The notes under the pieces are model-generated. The model worked only from the letters and a program-made list of their open reading frames with translations, was not told the DNA's origin and searched no databases. This document shows, in pieces, positions 1-64,000 of a stretch of 64,000 nucleotides of DNA. The stretch lies in the IMG/VR virus record IMGVR_UViG_3300049719_000225, positions 34,116 through 98,115 of that record; one strand, 5' to 3'. Numbering within the stretch: the first letter of the stretch is position 1; every line of letters starts with the position of its first letter. The position numbers and the translations under genes were made by a program. Origin of the DNA: a virus.

Positions 1-233
1 TCGAAGATGGACAGCTTCAAGGACTCTTCGGGGGTTGTGGACTGGGAGAAGGCGCGCGAGTTCCTGCACGCCACTCCTGCTGCATCCGACCAGTCCACTC
101 CAGACGCCGATCTATCTCACTAGGCGTCTCCATGTGATCAATCACCCATCTGGGCCTCTGGATGTATGCCATGTACTCCTGCCAGTTCACGTACCCCGTA
201 CGCACTGTGAGTTCGATCTCGTGCAGAGACTCG

Positions 234-515
234 CTACGGGACATACTCAGTGACGCCAGCGGCAATCTGACCGCCAGGCAGATAGGTTAGGAAGAGAGCG
301 AGTGCCTCACCCTCGCCTGGTTTGGCGAGTTTCTTTCTGTCAACCACCTCAGTGCGAACAGGGACGCCTTTCAGGCCAATCTTTCCCTCAGCACTGGCTA
401 CAGCCACGAGGGCGTCCTTTTCGGCGACGAGACAGGTAGGGGCCACGCCGTTGTGGTACTGCTTGAATAGGTCCACGGCCTCTGCGACCATGGCAATGGT
501 GGGTTTCTTCTTCAT
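234..515 (-). CDS. hypothetical protein
   Basis: 93-aa ORF with ATG start; overlaps the small ORF 17..265. Confidence 0.6.
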   Translation of the reverse strand: MKKKPTIAMVAEAVDLFKQYHNGVAPTCLVAEKDALVAVASAEGKIGLKGVPVRTEVVDRKKLAKPGEGEALALFLTYLPGGQIAAGVTEYVP

Positions 516-640
516 TTATCGTCTTAACAGTATAATCCGATGTTATTCTCTTTAATAGATAATTTCAGGGTGTTTTCGCGGTATTTTACTGCTAAGGCAT
601 ACCTGGAAGGTGACCTCCATATCGTATGTGTAGTTAGAGC

Positions 641-1372
641 GTGACACTCGAAGAAGTTCAAGCCAAACGCAAACTTAGACACCTAGAGAATAGGGAACAC
701 AACCTTGCAGTGATGCGAGCCTATGGGAAAAGAAACAGGTCGGCTCTAACCAAAAAATCACGCGAAAGGTATAAAACTGATCCATTGTTTAGGGCAGATA
801 TAAGGCGACGTTCCAAGAAATGGCTAGCTAAACCTGAGAGCAGAGAAAAACGTTTGGCATCTAGCAGACGGCAAACTGCCAAGATAAAGAGCGATCCTAT
901 TAAATACCGTGAGGCTCTTGATAGGCATCTGGTTTACATGAAAGAACATGTAAGGACGCCTGAGTACAAAGAGAAGAGGAGAGCCTGGTACCAGAGGTAC
1001 CATAAAAATCCCAAAAATGCGATGGTACGCAGACTAAGGTCCAGAGTAAGATTCGCTCTAAAAGCGCGTGGATTCAGTTATTCAGCGGTGACACTTCTCG
1101 GGTGTACAAAAGATGAATTTTTACGCTACATTGAATCCTTATTTGTATCTGGCATGACTTGGGAAAATAGGTGGGCTTGGCATCTCGATCATAGGAAGCC
1201 CATCGCCTCATTTGATTTCAACGATCCTGAGCAGGTGCGGGCCTGTTTTCACTGGTCAAATTATCAGCCCCTCTGGGCTCACGATAACATCGTCAAGGGG
1301 TGTTCGGTGGTCCCAGATACTTCTTCACCGAGTCTGGCAGAGACACCCACTCCTCCATTGTCCAGTTTCTAA
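641..1372 (+). CDS. HNH/endonuclease VII-like homing endonuclease
   Basis: GMTWEN..WHLDHRKPIASFD..CFHWSNYQPLWAHDNIVK motif; basic N-terminus; AT-richer than flanks. Confidence 0.8.
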   Translation: MTLEEVQAKRKLRHLENREHNLAVMRAYGKRNRSALTKKSRERYKTDPLFRADIRRRSKKWLAKPESREKRLASSRRQTAKIKSDPIKYREALDRHLVYMKEHVRTPEYKEKRRAWYQRYHKNPKNAMVRRLRSRVRFALKARGFSYSAVTLLGCTKDEFLRYIESLFVSGMTWENRWAWHLDHRKPIASFDFNDPEQVRACFHWSNYQPLWAHDNIVKGCSVVPDTSSPSLAETPTPPLSSF

Positions 1373-3767
1373 TCAATGGCCATACGTTAGGCCCTTGAAC
1401 GTACATGTGTGCGTTACGGTAACCCGGAACCAATTTTCCTTTCATAAGAACCCCGTCCACCCACTCCTGCATCCTGTAATTTTTATCATCGGCGTGGCCA
1501 CTGCCGAGATGCTTGCCTGCAATCTCGTCCAGCGTCTTTCTAGTGGCGCTAAAGTGGTAGATGTCATACCCGAATAGCTCGTGGCGATAACCGTAGGTTC
1601 CTCGGCAGTGCTCGAAGGTGGCATCCGTGCGGGCATAGATGGTGGCCTTGTCGAGAGCGCCCTCTATCGGATAGCCAGGCAAGCCCGCCACGGGCACCAT
1701 GCCTGTGAAGACGCTCATGGGCCAGCGCTCCCGCACCATCTCGTTCATTCGGGCCAGCATCCCAGGACGCCATAGTTCATCGCCGTCCATGATGATGGTG
1801 TGTTGGAACCCCCGTGCTCCGCAGAAGCGTTGGTACCAGTTGCGGCAGTCGGTCTCTACCTTGATGCGCTCCTGTCTCACGTTCGCCACCTTCGCCACCT
1901 CGAAAGGAATGAACTCGACACCGTATGGGTGGGGGTAGTCCGGGTGGTTCTCCCTCAGCCACTTATTCAACCAGATGTTCAACCGATCTGCAATCTTGGA
2001 AACCTCTTGGCGTTCATCCTCGTTAGCAGGAGCACCATCCCATCGCATGCTCGGGGCGAACAGGAACACGTTTTCGATTCGGTCCTGAAGCTCAGTGGTT
2101 TTGGAGAGCTTGATGCCCTCTTCAAGGATCCGCTGGCACACCTCGAACAAACACAGGTCGTCTCGGATGGCTTGCACGACTACCGCATATCGCACGGGCA
2201 CCGCAGCGTACTCGGCAGACCTAGGTCCGTCATCCAGCGGAAAGCCCAGGTTCTTGCGGAAATTGAACAGTGTCTCGCCGAAGTTCCAGCGCTCCATGCT
2301 GGCGTGTTTCAAGTCCACCTCATCGCGAGGCCTCTTGCCACAGTCTGGGTGCATGTGCTCGAAGAGGAGGTGGCGGGCATCCACAATGACGCGATCCTGC
2401 GAGGCCACGTAAGTGAACTCGGTGTCACTGTTGTGACTCAAGTAACCGTCTGCCACGTAATTCTTGGTTTCTGTAGAGAGGCAATAAACGTCGGTTGTAT
2501 TGTCGTCGTCGTTGAGCCCCCAGTAAGTGGGCTCGATAGAAACAATCTCATCAGGCGAACCGTAGCGTGAGGTGAACATCCTCTTGGACACCTGTTTTTT
2601 GAAAGTACGTACAGGTCGAGTCCACGCTAAAAACTTTAGGTATTCTTCACGGCCACCCGTGAGCGTGAAAACCTGTTGAGTGACGGGGGCACCCCGGTAT
2701 TTTCCGTATGAACGGTCTGTAGAGAATTGGAAACCCAGACGACGAAGAACGCGACCAATCTCGGCGCACACTTCTGGGTTCTTATCCAGCGACTGGGAGA
2801 TGCACGGGAAGCTGCCCTCGCCATCATACATTCCAGCTAACCAACCCAAATCTCGTACGGACTCTGGATCGGTAGGGGCAGGCGGGGGAGTTTCCAGCAC
2901 CCTAAGAAGTTTGCGCCCTATTTTAGGCTCTCCCCACCTAATCTGTCCAAACCCCCTTTGCCTAGCGTACCCAGCCGTTGTACGCAGAATTTTTCCCTTC
3001 TCATTTCTCAGATATTGACGGGTATCGCCGTAGTAGGCCCACACATGGTCGGGGGTGCATAGGAGAGTTTTTCCCGATTTCAGAGTGAGTTTTACAACTC
3101 GATCTCGTTTCTTGTGCACCTCAAGAACCTTTGATGGCTGCAAGAAATCACGAGGCTGCACCCCTCGACCAGGCCGTCTTGATGATCCGACAACCATATC
3201 ACCTGGTACGATGTCCCTAATGGCTTTGAACGTCTGGTTCGCCATGTAAATGGGAGTATCAGGCGGAAGGCAGAAGAGACTCTGGTATCCTGGGTAGAAG
3301 ACGTAGCCGAACCGCTCGTAGCGTCTGCGGGTAAGGATGGCCAAGGTCAGCAGGTCGGGGTTGTAGCCATCCTTCACCCACATCACGATCTCGTTCTTCC
3401 ACCAACCCCAGGGGATGGTTTCGATGATGCCCTTATCCCAATGGACGGGTACGTCAAAGTCATCGGCCACGCAGATGATGATGTCACCCGCGGCGCGACT
3501 GGCAGCCGTGTTCCAGCCTGAGACGCAATTCTTGGGGCCGGTGTTGGGAACGCCGCGGATACTGCGGTGCTTCAGGGAGGCATCGGCCACTAGCTGGATG
3601 ATGTTGTTGCACACCGCTGTGTCACCTTCATCGTAGCAGATGATGAACTCGACGTTCGACGGATCGTTGGCTCGTTCAAGCCAACGTCGCACTGTCAATT
3701 CCACCGCTCCTGGTCGTACTGTTGTATAACAGAGGGAGAATATGGGAGCGGGTGCGGGTGTACTCAC
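1293..3767 (-). CDS. GT2-family glycosyltransferase (two GT-like domains) with intein
   Basis: GT-A motifs (WNTAASRAAGDIIICVADD; IIMDGDELW); intein CLPPDT...YLSHN|S. Confidence 0.8.
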   Translation of the reverse strand: MSTPAPAPIFSLCYTTVRPGAVELTVRRWLERANDPSNVEFIICYDEGDTAVCNNIIQLVADASLKHRSIRGVPNTGPKNCVSGWNTAASRAAGDIIICVADDFDVPVHWDKGIIETIPWGWWKNEIVMWVKDGYNPDLLTLAILTRRRYERFGYVFYPGYQSLFCLPPDTPIYMANQTFKAIRDIVPGDMVVGSSRRPGRGVQPRDFLQPSKVLEVHKKRDRVVKLTLKSGKTLLCTPDHVWAYYGDTRQYLRNEKGKILRTTAGYARQRGFGQIRWGEPKIGRKLLRVLETPPPAPTDPESVRDLGWLAGMYDGEGSFPCISQSLDKNPEVCAEIGRVLRRLGFQFSTDRSYGKYRGAPVTQQVFTLTGGREEYLKFLAWTRPVRTFKKQVSKRMFTSRYGSPDEIVSIEPTYWGLNDDDNTTDVYCLSTETKNYVADGYLSHNSDTEFTYVASQDRVIVDARHLLFEHMHPDCGKRPRDEVDLKHASMERWNFGETLFNFRKNLGFPLDDGPRSAEYAAVPVRYAVVVQAIRDDLCLFEVCQRILEEGIKLSKTTELQDRIENVFLFAPSMRWDGAPANEDERQEVSKIADRLNIWLNKWLRENHPDYPHPYGVEFIPFEVAKVANVRQERIKVETDCRNWYQRFCGARGFQHTIIMDGDELWRPGMLARMNEMVRERWPMSVFTGMVPVAGLPGYPIEGALDKATIYARTDATFEHCRGTYGYRHELFGYDIYHFSATRKTLDEIAGKHLGSGHADDKNYRMQEWVDGVLMKGKLVPGYRNAHMYVQGPNVWPLIRNWTMEEWVSLPDSVKKYLGPPNTP
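2430..3272 (-). mobile_element. intein with LAGLIDADG endonuclease (281 aa)
   Basis: Block A CLPPDTPI, block B LLCTPDHVW, WLAGMYDGEGS, C-terminal HN followed by Ser. Confidence 0.88.
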
Positions 3768-4033
3768 GAGGGTATAGAATCGTCCTCCTTAACTGCGCTC
3801 ACCAAGCCCAACTCTATGAGTGCTGGAGCGAAGGCCTCCGCGATCATGTTGCGGATGGAAACACGGGCGGCTTCGTTCAGGTTCAGTTTCAAAGCAACGT
3901 TATCGCTGGCGACGGTAAGAGCGTCATTAAGTTTTCCAACGGCCAGTTTTCTTTCATTTTCTGGTATTTTCTCCATCTGAGAATGTCTCCTAAGTGGTTG
4001 ATTGACAATTTTTAATGGTTCATAGAGAACCAA
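3764..4033 (-). CDS. hypothetical protein
   Basis: ORF abutting the GT start codon. Confidence 0.5.
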   Translation of the reverse strand: MVLYEPLKIVNQPLRRHSQMEKIPENERKLAVGKLNDALTVASDNVALKLNLNEAARVSIRNMIAEAFAPALIELGLVSAVKEDDSIPS

Positions 4034-4047
4034 AAGTTGTTTTAGTG

Positions 4048-4076
4048 TTTACAAAATCATCACCCGCCCTATTATC
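4048..4076 (+). promoter_or_regulatory. sigma70-like early promoter (TTTACA..TATTAT)
   Basis: TTTACA-N16-TATTAT; similar TTTACA elements near 8468, 14414, 30249, 31350 and on the minus strand near 36850, 38518, 45770. Confidence 0.6.
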
Positions 4077-4117
4077 AGTGGTAAGAGATCAACCCCAACA
4101 CAACCACCACAAATACT

Positions 4118-4801
4118 ATGGGCCTCAAACCACTAAAGCTAGAAGTCGCCGCCGCTCCCTCTGCTAAGAAGAGCGACGTTCCCGCCCGCACCCTTGCGGG
4201 CGTTGCCATTGCCGAGTTCATTCGCCTGAAGGCCGAGGTCGAGGACCGCGCGGCCCGCATGAAGACCCTTGAAGAGGAGATCAAGCTGGCGGGCTGCACT
4301 GAGGTGATCAGCATCAACTGTGAGAACGCCACGAATCCCGTGTCCTCAGTCAGGCTGCAGGACGACGAGGGTGCCAAGGCCACCGTCTCCTTCACCTCCA
4401 AGTACAGCGACATCGACGCCGATGCGTTCAGCGCCGTCTTCGCCGAGATCAACGCCCGCAGGAAGGCCGCTCGCCTGCCTGCCGTCAGCGAGGCTGAGTA
4501 CGCTCAGTTCGTCATCGCTGCCAAGCTGAACGATGTCGCCTTCTACGACAAGGACGGCAACTTTCAGGAGGCCGTCTACGCTGAGGTCCGCAAGGCCCTC
4601 GATGCCGTAGCCGCCAAGCTGGTGGCCGCAGGCAAGGTCGCCGCTGGCACCCCGCTCTACACCGAGGCTCAGAAGGCCCGTGTCAAGCCGACCTTCCACG
4701 CCAAGCGGTGGGAGTTGGGCGTCGAGGACAACACCTCCCTGCTCGGCACCGTCCGCAACACCGTCACGCTCAAGCCCGTTGCTGGCACCGTCGCCGCCTG
4801 A
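4118..4801 (+). CDS. hypothetical protein
   Basis: 227 aa with strong GC3 codon bias. Confidence 0.75.
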   Translation: MGLKPLKLEVAAAPSAKKSDVPARTLAGVAIAEFIRLKAEVEDRAARMKTLEEEIKLAGCTEVISINCENATNPVSSVRLQDDEGAKATVSFTSKYSDIDADAFSAVFAEINARRKAARLPAVSEAEYAQFVIAAKLNDVAFYDKDGNFQEAVYAEVRKALDAVAAKLVAAGKVAAGTPLYTEAQKARVKPTFHAKRWELGVEDNTSLLGTVRNTVTLKPVAGTVAA

Positions 4802-4805
4802 TCCC

Positions 4806-5105
4806 GTGAACGTCGCCTCTCAAACCCTCTACTACCTCCCCCTGACGGGGGCCGATCTCACCTACCTGCTGGATACCTTGCAGGGCCGTGCCTCCCTCCC
4901 GCTGCCCAATGAGCGCGACCTGGCCCGTTCCCTTCGCAGCATCGAGCAGGTGCTGCCCGAGTCCCAAGTCGAGCAGGTTCAAGAGACCGTGAAGGCAGGG
5001 TTTGAGCAGGCCCGTTCGCAGGCAGCGGATCTCAAGGACCACGCCGTGGCCCTTTGCAAACTCATCAACGAAGCACAGAAACGCCCGTCAGAATTTTCAC
5101 TCTAA
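4806..5105 (+). CDS. hypothetical protein
   Basis: GTG start directly after the upstream stop; operonic. Confidence 0.6.
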   Translation: MNVASQTLYYLPLTGADLTYLLDTLQGRASLPLPNERDLARSLRSIEQVLPESQVEQVQETVKAGFEQARSQAADLKDHAVALCKLINEAQKRPSEFSL

Positions 5106-5109
5106 TCCA

Positions 5110-6234
5110 ATGACCGCATCCCCCCAAGGAGTCGAAGTCCTCCGCAACGCCACCCTGTTCAGCTTGACCCGCTCCTCGTGGAGCAACTACCGCAAGGCCG
5201 ACCGCAGCAAGGTCAGCATTCAGGGTTACTCCACCGATCTGGATGGTGCCACCACCTCCGTCAGTGACGCCGCCACCAAGCGGGTGAACGTCACCAAGAA
5301 GCTGGTCGAGTCCGAGCAGTTGGACAACGTCCGCAAGTACATGAACGAGGTGTACGACTGGTGCCTCAAGCACTGCATGCCGTCCACGGCCATCCGCAAG
5401 GGCATCTACTTCGTGAAGAACAACCAGGTGCCCGTCTTCGAGGAGAAGCTGACGCACGCTCTCGATGAACTGCGCAGCACGATCCTGCCCTCCTTCCTTG
5501 AGCCCAACCCCAATGCGGTCCTTGAGGACGGCTCGCCCGATGTGGCCCGCCGGACTTTCTCTCCGTACGAGCTGGCCAAGGAAGCGGCCAAGAAGCCCAC
5601 GGTCGAGGGTGGCCTGGGCGAACTGTACGACGAGGACGACTACCCCACCGTGGAAGAGCTTCGGAAGGCTTTCAACCTGCGTTGGTCGTGGCTCCAGTTG
5701 AGCGTGCCCGACGAGTTGCCCGAGGAGGTTCGGGTGCGTGAGGTCAGCAAGCTCAAGGCCAGCTTCCTTGAGGCTCAGGAGGAGATCAAACTGGCTCTCC
5801 GTGCGGGCTTCAAGGACCTTGTTTCACACGCCATCGAGCGCCTGACCCCCGGTCCTGACGGGAAGCGTAAGGTGTTCTGCGAGAGCACCTTCACCAAGTT
5901 CAACGAGTTCTTCGAGACCTTCAACGCTCGTAACCTCATGGAGGACGCTGAGTTAGAGGCCGTCGTGGAACAGGCAAAGGAGATCATGAAGGGCCTCCCG
6001 AGCGTGGATGACCTCCGCAGCGCCGAGAGCCGTCGCCTCGCCTCACTCATCAAGCAGAACGAGAAGAAGGGTAACATGGTCAAGGTGGCTGAGTTACAGA
6101 AGCAGCTTGTCGAGCAGGAGAAGGCCGACGCTCAGGTTCTTGAGTCCACGGTGGCCCAGTTCGCCAAGGTGGACGAAGTGCTCGCCCCGCTCGTTCTCAC
6201 CCCCACCCGCCGCTTCAACTTCGAGGAGGAGTAA
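5110..6234 (+). CDS. DUF3150-like protein
   Basis: K-LV..IRKGIYFV and DYPTVEELRKAF motifs; typical partner of Ycf46 AAA operons. Confidence 0.65.
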   Translation: MTASPQGVEVLRNATLFSLTRSSWSNYRKADRSKVSIQGYSTDLDGATTSVSDAATKRVNVTKKLVESEQLDNVRKYMNEVYDWCLKHCMPSTAIRKGIYFVKNNQVPVFEEKLTHALDELRSTILPSFLEPNPNAVLEDGSPDVARRTFSPYELAKEAAKKPTVEGGLGELYDEDDYPTVEELRKAFNLRWSWLQLSVPDELPEEVRVREVSKLKASFLEAQEEIKLALRAGFKDLVSHAIERLTPGPDGKRKVFCESTFTKFNEFFETFNARNLMEDAELEAVVEQAKEIMKGLPSVDDLRSAESRRLASLIKQNEKKGNMVKVAELQKQLVEQEKADAQVLESTVAQFAKVDEVLAPLVLTPTRRFNFEEE

Positions 6235-6287
6235 AAAACAGCACTTTGTGCTCGACATTCACGCTCCAAAACACATAATAGACTTCA

Positions 6288-7943
6288 ATGAAAGCCCCCA
6301 CCGCAAAGAAACACCCGATCATCGCCGTCAGGCGCGCAGGCGTTCCGCTCATCGCATTCGAGACGAGCGATCCCGCTCAGACCATCGTGCAGGTCAACAA
6401 GGCCCTCAATGGTAGCTCCTCCAACGTTCCGCTCCTGCGGTGGGACATCGTGAGGGGACTCGTTGGCCTGAACCCTCTCGGTCAGCAGCGTGTCCAGTCC
6501 ATCCTCAGCAAGTGGCTCAAACAGGAGGGGGCCGGTGAATCCAAGGAGGAGCAGGCCGAGCGCCAGGCGGCCACCTGTGACCCGTCCTTCACGCTGAACC
6601 TCCTGCGCAAGGTGGCCGAGGACTTCACGCCCGCCAAGCCGAGCCTCATCGACAGCGGCCTCATCTTCTTCATGAACGCCCACCTGTTCTTCAAGTCTGA
6701 GGTGGTGCTGCAGGCCATGTGGAACCTCCGTGACGCCCTGAAGCCCACGGCTGCCACGCTGGTCGTCCTCTGCCCCGCCATGAAGCTGCCCGAGGAACTG
6801 ACGCACGATGTCGTGGTCATCACTGAGCCGCTGCCGAACGCCGAGGAAGTCGGCGTCATCGTGGACAGCATCGCCAAGGACGCCAAGTGCGACATCGATC
6901 CCGCCGACAAGCCGAAGGTGATCGACACCGTTCTTGGCGTCAGCGCCTTCGCCGCCGAGCAGGCCCTTGCTATGAGCATCGGCCCTGTGGACGGCAAGGT
7001 GGTCCTAGACCGTGACGAACTGTGGGAGCGCAAGCGCAAGATGGTCGAGAACACCGAGGGCCTGACGATCCACCGTGGCAAGGAGTCCTTCAACGACGTG
7101 GGCGGGCTCTCCAACGTGAAGGCCTTCCTCACGAAAATCCTCCAGAGCGGCAACAACCCCGTCCGCTGCATCGGCTTCATCGATGAGATCGAGAAGATGT
7201 TCAGCGCTGCCTCCACGGGCGGCGACATGAGCGGCGTGTCGCAGGACCAGCTCAAGGTGCTTCTCACCGAGATGCAGGACAACGACATCCCCGGCATCAT
7301 CTTCGTTGGGCCTCCTGGCACGGGCAAGAGCGCCGTCGCCAAGGGCGCGGGTTCGCTCGCCGAGGCCGAGGTGATCAGCATCGACACGGGTGCCATGACG
7401 GGCAGCCTCGTTGGCCAGTCGCAGGCCAAGATCAGGAGCGCCTTCGCCACGTTCAAGGCGGTGTCGCAGGGCAAGGGCCTGTTCATCGCCACCTGCAACA
7501 AAATCGCTGCCCTGCCGCCCGAACTGCGCAGGCGCTTCACGCTCGGCACGTTCTACATCGACCTGCCGAACGCCGAGGAGCGTGCCGCCATCTGGCCGCT
7601 CTGGCTCAAGAAGTACGCCGCCATGGAGGGCAGCAAGCTGACGCTCAAGAGCGAGCAGCCCGACGACGAGGGTTGGACGGGTGCCGAGATCAAGGCCTGC
7701 TGCGATGTCGCCTATCGGGCGAACATCTCCCTCAAGGAGGCTGCGTCCTACATCGTCCCCGTCAGCAAGTCGTCCGCTGACCAGATCAAGGCCCTGCGCC
7801 AGATGGCCTCTGGAAAGTTCATCTCGGCCAGCAAGGCGGGCATCTACCAGTACGTTGAGAACGAGGCCGACGCTGCGGCTGCGGCCTCCCTTGACGGCAC
7901 GAAGCGCCAGACCCGCAGGTTCGGCAGCGAGGAGAAGGCTTAA
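6288..7943 (+). CDS. Ycf46-type AAA+ ATPase
   Basis: DVGGL..VK, FIDEIEKMF, Walker A GPPGTGKS, LPPELRRRF, WTGAEI. Confidence 0.88.
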   Translation: MKAPTAKKHPIIAVRRAGVPLIAFETSDPAQTIVQVNKALNGSSSNVPLLRWDIVRGLVGLNPLGQQRVQSILSKWLKQEGAGESKEEQAERQAATCDPSFTLNLLRKVAEDFTPAKPSLIDSGLIFFMNAHLFFKSEVVLQAMWNLRDALKPTAATLVVLCPAMKLPEELTHDVVVITEPLPNAEEVGVIVDSIAKDAKCDIDPADKPKVIDTVLGVSAFAAEQALAMSIGPVDGKVVLDRDELWERKRKMVENTEGLTIHRGKESFNDVGGLSNVKAFLTKILQSGNNPVRCIGFIDEIEKMFSAASTGGDMSGVSQDQLKVLLTEMQDNDIPGIIFVGPPGTGKSAVAKGAGSLAEAEVISIDTGAMTGSLVGQSQAKIRSAFATFKAVSQGKGLFIATCNKIAALPPELRRRFTLGTFYIDLPNAEERAAIWPLWLKKYAAMEGSKLTLKSEQPDDEGWTGAEIKACCDVAYRANISLKEAASYIVPVSKSSADQIKALRQMASGKFISASKAGIYQYVENEADAAAAASLDGTKRQTRRFGSEEKA

Positions 7944-7944
7944 C

Positions 7945-8448
7945 ATGAGCCACGTCGAAACCTGCAAAGTGGCCTTCAAGGACCTTGCGGCGGTGAAAGC
8001 CGCCTGCAAGGCCCTGGGGGTCACCTTCGTGGAGGGCAAGACCCACTTCAACTGGTACGGCCAGCATGTCGGCGACTACCCGATCACGAAGGAAATGTCT
8101 GACGCTGGCATCACGAAGGAAAACATCGGCCAGTGCGCCCACGTCATCCAAGTCCCAGGCACCACCTGGGAGGTTGGCCTGTGGCCCATGAAGAACCAGC
8201 CCGGCTCCTTCCTGCCCGTCTACGACTTCTACGGCGGGCAGGGCGCTGTGCTCCAGAAGGCCCTTTGCAAGGGTCCTGGCTGGCCCCAGACGCCGAAGAA
8301 CTACAGCGGGTACAGCGTTGGGCTGGAGAAGCTGGCTGACCACTACTCCCTCGAAGTGCTCAAGGCCAAGGCCCGTGCGAAGGGCTACCAGTTCAAGGAA
8401 ACGCAGGTTAATGGCAAGATAAAGCTGGTCGTTTCCCTCGGAAACTGA
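7945..8448 (+). CDS. DUF1257-like protein (paralog 1)
   Basis: MSHVET..DL.A.KAAC..LG; C-terminal ARAKGYQ. Confidence 0.75.
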   Translation: MSHVETCKVAFKDLAAVKAACKALGVTFVEGKTHFNWYGQHVGDYPITKEMSDAGITKENIGQCAHVIQVPGTTWEVGLWPMKNQPGSFLPVYDFYGGQGAVLQKALCKGPGWPQTPKNYSGYSVGLEKLADHYSLEVLKAKARAKGYQFKETQVNGKIKLVVSLGN

Positions 8449-8501
8449 AAAAACCCTGTTTTTAGTGTTTACAAAGTGCCCCCAACCCTTAGTATGAAAT
8501 C

Positions 8502-8963
8502 ATGAGCCATATTGAAAAATGCTCGGTGGTCATCACCGACCTAAAAGCGCTGAAGGCGGCGTGCGAGACCCTCGGTCTCACACTGTCAGAGGGACAGAAA
8601 AAGTTCGTTGGCTACTACGGTGCCAAGAACCCATGCCAGCACGCCATCAAGGTGCCTGGCGTGTCGTGGGAGGTTGGCCTGCTCTCGGCTGACACGGAGG
8701 GCAACAAGGTGAAGGGCTGGACAACGGCCTTCGATCCGTTTGGCACGCAGGGCCAGACCATCGCCTCCAAGCTGTGCAAGAAGCACGGCGAGCAGTACGG
8801 CCAGCCCGTGTACAAGCACAAGGACGGCACGCACCACTGCGAGACGCTGATGAACCAGTACTCGCTGGAGGTTCTGAAGGCGAAGGCCCGTGCGAAGGGC
8901 TACCAGTTCAAGCAGACCACCGTGGACGGCAAGATCAAGCTGCAGGTGACCCTCGGCAACTAA
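8502..8963 (+). CDS. DUF1257-like protein (paralog 2)
   Basis: Clear paralog of 7945..8448 with identical YSLEVLKAKARAKGYQFK. Confidence 0.75.
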   Translation: MSHIEKCSVVITDLKALKAACETLGLTLSEGQKKFVGYYGAKNPCQHAIKVPGVSWEVGLLSADTEGNKVKGWTTAFDPFGTQGQTIASKLCKKHGEQYGQPVYKHKDGTHHCETLMNQYSLEVLKAKARAKGYQFKQTTVDGKIKLQVTLGN

Positions 8964-8991
8964 CCCCCAACCTCTCAAATCCAAAAAACAC

Positions 8992-9204
8992 ATGACAACC
9001 TTCGGCACACCCAAAAAGACCATCACCTTCACCATCGAAGACGGGGAGGTCACCTCTGAGGCCCACGGCTTCACGGGCAAGGCCTGCGAGGCCGCGACCA
9101 AGTTCTTCACCGATGCTCTCGGCGGCAAGACCACCAAGAAGACGTTCAAGCCCGAGTACTACAAGACCGAGAAGTCCTTCGCTTCTCAGACGGCGGGGAA
9201 CTGA
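8992..9204 (+). CDS. DUF2997-like protein
   Basis: I.EDGEV..EAHGFTGKACE.AT..KPEYY signature. Confidence 0.8.
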   Translation: MTTFGTPKKTITFTIEDGEVTSEAHGFTGKACEAATKFFTDALGGKTTKKTFKPEYYKTEKSFASQTAGN

Positions 9205-9207
9205 ACC

Positions 9208-9474
9208 ATGAGCCGCATCGCCGTATTCTCCATCGAAGACGGGGAGGTCACCGCACTGGCTGGTGGCCCCCTGTCACTGGCCGACATGGGCCAACGCTCC
9301 ACCGAGCGGGCTTCCCACCTTGAGTTCAATGCCGACCTTGGCGTTGGAGGCGAGTGGGAGGTCACCGACCACAAGACGGGAGTCCTCCTGTTCACCCACG
9401 CCGACTACGACGTGGCCCTGCAGTGGGAGGCCGACCACTACAACCAGTTGCTTCTGGAAGGAGGTGCGTCATGA
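9208..9474 (+). CDS. DUF2997-related small protein
   Basis: FSIEDGEVT; RASHLEF..GEWEV..ALQWE. Confidence 0.65.
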   Translation: MSRIAVFSIEDGEVTALAGGPLSLADMGQRSTERASHLEFNADLGVGGEWEVTDHKTGVLLFTHADYDVALQWEADHYNQLLLEGGAS

Positions 9475-9824
9475 GTCTCGCTGGCCACCTTTCCTCCGAC
9501 GAACTGGTCATCAAGCCCGGCGGCGTCTATCAGGGCAAGACGATTGCCTGGACGTGGCCGTTCAATTCGCAGACCAACCCCGACAGGAGCTACAGGTGCC
9601 TCCTCTTCGAGGACGGTTCCCTGACGTGCAACTGCCCAGGCTGGGCCAAGCGGGTGGTGAACGGCGTGCGTGAGTGCAAGCACACGCAGTTCGTCGCCTC
9701 GTCGCTTGAGATGGTCCAGAACGGAGGCGCATTCGTTGAGAGCATGGCCCCCGCTCAGAAGGCGATGTTTGTAACCGCCAAGGACAACTGGAGCCGCAGC
9801 CGTCGCAGGTTCAACTTCGACTAG
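9471..9824 (+). CDS. SWIM zinc-finger protein
   Basis: TCNCPGW....RECKH. Confidence 0.75.
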   Translation: MSLAGHLSSDELVIKPGGVYQGKTIAWTWPFNSQTNPDRSYRCLLFEDGSLTCNCPGWAKRVVNGVRECKHTQFVASSLEMVQNGGAFVESMAPAQKAMFVTAKDNWSRSRRRFNFD

Positions 9825-9906
9825 ACTTTGGGATGGTATGGTGCGCAGGGAGATCCTGCGACAGGGGGTTTGGACCAGTGTTTTCCCCCACATGAAATCC
9901 CTCCCG

Positions 9907-9943
9907 AGCGCCCCGCCGATAATCGGCGGGGCGCTTTCTTTTA
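9907..9943 (+). terminator. intrinsic terminator
   Basis: GCGCCCCGCCGAT-AATCGGCGGGGCGC hairpin followed by a T-rich tract, between convergent genes. Confidence 0.8.
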
Positions 9944-12535
9944 CTGGATCGACACTGAGAGCACGTTCACCATCGTGCCTGCAGCGGCAGTGACGACTGG
10001 CAGTATCTGGCTCATCGTGCTGGACGTGGCAAACACCTGAGTCTGCGTCAACGTGTAGGTGACGACGCCTCCCGGCACTGTGGTGGTCATCAGGTTCACA
10101 GTCACCGTGTAGGTGTTGTTCGCGAGCAGGTTGTTCATCCACACCGTGAGCGTGATGAACTGAATGTTGTAGCCGCCTCCAGGCCCCGTGTTCAGGAGGT
10201 TGTACGACGTGAAGGCCCCTGCCTGTTGAGGCAGGTTCACTATCGATCCAGTGCCCACTGAGGATCCAGTGCTGGTAAGATTCGTGATGCTGACGCCGCC
10301 TGTCGCAGGGTTCGTGACCGTGAACGTGAAGTTCGGCGAGATGAGCGCTGCCCCTGTCTGTTGCGCAGCCGCACGGGTGACTGTTGGCCAGAAATCTGGA
10401 CCAGCTACGAGACAGCCGAAGTCAATCATCCATGGCTGACACACCCGCAACGCCGGTGTCAGGAGCGGCGTGGCATAGGTGGCAAGGATCGTGCCCGTGC
10501 CATCCGAGGTAGGTACGAGACCCGCAGGCACGAGTGCAGGACGACCGAGGTCTCCCGGTCCTGCGGCTTGGAAGGCTTGGAACAGGCGCACCTCGGCCAA
10601 CGAAATGGCGTTTAGCCAGCGTTGATTGGCGTTGCTGTCCCACACATAGCCGTAGGTTGGGTCTGGGGTGCGAATCTCTGAAACGGCATTGTTCACCTGC
10701 GACCAGGAGTTTTTAACCGAGTCGAGTGCCAGTGAGAGAAGGGACCGCTTGTGCCGCTCGTAAAGGTAGGCGTTTTGGATCGGCGTGGTGCCCTGGTAGG
10801 CGCGGATGTCGAAGCCATAGATGTAAAGGCAGATCCCCTGGGAGCCGAACCAGTTCAGCGTGAGGGCGGGCACGATCTGTTGCGCTGTGTTGTAGACATC
10901 GAGCCAGACGCAATCCATCCGCTCAGGAATGCCTGCAAACTGCGAGGTGAAACTGTTCACGGGTCCGAGGGCTGCCCCGATGCTGTAGTTCACCGGCGTG
11001 TTGACCGGCAACACCGTCGTCACTTGCAGCTCCTCAATGGTAAGTTGAGCCCCAGCGTTGCCGTACCACGTCACCGTCACCGTGCCCGGCTGGCCTGAGG
11101 TGGACAGCTGAACAGGGGGCGTCATCACCGCCGTTCCCGGCACCTGTCCGAACGACCATGCACCGGAGTACACCACGTTGGCGTTGTAGCTCACCTGAAC
11201 CTGAAACGACGTGGTCGGGTTCACGAGGTCCGTGATGCTGAAGGATAGGAGAATGCCTCCAGAAGGGGCGGCGAATGACCAGCTGATGCTGCCTGCGGCG
11301 GTGAGGGTGGCCGACGTGGGGAAGAGCACCGAGGGACAGGTGATGCCTGCTGTATTCTGATAGCCGAAGATGTTCAGAATGCGGCTCGGCTTGACGAGGA
11401 AGCCTATCCGTATCGGGCCGGGTGGGATCACACAGGGCACGGAAAACTGGAGCGTTCCGGGCGTGGTGATGAGCGCTGAATTGGGCTGCCACAGGCCACC
11501 AGCCGTGATGTTGTTTTCAGGGGCGATGGTGTTGTAGATGAGGTTGTCCCTCCAGTTGCGCACGACAAGACGCGCGCTTTTCTGGCGGTAAAACGCAGAG
11601 TCCGACGCACTCGGCACCTGATACTGGAGCTGCACGATTCCCCCATCCGGCGTCACGAATGTGGGCGTAACAGGCACACCTGTCGTTGACGGCCCCACCA
11701 TCTCATCCTGCCAAGTGATGCTGCCCTGAGGCGGGTTGTAAATGATCTGTCCTGCAGTGCCCTGAAGCAGGGGCCACGACGCCCAAACCCGTTGCGACGG
11801 CGTGGAACTTACGAGTTGGTACACCTCAGGTTCCGATACGTTTGTATCCGGGCTCACAGTGAGCACAAGCAGACGACTGGCGAAACTCCAGACTCGGTCG
11901 ATGTTGTAGCGGATGTTTGCCACGTATGCCGCGAGCGTGTTATCCCTATCCGCTAGCGCCTGGTCCGGCGTCTTGAAGAGCGCCACGTTCAGGGGATAGC
12001 CCTGACTCACGGTCTGAGTGGAGAAGTTACCCGCGGCGAGAGACCACGCCTCATTTATCGAGGTGGGAAGAAGGGGAGGAGGGGAAAGGATGCCTGTGGC
12101 AAACTGTTTCGTGGCCAGATAGAGCCAAGTGTAGATCAGGAGATCCCGAGCGTAGAGCATCTCATCTGCCGTGACGGCATCCGATCCAGGGGAGCCCGCG
12201 GGAACGCTCTGGTTGTCCACATGCGTGACGTTTCCAGGGCTTGAGTAGGCTGCCCCAAGTAGGTCAACGGAGAGGTCCTGCAACGTTCCCACAGGATCAC
12301 CTGCAACACGCGGATAGGGCACGGAGATGCCCCAGATGTCGCCGCAGGCACTGGCCACCTCTGCAATGGTCACTGCGAGGATCAGGTCTCGATAGGATAG
12401 GTTTCCATCTCTCTGAGCAAAGGGTAGAGTTGAGAAATCGGCAGCCGGATTGACGTACGGCAGCGTCGAGCCTGGTTGCTGCGCATTGAACCACCAGAGG
12501 TAGTTGTACTTCGGCAATGGGAACGCGGAATACAT
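9941..12535 (-). CDS. putative virion structural protein (baseplate/tail)
   Basis: About 860 aa, T/S/G/P-rich beta-type composition, in a structural cluster. Confidence 0.6.
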   Translation of the reverse strand: MYSAFPLPKYNYLWWFNAQQPGSTLPYVNPAADFSTLPFAQRDGNLSYRDLILAVTIAEVASACGDIWGISVPYPRVAGDPVGTLQDLSVDLLGAAYSSPGNVTHVDNQSVPAGSPGSDAVTADEMLYARDLLIYTWLYLATKQFATGILSPPPLLPTSINEAWSLAAGNFSTQTVSQGYPLNVALFKTPDQALADRDNTLAAYVANIRYNIDRVWSFASRLLVLTVSPDTNVSEPEVYQLVSSTPSQRVWASWPLLQGTAGQIIYNPPQGSITWQDEMVGPSTTGVPVTPTFVTPDGGIVQLQYQVPSASDSAFYRQKSARLVVRNWRDNLIYNTIAPENNITAGGLWQPNSALITTPGTLQFSVPCVIPPGPIRIGFLVKPSRILNIFGYQNTAGITCPSVLFPTSATLTAAGSISWSFAAPSGGILLSFSITDLVNPTTSFQVQVSYNANVVYSGAWSFGQVPGTAVMTPPVQLSTSGQPGTVTVTWYGNAGAQLTIEELQVTTVLPVNTPVNYSIGAALGPVNSFTSQFAGIPERMDCVWLDVYNTAQQIVPALTLNWFGSQGICLYIYGFDIRAYQGTTPIQNAYLYERHKRSLLSLALDSVKNSWSQVNNAVSEIRTPDPTYGYVWDSNANQRWLNAISLAEVRLFQAFQAAGPGDLGRPALVPAGLVPTSDGTGTILATYATPLLTPALRVCQPWMIDFGCLVAGPDFWPTVTRAAAQQTGAALISPNFTFTVTNPATGGVSITNLTSTGSSVGTGSIVNLPQQAGAFTSYNLLNTGPGGGYNIQFITLTVWMNNLLANNTYTVTVNLMTTTVPGGVVTYTLTQTQVFATSSTMSQILPVVTAAAGTMVNVLSVSIQ

Positions 12536-12978
12536 CAGAGATGGATGAGCCACGCTCCTGATACGCTCACGTAAACAGGAGGATTGTTCAGGTTGTTGAC
12601 CACGAATACGCCGTAGGTGTCGGGCTGATCAAGGGGCCACACCTGGGCTGGAGGGAACACGCCCACCGTACCTGGGATGTCCACGCCCACGTACGCCAGT
12701 GGCTCTCCCGGAGGTCCAGCTAGGAGATCAGCTCTGCTTCCGTACAAGCCCGCATACACCGAGTTGTAGGTCGGGTTGTTTTTCATGGGTGGGGCCGATA
12801 GCACCAACATGCGGATGAGGTGCACACTGAGCCAGGAGAGCGTGGCCCTCTGACCCTGTGCCAGCTGAAGCATGGTCACAGTCTGCTCAACACCTGGTTC
12901 GAGCATTGTCTCTGGCAGATTGAAGGGCACCCACAGGTATCGCCCGAGATCGTCCTCGGTTATGAATTGGGAAGACAT
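12535..12978 (-). CDS. putative structural protein, paralog of 13481..13999
   Basis: Shared P..LP.T.(L/I)EP, (T/A)L(S/T)WL and VNN/CNN motifs. Confidence 0.6.
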   Translation of the reverse strand: MSSQFITEDDLGRYLWVPFNLPETMLEPGVEQTVTMLQLAQGQRATLSWLSVHLIRMLVLSAPPMKNNPTYNSVYAGLYGSRADLLAGPPGEPLAYVGVDIPGTVGVFPPAQVWPLDQPDTYGVFVVNNLNNPPVYVSVSGAWLIHL

Positions 12979-13484
12979 GGTTGTTTCTGTTGCAACATGC
13001 GCCGATACGTCCTGATGCTGTGACAGTTTGCACATACTAAGTCACATTTCGCTATCTCCTCTTCTATCCTTTTGATACTATGGCTTTTTGCACGACTTTC
13101 TGATAGCTCAAAACTCTTGTCCCTCTTATGGTCAAAGTGCATCACGTAAAACGGATAGCGGGTGTTACAGTCTGTACAGGGTTTGTCTTTCTGAGATCGT
13201 ATGAAATCTCGCTTCTTTTCCTGACATCGTTTGACGGCTAGTCGTTTTACCTGCGGGTTTCTGGCAGTGCTAAGTCTTCCACGAACCCGACCAAATTCCT
13301 TGCAGGCTTCACAGCGACACCGATGTCTAAGATATTCATTTTCAGTCCCATGCTTTGGAGGAGAACGCCTGACGCCTTTCTCAGGGCCACTCTTCAAAAA
13401 AGGCACGGATTCTCCAGCGATACGACGCCTGTAACGCTTCATCGTCTCTCTCTGTGCTACGTGCAGGGAATCAGAAAAGATCAT
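12960..13484 (-). CDS. HNH homing endonuclease
   Basis: PCTDC..MHFDH..KCDLVCANCH; ATGA overlap with the upstream stop. Confidence 0.85.
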   Translation of the reverse strand: MIFSDSLHVAQRETMKRYRRRIAGESVPFLKSGPEKGVRRSPPKHGTENEYLRHRCRCEACKEFGRVRGRLSTARNPQVKRLAVKRCQEKKRDFIRSQKDKPCTDCNTRYPFYVMHFDHKRDKSFELSESRAKSHSIKRIEEEIAKCDLVCANCHSIRTYRRMLQQKQPCLPNS

Positions 13485-13999
13485 GCGGGACCCAGGCTCA
13501 TCACGATCTGTCCAGTCACCGTAAGGCGCAGCGACCAGGTGGTGGTGTTGTTGCAGATCACGAAGCTGTACGGGCCAGCAGCCGAGTAGGTGGCTGGTGT
13601 CGTAGACCTGGCGGCGTAGAGTGGCGGCGTATTGGTCGTGGCTGAGCCGATGATGAGCGGATTTTCCTGAGCCGCCTGGGTATTTGGGGACACCAGTGCG
13701 TTGAAATTGTAGTAGAGACCCACGTAGGCCAGCCCATAACCTGGAGTGACGAGTGTGGCATCGCTTGTAGGGAATACGCACACGCCGTCCACAGGAGAAA
13801 TGCTGGCTGTATCAGCTGTGGTAGAGTTGTCGAGAAAGCTCAGCAGGTTCATTTGGAGCCACGTAAGTGTGAACGACTGGGCTGACGAAAGGACGGTGGA
13901 ACTTACCACAAGCCACTGTTCTGGCTCTATTTCCGTGAGAGGCAGGCTTACGGGAAGTGGGATCAGGCTCTCGTATTGAGTGCTGGTGACGTAGCTCAT
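13481..13999 (-). CDS. putative structural protein
   Basis: Paralog of 12535..12978. Confidence 0.6.
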   Translation of the reverse strand: MSYVTSTQYESLIPLPVSLPLTEIEPEQWLVVSSTVLSSAQSFTLTWLQMNLLSFLDNSTTADTASISPVDGVCVFPTSDATLVTPGYGLAYVGLYYNFNALVSPNTQAAQENPLIIGSATTNTPPLYAARSTTPATYSAAGPYSFVICNNTTTWSLRLTVTGQIVMSLGPA

Positions 14000-14003
14000 G
14001 AAA

Positions 14004-14366
14004 TTATCGGTTTAGGCCTGTGGGTGAGAAACGGACCTGTACGCCCGTCTGGAAATCCAACAGGGGATCCAGGAATTGGGAAAGGTCAGCGAGCAGCCAC
14101 CAAAGAGCGGGATCACCCTGGTAGAAATTGCTGATCGTGTCGGGACGATTGGACGTGGCCATCGTGACATTGACCAGGCGGTCGCTGTTTTGGGCCACGG
14201 CCTGAATCCTGAGCCCGAAGACCAGGTTTCCGTCCGATGGGTTGGTGTAGATGGGCGTGAGCTGATAGGCCGAGTCGTTGGCCAGCGTCACCGTGCTCGT
14301 GGATGGCGTTGCTACGGCCTGCAGGGTGGTGCTGCTGTTGACGGTTGAACTGCTGCTAGTGGCCAT
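14004..14366 (-). CDS. baseplate wedge/LysM-like protein (gp53-like)
   Basis: RPDTIS.FYQGDPALWWLLAD...DPL. Confidence 0.7.
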   Translation of the reverse strand: MATSSSSTVNSSTTLQAVATPSTSTVTLANDSAYQLTPIYTNPSDGNLVFGLRIQAVAQNSDRLVNVTMATSNRPDTISNFYQGDPALWWLLADLSQFLDPLLDFQTGVQVRFSPTGLNR

Positions 14367-14505
14367 AACATAAGTACGGTCGAGGCCCTCCTGCGAAATT
14401 CTTCCATTTTTTGGTTTACAGAAGTTATCATCGTGTTCTCTTCAACGTTCAGAGAATCTGCCGGGGAGAGGCAGTGGTACGTTGCCCGGCCGCAGTGTCA
14501 CCCCC

Positions 14506-15612
14506 ATGTCCATCTTCATTCCGCCTGCTCGTATTCGTCACGAAGACGAACTCTTCATCAACTCGCTCGCGCTCCAGTATCGCGACTCCTTCTGGGATCA
14601 CGAGACGCTTCGCAGCATCTCCGCCGACGCCCTCCGCATGATTCGGCACCTCGCTTCGAGGTACTCCGACCCTACCTGCATGGAGCTGAACGCCGAGGAG
14701 CTGGAGGCCGAGGGCAGGCGGAAATTCATCGAGCAGGTCACCGTCGTAAAAGTATTGACGGGTCTGCCCCAACGGTTACACATTGGTGATCTCGTGGTCT
14801 CCTTCAACGGTGCTCCCGTGTCGGATACGTCACAGTTGGCTAGAGAGATAGGCAGGTGCGCACCGAGGTCCGAGGCCGTAATCGAGTATTTGCGTTGGCC
14901 CAAAACCAGAAAAAACGAGGAAGAGGACAAGGAAGACAACAAGCCGAAAATGATGAAGGCTGGGGCCATAAAGTTCACGCTGGGCGACGAGGATGGGAAA
15001 GCTACCGTCTCCGGTGTCACGTTCAAGGAGATGGATGATGACACACGCTGGACAGGCCTGTCCGTCGAGAATTTCAACCCCTATGCCGCCGTTGTGGACG
15101 ATGTGGATTCAGACGATTCACTGGTTTGTGGACGTGCTCCGAGGCCGCCCACGAGGGTCGAACTCTTCAGCTGGTTGAAGTGTTGCGCCAACAACCACAT
15201 TCGGGGCATCGTCCATCGTTGTCGGTTCACTGTGAGGCGCACGGGACGCCGGGTGCCGTCCAAGGACAGCAATGTGGACTGGAACAGATCGTTCAAGCCT
15301 GAGGTGAGTCTGGAGGCGGCCTCGGAGGACGAGTTCATGAACAGGGCCGTGGAACGGGCGGCCAGCGTGTGGGACTCCCATGCGGTGCAGGAGTTCGATG
15401 AGGATATGGGGGCGTCGAGGTACGCCTACCGCAGTTTCTCCCATCCTTCCAATTCCAATCTTACTATCAAACTCATCAGTTTACATCTGCGTCTTCTACC
15501 AAATGATCTCGTCTCTATCGACAACTGCGCCTACCTCAACCTCCTCGCCGACCATTACCGTGAAAACGGATGCTCGGTCAGGTACACTTACACGCCACAG
15601 GCATCCGCATAG
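14506..15612 (+). CDS. sigma-70-like factor, N-terminal part (region 2) with PDZ-like insertion
   Basis: IRHLASRY..EELEAEG and FSWLKCCANNHIR flank LHIGDLVVSFNGAPV..L.REI..VIEYLR. Confidence 0.55.
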   Translation: MSIFIPPARIRHEDELFINSLALQYRDSFWDHETLRSISADALRMIRHLASRYSDPTCMELNAEELEAEGRRKFIEQVTVVKVLTGLPQRLHIGDLVVSFNGAPVSDTSQLAREIGRCAPRSEAVIEYLRWPKTRKNEEEDKEDNKPKMMKAGAIKFTLGDEDGKATVSGVTFKEMDDDTRWTGLSVENFNPYAAVVDDVDSDDSLVCGRAPRPPTRVELFSWLKCCANNHIRGIVHRCRFTVRRTGRRVPSKDSNVDWNRSFKPEVSLEAASEDEFMNRAVERAASVWDSHAVQEFDEDMGASRYAYRSFSHPSNSNLTIKLISLHLRLLPNDLVSIDNCAYLNLLADHYRENGCSVRYTYTPQASA

Positions 15613-15613
15613 C

Positions 15614-16843
15614 GAGTCTCCGGAAGCAGTCCTGGCGGATTTGGAGTTCTTGGTCTACCATCAACTCACGAACCCAAACCCGCAGGCATGCACGCTTGCG
15701 GAGATCGACAGTTTTCGCGGGAGAAAATCCAAGGGTCCCATCAAGGTGGACATCACTGAGGACAATCTCGCGGATGGCCTGGGGATGCCCCGTGAACTTT
15801 TTCACCAGGTGCGCTCAGGCATAAAGGAGAAAATCGCCCACCACATGACACTCCAACCACACGAACAGGCCCACCACACAGCAGTAATGGCCCTTGAAAG
15901 GCTCTTCGAGGTGCACGTACCCAGGCTCATCGAGCCCATTGTCGTCCGTCGCATCTTCACGATGAAGGCCCGTGCCGACTACAAGAAGATCATCAACGGA
16001 TGGACGGACCCAGGTACTGGCGTTCATTTGTCGTTCGAGCAGATCTCGGACCTGTTGCGGACGGTGGGGGCCAAGCCCCCGGTCATGGACGCCAATCAGA
16101 CCACGCTCGCTTGTTTCGGTATTCTTTGGGAGGCGAACAACAATGCCTGCCGCAACTGTGACCTCTTTGCATCCTGCAACGCCGAGGCAGCCACACTCGG
16201 GCTGGCCATCCCCATGACATCGACCACTGCTAGCGTACTAGACAAGGGCGGATTCAACCTGTCACCGAAGCTGTTGCCCGCCGTAGCCAAGGTGCGCACC
16301 GCCCACAAGACAGACGAGAGCGCCCGGCCCCAGCTCTCAACCAAGACCGACAAGCCCGTAACCTCTTCCCTCGCCGAGGAGGAGATGGTGAACTACCTGG
16401 AGAAGAATTTCTGGGGGTTCAACTGCTTCATCTACAAGTACTACACGCACAGAGGCGACACGAGCATGAACAAGGGTACCAGCTACCTGTTCTGGCTTGG
16501 CCGCCTTCTGGACGGAAAACGCACGAAGCGCACCGAGGACGGTGGTCAGCTCAGGCTCGCATTCATTCCGCCCAACAAACCGGAGGTGAAGGAGCCGCAG
16601 GAGGGCGAGTCGCTGCCCCCACCCCCACCCTATCCGCCCGCCTGGTGGCTGGAAATGCGTTCCAAACTGGAGAAAATAGGCGGCAGCTACTATCTTCCCT
16701 TGAACTGCGAGTACAGCACACTGGTGGAGCTGTGCGAGAAACAGGCTCAATGCAGGCCTTCCCACGTTGAGTCCAGGCCTCCCCGGCCCAAGAAACCGAA
16801 GAAGGCCAAGTCCCTATGCCCGAAACCTCCGTCCTCGACCTGA
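15614..16843 (+). CDS. +1-frame continuation: region-4-like HTH plus Cys-rich domain
   Basis: LADLEFLVY..ITEDNLADGLGM..IKEKI; CFG..CRNCDLFASC; no convincing own start. Confidence 0.5.
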   Translation, partial: ESPEAVLADLEFLVYHQLTNPNPQACTLAEIDSFRGRKSKGPIKVDITEDNLADGLGMPRELFHQVRSGIKEKIAHHMTLQPHEQAHHTAVMALERLFEVHVPRLIEPIVVRRIFTMKARADYKKIINGWTDPGTGVHLSFEQISDLLRTVGAKPPVMDANQTTLACFGILWEANNNACRNCDLFASCNAEAATLGLAIPMTSTTASVLDKGGFNLSPKLLPAVAKVRTAHKTDESARPQLSTKTDKPVTSSLAEEEMVNYLEKNFWGFNCFIYKYYTHRGDTSMNKGTSYLFWLGRLLDGKRTKRTEDGGQLRLAFIPPNKPEVKEPQEGESLPPPPPYPPAWWLEMRSKLEKIGGSYYLPLNCEYSTLVELCEKQAQCRPSHVESRPPRPKKPKKAKSLCPKPPSST

Positions 16844-17163
16844 CCGACAGCGAACTCCTAGACAAGGACATCATTCGTCTGAGAGACGTGGTGCCCAGCC
16901 AGTTTTGGGTGCTTGCCGTCCTGGGTACAATCATGCTGGTGGGAGCGGCCTACCAAATCACGCCTCGCGTTGGCTGGGAGGTGGCGGCCCTGGCAGCCGG
17001 ATCCGCCTTCTGCTTTTTCTGCGCGGGCCTGGTGGCCACGGTGAAGGTGCTATTCATGCTGAGCAGGAGCCAGCTTGAGGTGCGCATCCTTGCCACGCAG
17101 CTTCCCCGTGAGGCCGCCTCACTTGTTGTGTCCCACATGAGCCCGTCAGGTCTCGGAAGGTAG
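16816..17163 (+). CDS. small membrane protein
   Basis: Two hydrophobic helices. Confidence 0.55.
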   Translation: MPETSVLDLTDSELLDKDIIRLRDVVPSQFWVLAVLGTIMLVGAAYQITPRVGWEVAALAAGSAFCFFCAGLVATVKVLFMLSRSQLEVRILATQLPREAASLVVSHMSPSGLGR

Positions 17164-17755
17164 GGAAAATGTTGTGGTAGACCTGGTATATCCAGGTCTC
17201 GAACTGTTTCACGGTCATGTTGTGTTTTGCGATATTGCAGACAGTGCAGCAGGGCACGCAGTTTTCTTTCGTGTAACCGAGAGTTGAGTCCAGTCTGTCC
17301 AATCCATTGCAGAGCGTTGTTTCGTTAAAGAGCCGCCTCAGATTTTTTCTTCCAGGATTGTATCCAAGCTTTGCGGGTTCCCCACAGTAGTGACAACTCT
17401 GAGACGAGATTCTGTCAAACTCTTCATGGGTAAGTGCGAAAGGAAATCCTCTCTTCCTGGCGTTTCTCCTGTAAAATGAAACTCTGAAATGAAGATAGGC
17501 CTCGCCCGGTTTCTTGCGACCTATTGGACGGCTAGACATCTCCTTTCTTCTCAGACATCCACAGTTTGTGGTGCCACCGGATACTAAATCATGCCGTCTC
17601 GTGCCGGTGGTAAGTCTTCCACATGCACATTTGCAGAGATAGCGACGAGTGACGGCCATCTGTCCCACACTCTTTCCCGTTTTGATCGGTCTACGATGCG
17701 GTTCTAACTCCTCGATCACTGTTAAGTTCCCGAAGGTTTTTCCAATTATGTCCAT
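17054..17755 (-). CDS. HNH homing endonuclease
   Basis: FGNLTVI..CKCACG..CGCL; CHYCG..GLDRLDS..GY..NCVPCC..CN. Confidence 0.85.
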   Translation of the reverse strand: MDIIGKTFGNLTVIEELEPHRRPIKTGKSVGQMAVTRRYLCKCACGRLTTGTRRHDLVSGGTTNCGCLRRKEMSSRPIGRKKPGEAYLHFRVSFYRRNARKRGFPFALTHEEFDRISSQSCHYCGEPAKLGYNPGRKNLRRLFNETTLCNGLDRLDSTLGYTKENCVPCCTVCNIAKHNMTVKQFETWIYQVYHNIFPTFRDLTGSCGTQQVRRPHGEAAWQGCAPQAGSCSA

Positions 17756-17767
17756 ACTCTACATACC

Positions 17768-19672
17768 ATGATAAGTTCTATTGCCGTGATCACTTACCGC
17801 CGTTTGGGTCCTCTGCGGGCTTTCCTGCAGTCCATTGAGTCGGTCTGTCCACAATATCCGCTAGCGGTGTTTGAGGACTGTGCCACCTATGACGGCACGG
17901 CGGCCTTCCTGATGAAGGACGCCACCCCTCTGGGCTACGATAGTGAGTTTGACTCTGACGGCTACGAACACACCAGCCCTTCGGGAAGAAAATGGACGGC
18001 TTGGCTGTCCAAGAGGAACGAGGGTGTGGTCGGTGGTTCCAACAAGGCGTTGAGATGGATGGAACGCAACAAGTTTGACCACCTGTGCCTCTGCAATGAT
18101 GACCTGTTGGCCAAGGGAGACTTCCCCAGCGTCTATCTGGCAGCACATCAGAAGCTAAGCGTGGGGCTGTTCACATTCTGTGACCTGAAAAACACGGCTC
18201 GGGCCACGTACGAAGGCCCCACTGTTCCTGTGAAAGGGCTCCGGGTGAAGATACTGCCCCGCATGGTTGGGATGATGATGAGCGTCACCTCCAAGCTTGT
18301 CTACGACTCTCCAGAAGCCATCGGTTATTTTGACGCCACCTTCGGACGGTTTGGAAACGAGCATTGCCTGTCATTTGATACTCCCTTAATAACTAGAAAT
18401 GAGGGACTTATTAAATTAGGGGATGCGGATGGTAAGTGGGTTGAAGTGTGGAATGGTGATTCATGGACAGCTCTGAAACCCCGCAAAACGGGTTCGGGAA
18501 GAAAACTCTATCGCGTGACACTGAGTGACGGCTCCTATCTTGATTGCACGAGTGAACATCGCTGGTCGGTAACCCGCAGAAACAAGCCTAATCGATGGGC
18601 TCCGAGCCGCACTGATGAACTTACTAACGCATATCGTTGTGAACCCACGCAGCTCGATGGAAATTTTGGAAAGAAGAGGTACCCGCACGCTTACACACTC
18701 GGGTTTGCTGTTGGAGACGGATTTGTCGATAATACCACTGGAAAAGTGATCGTGCCGTTGAATGGAAACAAGGACATCCAATGCCCTGTGGCAGGAACCA
18801 GGTTCAAATACACCAGGAAGGGGATATGTAAGGGGGCTATGGTTGATAGTTCCAGATTTGTGAAAGCGAGGTTGGTGCAAACTTTGAAGTTGGATGCCGA
18901 TGCGTTGCTGCCCCTGTTTTTTTGGAATCGTCATAGCATTTTGAGTTTCATCGCCGGTCTTGCAGACGCAGACGGCACACACGGAGGCTCGAAATACGGC
19001 ATCCGGATTTCCATCAGTCGGGAGGACAGGGTGAGGCGACTGCAGCTCTTGCTCACTCGTGTTGGTATAAAATCGTCCATATTTTTATGCGGTAAAAAAG
19101 GTTCTTTGACCAATTTTGGACCTAGGGGAGAAGATCTCTGGGGGTTACAAATCACTGATTGTAGGAACATACCCTGTCATAGATTGGATACGACCAGGGG
19201 ACGGCAGCCCATAAAAAAGGGCAAATACCAGGTAGTTAGATCAGTGACAGAACTCCCAGGTCTCCACGATACTTACTGTTTGACTGAGCCCAAAAATCAC
19301 AAGGCTCTGTTTGGAAATGTGCTCACGCATCAATGCGACTACAACAACAGAGCCCGTCTCATGGGATTCATCAACCTGAGCAACCAGGCCCAGCTTGCCC
19401 TGGACGTGGAGACAGTCACACTTTCCAGCCAAATGAGTGAGTCAGGGCCTATTCCAAGTGCTATCTTGGCCTTTGAGCGGGGGCCTTTGGATGCGCGGGC
19501 TAATGCGGATGCTGCACGGGCCTCTCGCCTTTACACGTACGAGCACCTCTATCGACCCTATCGACTACCCTACCCCGTCTATGCCGATGCCTTTGGAATG
19601 CCCAACCAAGGCATACCCACCCATGAACTGGAACGACTGGGGTACGAGATGGTGATGGATCGCGTAACGTAG
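17768..19672 (+). CDS. GT2-family glycosyltransferase with intein
   Basis: EDCA, NEGV..N, LCNDD and IGYFD..FG.EH motifs; intein CLSFDT...THQ|C. Confidence 0.8.
   Translation: MISSIAVITYRRLGPLRAFLQSIESVCPQYPLAVFEDCATYDGTAAFLMKDATPLGYDSEFDSDGYEHTSPSGRKWTAWLSKRNEGVVGGSNKALRWMERNKFDHLCLCNDDLLAKGDFPSVYLAAHQKLSVGLFTFCDLKNTARATYEGPTVPVKGLRVKILPRMVGMMMSVTSKLVYDSPEAIGYFDATFGRFGNEHCLSFDTPLITRNEGLIKLGDADGKWVEVWNGDSWTALKPRKTGSGRKLYRVTLSDGSYLDCTSEHRWSVTRRNKPNRWAPSRTDELTNAYRCEPTQLDGNFGKKRYPHAYTLGFAVGDGFVDNTTGKVIVPLNGNKDIQCPVAGTRFKYTRKGICKGAMVDSSRFVKARLVQTLKLDADALLPLFFWNRHSILSFIAGLADADGTHGGSKYGIRISISREDRVRRLQLLLTRVGIKSSIFLCGKKGSLTNFGPRGEDLWGLQITDCRNIPCHRLDTTRGRQPIKKGKYQVVRSVTELPGLHDTYCLTEPKNHKALFGNVLTHQCDYNNRARLMGFINLSNQAQLALDVETVTLSSQMSESGPIPSAILAFERGPLDARANADAARASRLYTYEHLYRPYRLPYPVYADAFGMPNQGIPTHELERLGYEMVMDRVT
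18365..19333 (+). mobile_element. intein with LAGLIDADG endonuclease and C-terminal Gln (323 aa)
   Basis: CLSFDT; LDCTSEHRW; LGFAVGDG and FIAGLADADG; TYCLTEP..GNVLTHQ|C. Confidence 0.88.
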
Positions 19673-19679
19673 ATAGGGT

Positions 19680-19856
19680 ATGCCGATCAGCATCAACGTA
19701 CGCAGGCTCCTGGGGGAGACCACCACCACGGCAGGTGTGGGTAGCATGGGGGCTATGCCGCCCCTGGGCATCCCGATAAACTCTGCCCCCAAGGAAAGGC
19801 GCATCCGCAAACGGCGAGGAGCCATTCCGGAGCCCGCTCCGAAAGCAATCCCCTAA
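19680..19856 (+). CDS. small protein, possible internal head protein
   Basis: MPISINVRRLLGETTT..; below the ORF-track cutoff. Confidence 0.5.
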   Translation: MPISINVRRLLGETTTTAGVGSMGAMPPLGIPINSAPKERRIRKRRGAIPEPAPKAIP

Positions 19857-19859
19857 ACC

Positions 19860-20132
19860 ATGGCTTGGAGAGATTTCTATCAACCGGCACAGCAGGAAAA
19901 CGCGCCACTGCCCCAACTCACAGAGTCACAGGTGAAGGAGTCGGTCGCTACTGTGGTTCCAGTCATTGTACCACCAGTGGAGGAGCTTCTCACACCCCAG
20001 GTCGAGACTCCCGCCACAGAGCTTCAAACAGAGAGTGGCGTAGCGTGTCGAATTGAGGGCAATTCGATGCCTCTGCCCAGGCGCTCTGATGGCTCTCGAC
20101 TCTGTGCCAACGTGCACAGGTTCCTTGGATGA
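19860..20132 (+). CDS. hypothetical protein
   Basis: Operonic ORF. Confidence 0.55.
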   Translation: MAWRDFYQPAQQENAPLPQLTESQVKESVATVVPVIVPPVEELLTPQVETPATELQTESGVACRIEGNSMPLPRRSDGSRLCANVHRFLG

Positions 20133-20506
20133 TACTGCCCATACCTGGTGGTCCTACTGAGAGGACCCAGTTCGAGGAAGACTTCGTCCTAGCAACGGGT
20201 AAGCAAGCTCCGGAGCCTCCTCGGCACCCACGCCCTGGATCTGCGCCTGCTGCGGAAAAGGTACTGCGCATAGACATCTCTCACGAGTATTTCTCAGGGG
20301 ACTACCTGGTCATCTCCTGGGAGGGACAATCCGAAGAACACACACATGCAGAGACACTTGAATGGCTGAAGCAGCACGGTGCCAAGGATGAGGAGAAAAT
20401 GAACGAGGCCATCAACTGCGCCCTGAATTTTGGTCGGTCGGTATTTACCATTCGGGACCCCAAGAGGCCAACGTACAAGACGGACCCGATAGACCCCAAG
20501 ATATAG
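20129..20506 (+). CDS. hypothetical protein
   Basis: ATGA overlap with the upstream ORF. Confidence 0.6.
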   Translation: MILPIPGGPTERTQFEEDFVLATGKQAPEPPRHPRPGSAPAAEKVLRIDISHEYFSGDYLVISWEGQSEEHTHAETLEWLKQHGAKDEEKMNEAINCALNFGRSVFTIRDPKRPTYKTDPIDPKI

Positions 20507-20603
20507 GTTTATAGCCTGGCAAAATCTACGACTGGGTAAGCGTCTTACAACTAGGCAGGCCTGGATGTTAGGTGTTTCCAGTTTACACCAGGCTGGTTAG
20601 TTC

Positions 20604-22397
20604 ATGTCCAAGATACTCCTCCTGGAGGACGTACATCAGTTTATCCCCAAGCCTGCTGCGGTCCAAGAGATCAAGGAAAGCATGGCTCGCGGTCAGCTGA
20701 AGTTCCCAGTGGAGATAACGGGACGCCTCTCCGTCATCGGTATCAGGAACGAGAACAACAGGCGCTACAAGAAATCGGTGTGGGAGAAGCAGCTGCAGGA
20801 AAACTCGCAGCTTCGCTCTTTGATCAAGGCCCGCAGGTCTGTGGGCCTTCTCGAACATCCCGAGGATGGTCAGGTTTCCCTGAGGTCTCCGATCACCCAC
20901 ATCCTAATGGATGTCTGGATGGAGGGCGACGAAGTTTTCGGGAAGCTTGGATTCATCAACACTCCCGAGGGCCACAAGATGCTGGCCCTGATCGAGGCGG
21001 GCTACAACCCCCTCGTTTCCAGTCGAGGCTATGGAAGCGTCGTACGGGGATCCGATGGCGTGGACGACGTTCAGGAAGACTACGTCTGCGAAGGCTGGGA
21101 CTCCGTGTGGAATCCCTCCTTCAAGACCGCTGAACTCGACGGTTCCCAGCTTCGTACCAGGTCCGAAGCCAAGACCGAGTCCACCGAACCCGCCAAGCCT
21201 GCCCTCACGTCCGAAAGCCCCGAAGTCAACCTCTACGAGTCAAAAACAGAACAGAGCACCAACAACATGAACGACCAGCTAAAGTCCATCAGGGAGTCAA
21301 TTGCTCCCCTTGCGACGGCTGATGTGGCCAGCATGCCGCCTCAGCAAGTCGCATCCACGCTCGCCCGCTGTGGCGAGTTGCACCGCCGGGCCGCTCAAGT
21401 GGCAGATCCCGCCTCTTCCTGGGACGTTCATGAGATTCACCAGGAAATCACCGCAGTGGAAAACCGCCTCACCGAGGCGATGTCCGCACCGGCGAAGAAG
21501 GTGGCTGCCCTGAACGAGCAGAGCACGAAGACGCTGAAGACCCTGAAGATCGTCGCCGAGACGGCGCTGAAGTTCAAGGGTGCAGCGACCAAGTACCTCA
21601 AGGAGGCGCAGTCCAAGTCGGCCAAGCTCAAGGAGACCATCGAGCGCGGACAGGGCTGGGTCAAGCGTGCCCGCATTGCCGAGGCCCGCCTCAAGAAGGT
21701 GGAGGCCAAGTACCAGTTCGCCTGCGAGTCGGTCGATGAGATCAAGGCTCGCTACGAGGCCGACACGACCGAGCTGGGACGCCGGATGCTCCAGCTGGAG
21801 TTCAAGGAGAAGTTCACGGACGCCGATCTGCTGAAGCAGCTCAACGAAGCGTCTTCGCTCAAGGACCTCATCGCCATTCGCGAGAAGTTCAAGGAGCCGG
21901 ATGGCGGCGTCGTCAAGGTATCGGGCGGCAAGGCCGGTCCCGGTGAGGTCGTGGGCAAGGAGGGTGCCACCAAGGATGCCGCGAAGGCCCCGGGTGTCAG
22001 CCAGACCCTGAAGACCACGCCCGTCAAGGACGAGGAACAGGTGGGCGTCGATAGCGAAGGCAAGAAGCTCGGCGGCTCCCTGAAGGGCAACGCTGGATCC
22101 AGGGGCGTTGCTGAGGATGTCTCATCCGAGGCCGGTCCCGGGGAAGTCGAAGGCAAGGAGAAGCCCACCAAGGACGCCGCCAAGGATCCCGGCAAGTCCG
22201 AAACACTCGCCGACAAGAAGGACGACAAGGACGAAGAGGGCAAGAAGGGCGCAGACGACACTGGCAAGAAGGAGTCTGTCAGCCCCGGTGCTCGCACGAC
22301 GACGCTCGTTGAGGCTGTCCTCATGAGCCCCGACCGTGAGTTCAACGTCTCGGAACTCTCAGGCAGCATTCGCCGCCTTTCGGAATCTCGCAAGTAA
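20604..22397 (+). CDS. prohead protease (T4 gp21-like) fused to a scaffold/core coiled coil
   Basis: RNENNRRY, GLLEHP, NTPEG, VSSRGYGS, WDSVWNPS; coiled-coil C-terminus with two AGPGEV.GKE repeats. Confidence 0.9.
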   Translation: MSKILLLEDVHQFIPKPAAVQEIKESMARGQLKFPVEITGRLSVIGIRNENNRRYKKSVWEKQLQENSQLRSLIKARRSVGLLEHPEDGQVSLRSPITHILMDVWMEGDEVFGKLGFINTPEGHKMLALIEAGYNPLVSSRGYGSVVRGSDGVDDVQEDYVCEGWDSVWNPSFKTAELDGSQLRTRSEAKTESTEPAKPALTSESPEVNLYESKTEQSTNNMNDQLKSIRESIAPLATADVASMPPQQVASTLARCGELHRRAAQVADPASSWDVHEIHQEITAVENRLTEAMSAPAKKVAALNEQSTKTLKTLKIVAETALKFKGAATKYLKEAQSKSAKLKETIERGQGWVKRARIAEARLKKVEAKYQFACESVDEIKARYEADTTELGRRMLQLEFKEKFTDADLLKQLNEASSLKDLIAIREKFKEPDGGVVKVSGGKAGPGEVVGKEGATKDAAKAPGVSQTLKTTPVKDEEQVGVDSEGKKLGGSLKGNAGSRGVAEDVSSEAGPGEVEGKEKPTKDAAKDPGKSETLADKKDDKDEEGKKGADDTGKKESVSPGARTTTLVEAVLMSPDREFNVSELSGSIRRLSESRK

Positions 22398-22442
22398 CGG
22401 CCTAAAGCCAATTCAGAAACTAAACAACAAGGACAAACCACT

Positions 22443-23930
22443 ATGTCAGTCGTAGCACAAAATGGTAGGCCGATGCTCGTCACAGACGGCGGCCAGCCCG
22501 CAAAGTTCGCGGAAATTTTGGAGTGGGGTTACCACCTCGCCAAGACGCCGCTCGGAATCCCCTCTGGGGGCAATCACAAGGCCATCTGGGAGGCCAAGGG
22601 ATGGAAGGAGTTTGTAGAGGGCATGCCCGAATACAAGCAGGCCACCACCGCCATCATGTTGGAGAACTGCCGCAAGACCTTCGGTCGCCTCGATGAGGTG
22701 ACGCGCACACAGGCCCTCGGCTCCTTCGACAAGTGGATCTTCCCGGTCATCGCCAACATGGCGGAGAATGACGTGATCGACCAGATCGTGGCGCTCCAGC
22801 CCATGTCCGGGCCGACCTCACAGGTCGTCTACATGGACATCGTGACGGAGACCTCGAAGGGCCAGATCCCGGGTGGCACGCCGTTCTGGCGCGCAATCCA
22901 GGGAGCGGCTGACCGCTTCGGTGACTCCGACGAGCTGGTCCAGAACGAGACGTACACGACGGACGGTTCGGGCAACCTGGGCAACTCGCCCACGGTCAAC
23001 CTCGCGTGGCTGCCCGTAAGGGCTGGCACCGTGCAGGTCACCCTCAACGGTGTGACGACCATGGACGACGGCAACGGCGTCATCTTGGCGCTTGGCGGCA
23101 CGTTCCAGACAGCGGGTACGATCAACTACCTGACGGGTGCCATCGTGGTCAACGGCAGCGCTGGTGGAGCTAACAGCACCATCACGATCACGTATGCGTT
23201 CAACTCGGAAGCCAACCAGACCATTCAGGGTTACGAAATGAGGCTCAGCGCCGTGCCTGTGACGGCGAAGGTCCTCAAGCTCCGCACCCTGTGGTCAGAG
23301 GAAGCCGACCAGAACCTCCAGGCGATGTTCAACATCAAGATGGAGAGCACGATGATCAACGCTCTCACGGCGGGTCTGCAGTACCAGAAGCACCGCTCCG
23401 TGATCGCCGACATCCGCGCCAGGGCTCAGGCAGGCACAGTGTCATGGGATGCTACGCCCCCGACCTCGGTGAACTACCAGACGCACAAGTTCAGCTTCAT
23501 CGACGCCATCGTCACGGGGTCCAACCTGATCCTCGGAGCGACGAACATGGTGTCTGGCAACTGGATCATCCTCGGCCTTCAGGCGGCTACCGTCGTACAG
23601 ACGCTGCCCCAGTTCCAGGCCAAGGGCAACCTCCAGGAGACGCAGGGCATCTCCTACATCGGCGATATGGCCGGGTTCAAGTGTTTCCGCGACCCGCACT
23701 ACCCGCAGTCCGAGTTCCTGATTGGTTACAAGGGTGACCAGTTCGTGCGCACGGGCTACGTGTTGGCCGAGTGGCAGAAGCTCTACACCACCCCGGACGT
23801 GGTGCTGACGGACTTCGTCCATCGTCGTGGCTTTGCGACCTCGTTCGCCAAGCACTGCATCAACGCCGGAATGTATTGCCGTGGTTCTGTGCTTAATGCC
23901 CCGGTAGCATTTGGTCAGGTGTTTGGTTAA
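22443..23930 (+). CDS. major capsid protein (T4 gp23-like)
   Basis: TAIMLEN, VALQPMSGPT, VTAK..KLRTLWS.EADQNL, LIGYKG. Confidence 0.92.
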   Translation: MSVVAQNGRPMLVTDGGQPAKFAEILEWGYHLAKTPLGIPSGGNHKAIWEAKGWKEFVEGMPEYKQATTAIMLENCRKTFGRLDEVTRTQALGSFDKWIFPVIANMAENDVIDQIVALQPMSGPTSQVVYMDIVTETSKGQIPGGTPFWRAIQGAADRFGDSDELVQNETYTTDGSGNLGNSPTVNLAWLPVRAGTVQVTLNGVTTMDDGNGVILALGGTFQTAGTINYLTGAIVVNGSAGGANSTITITYAFNSEANQTIQGYEMRLSAVPVTAKVLKLRTLWSEEADQNLQAMFNIKMESTMINALTAGLQYQKHRSVIADIRARAQAGTVSWDATPPTSVNYQTHKFSFIDAIVTGSNLILGATNMVSGNWIILGLQAATVVQTLPQFQAKGNLQETQGISYIGDMAGFKCFRDPHYPQSEFLIGYKGDQFVRTGYVLAEWQKLYTTPDVVLTDFVHRRGFATSFAKHCINAGMYCRGSVLNAPVAFGQVFG

Positions 23931-23956
23931 TAGTAACTTACACCAGTTTTTCACTC

Positions 23957-23991
23957 GAAAAACCCTCTGGAAACAGGGGGTTTTTCTTTTG
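23957..23991 (+). terminator. intrinsic terminator after the capsid gene
   Basis: GAAAAACCCTCTG-GAAA-CAGGGGGTTTTTC followed by T-tract. Confidence 0.8.
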
Positions 23992-24084
23992 TCTGGATCA
24001 GTGTTAAACGCCCCTGTACCACTCTCATGTGAAGTAATTTAATACTTTACACCTTTGGCACGTTGTGCACTGTTCTATCAGAGC

Positions 24085-25065
24085 ATGAGTTCCAAATACA
24101 CAGAGGAGTCTATCCTAGTCGATGCGTTACGGTTTATCATCAAACGCGACTGGAAACAGCAGTCCTACCGTTTCTACAAACAGGCCCGCGAGAGAGGCCC
24201 TGAGTTTTATGCCCGTTGCATGGCTCACATGCGCAAAGGACGCCCACCGGTCGGGCCTACCAAGGGTAAGTTCAAGTTCAGCGATGCTGAGATAGAGGCT
24301 GGCGCAAAACTCTACACCGAGCGGGGAAGGTTCAAGAACGGACCCCATGGACGGCTCTACGAGGCTGGGCGCAGGCGTCACGGCATCTACTCAGACTTCT
24401 GGAAGCGCATCACGGCCCACATGGAGGCTCCTAGGAATCCCTACGGCGGTGACATTTATGCCTACGTGGTGGCTTTCGAGGACATGCACGCCTACGTGGG
24501 TATTTCCTGCCGTGCGGAGGGCGTGCGCATGGACGATCCCGCCGATGGTCACCTAGTGAAAGGGCCTGTGTTCCGACACCTGCAAAAGCATCCCGGCATC
24601 AAATATGAGTTCCATGTGATTGAGCCAAGTGTTGCCTATGCCGACAAGAGGGATCGGGAAGGTTACTGGCAGGCCCATTTCATTTCAGAGGGCTGGACAC
24701 CCCTTTGGAACCCCAAGACGATACCTGGAAGTCTCGGGAGGATACCCACGGTTACGAAGGAGCAGTGCGCGGCCTGTGCGCGACTCTGCAAGGAGCGCAC
24801 AGAGTTCCTGCGGCGGTATCAAAGCCGATACAAGATCGCCAAGAAACGAGGCTGGTATGATGAGATCACCACGCACATGCGTTCCAACGATGATGCCCGA
24901 CGGGAACTGTGCAGGAAGCTGGCGGCTAGGCCAGTCTCTCAGGTCACGAGGGACAGGCAGTCTGCTGCCAAACTGGGCCGTAAACTTTCACCTGAACATA
25001 GAGACAAGCTTGCTGCCCATAACAGGGCGCGGGCACAGAAAATTTATGAATACACTACCGTTTGA
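24085..25065 (+). CDS. GIY-YIG-like homing endonuclease with NUMOD3-like tail
   Basis: IYAY..F.D.HAYVGIS..R; GRKLSPEHRDKL. Confidence 0.7.
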   Translation: MSSKYTEESILVDALRFIIKRDWKQQSYRFYKQARERGPEFYARCMAHMRKGRPPVGPTKGKFKFSDAEIEAGAKLYTERGRFKNGPHGRLYEAGRRRHGIYSDFWKRITAHMEAPRNPYGGDIYAYVVAFEDMHAYVGISCRAEGVRMDDPADGHLVKGPVFRHLQKHPGIKYEFHVIEPSVAYADKRDREGYWQAHFISEGWTPLWNPKTIPGSLGRIPTVTKEQCAACARLCKERTEFLRRYQSRYKIAKKRGWYDEITTHMRSNDDARRELCRKLAARPVSQVTRDRQSAAKLGRKLSPEHRDKLAAHNRARAQKIYEYTTV

Positions 25066-25471
25066 CGAGGGAATGGAGAAGTTAGAAGCGGAGGTCACTG
25101 GCCTCCTAATAAGCCGTGGGTTCGCAGAGCCCAAACTGAGCTATTGCATGTACGAATCAACTGGTTGGTCCGAGGAGAAGATGGAGATCGGCAAGTCGTA
25201 CCCAGCAGACCACCCTATTTTTGATTCTTCCAAGGTCGTGATGACCTACCCAGACTTATCGGCCCGATTCGCTGAGGGACAGGTACGTTTCGTGAGCCAC
25301 GGATGGGCTGGAGAAACTGTGTACACTAACCCAACCTGCACTGATCTAATAGTGGAGGCTGAGAAGTGCATCCGCGATCTAGGTGAAATTGACCACATTT
25401 TCTTGGAGGAGTGCGTCAGGATACGCAGCCACAAAGGCGTCCAACGCTACTCAATGTTTTTCGGTAGCTAA
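25046..25471 (+). CDS. hypothetical protein
   Basis: DHIFLE motif; ATG start. Confidence 0.55.
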   Translation: MNTLPFDEGMEKLEAEVTGLLISRGFAEPKLSYCMYESTGWSEEKMEIGKSYPADHPIFDSSKVVMTYPDLSARFAEGQVRFVSHGWAGETVYTNPTCTDLIVEAEKCIRDLGEIDHIFLEECVRIRSHKGVQRYSMFFGS

Positions 25472-25744
25472 AGTTGTAGGCAGCTTGTGCATCTCGAACA
25501 GCCTGTTCCACACCTCAACCAACCGAGCCTCTGTGCGCTCACTAGGCGCTCCCAGAAGCCAGTGGAACTCCTCCTGGGAACAGGCCAGCCACTCGGCCGA
25601 CCAAGAGCCTATTTTGTGCCCCTGCAGATGGCAGAGGTAGGGCCACTCGCCTGTTACATCGGGTCGTGTGATGAAAAGAAACGGCCTTTTCGCCGGTTCG
25701 ATGAACAGTGTTGTGGTTATCCACTTGTCTGTAGTGAAGCTCAT
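25451..25744 (-). CDS. hypothetical protein
   Basis: 97-aa ORF, divergent from the NADAR gene. Confidence 0.45.
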   Translation of the reverse strand: MSFTTDKWITTTLFIEPAKRPFLFITRPDVTGEWPYLCHLQGHKIGSWSAEWLACSQEEFHWLLGAPSERTEARLVEVWNRLFEMHKLPTTLATEKH

Positions 25745-25761
25745 GTTCTCATCATAGAACG

Positions 25762-26229
25762 ATGCCTCCCTCAGCCAAACTCCAATGGTTCCAGTCGCAG
25801 GGTCTTCAGAAGCACAACGAGTCCGAAATTTGTGGCTTCTTCGAGGACTACAGGTGGCTGTCCAATTTCCACATCTGTACTGTCAGCTATGAAGGCCTGA
25901 GCTATCCGTCGTCCGAGAATGCCTACCAGGCTGCCAAATATCCACCTGAAGAGCGCCCCCAGTTTACGGTGTGCACGCCGTCAGTTTCCAAGAAATTGGG
26001 CAGATTGGCCGCCATCAATCCCGCTGCCTCAAAGGAGGAGGTGATGCTGGACTGCCTGAGGGACAAGTTCACCAACCCCGACCTGAGGCAGAAGCTGCTC
26101 GACACGGGCGAACGCCATCTGGAGGAGACCAACTGGTGGGGCGACACCTTCTGGGGTGTGTGCGACGGCGTGGGCAAGAACATGTTGGGCAAGCTCCTGA
26201 TGCTGGTGAGGGACGAGTTGCGCCCCTAG
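25762..26229 (+). CDS. NADAR (YbiA-like) hydrolase
   Basis: WLSNF..YPSSENAYQAAK..KF..LLDTG..ETNWWGDTFWGV..GKNMLGKLLM. Confidence 0.92.
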   Translation: MPPSAKLQWFQSQGLQKHNESEICGFFEDYRWLSNFHICTVSYEGLSYPSSENAYQAAKYPPEERPQFTVCTPSVSKKLGRLAAINPAASKEEVMLDCLRDKFTNPDLRQKLLDTGERHLEETNWWGDTFWGVCDGVGKNMLGKLLMLVRDELRP

Positions 26230-26236
26230 TTAGGGG

Positions 26237-27679
26237 GTGACCGCCCGCACCCGCATAGACCGCCTGTTTGAAGAGGGCCTGAAGCTTTTCGTTCAGGTGG
26301 TATATGCCAGCGGCGATGAGGAGGTGTTCCCGGCGCTGGTTTCCCGTGAGACTCGCCCTGATTGCCGCAGAGGTCGAAGGGGAGGCAAGTGGAGATTGAC
26401 GATGTTCAAGGAAGTCGAAGTCGAGGACGACAAAGGGTTTAACCAGGAATATAGCACCGAGGGTGTTGTTCACATCAACTTCAATCTTAAGAACCTGTCG
26501 TTCAGGGATGTCTGCAATGTCCCCAACATTAGGGCAGAGTTGGCAGATGCGTATGATCAGTGGGCTGGCAGGGCGGATGATCCCGTGCGAGAGGTAAAGC
26601 TGGGAACGGGCGAGCTTGAAAAAAGCGCGTGGAGTCCCCGTAGGATGTTTGAGACGAACGGAGATGAATCCGGGTGGGGCGATACCAGTGATCCAGATTG
26701 GTTGGGAGCCTTCTGGATGGCACCTGACGGAACTCTGTACGCTACAGAGGGCATGCCTCATGAGGCCTGGGCGGCAGATCATCTCGGCATGGAGTGGGAC
26801 GAAAGGTTTGTCTCGGAAGGCCCTGCCGCATGGATCCTCTATGGAAAAGGTTGGAGGCGCATCATTGTATCTGCAGGGCTGCCCCGTACAATTTGGGTGT
26901 CAGGAGGAAACGTGAACGGGCCACAGAAAGACATCCTTCTCGCTCAGGCCATTGAGCGAGAGTGCATCGTGGGGGCCAGGAAGAACCCGGCTGAAGAAAG
27001 CGGGTGGCGGGGGCCGGAGAAAATTATCTACACCCCACCTGTATCTGAGGGATCCGTTGAGGAGGGCCGACTCAAGAGCATAGCGGCAGCAGGCTTAATG
27101 GGTTTGGCTTCCATACGAGGTGCCCAAGCGCATCACGCAGGTGACCCAGAAACCAAGGTAAACCCAGCAGACCCCGTGTCGAGTGAGGTGATAAACAAGG
27201 CACCTGATGACGGCTACGGAGATTGGGATCAGTCGTTCGATGTCAAGGTGTCAACTAACAGTGACTCGATGGGCGAGCCTTGGATGGGACGAACGTTCAA
27301 ACTAAGGCGCGTGGGCAATGGTGCAGGGCAGGTTCCATTCCAGGACATCCTAGCGATGGTCAAGGCGGGCAAACACCCGGTAGTGCAGAGGAAAAATACG
27401 ATATACGGGGAGGAACGAAACCACTGGGGACAGGGTGCCTATGACTACATCATACACCGTGTCGTCAGGATAGACCACTGGGGAAGGATGATCACCAAGG
27501 GTGACAACAACGACAAGGAGGACCCCGGATTCCTCACGCCTGCAAATACGCACGGGGTGGTGGTGTCAGTAGACAACCCCGAGAAGGGTGCCACCTACGA
27601 CACTCCACACCCCACCAAGGCCCCTGCAGGCGGTGCAGCCCATGCTAGCGAGTCAGTTCGGCGGCTTCTGGCCCGCTAG
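26237..27679 (+). CDS. hypothetical protein, possible internal head protein
   Basis: FWMAPDG..H..WA motif; EEGRLK.IAAAGL. Confidence 0.6.
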   Translation: MTARTRIDRLFEEGLKLFVQVVYASGDEEVFPALVSRETRPDCRRGRRGGKWRLTMFKEVEVEDDKGFNQEYSTEGVVHINFNLKNLSFRDVCNVPNIRAELADAYDQWAGRADDPVREVKLGTGELEKSAWSPRRMFETNGDESGWGDTSDPDWLGAFWMAPDGTLYATEGMPHEAWAADHLGMEWDERFVSEGPAAWILYGKGWRRIIVSAGLPRTIWVSGGNVNGPQKDILLAQAIERECIVGARKNPAEESGWRGPEKIIYTPPVSEGSVEEGRLKSIAAAGLMGLASIRGAQAHHAGDPETKVNPADPVSSEVINKAPDDGYGDWDQSFDVKVSTNSDSMGEPWMGRTFKLRRVGNGAGQVPFQDILAMVKAGKHPVVQRKNTIYGEERNHWGQGAYDYIIHRVVRIDHWGRMITKGDNNDKEDPGFLTPANTHGVVVSVDNPEKGATYDTPHPTKAPAGGAAHASESVRRLLAR

Positions 27680-28048
27680 GACGCTTCTCTTGTCATTCTG
27701 GAGCCGCTGCAGAGCCTGCTCACAACGTTTAAGCTGTCTTTCTGCTCTCCTTAACAGTTCAGGAGTTGTTTTTCTCATCCGCACCTCCTTGTGCAGTTCG
27801 GCGAAGCGTTCGCGCTTATAGGCGAGGTCTCTCCTTATCTCTGCCAGTTCCTGGGCTCGTAGCCGCGGAAGCAGTTTCTGGCTGATGGTGTAGTGTCCGT
27901 CAGGATCCCGTCCTGTGCGGAGCACGGTGCGCCACGCATCTGCGGGATGCCTCAGGGGCTTTTCGTCGCCCCGTGCGCTGATGCGCACGTAGCGGTCATT
28001 CGGGTCATCAAAGCGGCTGGGGTCCCAGCCAACGGGTGGTGTGATCAT
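27653..28048 (-). CDS. hypothetical protein
   Basis: 131-aa ORF. Confidence 0.5.
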   Translation of the reverse strand: MITPPVGWDPSRFDDPNDRYVRISARGDEKPLRHPADAWRTVLRTGRDPDGHYTISQKLLPRLRAQELAEIRRDLAYKRERFAELHKEVRMRKTTPELLRRAERQLKRCEQALQRLQNDKRSVLAGQKPPN

Positions 28049-28138
28049 GTGTGTTGACTAACGTGCTAACCCAAGGCCCGTCTCAATAACGGGTTACTTG
28101 TGATAGCCAGTATTAGTCAACACCCCTACCCCGAAGCC

Positions 28139-28348
28139 TTATCCCTCCCAGTTGAGATTGTCCCACCCGGGCATGAAGCGGTTGAGAATTTCCACGACGC
28201 ACGGGTTGTCTGCTGCAGTGCTGAGGAGTACTTCACGAACGAGTTCACGGTCGGGGAGCTTTGACACGCGCTCCTCCTCTGCAAGCACAAAAGCGAGCCT
28301 TTCGATGGCCATCATTTGCTGCTCGGGGAGTGCTCGTGACATCACCAT
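28139..28348 (-). CDS. hypothetical protein
   Basis: Short ORF, divergent from the exonuclease. Confidence 0.45.
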   Translation of the reverse strand: MVMSRALPEQQMMAIERLAFVLAEEERVSKLPDRELVREVLLSTAADNPCVVEILNRFMPGWDNLNWEG

Positions 28349-28378
28349 GATAGAATAACTACAGTTCTTGGAAAGAAC

Positions 28379-29260
28379 ATGATCCCTGCGCTCATCATTG
28401 ACGGCAGATGCCTCTTCGACCGAGCCTGGTGGGCAGCCAGAAACTCCGAGGAGTTGGGTGAGTATCCGAGTCACATTGTGTCCGCAGGGGCCGCTATTGC
28501 CAGTCTTGCCTGCCTCCTGGGACCTGGTGGAAGACTACCGTATGAGCCCACGCACCTGCTTGTGAGCTGGGATGGGCCAGAGGCGAAGACGATCAAGCCG
28601 CGTCCAGAGAAAGCCGCCGATCACGGTCCTGATCTGGCCTTCTTCAAGAGTCTCCTGCCACTGCTTGTGGGGGGAGCCCATTACGAGGTGCCCACAGGAG
28701 TGTTTGGCGAGAGTGACGATGTCGTGGCCACCGCAGTGGAGTTGTACAAGGACAGGTACAAGCTCACCATCCTCAGCTCGGACAAGGACCTGCAGCAACT
28801 CGTGCGTGAGGCCAGCTACTTCAATCTGCAGACGCAACAGGAGGTGACAGAGGAGGACGTTCAGGTGCGTTGGCATGTGGGTAGACCCAGTCACCTGGCG
28901 CTGTACCTTGCACTAGAAGGCGACCCCAAGGATGGTGTGGATGGCACCGACAAGATCGGGGCAAAGGGGGCGAAGCGGCTGCTGGAAGGCATGGGCGACG
29001 TTCCTGTCACCGAAGCCCTCGCTCTTCTCCTGCCCCAATTGAACCCCCTGCAGCGGGATCAACTTTACAGCTCGTTGGAACTCACCCTCCTGCGCAGGGA
29101 CCTTCCAGGTGTGCCAGAGCCAGCTCCAATCAATTTGGCAGGCTTCGACATGCTTGATGAGGCAGGCATTCAGGGGTCCGCTAGAAACGTCTGGGGCCAG
29201 CTTCTTGGCAGGTCTAAGGCTCACACCGTGCTGCCTGATCTCACCGAGTACGAAAGGTGA
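28379..29260 (+). CDS. 5'-3' exonuclease / RNase H (Pol I N-terminal-like)
   Basis: LIIDG, ESDDVVA, SSDKDLQQL, LEGD.KDG..G..KIG.K.A. Confidence 0.9.
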   Translation: MIPALIIDGRCLFDRAWWAARNSEELGEYPSHIVSAGAAIASLACLLGPGGRLPYEPTHLLVSWDGPEAKTIKPRPEKAADHGPDLAFFKSLLPLLVGGAHYEVPTGVFGESDDVVATAVELYKDRYKLTILSSDKDLQQLVREASYFNLQTQQEVTEEDVQVRWHVGRPSHLALYLALEGDPKDGVDGTDKIGAKGAKRLLEGMGDVPVTEALALLLPQLNPLQRDQLYSSLELTLLRRDLPGVPEPAPINLAGFDMLDEAGIQGSARNVWGQLLGRSKAHTVLPDLTEYER

Positions 29261-29287
29261 GTTCTTCTTCGGGAACAGTTACATACA

Positions 29288-30061
29288 ATGGCTATCAACA
29301 CCAACCTCAAGGATCTCACCCCCGCTTCCCAACGGTTCAAGCAGGAGATCATCCTCCCGTCCGGCGGCTTCAGCAACCCCACAGCCTTCCCACAGGGTAA
29401 GCTCACCGTGTACCCCTGGGACATGGGCACCAGTGAGTGGATGGTGTCTGCGCCAAGGACCAACGAACTCCTCTACATGACCCAGCTTGTGGGGCGTCTC
29501 ACACATCTCCCCACAGACACGGTGAAGACGTTGGTGGCGAGCGAGCTTCCTCTCATCGTCATGGTGGCCCGGGCGCTGACATTCGAGGACAACCGTGTGG
29601 AGTACACAGCCGTCTGCCCGCACTGTCGCACGGCGCAGACAAAGGTATCGCTCCAGATTCCCAATTCTCTGGAGAAGGTGGCTGTGAAGGCCGCAGACTA
29701 CACGCACGACACCATCGTTCTGCCAGTGAGCAAGGATGAGGTGTCCATCAAGCCCGCCACAGTGAACGAGCAGGAAGCGGCACGCAACCGTCCTGAGAGA
29801 TACCAGAAGGTGCTGAGCAACGTCGAGGCCTCGGCCCTGGCCGCTGTTCGTGGCATCGGTGGTGGCACTCCTGACCATCAGGATCAGCTCGTGCAGTGGT
29901 ATCGTGCGCTGTCACCCACTGACGCTGAGTTCCTCGTCACCGAGGTGGCCAAGGCCAACCCGGGCGTCAGCACCTCCATCAAGCACCTGTGCGACAATCC
30001 GTCGTGCGCCAGAGAGTTCACCTACGAGATGAACCTGGCGACGGACTTTTTTCGCAGCTGA
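29288..30061 (+). CDS. baseplate hub assembly / tail chaperone (T4 gp26-like)
   Basis: I.LPS.G, CPHC, I.LPVSK, C..C..DFFRS C-terminus. Confidence 0.8.
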   Translation: MAINTNLKDLTPASQRFKQEIILPSGGFSNPTAFPQGKLTVYPWDMGTSEWMVSAPRTNELLYMTQLVGRLTHLPTDTVKTLVASELPLIVMVARALTFEDNRVEYTAVCPHCRTAQTKVSLQIPNSLEKVAVKAADYTHDTIVLPVSKDEVSIKPATVNEQEAARNRPERYQKVLSNVEASALAAVRGIGGGTPDHQDQLVQWYRALSPTDAEFLVTEVAKANPGVSTSIKHLCDNPSCAREFTYEMNLATDFFRS

Positions 30062-30227
30062 GGCCATAGCGTTCCTGCGGCGTGCCTGGATCCGCCGCTT
30101 TAACTTGGCCGCATCAGGCTTGGGAATGAGCCTGGACCTCACAAGGGTGCCTGACTATGTCATCCCCTGGCTGGAGGAAGTGACAAATCAGGTACAGTCA
30201 GAGATAAAATCTTCGAGGAAGGGGTGA
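30051..30227 (+). CDS. +1-frame extension of the gp26-like gene (gp51/gpT-like)
   Basis: Open frame FAAEAIAFLRRAWIRRFNLA..KG* begins at TTT-TTT-C. Confidence 0.5.
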   Translation, partial: FAAEAIAFLRRAWIRRFNLAASGLGMSLDLTRVPDYVIPWLEEVTNQVQSEIKSSRKG

Positions 30228-30482
30228 CAAATCCTGTTTATTTTTGGCTTTACAGGAAGCCCCATTTCCGTATGCTGTTGGCATGGACGAATCCGATGCT
30301 AACCTCTACCTCCTCGTTGTTTCCCCCTGGGATGAGTGTCTTAACGAGCTGGCGAAGCTTTCCGAGAAAACATGAAAAGTGTGTCAACACTTATTTTTCT
30401 CGGGGCACTCAGTTCCGTAAGTTGTTCAAAAACCCTCTAAACGACGAATACTTAAAAAACCGAAATGGTATAATGTAGGTCT

Positions 30483-39519: not shown

Positions 39520-39612
39520 TGGCGGAAGCGTGCAGGTTCGCACTGCGTCGGCTTGCGCCGAATGCGGCTTTCCAGACCGCCGGGACTCCTAATTGTCCTC
39601 CTTACTGCTTCC
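39520..39612 (-). tRNA. tRNA-Ser(GGA), 8/4 fold with bulge
   Basis: CT-GGA-AA loop, long V-arm. Confidence 0.8.
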
Positions 39613-39618
39613 GTGAAA

Positions 39619-39706
39619 TGGAGGAAGGAGTGGGATTCGCACCCACGGACGGTTGCCCGTCTCCAGTTTTCAAGGCTGGTGCAATAAGCTGCTCTGCCAC
39701 CCTTCC
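39619..39706 (-). tRNA. tRNA-Ser(TGA)
   Basis: Cloverleaf with CCA. Confidence 0.85.
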
Positions 39707-39709
39707 AAA

Positions 39710-39785
39710 TGGTACCGGTGGCAGGAGTTTCGCCCGCAACCCTCTGTTCCGAAGACAGATGCTCTATACGTTGAGCTACACCGGT
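39710..39785 (-). tRNA. tRNA-Arg(TCG)
   Basis: Cloverleaf with CCA. Confidence 0.82.
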
Positions 39786-39954
39786 GTATGGGGTGCTAGT
39801 TATATGAAAATAGCACCCATGAAAACGAAAGAAAAGATCGCTGAACTTACGCTGTTAAACCCTACTTGGGGTTACAAGCTTGTTTCGCGAATAGCGAATG
39901 GAATGGTACCCCCACCGAGACCGGTCCATCGCTATCTATGGGTACTGGGCGAGA

Positions 39955-40030
39955 TGGAGCTGGTCGTGGGACTTGCACCCACTGCCTGTAGTTTACGAAA
40001 CTACCGCTCTTCTATACGAGCTACACCAGC
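39955..40030 (-). tRNA. tRNA-Thr(CGT)
   Basis: Cloverleaf with CCA. Confidence 0.85.
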
Positions 40031-40035
40031 AAAAG

Positions 40036-40110
40036 TGGTCCGCATGGAAGGAATTGCACCCCCACTAAACGCTCCGAAGGCGCTTGTGCTATCTGTTACA
40101 CCACACGGGC
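40036..40110 (-). tRNA. tRNA (TCG anticodon), degenerate acceptor stem
   Basis: Cloverleaf with acceptor mismatches. Confidence 0.6.
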
Positions 40111-40115
40111 AAAAG

Positions 40116-40191
40116 TGGTCCCGGCGACAGGAGTTGCACCCGCATAGGGCCGCTTAGAAGACGGCTGCCTTTCTGTTCGAGCCACACCGGG
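40116..40191 (-). tRNA. tRNA-Arg(TCT)
   Basis: Cloverleaf with CCA. Confidence 0.82.
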
Positions 40192-40390
40192 AAATTCGTA
40201 GGGACCTCCAACTGGCTAGGAAGGAGTTCGGTCGCCAACCATCCCAAAGGAGGTGTTCACCCCAGGGGGTTTCACCCCATACCCTGGATGTAAACAGTTT
40301 GGTAAGTTTCGGCCATGGCCAAAAACATAGCCGTTGTGGAGATGCAGGGACGGTCGTTGGTCGTGTGTGGCGACGACATGGTCACCACCA

Positions 40391-40924
40391 TCAACCCACA
40401 GTGGATACAGTCGATGATGAGAGACATGCTGGTGCAGGATGCTGATGAGAAACAGGAGCAGACTTACGGCACCAGTTCCTCATGTACGAGGACTGAGCTT
40501 CCCTACATCGTTGACAGCGGCACTTGAACCGGAGGTAGGATCTCCGTGTGCCATGCTCCTGGGGCCTGTTTTGAAGTCTCACCCGTAAGTTTTCTCCGGT
40601 GACATGTTGTTTGAACTTTTCTATGTCAGAAAACCACAGGGGTTTGCCTACAGTTTTCTTTCTATGACAATTTGAGCATCTCACATCACACTTGGAAATT
40701 TCCTCAGAAATTTTGACCCAAGACACGGCGTTGCTTACCATTACGCTAACGTTGACCAACTTATCACACGGATTTTTATGGTCGAAATCTAACACCCGTA
40801 TATCCCGCTCACCGCAATCAACACAGGGGTGGGTTAACAGATGTTCTACGATACGAACCCTGTTGCTCAACCGATAGAGCTTCTGTAGAGCATAGATGTG
40901 TTTTCGCGATCTTCGTGACCTCAT
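40391..40924 (-). CDS. HNH homing endonuclease
   Basis: PCVDCGE.D.RVLDFDH..KCDVRCSNCH; HGT..Y..CRC. Confidence 0.85.
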   Translation of the reverse strand: MRSRRSRKHIYALQKLYRLSNRVRIVEHLLTHPCVDCGERDIRVLDFDHKNPCDKLVNVSVMVSNAVSWVKISEEISKCDVRCSNCHRKKTVGKPLWFSDIEKFKQHVTGENLRVRLQNRPQEHGTRRSYLRFKCRCQRCREAQSSYMRNWCRKSAPVSHQHPAPACLSSSTVSTVG

Positions 40925-40936
40925 ACACCGTAAGAA

Positions 40937-41012
40937 TGGTACCTCCACTCAGATTCGCACTGGGATTTTTTCCTTCGCAGGGAAATGTCCTATCTGGTTG
41001 GACGATGGAGGT
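40937..41012 (-). tRNA. tRNA-Arg(GCG)
   Basis: TTTCC-CTGCGAA-GGAAA anticodon arm. Confidence 0.78.
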
Positions 41013-41017
41013 ATAAG

Positions 41018-41093
41018 TGGGGCGATGTACGGGAATTGCACCCGCTTACCCGGCTTCACAGGCCAGTACACTACTGAATATGCTAACATCGCC
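41018..41093 (-). tRNA. tRNA-His(GTG)
   Basis: G-1:C73 pair; cloverleaf. Confidence 0.85.
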
Positions 41094-41163
41094 ATAAGTG
41101 GCGGGATTGGCCGTTGTTTCGGCCCACGCTGCAGCGCCCGATTCCGAGTCGGAACCCCGTAAG

Positions 41164-41239
41164 TGGAGCCCAGTGACGGATGTGCGCCGTCCATGTCCGG
41201 ATTACAAAGCCGGTCCATCGCTATCTATGGGTACTGGGC
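41164..41239 (-). tRNA. tRNA-Thr(TGT)
   Basis: Cloverleaf with CCA. Confidence 0.8.
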
Positions 41240-41315
41240 AAAGTGTATCGTATGGAATACAGGGATACGGCACAGAATTACGACCGTCCGGTTTGGTATT
41301 GCATACGATGCAAGC

Positions 41316-41391
41316 TGGAGCTAGTGACTGGATTTGCACCAGCTGCCTGCGGTTTACGAAACCGCCGCTCTTCTAAACGAGCTACACTAGC
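41316..41391 (-). tRNA. tRNA-Thr(CGT), second copy
   Basis: Paralog of 39955..40030. Confidence 0.85.
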
Positions 41392-41395
41392 AAAG

Positions 41396-41470
41396 TGGTC
41401 CTCACGGCAGGGGTTGCACCTACATCCAAGCGATTATGGGTCGCCTGCTCTACAATTAAGCTACGCGAGG
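41396..41470 (-). tRNA. tRNA-Met/Ile2(CAT)
   Basis: Cloverleaf; C at position 33. Confidence 0.78.
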
Positions 41471-41676
41471 AAATTAGATTGCGGACAGGGCCGGGCATTA
41501 CCCGAGGACCTGTCCGCTTTATTTTCTAGGTTATTCCATGTAGTCGAGTGCCGCAATGAGCGACAACCCTGCCACACAGACGATACCGGTGATGAGGTCG
41601 ATCATCGGTGTCCTTTCATGTTGTAGCCCGCACGCTAGGTTTGGGCTGTTGATCGTGCCAAGGGCAGGCACGAAGG

Positions 41677-41753
41677 TGGTGCCGAGGAAGGGTCTTGCAC
41701 CCTCACTGGCGCAGATTTTAAGTTTGCGGCCTCTTCTTTTGGGCTACCCCGGC
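41677..41753 (-). tRNA. tRNA-Leu(TAA), short variable arm
   Basis: Cloverleaf with CCA. Confidence 0.78.
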
Positions 41754-42296
41754 AAAAAACTGTAGCCACTCTGGGTCTTCCTTTGGAATCCATCCCTGAG
41801 CGAACATTTTTGTCATTGTTTTTGAAGTTCCTTGGGGAAGATCAAACAACTTCATCAACCGATATGATCCATTTTTCTTTCCAGTGCTAGCAGGACGCTG
41901 GTCAAAAACTTCTTGAGCTTTCCACCAATGGTTTTCTCCCACGTTAGGGTTGTCCCACGGACGTTTGAGGAGGCTCGGGTTGCACTTCCCGCGCATACGG
42001 TCTGAAAGATTCTTACGAAGCAAATCACCAAGGGGAGTATCGTACAAATCTTTGGCATTTTCAGCGGGAGTGCCCCAGTACAAATGGCGAGGATTGGAGC
42101 ACGCAGCATTATGGCAGGCGTGACAGCATTGTATTTTGCTTCTCTTTGGAACAGTCGTTTTCAGATAATGGGCGAGAAGCCCTCGGCATGAGACAGAGTT
42201 TGTGCCTATTTCTACACAAGACTCTTCCAAGTTCAGATGCCGCTGACGATCTTCTTTTATCTGAGTGATGTATTCCTCTATGGGACGATAGGTCAT
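41718..42296 (-). CDS. HNH / His-Cys-box-like homing endonuclease
   Basis: CCHACHNAACSNPRHLYWGTPAEN. Confidence 0.85.
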   Translation of the reverse strand: MTYRPIEEYITQIKEDRQRHLNLEESCVEIGTNSVSCRGLLAHYLKTTVPKRSKIQCCHACHNAACSNPRHLYWGTPAENAKDLYDTPLGDLLRKNLSDRMRGKCNPSLLKRPWDNPNVGENHWWKAQEVFDQRPASTGKKNGSYRLMKLFDLPQGTSKTMTKMFAQGWIPKEDPEWLQFFAGVAQKKRPQT

Positions 42297-42549
42297 GGTC
42301 TAACTACCGTCTACTATTTTTGTTTACTAATGTCCAGAAAGCAAGGGTTGGGCATCCAGTGTCTGGCAGGTTGCAACCCACCTGTCTTTGATGGTGGGCT
42401 GTGCGTCCACCCGACTGCGCGTCCGCAGTCGTACTCCCCAACTACCTCAGAGTGGTCTGCGCCCTCAGGCCTTCAGGTCGTTTCGCTTATCGCCGCCATA
42501 CCAGGCAGCGGGCTACTCCACTTATCCGGTGTTCCGTACAGGCGCAGAG

Positions 42550-42634
42550 TGGTCGCCCAGGAGGGAATCGCACCCTCACGCCCGAAGGCACGCCGTTTTG
42601 AGTGGCGCATGTCTACTGTTCCAATCACTGGGCG
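42550..42634 (-). tRNA. tRNA-Leu(CAA)
   Basis: Cloverleaf with V-arm. Confidence 0.85.
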
Positions 42635-42637
42635 AAA

Positions 42638-42711
42638 TGGCGCCCGCGCGGAGAGTCGCACTCCGATTACAGCCTTGAGAGGGCCGTGAACTACTCTTAT
42701 TCGACGCGGGC
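42638..42711 (-). tRNA. tRNA-Glu(CTC)
   Basis: Cloverleaf with CCA. Confidence 0.82.
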
Positions 42712-42715
42712 AAAT

Positions 42716-42793
42716 TGGTCCCGGGAACAGGATTCGCACCCGCACGCCTTTCGGCAGGAGATTTTCCCGCGTCTACTCTTCCACCACCCCGGG
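42716..42793 (-). ncRNA. Leu-type tRNA body with collapsed anticodon loop
   Basis: GGGA-AAA-TCTCC replaces the anticodon arm; V-arm, T-arm and CCA intact. Confidence 0.65.
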
Positions 42794-42824
42794 AAATCGT
42801 GCTGAGTTTGTGACAATACCAGAG

Positions 42825-43481
42825 CTAAATGGTCCGAAAATAATAGGCATCGGCACTGTTGTCCCAGCGGCACTCATACCCCATATCCTGCAGCACCTGC
42901 TTCAGGTCCTTCATTGAGGCCCCTCCAGAGTAGTGTCCAAAATCTGCAGTTTCATTGACCTCCAAGAAAATAATCCGGGGCCTCAGGGACCCGAGGCCCC
43001 TGAGCACGAAAACCTCAGCCCCCTGAACATCAATCTGGATGATGTCTATGGTGATGCCAGCGCGCCTGCAGAACTCATCCAGTCTCACACTGGGTACGTG
43101 GGTTGGGCTGTCGGTAAACCCTGCCGTTGTTCCGTGTTGGCCCAGCCGTTCAGCCCTCAGCTTTTCAGTCGATGGGAGAATTGAGCCGCTCGCCCTATTG
43201 GGGTCACTAGGAATGTTTGGCCAGAAATCCACCCCATTTTCATGGTCAGTGACAGCGGCCTGCACGAGTTCCACGCCTGTACCCTCCAGGAAAGTCCTGG
43301 AATATGCGTAGTTTACGGTGTCACACTCAAAGGTGATCACCCGTGCATCTGGATACCGTTTCTTGAGGCTGAGGGCCTCATCACCGTCGTAGGTGCCCAC
43401 CTCCACGATCACCCTTGGTGGAACGCCCAGGGCGTCGAACTCACTCAGTGCCAATTCAAATCCTGGGGAACAGAAGCTCAT
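42825..43481 (-). CDS. FkbM-family methyltransferase
   Basis: VEVGTYDG, RLDEFC, IQIDVQGAE..VLRG. Confidence 0.9.
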   Translation of the reverse strand: MSFCSPGFELALSEFDALGVPPRVIVEVGTYDGDEALSLKKRYPDARVITFECDTVNYAYSRTFLEGTGVELVQAAVTDHENGVDFWPNIPSDPNRASGSILPSTEKLRAERLGQHGTTAGFTDSPTHVPSVRLDEFCRRAGITIDIIQIDVQGAEVFVLRGLGSLRPRIIFLEVNETADFGHYSGGASMKDLKQVLQDMGYECRWDNSADAYYFRTI

Positions 43482-43705
43482 ATGCCTAACTAGAATAGTT
43501 CCGCCTCAGGTCGCTCAGCAGACATCCACGCTTCCTGTCGCACTTACCTGCCGGGTAATTACTCCCAGATGCCAAGGTGCGATTATGTGAGCTGGCACAT
43601 CAAAGCTTCTACTCACGACGGTCGTGGTACTCTACTGCCCTCAGTGACGGATTGGTCGGCATGAGGGGAATCGCACCCCTCTTACGGAACACGCATGCCG
43701 GTGAT

Positions 43706-43789
43706 TGGTGCCCTAGGGGAGAGTCGCACTCCCAAGGCTCACTCCTTCTAAGGGAGGCCGCTCTTCTATTCGCGGTGAACCACACGGGC
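43706..43789 (-). tRNA. tRNA-Leu(TAG)
   Basis: CTCC-CTTAGAA-GGAG anticodon arm. Confidence 0.72.
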
Positions 43790-44542
43790 AAATTGTCTAT
43801 TCCAGTAACCTCGGGGTTTGGTTTGCACTCCAAGTTCGTGGCAAAGTTTCCTGATAGCCGTTTCACCTACACCATATTCTTTGGCGATGTGGGTTATGGG
43901 TTTACTATCAATAGTGCTCTGAAGCTGTTCGCGTGTCGGTCGCTGAAACTTTTGTGAGCCTGCGTGAGAGCAGGTATAGGAGCAAAAGCGTGGTCGTGTT
44001 GTGGGCGTGCCACAGTGAGCACATGGCTTAATGAGTTTAGCTTTAAGCCGTCCCATACGAAGTTTCATTTTTGGTGGATTGGGTTGTCGTTTCCTCGGAC
44101 GTTGGCTGTGGCAATTTGGGCAAATAAACTGCACATTTTCTGGGCGACAGTCATAGGTCACGCCATCTCGATGATCAACTTCAAGCACCAGAGGTTTAGA
44201 GTTCCAGACATCGGCAATACCACAAACTTCACATTTATACTCCCGTCCTGATTCTACCAAAGCACGGCGTAGATTTTGGGCTCTGGTACGGTCCCCATTA
44301 TGTCTGTTGAACACTAGCACTTCTTTCCAATGTAATTTGTTAGGTCCTCCTCGATGGTTTGGCCCTCGATTAGCTCTTGAACCAAGAAAATGGGCAGTGC
44401 TGATACCAAACCTCTTTATGAGAGATTTAATGTGCTGATGACGGCCCCCAGTGACAGGAAAACCAAGTCGTCGTATCACCTCTGAGACAGAGATAGACTG
44501 GGCCACGGCGAGTTGCATTTCAGTTTTAGAGTAAACACGCAT
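43766..44542 (-). CDS. HNH homing endonuclease with HTH
   Basis: CEVCG..WNSKPLVLEVDH.DG..ICPNCH. Confidence 0.88.
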   Translation of the reverse strand: MRVYSKTEMQLAVAQSISVSEVIRRLGFPVTGGRHQHIKSLIKRFGISTAHFLGSRANRGPNHRGGPNKLHWKEVLVFNRHNGDRTRAQNLRRALVESGREYKCEVCGIADVWNSKPLVLEVDHRDGVTYDCRPENVQFICPNCHSQRPRKRQPNPPKMKLRMGRLKAKLIKPCAHCGTPTTRPRFCSYTCSHAGSQKFQRPTREQLQSTIDSKPITHIAKEYGVGETAIRKLCHELGVQTKPRGYWNRQFARVVHRE

Positions 44543-44572
44543 GATAGTAACTAGCGTACTTACTAGAACGAT

Positions 44573-44657
44573 TGGTCCCGACGAGAGGACTCGCACCTCC
44601 AAGGTATTTCTACCGCTACGTTCTGAGCGTAGTTCGTTTACATTTCGACACGCCGGG
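44573..44657 (-). tRNA. tRNA-Leu(CAG)
   Basis: Cloverleaf with V-arm. Confidence 0.82.
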
Positions 44658-44714
44658 AAAGTTTACTGGAACGCTATGTTTTACTGCTCAGTAAAACTAT
44701 GTTTTGGTGTAGAA

Positions 44715-44799
44715 TGGTGCGGATGACAGGCTTCGCTCCTGCACGGTGTTACCCCAACGCTTCTCAGGCGCTGCTGTCTACTAATTTCAGCACATCCGC
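44715..44799 (-). tRNA. tRNA-Leu(GAG)
   Basis: Cloverleaf with V-arm. Confidence 0.82.
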
Positions 44800-45154
44800 G
44801 AAATTGGTTACATTGGATTGGTGCGCTTCACAGTGGTCTGCGCGGCGGTGCGCCAGAAGGCGCGGAAATTGGGTTCATTGGATTGCGCTGCTGTGCAGGG
44901 CGTAGCAGTGCATAGCGTCGGGAAATTGGGTTCATTGGATTGCGCGGCGTGGCCGCTCAGTGCCCAGCGTAGCATTGCGTGGCTGTGCTCGGCTGTGCAT
45001 TGCTACGATTCGCACGGCGAGGAAATTGGTTACATTGGATTGCGCGGCGTGGCTTGGCAGTGCTGTGCTCTGCATTGCATCGCCGAAATTGGTTACCTTG
45101 GATTGGATGGATTGCATTGCTCAGCGTAACGCTGCATGGCGAAGACCGAAATTA
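44800..45154 (-). repeat. CRISPR-like array: five 21-nt repeats separating pentamer-periodic (NNNGC) tracts
   Basis: GAAATTGG(T/G)T(A/T)C(A/C)TTGGATTG at 44800, 44865, 44922, 45022, 45085; intervening tracts of 44, 36, 79, 42, 42 nt. Confidence 0.9.
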
Positions 45155-45739
45155 CATCTTGATGGGCGTCCAGTGGATCACCTTGAACTTGCCGAACGGT
45201 CCCTTGCGGTCGGGCCTGAAGTCGCCCAGGCCTATCTTGCTGCCTGCGTGGTCAACCAACGTGCGGACCAGGTCGATGGCGGCCTCGGACTCGTCCAGCG
45301 TGAGGGTGAAGGCGAGATTCCAGGTGTCGAAGCGAGGCCTGTGGGCCATGATGCGACCGTTGGTGTTGGGGTTGACGACAGACCGGCTGTCCACCTCGAA
45401 GTCCTTGACCCGCTTGCCGCCGCTGGTGAGCGGGCACTCAAGCTCGTCCAGGGCCAGGAAGGACGGCACCAGGCTGCTCTTCTGGGTGGTCACCTTGCTC
45501 TTGCCGCTCTTCAGGTACTTGCCCGCGTCGATGATGCAGCGGAACATGTTGGGGCCAGGGATGAACATGTAGCCGTCCTTGTTCTTGTAGGCCTTTGTCT
45601 CGGCCTGCTCCCGGGGTATGCCTTTGTCTCCTCTAAGAGCGGAACGGTGGCCACCCTCGACTTGCCGTTCAGCTGCCTCGGTGAAGCGATTCATCAGCAG
45701 GGGTGTCGTGCCCTGGATCTCTACCTTGATGGTTGTCAT
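45152..45739 (-). CDS. stand-alone RAMP/Cas7-like protein (copy 1)
   Basis: IQGTTPLLMN, FIPGPNMFRCI, RPRFDTW, G-rich loop AGSKIGLGDFRP..GPFGKF. Confidence 0.75.
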   Translation of the reverse strand: MTTIKVEIQGTTPLLMNRFTEAAERQVEGGHRSALRGDKGIPREQAETKAYKNKDGYMFIPGPNMFRCIIDAGKYLKSGKSKVTTQKSSLVPSFLALDELECPLTSGGKRVKDFEVDSRSVVNPNTNGRIMAHRPRFDTWNLAFTLTLDESEAAIDLVRTLVDHAGSKIGLGDFRPDRKGPFGKFKVIHWTPIKM

Positions 45740-45783
45740 GCGGAGAGGTTGGATCACAGGTTCCTGTTTTGTAAACAACAAAA

Positions 45784-45858
45784 TGGAGGTCCCATCCAGA
45801 GTTGCACTGGACCAACCCGAATACCAATCGGGAGCTACGCTAGCTTAGCTTTGGGACC
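45784..45858 (-). tRNA. tRNA-Thr(GGT)
   Basis: Cloverleaf with CCA. Confidence 0.8.
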
Positions 45859-46374
45859 ATATCGGTAAGTACGCACGCTAATGTTTCTTCTGCCAAAATT
45901 TTTAGTGAGGGAGTGGCAGTTTGGGCACAAAACCTTAAGGTTTTCCGGTCTGCTATTTGCTGCATTTCCATCTTCATGGTGAACTTGGACTGGTATGTTT
46001 TTGGTGAACTCGTTGACCATGTTCCACCCGCATTTCTCACACTTATTACCCGCCCTCTCCAGCACCCAATCCCTAACGGGGTCCTTTAGATCAAAATTAC
46101 CCGTATCATAGTGACCCTGTATCTCTCCCTTTAGCCACCCCTCTACGAGAGAGCGGGACTTCTTTTTTCGCTGGAGAGAAATGATTTCAGGAAAACTCAG
46201 AAAGTGGTCGGTGCTTACTCCCCTTTCAAGACACACTTTTCTAATTAAATTAATAATGGACTGGCATTTAGTCTTATAGCCGAGATTACTGACGGCCTCG
46301 GATATGTGGGTGCTACCCGAAATGATAGCCTGAAGTTCCTCTAGGGGCATCTTGTACAATTTAGATATTATCAT
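45835..46374 (-). CDS. HNH homing endonuclease
   Basis: KCEKCGW..VQVHHEDGN..NL.VLCPNCHS. Confidence 0.88.
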   Translation of the reverse strand: MIISKLYKMPLEELQAIISGSTHISEAVSNLGYKTKCQSIINLIRKVCLERGVSTDHFLSFPEIISLQRKKKSRSLVEGWLKGEIQGHYDTGNFDLKDPVRDWVLERAGNKCEKCGWNMVNEFTKNIPVQVHHEDGNAANSRPENLKVLCPNCHSLTKNFGRRNISVRTYRYGPKAKLA

Positions 46375-46418
46375 AGCGTAACTACTCCTAATATCGAAAG
46401 AACTGCGCTACCATAAAA

Positions 46419-46490
46419 TGGTCGCAGGCACGGGTGCTGCCCCCGCTTGACAGACCTTATGAGAGTCCGCTGGTTGCTGAACCTCCTGCT
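46419..46490 (-). tRNA. tRNA (CAT), reduced D-arm
   Basis: CT-CAT-AA loop; CCA. Confidence 0.6.
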
Positions 46491-46495
46491 ACAAC

Positions 46496-46571
46496 TGGTG
46501 GACCCGGTGGGCTTTGCTCCCACGACCTACTGATTAAGAGTCAGCTGCTCTGCTGGCTGAGCTACGAGTCC
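46496..46571 (-). tRNA. tRNA-Lys(CTT)
   Basis: Cloverleaf with CCA. Confidence 0.87.
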
Positions 46572-46618
46572 AAATTATCACGTACACCATATAAAAGCGG
46601 TTTATCCTGTTTACGAGA

Positions 46619-46694
46619 TGGTACCCCAGACAGGATTCGCACCTGCAACCTTCTCCTTAGGACGGAGTTGCTCTATCTTTTGAGCTACTAGGGT
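46619..46694 (-). tRNA. tRNA-Arg(CCT)
   Basis: Cloverleaf with CCA. Confidence 0.83.
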
Positions 46695-46753
46695 ATAATT
46701 GTTTTGCCGTTTTACGGCGGTGGCAGTTGGTGCACCTAACTACAGACAGTATG

Positions 46754-46829
46754 TGGTGCCCCCGCACGGACTCGCACCGTGATCTCAGCCTTCGGAGGGC
46801 CGTATTCGATCTAGTTGAAATACGTGGGC
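46754..46829 (-). tRNA. tRNA-Arg(CCG)
   Basis: Cloverleaf with CCA. Confidence 0.82.
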
Positions 46830-46837
46830 AAATAAAT

Positions 46838-46913
46838 TGGTGGGCTCACGGGGATTCGCACCCCGAGTCGTCGGTTTAAAAGACCGCTGCTTTGACTGTT
46901 TAGCTATGAGCCC
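46838..46913 (-). tRNA. tRNA-Lys(TTT)
   Basis: Cloverleaf with CCA. Confidence 0.85.
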
Positions 46914-47027
46914 GTAAAGGACACGAGGATGGAGAATCGAACTCCAAAGGGACCATCGCTCAGTTGGCTTACGCAACGCCTTCTGACCTTGGTGCGTTTC
47001 CCCTCACCAGACCCGTGAAAGTTTTGT

Positions 47028-47414
47028 GACGGCAAATAGCCGCGATTCTGTCAGGTTCCCATTTCTGGGCACATCAGGCTGGCGGGCTCCACTGCAATGG
47101 TGCCACCGCAAGACCAATTTCCTGTGCTGTACATTTGACTAAGCAGCAACCCGGCTTCACAGGGGAGCACTACCCTCAGCCTATTTGCCTTGCACCTACC
47201 GCCACCAACGTGGGTGGTGGTAATGACGAGTGCAAGCACTCTCCCACCGAACGGCTGCTCAGGTGTCGCGAACTTCCTCAGGTTGGGCTGGTTTCCCCTG
47301 CAGCGTGGACCTTGCTCAACCCGCGTACAACTATGCCTGTCACAAAGGGAGGCGGCTGGTGCCCTGAGGGTTTCACCCGCCCCGCGAGTTTTACACGGGG
47401 ATTGCGTTGCCGCC
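47028..47414 (-). ncRNA. rnpB: RNase P RNA
   Basis: P1 GGCGGCAA/TTGCCGTC; GAGCAAGGTCC (CR-I-like), GGTGCAAGGCAAATAGG, ACAGAATCGCGGCTA (CR-V-like). Confidence 0.82.
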
Positions 47415-47417
47415 AAA

Positions 47418-47491
47418 TGGCTGCGGAGGCTGGATTCGCACCAGCACTAGACGGGTCAAAGCCGCCGGGCCTACTATTAACCTACTCCGCA
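47418..47491 (-). tRNA. tRNA-Gln(TTG)
   Basis: U1-A72; cloverleaf. Confidence 0.83.
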
Positions 47492-47497
47492 ATGAAA

Positions 47498-47574
47498 TGG
47501 TCAGGGTGACAGGACTTGCACCTGCATAATTTCCGTTCCGAGCGGAATCGCCGACTATTTGGCACCACACCCTG
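47498..47574 (-). tRNA. tRNA-Pro(CGG)
   Basis: Cloverleaf with CCA. Confidence 0.8.
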
Positions 47575-47580
47575 ATAATT

Positions 47581-47643
47581 CGAGGGAACAAACGGACAGG
47601 GTATTGTTTCGTTCACGGAAGTAACCCTGACCTACGCCACTCG
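47581..47643 (-). ncRNA. Y RNA-like element 2 (minimal)
   Basis: CGAGTGGCGTAGGTCAGGGTTACTTC..ACCCTGTCCGTTTGTTCCCTCG. Confidence 0.72.
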
Positions 47644-47697
47644 AAGATAAACCAGCCCGAGGCCGTTGATCATACGGCGGGTCAGGATGACAGGAAA

Positions 47698-48096
47698 TTA
47701 TTTCTTCTCCAGATGCGAGTCGCTCGTCGCACCGAGCACCTTCTCAATCAGCATCGACACCTTCATGCCGAACAGGGATCCAGCCACAGTGGCGATGGTG
47801 TAGGGGATGAAGAGGGTGAAGCTCATGTTGGCCGTCACGAGGCGCTGGAACGTGAGGAACCAGATGCCGTTCGAGAACACGGCGGCGATCATGTGGTAGG
47901 TCATGTTGTCGCGGTTGCGGCTGCGGCTGACGATGGAGAAGCTGACGTTTTGAGCGAAGGCCAGCAGCATCAGGATGCCAGCACCCGTGATGTAGAGCAA
48001 GAAGGTGTCCCTTTTCAGAGTGAGGAGAAGGATGCCTAGCCAGATGGCTGTGGCGGCAACAAGCGTGTAGGCGAGGTTTCTCTCGGAGGACTTCAT
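47698..48096 (-). CDS. small multi-pass membrane protein
   Basis: Hydrophobic helices; AFAQN.SF..VSRSRNR. Confidence 0.7.
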   Translation of the reverse strand: MKSSERNLAYTLVAATAIWLGILLLTLKRDTFLLYITGAGILMLLAFAQNVSFSIVSRSRNRDNMTYHMIAAVFSNGIWFLTFQRLVTANMSFTLFIPYTIATVAGSLFGMKVSMLIEKVLGATSDSHLEKK

Positions 48097-48109
48097 CCCT
48101 CTGAAGAAC

Positions 48110-49540
48110 TCAGACCAGTTCCGTGTGGGTGTACTGGCTGATGTTGTGCTGGAACCTGGCAATCGGTCCAGCGGTGAAATCGTACACCCAGGCCATAGCA
48201 CCACGCTTCTGGTGGTTGAATCCCTTGAGTCGATGCCACTCGTTGGGGGCGGTGAGGCCGGGGATGTACTCCACGCTCACCCCCTGCTCTTCCAGAGCGG
48301 CAGGTATGGAGCTGCCCTTGCGATGCTGATCCCCCAGGTGAAATTCCCGGTATTCGGTCTCAGCCCAATCTTTGCGGCACTCGTTGGCCATCAGTGATGC
48401 CAGTCTTATCTGGCTGACGGAATGACCGTGTTCATAGCCTATCAGAGTGCTGCCAAAGCGATGAAACTTGTAGGGGGACGACGTGGCGTTGATGTGTATG
48501 TTCTCGTCGTTCCTGAAATACGCCCTGAGCAAGTGCGCCAGGGTGAAGTCGGCCATCCTGCTGTGATTTCCAGGTATTTCGTAGATGAAAAGCTCCTTCG
48601 CCACCTCTCTGAGTTTCTTCACCATCTCGATGGCGATGGCCTCGGCCCGCTCGTAAACGTGGTGCCAGGCTACGGCCTCAGGCTGGTTCGTTCCCGCAGT
48701 GGTGGTATGGAAGACAGTGTCCGAGTGAACGAAGTCGTTGCCGAACGGTAGGAAGGCCTGCTCGAACGGTCCAAACACCAACCCTTTCTCCGTGAGATCA
48801 TCGATTGCTGACATGATATGGGCGGCGGAAAGGTCAATGTTCCAGGGAGCATCCGCTTCTGGCCTCTCGCACAGGAGCCCGATGTGCGGATCCATGATGC
48901 AGATCTCAAAGGCACGTCGATAGGGAAGTTTCTTCTTGCGCAGCTCTGGGATGGGGAAGTGGGGCGCGTGCTCCTCAAGGCGCTTCAGGAGCGCCTGACC
49001 GGCGAGGATTTGCGGGCTCTTTCGTTTCAGCCACACCTTCACCTGCCACAGCTCCTCGTGGAAAGGTACGCTGCTGCCCCGGGTCCAGAGTGTTGATTGC
49101 TCACCGTGAAGGCCCGTGGAGATCTTTGCCTTGTCGCCTGCACCTCCAACCGTGGTGGCGGGCTCTCTCATGGCCACCTCCCACTTGTTTATCGTGTGCC
49201 GTTCGACCTCCCAGGTGGTCAGGTCCACCTTGGTTGCAGCCAGAAGCTGTTCGAGACTCTTAATCTGACTGGAACAGGAGGATGCGATTGCAGAATCCTT
49301 GTCTGTATCGAGAGTTACATGACGCTTGGGCTCAGCCTGTGGCACTCTAAGTGTGCACCCTGGTACCCGTTTTGGGAGTATTTCAAGCTGTTTACGCAGC
49401 CTGGAAAGGATGCCTCGTAAACTTGAAGAGGCGTACTCAGGGAACTGGGCCTTTAGATCTGACGGCCTCACTCCAGGATTGTCTCTCAGAATGTCTCGTA
49501 ATTTGTCGCAGTTTGTCGGCCCGTCATGCGGCGTTGGCAT
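48110..49540 (-). CDS. metallophosphoesterase with N-terminal HTH-like region
   Basis: DPHIG, GND.VH, PGNH, EHGH, HLGD.H. Confidence 0.85.
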   Translation of the reverse strand: MPTPHDGPTNCDKLRDILRDNPGVRPSDLKAQFPEYASSSLRGILSRLRKQLEILPKRVPGCTLRVPQAEPKRHVTLDTDKDSAIASSCSSQIKSLEQLLAATKVDLTTWEVERHTINKWEVAMREPATTVGGAGDKAKISTGLHGEQSTLWTRGSSVPFHEELWQVKVWLKRKSPQILAGQALLKRLEEHAPHFPIPELRKKKLPYRRAFEICIMDPHIGLLCERPEADAPWNIDLSAAHIMSAIDDLTEKGLVFGPFEQAFLPFGNDFVHSDTVFHTTTAGTNQPEAVAWHHVYERAEAIAIEMVKKLREVAKELFIYEIPGNHSRMADFTLAHLLRAYFRNDENIHINATSSPYKFHRFGSTLIGYEHGHSVSQIRLASLMANECRKDWAETEYREFHLGDQHRKGSSIPAALEEQGVSVEYIPGLTAPNEWHRLKGFNHQKRGAMAWVYDFTAGPIARFQHNISQYTHTELV

Positions 49541-49578
49541 GGAGTAACTACTCACGTACGGATAGAACAGATACCAAA

Positions 49579-49655
49579 TGGTCGGAATGGCGGGCTTTGC
49601 TCCCGCGACCTCACGGCCCCCAGCCGTGCGCTCTACTGAACTAAGCTACATTCCG
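49579..49655 (-). tRNA. tRNA-Pro(GGG)
   Basis: Cloverleaf with CCA. Confidence 0.85.
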
Positions 49656-49932
49656 AAAGGGCCGCCTCTTTCAGCGGAGTCACACCACTCATTGGTTGCC
49701 GTTAAGCACCGTGACCAGCATTTAGGGGGCATACCCTCGCTCTGACACGGCCCTTTACCCAGGTGTCGGGATTAAATACAACCCCGCTACGGAGCGGGGA
49801 GGAGACGCATCACCTCCTTTCTTAACGGATGGGGTGCCGGTGCTCAGGCGGCTGGTGGTTGTCACTTGCGGTGGCCACCCCTTCGTCTGGAACCTTTCAG
49901 CTCCTGCAAGTAGGCACTTATCTAACCCCAAG

Positions 49933-50008
49933 TGGTCGTCACGAAGGGACTCGCACCCCTGATCCTCTCCATGTCGAGGAGATGCCTTAGCTGCTGGGCT
50001 ACGTGACG
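49933..50008 (-). tRNA. tRNA-Val(GAC)
   Basis: Cloverleaf with CCA. Confidence 0.8.
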
Positions 50009-50071
50009 AAATGGTTACGAAAAGCGCGGCGTGTTACCCTGGGCGGCTGTGAGCCGATCTTAACGCTGAAA

Positions 50072-50145
50072 TGGCTCCCAGGGAAGGATTCGCACCTCCA
50101 CGAAACGGGTCAGGGCCGTTGATGCTACTGTTACATTACCTGGGA
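50072..50145 (-). tRNA. tRNA-Gln(CTG)
   Basis: Cloverleaf with CCA. Confidence 0.8.
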
Positions 50146-50721
50146 ATAAAGTCGCCCTGCCAGACAGGATGCTCCTGCACTTCCCGGGAGCGCTCTCCGG
50201 GATGTTCTTGGTGTTTGAACTACTGGCAAGATGGCTGCTAGGGAGGGACTCGCACCTTCATAATCCCGATTAACAGTCGGGGGCTCTACTATTGAGCTAC
50301 CTAGCAATGAAAGTTTTGAGTGTTCCTCTGCGTGACAGTTGGCGCATATAAGATCACATTTTCTAGCCTCTTCCCGAACGGCTTTCTGAGACACCCATTT
50401 TCTCAAGCCCGTTACGCCAATGTTTATTTTACGACCGTCACGTTTAACCAAGCACCTATTCCCTATCGGTTTTCTATGGTGAAAGTGAAGAGCATCTAAG
50501 CATCTTGAGTACCCACATCGCTTACATTTACCTCCGTGCTCTATTTTCAGAGTTGTTAAAAACTTCCTTCTATTTTCCCGTCGTTTCGACTTTGCGTACT
50601 CACGATACTCGTTTGTAGCATGCCAAGCTACTGTGCTTTTGGTGAGACCCGTGATGGAGCAAATTTCCCTGCGGCTTTTGCCCTCTTTTAAGAACTGTTC
50701 CACTAATTCTCTAGTGCCCAT
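50131..50721 (-). CDS. HTH-HNH homing endonuclease
   Basis: GGKCKRCGY..ALHFHH..KCDLICANCHAEEH. Confidence 0.87.
   Translation of the reverse strand: MGTRELVEQFLKEGKSRREICSITGLTKSTVAWHATNEYREYAKSKRRENRRKFLTTLKIEHGGKCKRCGYSRCLDALHFHHRKPIGNRCLVKRDGRKINIGVTGLRKWVSQKAVREEARKCDLICANCHAEEHSKLSLLGSSIVEPPTVNRDYEGASPSLAAILPVVQTPRTSRRALPGSAGASCLAGRLYSQVM
50232..50306 (-). tRNA. tRNA-Asn(GTT)
   Basis: Cloverleaf with CCA. Confidence 0.86.
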
Positions 50722-50767
50722 GACTTAACTAAGAATGGTCATTTTTATGTCCCGCTCTCCAGGTGAA

Positions 50768-50842
50768 TGGTGGTTCGTGAGGGACTCGCACCCCCGTAGG
50801 TTGCATGTGACGCAACTATCCTAGCTGCTAGATGAACGAACC
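50768..50842 (-). tRNA. tRNA-Val(CAC)
   Basis: Cloverleaf with CCA. Confidence 0.82.
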
Positions 50843-50848
50843 GGATAA

Positions 50849-50928
50849 TGGTGCACTGGGAGGGACTCGCACCCCCGATCATTGCCTGCGTGTAAAACAG
50901 GTGCCCTGGCTGCTAGGCTGACCAATGC
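50849..50928 (-). tRNA. tRNA-Val(TAC)
   Basis: Cloverleaf with CCA. Confidence 0.8.
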
Positions 50929-51155
50929 AAAGTTTTACCCAGACGGGGGCCTTCAGCGACAGGCGGCAGCCCCACCTTCGTGTTACTCCCTTTCGTCAGC
51001 ACCCTGTGATGCCGGGGTCCTCATCAGCCCGCGACTTGCGGCCCGAGCCTTCCACCACCTCATCTCGCGGATCAGCCACGTCTTATTTGGCGGCAGTGGT
51101 CTGGCAGACTGACTTCCTGCTCTTAAGATGCGCTTCATACGCACTCCTGGGTAAA

Positions 51156-51232
51156 TGGCGGGCACGACCGGACTTGCACCGGCTGACACTGGATTGACAA
51201 TCCAGGGATTCGACTCCTTCATCTCCGTACCC
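51156..51232 (-). tRNA. tRNA-Asp(GTC)
   Basis: Cloverleaf with GCCA end. Confidence 0.83.
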
Positions 51233-51368
51233 ATAAAGGCTGGGAGGAGAGTGGACTGTTCACCACCCGTCCTTTCGAGCCGCCAACCGTGCCCGGATCC
51301 CAGGCCGTGCCAGCGGTGAGTCAAACAACTCGATTGCTCTGTACATCTCTGAGCTATCCTCCCGTAAA

Positions 51369-51512
51369 TGGTGCAAGGTGATGGAGTCGAACCACCGGCG
51401 TGCAGTTTGTGTATGAAGTATCCCGCGTCTACGCTACTGGTTTCCCGCCACGGTTTCCCGGGATCAGGCGACTCAGGTATGTGTTACTGTGCTACCGTTA
51501 CACTAAACTCGC
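51369..51512 (-). ncRNA. tRNA-Y RNA chimera (Y stem replaces the anticodon loop)
   Basis: tRNA 5' half, then GCCTGATCCC..GTAGCGTAGACGCGGGATACTTC, then T-arm and ACCA. Confidence 0.7.
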
Positions 51513-51515
51513 AAA

Positions 51516-51592
51516 TGGTCCGAGTGAAGGGATTCGCACCCCCGATCTCCTGCTCCCAAAGCAGGCGCGTTACTAGGCTTCGCTACACTCGG
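51516..51592 (-). tRNA. tRNA-Pro(TGG)
   Basis: Cloverleaf with CCA. Confidence 0.86.
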
Positions 51593-52001
51593 AAAGGGAC
51601 GGGGTTTATGAGTCCTGGAACCCCCACAGGGCGGTATGTCTCCGCTTGCTCGCACCAACGGGAGTCGAACCCGCCCCTTCTCATAGGAGGTATGCAGTCC
51701 GCCACACTCTGATGTCTGCAACAGGTGATTTCGCTGACGAAATGGTGCGTTCTTTCCCGCCGTCACAGTGCGCCACAAGGCTTCACAGGCCCCCTGCGCA
51801 TATCGTGTTTTCGTACACGTCTGGGCTTTGGAGGCCCAGAACGTCAGATTTATCTTCTGACATACCAGTGTTTTGTTGGACGAGGCCCCCATAAAATGGT
51901 GTGCCAGCAAACTCTGGCACTAAATGGAGGGGGCCGCAGGATTTTCACCTGCATTCGCGCCTTAGAAGGGCGCAGTCCTATGTGGTCATAGATGTTCAAA
52001 A

Positions 52002-52078
52002 TGGTGGACACGGCAGGCTTCGCTCCTGCGACACGCGGCTCTTCAGACCGCTGTTCTACTGGGCTGAACTACGAGTCC
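52002..52078 (-). tRNA. tRNA-Phe(GAA)
   Basis: Cloverleaf with CCA. Confidence 0.83.
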
Positions 52079-52083
52079 ATTCT

Positions 52084-52164
52084 CGGGGAACAAGCGGCAA
52101 CGGGTACGCCCTTGCGGGCGATCTTGTTGTTGGAATAAGAAGTATCCGTCACCTAACGCCACCG
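52084..52164 (-). ncRNA. Y RNA-like element 3
   Basis: CGGTGGCGTTAGGTGACGGATACTTC..CCGTTGCCGCTTGTTCCCCG; nearly identical to the 38378 copy. Confidence 0.75.
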
Positions 52165-52167
52165 AAA

Positions 52168-52242
52168 TGGGTGCAGAGACCGGACTCGCACCGGCGACCT
52201 TGTGGTTATGAGCCACACGAGCTGCTACTGCTCCACTCTGCA
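52168..52242 (-). tRNA. tRNA-Met(CAT), initiator-like body
   Basis: GAGC..GCTC D-arm; CTCATAA loop. Confidence 0.8.
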
Positions 52243-52384
52243 AAGTGACAGGAAACCAAACGCCGGGGTGCGCTACATCCCCGAACCTCCGCGTGTTTTG
52301 CAGCCGCGTCCTCTGCGTCTATGAGATAGCCGCTCAGTTTCCCTATTGACGTTGGATGTGCAAGACACCACGTAGTCACTAAAA

Positions 52385-52460
52385 TGGCACGGACGGCAGG
52401 TATTGCGCCTGCATGGAACGGTTTTGGAGACCGTCGCCTTACTTGTCGAGCCACGTCCGT
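52385..52460 (-). tRNA. tRNA-Trp(CCA)
   Basis: Cloverleaf with GCCA end. Confidence 0.83.
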
Positions 52461-52539
52461 ATGAGAAGGCTCTGGAGGCAGGAGTCTCACCTGCGGTCTC
52501 ACCGTGCGCACAGATCGGCCTAGTTCGTCCACCCCAGAA

Positions 52540-52614
52540 TGGTCCTCCAGTCCGGTACTGCCCCGGCGTCAAAGCCTTATCGAGACTCCGCTCTACTATT
52601 TGAGCTACAGGAGG
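52540..52614 (-). tRNA. tRNA-Ile(GAT)
   Basis: Cloverleaf with CCA. Confidence 0.8.
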
Positions 52615-52689
52615 AAATTGTCATGGAGAGAGGCCTCCCTCATGTGATTATTTTGGCACGGACTCCCACCGTTTGTGATACCTCGAAGA

Positions 52690-52777
52690 TGGTCCAGGCG
52701 ACAGGACTCGCACCTGTGAAGCCCGTTAGGGCGGTTGATTTACAGTCAACTGGCATAGCTGCTCGCACCACACCTGG
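52690..52777 (-). tRNA. tRNA-Tyr(GTA)
   Basis: Cloverleaf with V-arm. Confidence 0.83.
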
Positions 52778-52969
52778 AAATGGGTGTAGGCGAGGTACGT
52801 GACCACCTCTACGTCAGGTTATGATCCTACACGAGCACTTGCATACCTACAAAGACTCTCCGCTGTAATGCTCACCCAACTGTTTGCCCGCACTCGGCCT
52901 ATGGCCTGCTTTAGGGGTTGGGAGTGACTACGCCTGCACTACACTTTCGTCTGGCGAAGGAACGGAGAA

Positions 52970-53044
52970 TGGAGCCCCAGCGGGGTAATGCTCCCCGTAC
53001 TCAAGTTTGGAAAACTCACATGTATCTATCAACACTTCTGAGGC
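52970..53044 (-). tRNA. tRNA-Gly(TCC)
   Basis: Cloverleaf with TCCA end. Confidence 0.8.
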
Positions 53045-53251
53045 AAATTGAGCGGGGCACAGGTTGCCCTGTGCCCCTATCCAGGGTGTGAAAATATGCG
53101 GTTGGGTCCAACGAGCTAGGCTCTCCCCTTGACCTTGCGGTATGCGCACACTCACATGCCGGTGATTTCTCACCGGGAAATTATGCCGCACCCTACACTG
53201 TAAGGGGTGTTGGGCATAACGCCATGACCCCTCCATTTCAGTAGCGGCAGA

Positions 53252-53327
53252 TGGTGGAGATGATGGGAGTCGCACCCACGGCCTATTCAATGCCATTGAA
53301 TCGCTCTGCTAACTGAGCTACATCCCC
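53252..53327 (-). tRNA. tRNA-Ala(GGC)
   Basis: G3:U70; cloverleaf. Confidence 0.87.
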
Positions 53328-53400
53328 GAAAATGCAGAGGGCGCTGGTTGGGCGTCCTCGTTGCTCCTTCCACACTTACCCGTTGGTGGATGAGTCAAAT

Positions 53401-53820
53401 TGGTGGACCTGGCGGGAGTCGCGCCCGCGTTCTCAAACCTCTTCTCAGCGTCGTCTACAAGCTTGTTCACCGTTTTGGTTTTCGTTCCCGGGATCGGCCA
53501 GTGACGGCTTACCCCGGGACTTATCTCACGCAGTCAGCCGTGTCGTCGTGAGCCAACGAGCACTGCAGCATCATTGAATAGATGGTTGATGCTGACCACC
53601 TCAGCTAGCCGTGGATCGTGTGATCAGGCGAACTGAACTGCCTCCACGTCAACGTAACCAGAGGCGGCGAGAAACTCGTCGGCCTCGGCCACGGAGGGCG
53701 CGAAGTCAGGGCTTGCGATGTTATCGTTAGCACTTGTGTTTTGGCCCCTTTTGAAAGGAGGGATCAATCCTTGCTTGCAGGCGCTGCGAATCAGCATGAG
53801 TAGAATGCTGGTACAGGCCC
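53401..53820 (-). ncRNA. ssrA: tmRNA
   Basis: GGGCCTG/CAGGTCC-ACCA with G3:U70; tag ORF 53731..53624 ANDNIASPDFAPSVAEADEFLAASGYVDVEAVQFA*. Confidence 0.9.
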
Positions 53821-54004
53821 AAAGAGTAGCCCAGACCGGGTTGGCCGGTCTGGGCAGCGATACATGCTAACGGCTAAGACTTTTCAGGTGAAATTGGTTG
53901 GCCCATCCTTCCCCCGTGACGCTTTAGTCCCGACACACTCTTCGTGCATCTGTCACAGGTTTTCGGCAGGGCTCACCTTTGTACTATTGAGCATTGGTGT
54001 AAAC

Positions 54005-54080
54005 TGGTGGAGACGACGGGGGTTGCACCCGTTACCCCCTCGTTGCGAACGAGGCGCTCTGCTAGTTGAGCTACATCCCC
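54005..54080 (-). tRNA. tRNA-Ala(CGC)
   Basis: G3:U70; cloverleaf. Confidence 0.86.
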
Positions 54081-54084
54081 GAGG

Positions 54085-54155
54085 TGGAGCAGCAGGATGG
54101 ACTTGAACCACCGTCTATGGGTTACCCCAAAGTTCTTTCTCTGAACTACTGCTGC
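54085..54155 (-). ncRNA. tRNA-like RNA with a GTAA tetraloop instead of an anticodon loop
   Basis: GCAGCAG/CTGCTGC-T-CCA; TGGG-GTAA-CCCA. Confidence 0.68.
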
Positions 54156-54158
54156 AAA

Positions 54159-54234
54159 TGGTGGACCTAGCGGGCTTTGCTCCCGCCACCCCCTGCTTGC
54201 AAAGCAGGTGCTCTTCTGAATGAGCTACAGGCCC
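54159..54234 (-). tRNA. tRNA-Ala(TGC)
   Basis: G3:U70; cloverleaf. Confidence 0.86.
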
Positions 54235-54239
54235 GAGAG

Positions 54240-54313
54240 TGGAAGCGCGTACCCGTAATGCTCGGGTTTAAGCCGGGTTGCAACCGGATGGATCACTTTT
54301 CTCCCAACGCGCT
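54240..54313 (-). tRNA. tRNA-Cys(GCA)
   Basis: U73; cloverleaf. Confidence 0.78.
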
Positions 54314-54961
54314 ACAAATTTGTGAAAGCTGCCCAGCATAAAACTCAAACAACCCAGATCGTGCCCCTTTCAACGCCAGAGCACATGTACCGAAGGGGAT
54401 TTTACGTTTTGTCTTTTTAGAGGAGGACTTGCTTCTGAACCGATAGATGCGAATCTTTTCTTTCTCTATCCCGCACCATTTCCAGTAATCGCGTACATCA
54501 TCATCGGTGACAGTATCCTCTGGATGTATATGTATGGCTGCGATAAAATTTTCAGCCCCGTGCCCAAACCTGCCAGCCCACAGTATCATTTCCCTTACGG
54601 CTACTCGATCTGAATTTGAAAACCCCCACGAACGCCTATACTTGGCCCCTTCTCCCCAGTAAAGTCCTGCGCATAAGGCATCTCTCAGAGACAGTTTTGA
54701 TTCTAGGCCTAGCTTAAACTGAGTTTCTCTAAGTTGGGTGTAGTGTTTCTGGCGGGTCTGTTGCGCAGTTCGTATGTTTTTGACCATCATTGCATGCCTG
54801 TCCTTGGTCACGAATCCTTTTGGCCACGAATACCCAAATTTGTTGACCCAACAGATGATCGTTCTCTTTGGAACGCCCATAACGAGGGCAATTTGATCGG
54901 CAGAATGACCCTTCTCTCGTAGAACCTTAAACTGCTCAATTACTTCTTTTGAATGCGCCAT
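54293..54961 (-). CDS. HTH plus LAGLIDADG-like endonuclease
   Basis: N-terminal HTH; AGLYWGEGAK..FSNSD..YW..PFGTC. Confidence 0.7.
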   Translation of the reverse strand: MAHSKEVIEQFKVLREKGHSADQIALVMGVPKRTIICWVNKFGYSWPKGFVTKDRHAMMVKNIRTAQQTRQKHYTQLRETQFKLGLESKLSLRDALCAGLYWGEGAKYRRSWGFSNSDRVAVREMILWAGRFGHGAENFIAAIHIHPEDTVTDDDVRDYWKWCGIEKEKIRIYRFRSKSSSKKTKRKIPFGTCALALKGARSGLFEFYAGQLSQICSALGEK

Positions 54962-55175
54962 AGTTAACTAACTACTATGGATCAGTGCGAAATGGTGCAC
55001 GGCCTTACTACTTGGCTAAACGTCCGAAAGTTTTCAGCGGCTTACTAGGCTTGGTTATTGCAAGGCAGGTATCTCTAGGCGCTAGACCCCGCTCGTGCTC
55101 TCCTACGCGAGTCCCGCAACGTTTCAGGATACTCGTACGACTGGAGCGCAACCCATCTTGCGACAGGCACTGAAA

Positions 55176-55250
55176 TGGTGCGAGCGAAGTGATTCGCACA
55201 CTCGTGGTTCACCTTGGCAAGGTGATGCCTGACTTCTAGGCTACGCTCGC
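55176..55250 (-). tRNA. tRNA-Gly(GCC)
   Basis: Cloverleaf with CCA. Confidence 0.83.
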
Positions 55251-55256
55251 ATGAAA

Positions 55257-55331
55257 TGGAGGCCCCAACGGGATTCCCACCCGTGTAAACGCCGTGAAAG
55301 GGCGGTGTCCTGAGTCCTAGACGATGAGGCC
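55257..55331 (-). tRNA. tRNA-Glu(TTC)
   Basis: Cloverleaf with CCA. Confidence 0.85.
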
Positions 55332-55795
55332 GAAAGTGTTCGCCAGGGAGCATCGCTCACCTGGCGAGATACCAGCACTGCTTTGTCTCCCTAGTCCACG
55401 ACAGAGCCAACCCGCAGGTTGGCGTAGTGGCAGACATCAGGAGGAACGTTACGATTGGGTACGTACACCGTCCACAGCACCAGTCGAACACGTCATTATA
55501 CTCTGACGCAGGCCCAGATTGAACTGGGTGAGTCTGCTGGTTAGCTTCCAGCAGCGCTCCGTGATTATCGCTCTCACGGTGAGCTATGCCCGAGTCACCT
55601 CGGACAAACGTTGTGCACCTCTCTTCGTCCTTCACAGGCCCGGCTCTGTAGCCTTCCTGGTTTTAGGGTCCCACAAAACTCGGTGGTTAAGGTCGAGGTG
55701 GCCATTTTACATCTTGCGTGCCTTCACGGGGTGACTTTTACCCCGAGGGCTTGAAGCCCTTTGAAACTTGATAGAGTGTGTAAAGAACTACTAAC

Positions 55796-55826
55796 AAAAA
55801 ACCCGCCCCATTTCTGGAGGGCGGGT
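55796..55826 (-). terminator. intrinsic terminator of the tail operon
   Basis: ACCCGCCC..GGGCGGGT followed by T6 on the minus strand. Confidence 0.75.
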
Positions 55827-56117
55827 CTCAAAGAGCTTGCGACTGTTCGCGGCTGTTACGAGGTTGCGCCCTCCACGGGATGGTTGGTCCCCTGATTACG
55901 GCTATCGCCTTCGACGGCGAGCGACGTAAACGGTGACTTTATGGCTGTTGGTTGATAGATCACGGAAGGAGAAAGGGGGATGAGGTGTGAGTGGCGTGTT
56001 GCCTTAACTAACGTTGGTACGTGTCTGATAGAATGGCTGCTTCGATAAAAGTGAAGCCCAAAATAAAAGACAACACACAGGTGATTGATTCCATGCAAGT
56101 TAAAATGTGTTTTTGTT

Positions 56118-64000: not shown

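Follow-up and report, generated by a model that had tools for sequence, protein, structure and literature searches.

Sigma factors melt promoter DNA with one domain and contact the flap and the -35 side with another, and in the viral DNA analysed here (a stretch of 64,000 nucleotides, the window) a sigma-like gene is broken between the two: a stop codon closes the first half, and the second half lies in the +1 frame. Does the phage bring the halves back into one chain, by recoding at the stop or by removing the intervening segment, or does it make two proteins? The answer favoured here is the last: a phage sigma-like transcription factor has probably turned into a two-gene, and probably two-subunit, factor made as two polypeptides.

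Layout of the locus

14506..15612, plus strand: ORF1, frame 1, 368 aa, TAG stop at 15610-15612 (ORF list)
14734..15141, plus strand: PDZ domain within the sigma-2-like fold, about aa 77-212 (Pfam, structure match, alignment gap)
15409..15622, plus strand: extra segment relative to unsplit homologues, 214 nt, 3n+1 (junction alignment with P0005-7)
15409..15609, plus strand: ORF1 tail, GASRY...PQASA, 67 aa in frame 1 (conserved frame, codon periodicity)
15503..15505, plus strand: proposed ORF2 start ATG, frame 2, 107 nt upstream of the ORF1 stop (conserved position)
15503..16843, plus strand: ORF2 as proposed, 446 aa, overlapping ORF1 by 110 nt in the +1 frame
15623..15853, plus strand: sigma domain-4-like helix-turn-helix (HTH), EAVLADLEFLVY...LADGLGM...IKEKI (VIA-align)
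16112..16177, plus strand: four invariant cysteines, C204, C216, C219 and C225 of ORF2 (74-sequence alignment A7)
16370..16786, plus strand: C-terminal alpha/beta domain, YjbR/DUF1801-like (VIA-align, model residues 290-428)

ORF1 ends with GCA TAG C (15607-15613) in frame 1. Frame 2, which is +1 to it, has no stop from 15341 until the TGA at 16841-16843, and a second GCA falls in it at 15626. ORF1 is made up of sigma domain-2-like helices, the inserted PDZ domain and the 67-aa tail (AF2 model, VIA-align and Pfam); ORF2 as proposed runs through a 40-aa S/T/P-rich leader, the sigma domain-4-like HTH, the four-Cys region and the C-terminal alpha/beta domain, in that order. The sequence-only reading had seen region-2-like motifs in 14506..15612 and a region-4-like HTH in the +1 frame; both are there, and the two models resemble sigma domains. 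The public gene call for ORF2 begins at TTG 15650 and cuts off conserved residues, an error that the start proposed here would correct.

Folds of the two halves

ORF1 models as a sigma domain-2-like fold carrying a PDZ insert (AF2, pLDDT 80). More than 20 of the 50 VIA-align rows for this model are sigma-2 domains at Z 6-7.8, values that, by the program's own caution, can occur by chance for helical bundles; the matches include 8b3z (Z 7.7, rmsd 3.3 over 80/80 residues), 1sig (Z 7.3), 3ugo (Z 6.9) and T4 gp55 (7d7d_F, Z 6.7). The PDZ insert is matched by PF13180 at aa 77-134 (30.4 bits, gathering threshold 27; E 4.8e-7) and by the PDZ structures of RseP, MucP and HtrA (Z 6.5-7.1, rmsd 2.0-3.1).

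The ORF2 model has pLDDT 83, with leader residues 1-37 below 50 and the remainder confident. About 30 of its 50 VIA-align rows are sigma-4 or related/LuxR-type HTH domains, at moderate Z (5-6.7) over model residues 29-117: 8jzt fits at Z 6.7 (rmsd 2.1 over 56/57 residues) and sigmaE region 4 with -35 DNA (2h27) at Z 5.8, and 5fgm and 6jhe also match. The C-terminal domain aligns to 2kfp (Z 7.5) and 2fki (Z 6.9) and, more weakly, to the T4 MotA CTD (5jlt, Z 5.0). The four-Cys region, to judge from the alignment, is probably a metal site.

The sigma domains are visible only through the exhaustive VIA-align search, at middling Z (6-8) and without support from sequence models. Foldseek against PDB gave only the PDZ domain for the ORF1 model, and no significant sigma match for either model. 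Pfam at E<=1 found PDZ_2 alone in ORF1, with no sigma model, and nothing in ORF2; Sigma70_r2 and Sigma70_r4 match neither ORF nor ten fused homologues; hmmsearch of the family profile against PDB sequences returned nothing at E<=10. The ESM Atlas gave only PDZ look-alikes for ORF1 and nothing usable for its tail.

Homologues and the age of the split

A profile search recovered 199 representative homologues, most of them single proteins of 470-540 aa spanning profile positions 30-510, and in the fused forms sigma-2 comes before sigma-4. Together they point to a family that has gone unannotated: phage sigma-like proteins, about 200 clusters in all, that carry a MotA-CTD/YjbR-like domain. An intein is present in one homologue (P0015), and the window has inteins and HNH endonuclease genes of its own. 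In six fused homologues a second sigma-4 unit of about 90 aa is inserted at the junction where the window is split.

The closest fused homologues (P0005-7) are colinear across DM|E. That one sigma-like gene is interrupted between its sigma-2 and sigma-4 parts, as the sequence-only reading had it, is borne out: the fused homologues are continuous at EFDEDM|EAVLADLE. The alignment with relatives that it proposed, now run, finds the gene contiguous in most homologues and the extra segment absent from the closest fused forms and present in the split clade. The tree groups the split forms in a single clade (SH-aLRT 100) that lies within the fused forms as sister to P0005/6/7. Over its full length ORF1 aligns to P0002-P0004, L001 and L002 at 52-67% identity.

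Three related DNA loci (L001, L002 and L003), found in one scan of metagenomes and each from another metagenome, were compared with the window; no close relatives were found in the GenBank phage collection (blastn and tblastn), in IMG/VR or in GTDB genomes. All three have the same two-ORF, +1 geometry, with the sigma-2-like and sigma-4-like parts on separate ORFs in different frames, as in the window. Among the split assemblies the sigma-2 parts are 80-91% identical in amino acids, with change mostly at third codon positions, and ORF2 is 57-68% identical across lineages. On this comparative evidence the split is genuine and old; the arrangement is shown to be conserved, and both halves to be under purifying selection.

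The PDZ domain is missing from every unsplit homologue examined, and the alignment gap of P0005-7 spans the PDZ region; a longer fused form of the PDZ type was searched for and none was found. Judged from these alignments, the PDZ domain was gained in the clade that is also marked by the split, by the ORF1 tail and by a basic extension at the C-terminus of ORF2.

The extra segment and the tail of ORF1

Deleting 15409-15622 in silico gives ...EFDEDM-EAVLADLEF..., which aligns without a gap to P0005/P0006/P0007 (...DRDM-EDILDPIEFLVY...). Besides the ORF1 tail and its stop, the segment comprises a further 10 nt. The equivalent insert of L001 measures 205 nt and that of L002 202 nt, each again 3n+1, and in all three DNAs the segment is G-poor and C-rich (G 17-22% vs 26-31% in the flanks).

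Within the split clade the tail is 59-67 aa long, and four lineages have kept its reading frame through 3n indels. Its substitutions follow the frame-1 order pos2<pos1<=pos3: differences at the three codon positions are 18, 8, 21; 16, 9, 16; and 13, 8, 15 upstream of the frame-2 ATG, and 15, 12, 17; 13, 8, 15; and 10, 8, 19 within the ORF overlap. This pattern marks the tail as translated in frame 1. Conservation along it is moderate, and most of it is predicted to be disordered (pLDDT <50 for aa 304-336), with one helix at aa 338-353.

Two origins for the tail were considered and set aside. As a partial tandem duplication of the sigma-4 unit it finds nothing by BLASTP and has an hhalign probability of 0.1%; the only hint came from over-extension by MAFFT and HMMER (FSHPxN..LTI vs LT.PN..A.TL), and an HMM of the unit run with --max on the tail gave about 0 bits, marginally above shuffles (p 0.03-0.15), with inconsistent alignments. 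As a split intein, with the tail as N-intein and the ORF2 leader as C-intein, it fails on inspection: the tail begins with G and not C/S, and the leader lacks a terminal HN followed by C/S/T and is unconserved.

Where translation of ORF2 may begin

The residues after the ORF1 stop (E/D-A-L/V-L-..-EFLVY) match fused homologues, and translation must therefore begin upstream of them. The candidate is the frame-2 ATG at 15503. The homologous ATG is found in L001 (6986), L002 (6373) and L003 (6979) and forms the N-terminus of P0012; in L001 and L002 no start codon stands between it and the preceding frame-2 stop, and behind it frame 2 stays open in four lineages. This ATG is the only conserved start codon in that stretch: the TTG shared by the window and L001 is TTA in L002. 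When ORF1 was shuffled synonymously, the chance of an open frame with an ATG was 0.045, 0.11 and 0.11 per genome, values that cannot simply be multiplied because the three lineages share ancestry. Moreover, the ATG follows automatically from the conservation of N/H-D in frame 1. The leader bears no frame-2 coding signature, and frame-2 second positions vary most; because of this, its translation is argued only from the open frame and the ATG.

As to the setting, the 71 nt around the ATG fold at only -3.4 to -5.2 kcal/mol, and Shine-Dalgarno (SD) motifs precede only 8 of 60 ORFs in this phage; G-poor, unstructured RNA together with rare SD use may be what allows ORF2 to be initiated here. Starting at 15503, ORF2 would have a leader of about 40 aa, disordered and free to change in sequence. 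Two peptides can be named as markers: MISSLSTTAPTSTSSPTITVK, and, for a +1 fusion, a junction reading ...TPQASA/SESPEAV...

A two-subunit factor

The proposed history begins with a single chain of sigma-2-like domain, linker, sigma-4-like domain, Cys region and C-terminal domain. One clade would then have acquired some 200-214 nt (3n+1) precisely at the border where the sigma-4 domain begins, and with the segment in place ORF1 ends in a translated tail and a stop while the downstream half lies in the +1 frame. ORF2 would be translated separately, from the ATG at 15503 within the ORF1 tail. By analogy, both proteins would sit side by side on the host RNA polymerase: the sigma-2 half would contact the beta-prime clamp helices, the sigma-4 half the beta flap. 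The clade that has the split also gained the PDZ domain, which may help to hold the pair together or to regulate it.

Alternatives

A second perspective joins the halves at the stop. That is, programmed +1 recoding (a frameshift, four-base decoding of UAG-C or UGA-C, or a short hop) would fuse ORF1 and its tail to the sigma-4 half, yielding a long single-chain sigma besides or in place of the short ORF1 product. Several features invite this: ORF2 lies +1 in every lineage; C follows the stop in the window, L001 and L002 (TAG C, TGA C and TGA C); in all three the stop is 2-3 codons upstream of the conserved E/D-A-L-L block where homology resumes; and the fused homologues with the insert of about 90 aa show that this junction tolerates one. 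The window adds two GCA codons spaced 19 nt apart, the first of them followed by UAG like the take-off codon of T4 gene 60, and a stable stem directly after the stop (-40.3 kcal/mol, z -2.7). However, the last sense codon differs between the lineages (GCA, GTC, TCG and, in L003, ACC), and +1 re-pairing fails for each (GCA to CAU, GUC to UCU, UCG to CGU, ACC to CCU). A landing codon just before the conserved block exists in the window only (GCA 15607 and 15626): landing at the sole in-frame match in L001 would leave out conserved residues, and L002 lacks a match altogether. Nor is the stem after the stop conserved (z -0.4 in L001 and -1.2 in L002, with different structures); a GGAGG that resembles an SD site precedes the stop in L001 alone, and stops in this phage are followed by C more often than by any other base (29/80). 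Recoding also leaves the conserved frame-2 ATG and its open frame unexplained. It is judged unlikely.

The details of the sequence-only reading fall unequally under this evidence. It held that the putative late sigma factor may need recoding; no slippery codon, hop pair or stimulatory structure is conserved at the stop in the relatives. Its 4-nt step at the UAG has the arrangement GCA TAG C to go by, but the relatives have UGA-C and lend no conserved support. Of its 19-nt GCA-to-GCA hop, the pair is real in the window and absent as such from L001 and L002. Its link to a UCUA tRNA does not hold: the sole odd tRNA (31204-31280), with AUUCUAAA read as an 8-nt loop, gives the anticodon UCUA and would read UAGA, not the UAGC of the site or the UGAC of the relatives. 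For the recoding field this is a negative result, and the site a weak candidate. Two simpler bypasses of the stop were also rejected. Transcriptional slippage would have only the G5 run at 15408-15413, which is interrupted in L002; amber read-through would add 48 unrelated codons of frame 1, and the relatives use TGA.

There is also some small chance that the two halves are re-joined or gated in another way, by a +1 shift at stop-C without tRNA re-pairing or by capture of a peptide by the PDZ domain. If the first were true, a fraction of ribosomes would shift and the phage would make both a short product with sigma-2 alone and a long, complete sigma, their ratio timing late transcription; if the second, the PDZ domain would capture the C-terminal peptide of its partner (or a tagged or host protein) and so control sigma assembly.

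Far less probable is removal of the 214-nt segment by a self-splicing intron or a long bypass of the gene 60 type, which would restore EFDEDM-EAVLADLE. Removal does give a perfect, gap-free match to the unsplit homologues, as the sequence-only reading had noticed; the segment is distinct in composition, and both the gene family and the phage attract mobile elements, the inteins and HNH endonuclease genes mentioned above. But the segment behaves as translated frame-1 coding sequence and not as an intron or a bypassed gap: in four lineages it stays open through 3n indels and keeps codon periodicity. No Rfam family matches at E<=10 (15200-15850 searched), the segment folds no better than shuffles (z +0.29), and matched take-off and landing codons are missing around ATG 15406 and GAA 15623. 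Group I and group II introns are usually larger than 214 nt.

That the gene is broken and decaying (a pseudogene), or the split an artefact of assembly, is equally improbable: a 7-nt deletion truncates ORF1 in L003, and 7 of the 13 substitutions between L003 and L001 fall in the 94-nt overlap, which hints at relaxed constraint there, but both halves are strongly conserved at the identities given above, and the same architecture in four independent assemblies (three contigs from other metagenomes share the two ORFs and their +1 relation) rules out the assembly error that the sequence-only reading had named as its refutation.

Comparison with known systems

A C directly after the stop and a second half in the +1 frame recall the +1 frameshift of prfB (RF2). 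Unlike prfB, the site lacks a CUU-U-like slippery codon and a conserved upstream SD-like stimulator, and the downstream ORF owns a conserved ATG. The likeness to the T4 gene 60 bypass, a GCA take-off codon followed by UAG with an identical landing codon downstream, is confined to the window; the gap is 16 nt where gene 60 has 50, neither L001 nor L002 has the pair, and no conserved take-off hairpin was found. As in the sigK/skin arrangement of Bacillus subtilis, inserted DNA separates the N-terminal part of a sigma gene from the C-terminal part; skin, 48 kb long, is cut out by a recombinase, so that the gene is rebuilt, whereas the insert here is 214 nt, encodes part of ORF1 and bears no sign of excision.

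The two-polypeptide reading places the locus beside the natural two-subunit sigma factors: T4 gp55/gp33, SPO1 gp33/gp34, SigO/RsoA of B. subtilis and Tn916 Sig7/Sig8, in which both subunits are required with the host RNA polymerase (bioRxiv 10.64898/2026.10.01.756105; PMC12867686). As in those, the melting function (sigma-2-like) and the flap/-35-side function (sigma-4 or a stand-in) would be carried here by two ORFs, and the ORF1 model aligns to T4 gp55 itself (7d7d_F, Z 6.7). There is no sequence homology to the T4, SPO1, SigO/RsoA or Tn916 pairs, and separate translation is proposed here from the arrangement of the ORFs. Set against those pairs, this one also has a 110-nt overlap in the +1 frame, a PDZ domain and a novel tail on its N-half, and a Cys region and a YjbR/MotA-CTD-like domain on its C-half.

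The known split sigmas are a few old, highly diverged pairs of untraceable origin. The break here is, by comparison, recent and mappable to the residue, because some 200 relatives are still single-chain. With those relatives surviving, one can read off directly where the gene was broken and what it gained (the inserted DNA, an overprinted leader and a PDZ domain acquired alongside), and the locus offers a natural experiment in which a sigma factor tolerates a cut at the linker between sigma-2 and sigma-4.

A conserved and derived split

The sequence details read earlier as a sigma-70-like gene split at a UAG are all present in the window, the second GCA at 15626 included:

14506-15612 (+), ORF1, the upstream half, frame 1, ending GCA TAG C
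15341 to the TGA at 16841 (+), open stretch of frame 2 (+1), holding ORF2, the downstream half

The split is genuine, and it is both conserved and derived. Across the junction, the nearest unsplit proteins (P0005, P0006 and P0007) read ...DRDM-EDILDPIEFLVY..., whereas the window reads ...DEDM-[15409-15622]-EAVLADLEFLVY... and is otherwise gap-free against them; the unsplit homologues are continuous exactly where the window has this extra segment. All three related DNA loci compared (contigs L001, L002 and L003, each from a different metagenome than the window) have the same pair of ORFs, with ORF2 always at +1; inserts are 205 nt in L001 and 202 nt in L002, of length 3n+1 like the window's 214 nt. 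Placed in a 74-member family tree, the five split forms group as a single clade (SH-aLRT 100), nested inside successive unsplit outgroups. A PDZ insert is present in all split forms examined and in no unsplit form examined; longer fusions of the PDZ type were sought, and none turned up.

L003 is 99.8% identical to L001 across 9.8 kb. A 7-nt deletion in L003 (AGCGGGC, between AGC repeats; region compared, L003:6838-7086 with L001:6845-7093) cuts ORF1 short of its last conserved helix and tail. Seven of the 13 substitutions that separate L003 from L001 fall inside the 94-nt overlap of ORF1 tail and ORF2 leader; all are transitions. A relaxation of constraint could lie behind this, as could a recombination patch or hypervariability at strain level.

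Nature of the protein

Sequence models (Pfam, PHROG, PDB) recognize nothing in the protein save the PDZ domain of ORF1 (PF13180, 30.4 bits). A family profile built from five unsplit homologues retrieves 199 representatives at E<=0.001, of which 125 reach E<=1e-30; the majority span the whole profile in a single ORF of 470-540 aa. Across the family, four cysteine positions never vary. Modelled by AF2 from a 98-sequence alignment, ORF1 (pLDDT 80) matches numerous sigma domain-2 structures, with the PDZ as an insertion matched by RseP/MucP PDZ structures (Z 6.5-7.1). In the ORF2 model (pLDDT 83), residues 29-117 align to sigma domain-4 structures; residues 290-428 match YjbR/DUF1801-like proteins and, weakly, the C-terminal domain of T4 MotA.

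Structural matches of the predicted models
ORF1, SigE 8b3z: Z 7.7
ORF1, sigma-70 1sig: Z 7.3
ORF1, sigma-2 with -10 DNA 3ugo: Z 6.9
ORF1, T4 gp55 7d7d_F: Z 6.7
ORF2, 8jzt: Z 6.7, rmsd 2.1, 56/57 residues
ORF2, 2h27 (sigmaE region 4 on -35 DNA): Z 5.8

These Z values are middling, so the modelled protein is named sigma-like here and is not put forward as a proven member of the sigma-70 family.

The sigma-like gene is repeatedly remodelled, at an intein site and at the split junction. One homologue, P0015 (899 aa), carries a LAGLIDADG-type intein within the sigma-2-like helix (LKS|C...VHN|CVNNHIKG). The idea that the ORF1 tail arose as a diverged partial copy of the sigma-4 unit found no support when tested; even so, six unsplit homologues (P0014, P0017, P0024, P0025, P0026 and P0028) have a tandem second sigma-4-like unit exactly at the junction.

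Expression of the downstream half

The residues encoded directly 3' of the ORF1 stop are shared with the unsplit proteins by conservation; translation must therefore enter frame 2 upstream of 15623. Every lineage has a frame-2 ATG at the homologous place (window 15503, L001 6986, L002 6373, L003 6979), and P0012, an ORF2-type protein, has its N-terminus there. Between this ATG and the ORF1 stop, frame 2 is open in each lineage, and in L001 and L002 the ATG is the first start following a frame-2 stop. With the ORF1 protein and the local codon usage of each genome taken as fixed, the chance of open frame and ATG together is 0.045, 0.11 and 0.11; no alternative conserved ORF2 start codon was found in the window, L001 or L002. 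Around the ATG, the RNA of all three lineages has little G (17-22%) and next to no structure, which suits Shine-Dalgarno-independent initiation; in the window that motif precedes only 8 of 60 long ORFs. The 40-aa ORF2 leader is S/T/P-rich and predicted to be disordered; substitutions between lineages give it no frame-2 coding signature, as expected of an overprinted linker. This comparison of sequences leans toward two separately translated subunits.

The public ORF2 call, P0008 (window 15650-16843), begins at TTG 15650 (LVYHQ...) and drops EAVLADLEF, residues conserved with unsplit homologues; this TTG cannot be the family's start, because L002 has TTA there. The C-terminus of the ORF1-type protein P0004 (...FDPLLASSA, then stop) resembles the conserved ORF2 start (P-DALLSALEF in P0012); the P0004 lineage may switch frame slightly later, by a few codons.

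A +1 fusion made by recoding at the ORF1 stop, alone or alongside separate subunits, is unlikely. It would fit recoding that all three lineages have a C directly after the stop, and the stop 2-3 codons 5' of the conserved block; but the base most often found after this phage's stops is C, no two lineages share the last sense codon, which never re-pairs at +1, and the strong stem 3' of the window's stop is not conserved. The sequence-only reading had also offered a GCA-to-GCA hop, whose codon pair proves exclusive to the window, and decoding by a phage UCUA tRNA:

31204-31280 (+), abnormal tRNA-like gene (Rfam 38 bits; ARAGORN call 'Arg|Pyl')

Its anticodon arm has a 3-bp stem with flanking C.A and A.A mismatches, and a loop of UUCUAA (6 nt) or AUUCUAAA (8 nt). 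Such a tRNA would read AGA, UAG or UAGA, not the UAGC of the site, which in the relatives is UGAC; the tRNA-like gene has no link to the split one.

Removal of 15409-15622 was likewise once proposed; at the RNA level, it shares with gene decay a small remainder of probability. At E<=10 the segment matches nothing in Rfam, and its fold is no more stable than those of shuffles (z +0.29). Its frame-1 reading is open in four lineages, with all indels multiples of three, and substitutions are lowest at second and highest at third positions (third tied with first in one comparison), both before and within the frame-2 overlap. On this coding pattern, the segment is translated, not removed. The tail that it encodes evolves faster than the flanking sigma-2 parts (39-52% against 80-91% aa identity), at a rate similar to that of the PDZ domain, and is predicted to be mostly disordered with one helix.

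Genomic setting

The window (G+C ~57%; positions 34116-98115 in an IMG/VR virus record of 98 kb) holds 34 tRNA genes, a tmRNA, inteins and HNH endonuclease genes. CheckV completeness of 43% at 98 kb implies a jumbo-size phage. Neighbours of the sigma-like locus include:

12960-13781 (-), HNH-type endonuclease-like ORF
17054-17755 (-), HNH-type endonuclease-like ORF
17768-19672, 634-aa glycosyltransferase ORF with intein
L001 8429-9154 (-), HNH-type endonuclease-like ORF

The HNH-type ORFs, which flank the locus in the window and in L001, are a further sign that mobile elements abound in this region. The glycosyltransferase of L002 (7879-8805) is a single, uninterrupted 308-aa protein (...FGNEHCDYNN...), an intein-free allele that confirms the insertion in the window.

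GTAGTTA occurs nine times in the window against 2.1 expected, a count never reached in shuffles; copies on the minus strand include:

42301-42307
46379-46385
49545-49551
54969-54975
61099-61105

Most copies sit a few bases 5' of ATG starts that belong to the tRNA-rich region. The motif may be a phage promoter for near-leaderless mRNAs or a non-Shine-Dalgarno initiation signal, and might be a target of the sigma-like factor.

Relation to known split sigma factors

Two-subunit sigma factors are known: T4 gp55/gp33, SPO1 gp33/gp34, SigO/RsoA and Tn916 Sig7/Sig8 (bioRxiv 10.64898/2026.10.01.756105; PMC12867686). By analogy, the putative ORF1/ORF2 pair would work like these. It differs in that its split is recent and traceable, from a single-chain family; its ORFs overlap by 110 nt; its N-half bears a PDZ domain and a tail; and its proteins have no sequence relation to the known pairs.

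What the first reader, a model, noticed from the sequence alone, without database searches (positions are those of the whole stretch)
44800..45739. Solo RAMP/Cas7-like gene followed by an array of pentamer-coded units: candidate non-CRISPR RNA-guided system
Seen: directly after the stop of a 195-aa ORF there are five units on the sense (minus) strand. Each is a variable tract followed by the conserved CAATCCAA(T/G)G(T/A)A(A/C)CCAATTTC. The variable tracts are not random spacers; they keep a 5-nt register with a fixed GC (e.g. GATGC AATGC AGAGC ACAGC ACTGC CAAGC CACGC; AATGC ACAGC CGAGC ACAGC CACGC AATGC TACGC TGGGC). Known: the protein has the N-terminal beta-strand motif (G.TPL), IP motif and C-terminal G-rich loop (IGLGDFRP..GPFGKF) typical of RAMP/Cas7-family proteins, which polymerise on RNA with a fixed per-subunit footprint. 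No cas1, cas2 or cas6 lies in the window. Inference: each unit is a guide RNA in which the constant bases of each pentamer bind one protein subunit and the variable bases spell a discontinuous target code. I recall recently described phage RAMP systems with GGY/NN repeat guides (VIPR-type); this needs checking. The NNNGC register here would be a variant.
Basis: partly seen in the sequence, partly recalled or inferred. Interest (0 to 1): 0.95.

Follow-up and report, generated by a model that had tools for sequence, protein, structure and literature searches.

The report
Phage VIPR guide-RNA locus in tRNA island
This is a genuine example of the VIPR systems first described in 2026 (a lone Cas7-like protein plus guide RNAs built from five-letter repeats that phages use to silence rival DNA). 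It is a further member of a known class, with a relaxed repeat motif and an unusual position inside a phage tRNA cluster.

Summary
ORF 45152-45739(-) is a 195-aa Vipr protein. A family profile matches the solved SUSP1 Vipr (PDB 36pp) over its full length at E 2e-12, and the AF2 model matches Csm3/Cas7 RAMPs.

Directly after its stop lie five abutting units of 57-100 nt. Each is a tract of x-G-C-N-N pentamers ending in one conserved, unstructured 3' tail, which is the vrRNA architecture. About 100 homologous loci carry sense-strand pentamer arrays beside the gene, with a related tail.

The first repeat position is G in 59% of the relatives' pentamers. Here it is almost never G (3 of 43). Degenerate motifs of this kind are already in print (YNNNG, WGT/NN).

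In a Mesorhizobium prophage relative, one guide read by the published 1-nt-skip rule matches 24 of 26 letters at codons 6-18 of a rival prophage's tape-measure gene. No target was found for this window's own guides, and no expression data could be obtained.

Particular to this lineage: no accessory gene, a position inside a tRNA island with the last unit flush against tRNA-Leu, and a second canonical VIPR (GGC/NN) at 62709-64000.

This scan has already reported VIPR loci in at least 271 other genomes. This is a new member of a known kind.

The parts
45152..45739 (-). vipr1: 195-aa Vipr (single-RRM RAMP) with G-loop GLGDFRP
   Evidence: phmmer against PDB 36pp_D (SUSP1 Vipr) gives E 2.8e-7. The family profile A1 gives E 2e-12 over residues 4-189 of both. 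phrog_4652 matches at E 5e-20. The AF2 model has pLDDT 86.6, and Foldseek top hits are Csm3/Cas7. dN/dS is 0.13-0.15 against relatives of 75-79% identity.
45085..45147 (-). vrRNA unit 1 (63 nt; about 6 variable pentamers; 1-nt register slip before the tail; tail has 1 mismatch)
45022..45084 (-). vrRNA unit 2 (63 nt; 8 regular xGC/NN pentamers plus tail)
44922..45021 (-). vrRNA unit 3 (100 nt; 15 pentamers, two of them irregular, plus tail)
44865..44921 (-). vrRNA unit 4 (57 nt; 6 pentamers plus tail)
44800..44864 (-). vrRNA unit 5 (65 nt; degenerate pentamers plus tail); its last base abuts the first base of tRNA-Leu
   Evidence: It is the only unit with a fold better than shuffles (z -2.6).
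44715..44799 (-). tRNA-Leu(GAG) starting one base after the last tail. RNase P cleavage here would make the 3' end of unit 5 (inference).
   Evidence: ARAGORN. Perfect 7-bp acceptor stem and encoded CCA. Not reported by the Rfam tRNA model at E<=1.
45784..45858 (-). tRNA-Thr(GGT) 44 nt upstream of the vipr1 start
   Evidence: ARAGORN; sequence read
45769..45777 (-). TGTTTACAA motif between tRNA-Thr and vipr1; possible promoter -35 element or operator
   Evidence: 5 copies in the window against 0.34 expected. It is also present before vipr2 and before the vipr of relative L085. Function not tested.
62709..63344 (+). separate second system: vipr2 (211 aa, G-loop GVGEWRP)
   Evidence: E 2.6e-5 to SUSP1 Vipr. 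30% identity to vipr1 over the C-terminal 57 residues.
63341..63937 (+). second system: 198-aa gene overlapping the vipr2 stop (vap-like by position only)
   Evidence: No Pfam family. No homologue beside vipr in 103 relatives' loci.
63913..64000 (+). second system: strict GGC/NN pentamer tract cut off by the contig end
   Evidence: x is G in 13 of 13 pentamers.

Best explanation
This is a VIPR (Viral Interference Programmable Repeat) system of a tailed phage: one vipr gene followed by an array of five vrRNA genes on the same (minus) strand.

By analogy with the solved SUSP1 system, Vipr1 protomers bind one per pentamer along each vrRNA. They sequester the x-G-C triplet and present the two following bases. 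The series of NN dinucleotides pairs with double-stranded DNA while skipping every third DNA base. The bound filament blocks transcription of a competing phage, prophage or satellite.

Shown here:
- protein family membership and fold;
- the vrRNA-type array with a shared tail;
- conservation of the gene-plus-array arrangement in about 100 relatives;
- purifying selection on the gene;
- one natural target in a relative that obeys the 1-nt-skip rule.

Inferred:
- that these five units are transcribed, loaded and active;
- that they silence a rival element;
- that the first repeat position needs no particular base in this lineage;
- that the array is co-transcribed with the tRNA island, and that the last unit's 3' end is made by RNase P at the abutting tRNA-Leu.
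For: Protein:
- PDB 36pp 'SUSP1 Vipr protein' matches at E 2.8e-7 with the single sequence and at E 2e-12 full length with the profile.
- The published RNA-contact residues align as R138->R134, D177->D173, R179->R175, W178->F174 and H17->N17.
- The AF2 model (pLDDT 86.6) hits Csm3, type VII Cas7, Cmr4 and Cas7-11 at E about 5e-6 and TM 0.5-0.6.

Array:
- There are 5 tails against 0 expected.
- 5-nt GC periodicity is unique to the two VIPR loci in the 64-kb window.

Relatives:
- 1397 homologous proteins were found.
- Nearly all of 80 IMG/VR loci carry 5-nt-periodic tracts right before or after the gene. They read GG/GC on the sense strand.
- Their tails resemble this one: 15 of 21 bases are shared with L003, in the same register.
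- The closest relatives, L084 (79%) and L085 (75%), have the same tail family and a mostly non-G first position.
- dN/dS is 0.13-0.15.

Mechanism in the clade:
- One vrRNA of the Mesorhizobium Root552 prophage (Vipr 58% identical) was read as NNx and searched in 202 Mesorhizobium genomes.
- It matches 24 of 26 letters at codons 6-18 of a tape-measure-like gene, with the skipped bases at wobble positions. The reversed control gave 0 hits.
- The prophage's own copy of that gene matches only 18 of 26.

Context:
- No cas1, cas2 or cas6.
- No terminator between 44300 and 46700.
Against:
- No target was found for any of the five guides. Searches covered the 98-kb contig, 106 fetched loci and IMG/VR by exact gapped patterns. 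The 8 hits for unit 2 look like chance.
- The tail is predicted single-stranded, unlike the pseudoknotted SUSP1 tail.
- The first repeat base is not G, and the residue aligned with its H17 contact is Asn.
- Units 1 and 5 are degenerate.
- No accessory (vap) gene is present.
Confidence: 0.9

Rival explanations
1. The locus is a decaying remnant. The vipr gene is intact, but the array has drifted (first G lost, units 1 and 5 degenerate) and no longer guides anything.
For: x is G in only 3 of 43 pentamers, against 59% in relatives. Pentamers are irregular in units 1, 3 and 5. No target was found.
Against: Positions 2 and 3 of the pentamer are kept in 40 and 39 of 43 cases. All five tails are near-identical. 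The two closest relatives share the non-G first position and the tail family while carrying different NN series. The gene is under purifying selection. The VIPR preprint describes internal degeneracy as frequent in functional vrRNAs.
Confidence: 0.06
2. The array is transcribed from the plus strand (antisense to vipr1). The constant block would then be a 5' handle rather than a 3' tail.
For: GC is its own reverse complement, so the periodicity alone does not give the strand. A 103-aa open frame runs along the plus strand.
Against: In relatives the tracts read GG, not CC, on the vipr sense strand. Their 3' tails align with this tail in the sense orientation. All flanking tRNAs and genes are on the minus strand. 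The last tail ends exactly at the 5' end of a minus-strand tRNA.
Confidence: 0.02
3. The units serve mainly as decoys or competitors that capture another element's Vipr (or the phage's own Vipr2), in the way described for solo vrRNAs of satellites, rather than as guides for Vipr1.
For: Solo or redirecting vrRNAs are described in the October 2026 preprint. A second, different VIPR lies on the same contig.
Against: The array sits directly after its own vipr gene, as in about 100 relatives. Its repeat motif differs from the strict GGC of the second system, which argues against loading by Vipr2.
Confidence: 0.02

Closest known systems
Type II VIPR of Escherichia phage SUSP1 (bioRxiv 10.64898/2026.04.26.720920; structures in 10.64898/2026.04.26.720927, PDB 36pp)
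   Same: Homologous Vipr protein with the same G-loop and thumb contact residues (D, R, R). vrRNAs built from 5-nt repeats followed by a constant 3' tail. Array downstream of the gene on the same strand. Phage-encoded, with no cas genes.
   Different: Only about 24% protein identity. Repeat is xGC/NN with x almost never G, instead of GGY/NN. H17 is Asn and W178 is Phe. The tail is short, C/A-rich and unstructured rather than a pseudoknot. No vap gene and no upstream vrRNA.
VIPR systems with relaxed or non-canonical repeats (YNNNG, NNNGG, NNNNG in 10.64898/2026.04.26.720920 Methods; WGT/NN, TGH/NN, GAC/NN in 10.64898/2026.10.21.760802)
   Same: 5-nt period with one position of the fixed triplet degenerate. 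A Vipr-fold gene lies beside the array.
   Different: Those papers' figures and tables are not held here, so I could not check whether this exact motif, tail or clade is among them.
Vap-less VIPR loci with abutting ('staggered') or hammerhead-interspersed arrays (legends of figs S18 and S19 of 10.64898/2026.04.26.720920; probably type I)
   Same: Solo vipr. Units follow each other without spacers. One relative of this clade (L025, 56% identity) has a Hammerhead_II between two tracts.
   Different: No ribozyme in this array. Here tRNA genes flank the locus instead. The type assignment is an inference and was not tested phylogenetically.
CRISPR class 1 backbone RAMPs (Csm3, Cas7, Cmr4)
   Same: RRM core, G-rich loop and thumb. 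Best structural matches in the PDB have TM 0.5-0.6. The protein polymerises along a guide with a fixed footprint.
   Different: No CRISPR array, no cas1, cas2 or cas6, 10-14% identity, a 5-nt rather than 6-nt footprint, and guides that are internally periodic.

Membership tests
VIPR system | Vipr protein: a single-RRM RAMP with G-loop and thumb, homologous to characterised Vipr | tested here: met
   PDB 36pp SUSP1 Vipr at E 2.8e-7 and E 2e-12 full length with the profile. Csm3/Cas7 fold matches.
VIPR system | vrRNA: at least 4 tandem 5-nt repeats with a fixed GGY-type triplet (or related consensus) alternating with variable NN | tested here: met
   43 pentamers in 5 units. G at position 2 in 40 and C at position 3 in 39. 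NN is variable. The first position is relaxed, which is the 'related consensus' form.
VIPR system | Invariable 3' tail after the repeat tract | tested here: met
   5 near-identical tails, related to the tails of homologous loci. Predicted unstructured, unlike the SUSP1 pseudoknot.
VIPR system | Minimal, mostly viral locus without cas genes or a CRISPR array | tested here: met
   Tailed-phage contig carrying major head, protease and tape-measure genes. No cas1, cas2 or cas6.
VIPR system | Accessory vap gene next to vipr (typical but not universal) | tested here: not met
   The neighbours are tRNAs and two paralogous HNH genes that have no homologue beside vipr in 103 relatives' loci.
VIPR system | Guides recognise DNA by the 1-nt-skip rule (NNx) | tested here: inconclusive
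   Met in a 58%-identical relative, with 24 of 26 letters on a tape-measure gene and skips at wobble positions. No target was found for this window's guides.
VIPR system | vrRNAs are expressed and co-purify with Vipr; transcriptional silencing follows | not testable with these tools
Needs a bench test.
VIPR type I (vap-less; inferred from the preprint's text) | Placement in the type I clade of the published Vipr phylogeny | not testable with these tools
   Type tables and figures are not held. Indirect support only: no vap, and a hammerhead in relative L025.
CRISPR-Cas class 1 | CRISPR repeat-spacer array with cas1/cas2 adaptation genes and a multi-subunit effector | tested here: not met
   No cas1, cas2 or cas6 on the 98-kb contig. 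The units are internally 5-nt periodic and of unequal length.

The most novel reading that the evidence does not exclude
The phage runs two orthogonal VIPR systems. System 1 has given up recognition of the first G (x is almost never G; short unstructured tail), so that its guides are not loaded by the strict-GGC Vipr2, and the reverse. Its array, inserted in the tRNA island and flush with tRNA-Leu, is matured by host tRNA-processing enzymes (RNase P, perhaps RNase E at the AAUUUC ends) instead of ribozymes or a structured tail.
Probability: 0.2. Interest if true: 0.55.

Novelty: new member of a known kind. Interest (0 to 1): 0.3.

Why it matters
It adds a well-delimited natural example to a class that is only months old. 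The example is a vap-less Vipr whose guides carry any base but G at the first repeat position and end in an unstructured tail.

It sits beside a canonical GGC/NN system in the same phage. That pair is a ready-made test of how a Vipr chooses its own RNAs, and of whether two such systems can run side by side.

The flush junction with a tRNA offers a simple handle on how vrRNA ends are made.

The Mesorhizobium relative gives an independent, non-enterobacterial confirmation of the 1-nt-skip rule. It also shows how a prophage spares its own copy of the target gene by synonymous differences.

Tried and rejected
Target searches for the five guides:
- On the own 98-kb contig, with skips of 0, 1 and 2: no better than shuffled guides.
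- On 106 fetched loci: the same result.
- Exact gapped patterns in IMG/VR for unit 3 (NN 6-15, NN 1-10, NN 4-12): zero hits.
- Unit 2 (8 NN): 8 hits, 6 of them distinct, in unrelated contexts and frames. I took these as chance.
- Guides of relatives searched against this phage: no excess for skip 1.
- The upstream guide of the Mesorhizobium prophage: no hit at 2 mismatches or fewer.
- The second, 3-mismatch hit lies in an enoyl-CoA-hydratase-like gene. I treated it as chance.

Other checks:
- Tail-motif scan of IMG/VR: one unrelated hit inside a coding region.
- Single-protein scan of IMG/VR: none.
- Pfam: no family for Vipr1, Vipr2 or the vap-like gene.
- Rfam: no ribozyme or other family in the array.
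- Residues that might separate strict-G from relaxed-x Viprs: only conservative E/D, M/L and K/R trends.
- HNH genes as a vap: rejected.
- Translation of the tract as a protein: rejected, because a 5-nt period cannot keep a reading frame and the relatives' units differ in length.

Full report
What is there. On the minus strand, a 195-aa ORF (45739 down to 45152, ATG start) is followed without a gap by five units of 63, 63, 100, 57 and 65 nt (45147 down to 44800). Each unit ends in the same tail of about 21 nt. A pattern search finds that tail 5 times, all on the minus strand, where shuffles expect none. The stop codon of the ORF is itself part of a tail-like TAATTTC, so unit 1 begins right after it. 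Upstream of each tail, the sequence keeps a 5-nt register with a fixed GC. Scoring every position of the window for GC at 5-nt spacing (at least 6 of 8) lights up only 44875-45093 and, unexpectedly, 63923-64000.

The protein. Pfam has no family for it. PHROGs places it in phrog_4652, of unknown function. Against PDB sequences it matches one entry, 36pp, 'SUSP1 Vipr protein'. The match is E 2.8e-7 with the single sequence. With a profile of 32 relatives it is E 2e-12, aligned over residues 4-189 of both proteins. In that alignment the published RNA contacts of SUSP1 Vipr correspond to R134 (R138, thumb), D173 (D177), F174 (W178) and R175 (R179) in the G-loop, and to N17 (H17). An AlphaFold2 model (pLDDT 86.6, pTM 0.81) finds Csm3, type VII Cas7, Cmr4 and Cas7-11 as its best PDB matches (E about 5e-6, probability 1.00, TM 0.5-0.6). 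The fold library used there ends on 8 April 2026 and listed no Vipr entry. The gene is under purifying selection (dN/dS 0.13 and 0.15 against relatives of 79% and 75% identity).

What is known. VIPR systems were described in a bioRxiv preprint of April/June 2026 (10.64898/2026.04.26.720920). A lone RAMP, Vipr, binds vrRNAs made of 9-16 YNNGG repeats (GGY alternating with hypervariable NN) followed by an invariable 3' tail. The NN series reads double-stranded DNA while skipping one base per dinucleotide, and binding represses transcription. Natural targets are rival phages, prophages and satellites. Seven types are defined. The Methods mention alternative repeats NNNGG, YNNNG and NNNNG, as well as 'staggered' and hammerhead-interspersed arrays. 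A companion paper gives the structural basis (10.64898/2026.04.26.720927). A third shows competition with a satellite and solo vrRNAs (10.64898/2026.10.15.759431). A fourth reports 21 clusters with non-canonical 5-mers such as WGT/NN, TGH/NN and GAC/NN (10.64898/2026.10.21.760802).

Relatives and register. The protein has 1397 homologues in the large protein collection, many at 55-79% identity. I fetched 80 loci from IMG/VR, 5 from JGI metagenomes and 18 from GTDB genomes. The genome hosts include Mailhella, Desulfovibrio, Mesorhizobium, Phenylobacterium, Geobacter, Planctomycetota and Verrucomicrobiia. Nearly all loci carry 5-nt-periodic tracts immediately before and/or after the gene. On the vipr sense strand these read GG and GC one base apart, that is GGC/NN. 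Their tracts end in a tail of the form AAGGC-AAGG-(A/T)TAC. This aligns with the tail here at 15 of 21 bases, in the same pentamer register. That settles two points:
- The array is read on the minus strand, with the variable tract 5' and the tail 3'.
- The proper register is x-G-C-N-N, with x at the place of the first G of GGY.

Over the 43 variable-tract pentamers of this array, position 2 is G in 40 and position 3 is C in 39. x is C14, T14, A12, G3. In the pooled relatives, x is G in 59% of 3312 pentamers, ranging from 100% down to about 12% per locus. This window is at the low extreme (10% by the automatic count). The two closest relatives follow at 14% and 23%. These two also share the tail family. 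L085 further shares the TAATTTC stop overlap, a TGTTTACAA motif before the gene, and upstream tRNAs. I found no residue that cleanly separates strict-G from relaxed-x Viprs. The Asn at the H17 position is invariant across the whole clade.

Does the clade use the published code? I took the downstream vrRNA of the Mesorhizobium sp. Root552 prophage (L093; Vipr 58% identical) and wrote its 13 NN as an NNx pattern. I searched 202 Mesorhizobium genomes allowing 3 mismatches. For 2 mismatches or fewer, about 0.002 hits are expected by chance (my calculation). The reversed control pattern gave none. The best hit matches 24 of 26 letters at codons 6-18 of a tape-measure-like gene of another strain's prophage. 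It is in frame, with every skipped base at a wobble position. The prophage's own homologous gene lies just downstream of the array and matches only 18 of 26, through synonymous and conservative differences. The skipped bases agree with x of the next pentamer in 3 of 12 cases, which is chance level. In this one case, x is therefore not read. The tail's AA dinucleotides do not pair either. This supports, for the clade, both the 1-nt-skip rule and the role in rivalry between related phages.

Targets of this window's guides. None was found. The searches covered the 98-kb contig with skips of 0-2, all fetched loci, and IMG/VR by three exact gapped patterns from unit 3. The 8-NN pattern of unit 2 gave 8 hits in unrelated contexts, as expected by chance. 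Exact-match scans are a blunt tool here, since the preprint used an 80% match threshold. The absence of a target is therefore weak evidence.

Context. The contig is a 98-kb fragment of a tailed phage (CheckV 43% complete). It has head protease, major head and tape-measure genes and no near relative among deposited phages. The VIPR locus lies inside an island of 33 minus-strand tRNA genes with interspersed HNH genes. tRNA-Thr ends 44 nt before the vipr1 start. The last tail ends at 44800 and tRNA-Leu(GAG) begins at 44799. No terminator-like site lies between 44300 and 46700, and no Rfam family, including hammerheads, lies in the array. Among 103 relatives' loci, only L085 has tRNAs beside vipr, so this placement is a trait of this phage lineage. 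The two flanking HNH proteins are paralogues (29% identity, E 3e-14) with no counterpart near vipr in any relative. I read them as homing endonucleases, not as an accessory gene. The tails are predicted single-stranded, and the units fold no better than shuffles, except unit 5. From established knowledge, RNase P cuts at tRNA 5' ends, and enterobacterial RNase E prefers sites of the form RN|WUU, which the AAUUUC tail end fits. Maturation by host RNases is plausible but untested.

A second system. The same contig carries vipr2 at 62709-63344(+), which matches SUSP1 Vipr at E 2.6e-5 and is 30% identical to Vipr1 over the C-terminal 57 residues. It also carries an overlapping 198-aa gene of no known family, and a strict GGC/NN tract that starts within that gene's last codons and is cut off by the contig end. 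The coexistence of a strict-GGC system and a non-G system suggests that the two do not share RNAs. This is the most interesting open point, and it is an inference.

Verdict. It is a new member of a known kind. Its relaxed repeat motif belongs to variants already mentioned in print, and this scan has reported VIPR loci in at least 271 other genomes. Its particular features are the solo gene, the near-absence of G at the first repeat position, the unstructured tail, the position inside a tRNA island flush with a tRNA, and a second canonical system on the same genome. These are modestly interesting and easy to test.

Limits. The preprint's type tables and figures are not held, so the type could not be assigned.

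Noticed in passing
window 62709-64000 (+): A second, canonical VIPR locus: vipr2 (211 aa), an overlapping 198-aa gene of no known family, and a strict GGC/NN tract cut off by the contig end. It is only distantly related to vipr1.
   Followed up: partly
window 39619-55331 (-), 33 tRNA genes: None of the 33 tRNAs has the usual GTTCRA T-loop. 26 read GTGCRA (G at position 55, where U/pseudouridine is almost universal). 5 read GAGCRAAGC. Two are other variants. All encode their CCA end.
   Followed up: no
window 44573-44657, 44715-44799, 45784-45858 (-): Three tRNAs called by ARAGORN (Leu, Leu, Thr) were not reported by the Rfam tRNA model at E<=1, although their acceptor stems are perfect.
   Followed up: no
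window 4046, 8466 (+), 36848, 45769 (-), 62612 (+): The TGTTTACAA motif, preceded by a T-run, occurs 5 times against 0.34 expected. It lies upstream of genes, including both vipr genes and the vipr of relative L085. At two sites a TATTAT or TAGTAT box follows 16 nt later. Likely a phage promoter or operator.
   Followed up: partly
window 45835-46374 (-) and 43766-44602 (-): Two paralogous HNH-domain genes (29% identity) flank the VIPR locus within the tRNA island. A third His-Me finger gene lies at 41718-42296. They are probably homing endonucleases.
   Followed up: partly
L025 3193-3260: A Hammerhead_II ribozyme (42 bits) sits between two vrRNA tracts of a relative with 56% identity. This fits the ribozyme-interspersed arrays mentioned in the preprint.
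   Followed up: no
L093 3100-3190 and L108 1501-1538: A vrRNA of the Mesorhizobium sp. Root552 prophage matches, by the 1-nt-skip rule, 24 of 26 letters at the start of a tape-measure-like gene in another Mesorhizobium genome. Its own neighbouring copy of that gene matches 18 of 26.
   Followed up: yes

What the first reader, a model, noticed from the sequence alone, without database searches (positions are those of the whole stretch)
51369..51512. tRNA-Y RNA chimera with native tRNA ends and G3:U70/A73
Seen: the RNA starts GCGAGTT-TA-GTGT-AACGGTA-GCAC and ends GGTGG-TTCGACT-CCATC-ACCTTGC-A-CCA. Its anticodon loop is replaced by the two Y-RNA strands found in the three free copies, in swapped order (GCCTGATCCC first, then GTAGCGTAG..GATACTTC). 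Known: YrlA RNAs have the opposite permutation, with Y-stem ends and a closed acceptor; G3:U70 and A73 are AlaRS determinants. Inference: a possibly chargeable Ro60-tethering RNA.
Basis: partly seen in the sequence, partly recalled or inferred. Interest (0 to 1): 0.75.

Follow-up and report, generated by a model that had tools for sequence, protein, structure and literature searches.

The report
tRNA-shaped Y RNA in phage
Among the tRNA genes of a large uncultured phage lies a 144-base RNA gene with real tRNA ends; where the anticodon loop should be it carries a capped copy of the stem that Y RNAs use to dock the Ro60 protein, a recurring design in Ro60-encoding phages that I did not find in the papers I could search.

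Summary
It has an open acceptor stem, D and T arms with a canonical elbow, A73 and an encoded CCA, and it sits in register in the phage tRNA array. The anticodon loop is replaced by about 66 nt holding both strands of the Y-RNA stem in swapped order, closed by a GAAA hairpin.

A covariance model built only from 12 similar RNAs next to TROVE/Ro60 genes of other phages, with no window sequence, finds it as the best hit in the window (63.8 bits, E 3e-14). About 21 of 94 TROVE loci (81 viral-contig loci and 13 metagenome contigs) carry at least one such RNA. Their acceptor stem and the capped bulged helix covary.

So this is a member of a recurrent class: a YrlA-type Y RNA in native tRNA topology. 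Published YrlA has the opposite topology, with a closed acceptor and no free CCA.

The Ro60 link is inferred, not shown. The alanine-charging idea is weak. G3:U70 with A73 is real and otherwise confined to tRNA-Ala and tmRNA in this genome, but no other class member has it, and this copy has an acceptor mismatch and a 14-nt duplication.

Earlier notes of this scan report the same design on other DNA (giant viruses, large phages).

The parts
51369..51512 (-). Whole 144-nt tRNA-shaped Y RNA (W1)
   Evidence: Read directly. Best hit in the window of model R1, which was built without it: 63.8 bits, E 2.8e-14, full length.
51506..51512 (-). Acceptor 5' strand (nt 1-7), with G3 of the G3.U70 pair
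   Evidence: Pairs with 51373-51379 at 6 of 7 positions. In the class this stem is 100% paired and all 7 pairs covary.
51489..51503 (-). D arm (4 bp, 7-nt loop with GG)
   Evidence: The loop keeps GG, unlike most decoding tRNAs of the island.
51415..51484 (-). Inserted Y-RNA module in swapped strand order
   Evidence: Best hit in the window of the module-only model R2, built from 19 RNAs of other loci: 21.8 bits, E 0.04, full length with a 14-nt insertion. Found by the swapped-order motif expression.
51461..51466 (-). Conserved 3'-strand hexamer (UGAUCC here, UGUUCC in the free copies). Its last two C pair with GG at 51448-51449.
   Evidence: The equivalent pair covaries CG:10 / UA:9 with no mismatch in 19 relatives.
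51451..51460 (-). Cap: 3-bp stem closed by a GAAA tetraloop, where free Y RNAs have their open 5'/3' ends
   Evidence: Read directly. Relatives have a 2-4 bp stem with a GNRA-type loop at the same place. The first cap pair covaries CG:9 / AU:7 / UA:3.
51448..51450 (-). Bulged U followed by GG: the 5' strand of the bulged helix
51434..51447 (-). 14-nt tandem duplicate of the cap unit (a second GAAA mini-hairpin); specific to this copy
   Evidence: Read directly. Both models align it as an insertion.
51415..51433 (-). Rest of the Y 5' strand: CG, the UAGAC linker, a 4-5 nt stem strand and the AUAC-UUC junction motif
   Evidence: Aligned to the class consensus. The stem strand pairs with 51474-51477. 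The junction motif corresponds to the YUAY of YrlA (PMC4201824).
51380..51396 (-). T arm (5 bp, canonical 7-nt T loop)
   Evidence: Nearly all decoding tRNAs of the island have UGCRA- or AGCRA-type loops instead.
51369..51379 (-). Acceptor 3' strand, A73 and encoded CCA
36895..38319 (-). Phage Ro60 (TROVE) gene, 474 aa, the presumed protein partner
   Evidence: Pfam TROVE, E 8e-17. The 474-aa form is on record. Matches the solved Thermus phage phiLo Ro60 structures 9KOP/9L5Y, E 9e-17.

Best explanation
W1 is a working non-coding RNA of the Y-RNA/YrlA kind, written in native tRNA topology.

Proposed route:
1. It is transcribed within the minus-strand tRNA array.
2. The enzymes that mature the neighbouring tRNAs release it: RNase P at G1, and 3' trimming to the encoded CCA.
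3. It folds into an L-shaped tRNA-like body with a canonical D/T elbow.
4. Its anticodon arm continues into a Y stem of about 60 nt: a short stem, a conserved internal loop and a helix with a bulged U, closed by a GAAA tetraloop.
5. The phage Ro60 (TROVE) protein docks on that bulged helix, as it does on the free Y RNAs of the same phage.
6. The tRNA-like body is the effector-facing or gating module, as proposed for YrlA.

The tRNA topology gives the RNA defined ends inside a tRNA operon and a free CCA end.

What is shown: the sequence anatomy, class membership, recurrence beside TROVE genes, and covariation of the acceptor and of the capped helix.

What is inferred: expression, processing, Ro60 binding and function.
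For: - Anatomy, and register with the tRNA array.
- R1, built from 12 RNAs of other loci, scores W1 at 63.8 bits (E 2.8e-14). The best ordinary tRNA in the window scores 49.3 bits, and only by deleting the Y part.
- R2, the Y module only, puts its best window hit exactly on the insert.
- Class recurrence: non-seed hits of 58-110 bits in 94 TROVE loci, all on the TROVE strand and mostly within 1 kb of the gene.
- Covariation across the tRNA frame: 92% of cells paired against 78% in shuffles; acceptor 7/7 and T stem 4/5 pairs changed on both sides.
- Covariation in the capped helix: 100% paired across the bulge, CG/UA 10:9 and CG/AU/UA 9:7:3.
- Five loci found from the RNA motif alone all have a TROVE gene next door.
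- Free copy A lies in the leader of the window's TROVE gene.
- The 5'-strand motif is GGCGAAG in several relatives, which is the published GNCGAAN0-1G (PMC4201824).
- A phage Ro60 homolog has been shown to bind phage Y-like RNAs (PMC12135203).
- W1 keeps the canonical elbow, while the phage's decoding tRNAs do not.
Against: - There are no expression, processing or binding data.
- W1 is the weakest clear member: one acceptor mismatch, only about 3 bp of anticodon stem, a 14-nt duplication, and 64 bits against 75-126 for most others.
- It lies 12.9 kb from the TROVE gene, not beside it.
- The closest complete relative (TROVE 68% identical, 205 kb) has no such RNA, so no ortholog was found with which to test conservation of this copy.
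- Thermodynamic folding does not favour the model: z-score 0.11, and class model -16.9 against MFE -39.9 kcal/mol.
- R2's E-value of 0.04 is modest and rough.
Confidence: 0.6

Rival explanations
1. W1 is a decaying, non-functional copy of the tRNA-shaped Y RNA class: a pseudogene carried along in the tRNA array.
For: - Acceptor mismatch U6xC67 and the G3.U70 wobble, where all other members have 7 perfect pairs.
- A 14-nt tandem duplication inside the Y strand.
- A weak anticodon stem.
- The lowest model score among clear members.
- The neighbouring W2 (51238-51363) is even more degenerate, at 12.8 bits.
- No such RNA in the complete relative G002.
Against: - It keeps all 28 columns that are invariant in the 13-sequence alignment.
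- It has an intact capped bulged helix using the first duplicate.
- The T and D arms are intact, and the encoded CCA and array spacing are exact.
- The duplication adds a clean second GAAA hairpin rather than disrupting a helix.
Confidence: 0.2
2. W1 is alanylated. G3:U70 and A73 make it an AlaRS substrate, so it is a charged, tmRNA-like or EF-Tu-binding Ro60 tether.
For: - G3.U70 with A73 and an encoded CCA.
- In this island, of 38 other tRNA-like genes tabulated, G3.U70 occurs only in the three tRNA-Ala genes and in the tmRNA, all with A73.
- From established knowledge: G3:U70 is the major AlaRS identity element and works in minihelices and in tmRNA.
Against: - No other class member has G.U at 3:70, so it is not a selected feature of the class.
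- 2:71 is C-G, not G-C.
- The same stem has a mismatch, which suggests drift.
- G.U pairs are not rare in acceptor stems of this island.
Confidence: 0.12
3. W1 is a tRNA gene interrupted by an intron or by an inserted mobile Y-RNA gene, and yields a decoding tRNA after removal of the insert.
For: - The tRNA frame is complete with CCA.
- Rfam's tRNA model calls many class relatives as tRNA with a long insert.
Against: - No 7-nt anticodon loop is restored by removing the module, in W1 or in relatives.
- The insert is about 66-85 nt, with no group I or other intron family hit.
- An inserted Y gene would be in native, not swapped, strand order.
- The insert is conserved and covaries as a structured module.
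Confidence: 0.04
4. The tRNA-ended reading is an artefact of phase. The real RNA would be a classical closed-acceptor YrlA spanning the 3' half of W1 and the 5' half of W2, as at junctions of tandem YrlA units.
For: - In bacterial TROVE loci the R1 hits I inspected are exactly such junctions of tandem classical units (L275, L277, L263).
- W1's 3' acceptor strand could pair with W2's 5' strand at 5 of 7 positions (my reading).
Against: - That reading leaves W1's 5' half orphaned, directly after a complete tRNA-Pro.
- W1's own acceptor pairs better (6 of 7) and ends in A-CCA plus the island's trailer.
- Single-unit members elsewhere (L166, L179, L173, the L223 group) have no flanking T or D arm that would allow the other phase.
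Confidence: 0.04

Closest known systems
YrlA (Y RNA-like A; Rfam RF02553; Chen et al. 2014, PMC4201824; Wang et al. 2018, doi 10.1101/312249)
   Same: - A Ro60-binding stem fused through the anticodon-stem position to a tRNA-like body with conserved D and T arms.
- A shared 5'-strand motif: GNCGAA-type in relatives, with one or two changes here.
- A YUAY-like junction motif.
- Encoded on the same strand as a TROVE gene, and found in phages.
   Different: - The topology is the reverse. Here the 5'/3' ends are in an open acceptor stem with encoded CCA, and the Y stem is closed by a tetraloop.
- YrlA has its ends in the Y stem and a closed acceptor, and 'lacks a free CCA end'.
- The Rfam model does not detect W1.
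- W1 lies 12.9 kb from the TROVE gene, inside a tRNA array.
[quoted passage not shown]
   Same: It ends up with an open 7-bp acceptor stem and a CCA tail on a Ro60-bound tRNA-like RNA.
   Different: There the open acceptor arises by cutting a closed loop, which leaves two RNA pieces with open Y-stem ends. Here one continuous RNA is encoded with a capped Y stem, and the CCA is genomic.
Free Y RNAs: metazoan Y RNAs, D. radiodurans Yrn1, and phage phiLo Yrl1/Yrl2 (PMC12135203)
   Same: A helix with a single bulged nucleotide on the 5' strand, followed by two pairs, as the presumed Ro60 site. Several copies per genome, near the Ro60 gene.
   Different: In those RNAs the helix is formed by the RNA's own termini. 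Here the termini side is a hairpin cap and the module is internal to a tRNA frame.
tmRNA and viral tRNA-like structures (alanine- or valine-accepting tRNA mimics)
   Same: A tRNA-like acceptor/T domain with a free CCA. W1 shares G3.U70/A73 with tmRNA.
   Different: No reading frame or pseudoknots. The phage's real tmRNA is at 53401-53820. Charging of W1 is untested and not a class feature.

Membership tests
YrlA (Rfam RF02553) | Match to the curated covariance model at or above its gathering score (69 bits) | tested here: not met
   No hit on W1 at the gathering threshold or at E up to 5. The swapped topology cannot fit the model. Even classical-order units of this family score below threshold (23 bits at 35796-35920; none).
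YrlA (Rfam RF02553) | 5'/3' ends form the Ro60-binding stem; acceptor-like stem closed by a loop; no free CCA | tested here: not met
   W1 has the opposite arrangement: an open acceptor with A73-CCA and a Y stem capped by GAAA.
YrlA (Rfam RF02553) | tRNA-like D and T arms with conserved elbow nucleotides | tested here: met
   GG in the D loop, a UUCGA-type T loop, and the G53-C61 equivalent.
YrlA (Rfam RF02553) | GNCGAAN0-1G motif on the 5' strand and YUAY at the junction to the tRNA-like domain | tested here: inconclusive
   W1 has GGCG/AGCG followed by UAG rather than AAG, and AUAC at the junction. Relatives of the class carry the exact GGCGAAG and UUAC.
YrlA (Rfam RF02553) | Encoded within about 4 kb of the Ro60 gene on the same strand | tested here: inconclusive
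   Same strand, but 12.9 kb upstream of the TROVE gene, within the tRNA island. Class relatives lie mostly within 1 kb.
YrlA (Rfam RF02553) | Bound by Ro60/Rsr | not testable with these tools
tRNA-shaped, capped Y RNA class (defined here by models R1 and R2) | Full-length match to a model built from other members | tested here: met
   R1: 63.8 bits, E 2.8e-14, positions 1-132 of 132. R2: 21.8 bits, E 0.04, positions 1-56 of 56. Neither model contains window sequence.
tRNA-shaped, capped Y RNA class (defined here by models R1 and R2) | Bulged-U helix (CC/CU with GG/AG) closed by a short stem and a GNRA-type loop | tested here: met
   CC, a 3-bp stem, GAAA, bulged U, then GG; covariation in relatives.
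tRNA-shaped, capped Y RNA class (defined here by models R1 and R2) | Perfect 7-bp acceptor stem | tested here: not met
   6 of 7 pairs, including one G.U; all other clear members have 7 of 7.
tRNA (Rfam RF00005 / ARAGORN) | Detected as a tRNA, with a 7-nt anticodon loop | tested here: not met
   Not called by ARAGORN or by RF00005. There is no anticodon loop. Several relatives are called tRNA with a long insert.
AlaRS substrates (tRNA-Ala, tmRNA) | G3:U70, A73, free CCA | tested here: met
   However, 2:71 is C-G rather than G-C, and there is a mismatch at 6:67.
AlaRS substrates (tRNA-Ala, tmRNA) | Actual aminoacylation with alanine | not testable with these tools
   Needs an enzyme assay. G.U at 3:70 is absent from all other class members.
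Intron-containing tRNA | A recognisable intron type, and a canonical anticodon loop after its removal | tested here: not met
   No intron family hit. Removing the module leaves no 7-nt loop.

The most novel reading that the evidence does not exclude
The tRNA-shaped Y RNAs are true hybrids that use their free CCA end. W1 would be charged by AlaRS (others perhaps by other synthetases) and, through EF-Tu or the ribosome, or through tRNA repair or CCA-adding enzymes, would bring the phage Ro60 ring to the translation or tRNA-maintenance machinery. That would be an aminoacylated Y RNA.
Probability: 0.1. Interest if true: 0.85.

Novelty: new variant of a known kind. Interest (0 to 1): 0.62.

Why it matters
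Y RNAs and Ro60 are conserved from bacteria to humans, and what the tRNA-like half of bacterial YrlA does is an open question. [quoted passage not shown]

A genetically encoded form with the tRNA's own ends shows that the two topologies are interchangeable phases of one design. It supplies natural variants for testing what the tRNA-like body recruits. It also suggests how phages slot Ro60 partner RNAs into tRNA operons, so that RNase P and the 3'-end enzymes mature them.

There is an annotation consequence too: such genes are either missed or called 'tRNA with insert'.

Tried and rejected
- Nucleotide search of the phage collection found only tRNA-Pro matches.
- Exact-pattern scans for a W1 ortholog in viral contigs found none.
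- A neighbouring 481-aa ORF led to a 73-kb relative (L028/G001). It has a tRNA island but no TROVE gene and no such RNA.
- The complete 205-kb relative G002 has none either.
L030 (TROVE 76% identical) ends just short of the region that would hold a W1 ortholog.
- The acceptor/D-arm pattern alone is not diagnostic: it also matches ordinary phage tRNA genes (Gly, Trp and others by my reading of the anticodon loops) and intron-bearing tRNAs.
- Single-sequence folding gives no support.
- R1 hits in bacterial TROVE loci turned out, in the three I inspected, to be junctions of tandem classical units. I therefore do not claim the class for bacteria.
- Rfam YrlA is too narrow to serve as a membership test for this branch.
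- My first loose parser of the cap mis-assigned motifs; a stricter one replaced it.

Full report
**Context**

The window is part of a 98-kb IMG/VR viral record estimated at 43% complete. On its minus strand, between about 39.2 and 55.4 kb, lies a tRNA island: 33 of the window's 34 ARAGORN tRNAs (the other, at 31204, is on the plus strand), further tRNA-like genes seen by Rfam, and a tmRNA at 53401-53820. A TROVE/Ro60 gene lies at 36895-38319 on the same strand. It matches Pfam TROVE at E 8e-17, its 474-aa form is on record, and it matches the solved Ro60 of Thermus phage phiLo (9KOP/9L5Y) at E 9e-17.

**The object**

The reverse complement of 51369-51512 reads as a tRNA frame.
- The acceptor has 6 pairs out of 7: G1-C72, C2-G71, G3.U70, A4-U69, G5-C68, a U6xC67 mismatch and U7-A66.
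- The D arm has 4 bp and a GG-containing 7-nt loop.
- The T arm has 5 bp and a canonical T loop.
- A73 and CCA are encoded, followed by the U-rich trailer found after the island's other tRNAs.
- The gene begins 3 nt after the CCA of tRNA-Pro(UGG).

ARAGORN and Rfam do not call it.

Between the D arm and the T arm lie about 90 nt without an anticodon loop. They hold first the 3'-strand motif and then the 5'-strand motif of three hairpin RNAs of this phage, at 38380-38476 (in the leader of the TROVE gene), 47585-47638 and 52086-52160. With my motif expressions the window gives 1 swapped-order and 3 native-order matches, against 0.007 and 0.017 expected.

**Is the motif a Y-RNA stem?**

- Five loci found in viral contigs from the RNA motif alone all carry a TROVE gene, which starts within about 30-350 nt of the motif-bearing RNAs (within 30-170 nt in L006, L083 and L154), on the same strand. 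Three chance matches to the pattern have none.
- Upstream of many phage and bacterial TROVE genes the same two motifs flank either a plain hairpin or a T arm, closed acceptor and D arm. The latter is the classical YrlA order.
- In several relatives the 5' motif is exactly GGCGAAG, the published GNCGAAN0-1G. The junction motif UUAC fits the published YUAY (PMC4201824).
- Rfam's YrlA model is too narrow to reach its threshold on this branch. The assignment therefore rests on architecture, motifs and gene neighbourhood, not on the curated cut-off.

**A recurrent class**

Directly upstream of the TROVE gene of metagenome contig L034 there are two RNAs with the same design as W1: an open 7-bp acceptor, D and T arms, and swapped Y strands joined by a 2-bp stem and a GCAA loop. 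Eighty TROVE loci from viral contigs yielded many more.

I built model R1 from 12 of them, with no window sequence.
- On that alignment 92% of cells are paired, against 78% in shuffles and 39-46% with slid partners.
- All 7 acceptor pairs and 4 of 5 T-stem pairs show changes on both sides.
- R1's best hit in the window is W1: 63.8 bits, E 2.8e-14, full length. Ordinary tRNAs reach at most 49.3 bits, and only by skipping the Y part.
- Over 94 TROVE loci (81 from viral contigs and 13 metagenome contigs), R1 finds non-seed members at 58-110 bits. All are on the TROVE strand and mostly within 1 kb of the gene, and about 21 loci have at least one.

A module-only model R2 was built from 19 sequences of other loci. 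It shows that the helix across the bulged U is 100% paired, with CG:10/UA:9 at one pair and CG:9/AU:7/UA:3 at the next. Its best hit in the window on either strand is the W1 insert, 51415-51484, at 21.8 bits and a rough E of 0.04.

The cap is a 2-4 bp stem with a GNRA-type loop in most members.

**Anatomy of the W1 module**

Reading 5' to 3' along the RNA:
1. a 4-nt stem strand;
2. an AGU linker;
3. CG, then CC;
4. the hexamer UGAUCC, whose last CC pairs with GG further on;
5. a 3-bp stem with a GAAA loop;
6. the bulged U and GG;
7. a 14-nt tandem duplicate of the cap unit, specific to this copy;
8. CG and the UAGAC linker;
9. the partner stem strand;
10. AUAC-UUC.

This geometry is the same as in YrlA: the tRNA-like body sits on the apical side of the Ro60-type stem. 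Only the position of the chain ends differs.

**Comparison with the literature**

- Wang et al. [quoted passage not shown] - Chen et al. (PMC4201824) showed that M. smegmatis YrlA is cut by RNase P and receives CCA, which gives two pieces.
- I found no paper describing a continuous, genomically encoded tRNA-topology form. Two reviews could not be read.
- Earlier notes of this scan describe the same design in giant viruses and large phages. I treat those as leads, not as evidence.

**Caveats**

- W1 is the least tidy clear member: an acceptor mismatch, about 3 bp of anticodon stem, the duplication, and a middling score.
- It is 12.9 kb from the TROVE gene.
- No ortholog was found. The complete relative G002 lacks the class, and L030 stops just short of the region.
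- Single-sequence energetics do not favour the model.
- R1 also hits junctions of tandem classical YrlA units in bacterial loci. A phase artefact therefore had to be excluded. For W1 it is excluded by the complete tRNA-Pro directly upstream and by W1's own A-CCA end. For other members it is excluded by the absence of flanking T or D arms.

**Charging**

G3.U70 with A73 is, in this island, otherwise exclusive to the three tRNA-Ala genes and the tmRNA, which is suggestive. Against it:
- every other class member has a Watson-Crick pair at 3:70;
- 2:71 is C-G;
- the stem shows drift.

I put alanylation at roughly 0.1.

**Verdict**

The chimera reading is supported. W1 is best seen as a member, possibly a somewhat degenerate one, of a recurrent phage class of YrlA-type Y RNAs in native tRNA topology. 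Ro60 binding and any use of the CCA end remain to be tested.

Noticed in passing
window:51238-51363 (-): Directly downstream of W1 lies a second tRNA-framed RNA (W2). It has a perfect 7-bp acceptor, a D arm, an odd 8-nt T loop and no CCA, and it carries a more degenerate swapped Y-like module. R1 gives it only 12.8 bits (E 0.23).
   Followed up: partly
window:38380-38476, 47585-47638, 52086-52160 (-): Three free Y-like hairpin RNAs share the 5' and 3' strand motifs but have different apical parts. The first lies in the leader of the TROVE gene and overlaps the long ORF call, so the real protein start is further downstream (474 aa).
   Followed up: partly
window:35780-35990 (-), next to 36050-36817: A classical-order permuted tRNA-like RNA (T arm, closed acceptor with CCCA, D arm) follows a DUF7873 gene just downstream of TROVE. 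Rfam YrlA scores it 23 bits, below threshold. Earlier scan notes tie such RNAs to DUF7873 rather than to Ro60.
   Followed up: partly
window:39600-55350 (-): Nearly all decoding tRNAs of the island have T loops of the UGCRA/AGCRA type instead of UUCRA, and D loops without GG. W1 and the tRNA-like gene at 54085-54155 keep the canonical elbow.
   Followed up: partly
window:51593-52001 (-): The 409-nt gap between tRNA-Pro and tRNA-Phe holds several CCA-ending oddities: a 7-bp minihelix followed by ACCA (about 51897-51920), a tRNA-like piece at about 51925-51998 whose matching 5' acceptor strand seems to lie downstream of it, and a T-arm-like element at 51641-51676.
   Followed up: no
window:51506-51525 (-): The 3' acceptor strand of tRNA-Pro(UGG) and the 5' acceptor strand of W1, separated by ACCA-UUU, are complementary over 5 consecutive pairs. 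This could be chance, a precursor structure, or a trace of origin.
   Followed up: no
L002:3284-3385 (+): Right after the TROVE gene of a 48%-identical relative lies a 102-nt tRNA-like RNA with a perfect acceptor, ACCA, a short hairpin at the anticodon position, and a long extra arm preceded by GCCGAA. It may be another tRNA-topology Y variant. ARAGORN misses it.
   Followed up: partly
L275:3990-4300, L277:200-480, L263:4450-4720 (+): Bacterial MAG TROVE loci carry tandem classical YrlA-like units with near-identical acceptor stems, so a tRNA-ended model also matches across unit junctions. The two topologies are the two phases of a tandem repeat, which suggests how one could evolve from the other.
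   Followed up: partly
window:42716-42800 (-): A CCA-ending tRNA-like gene with a long body and no clear anticodon loop, missed by ARAGORN.
   Followed up: no
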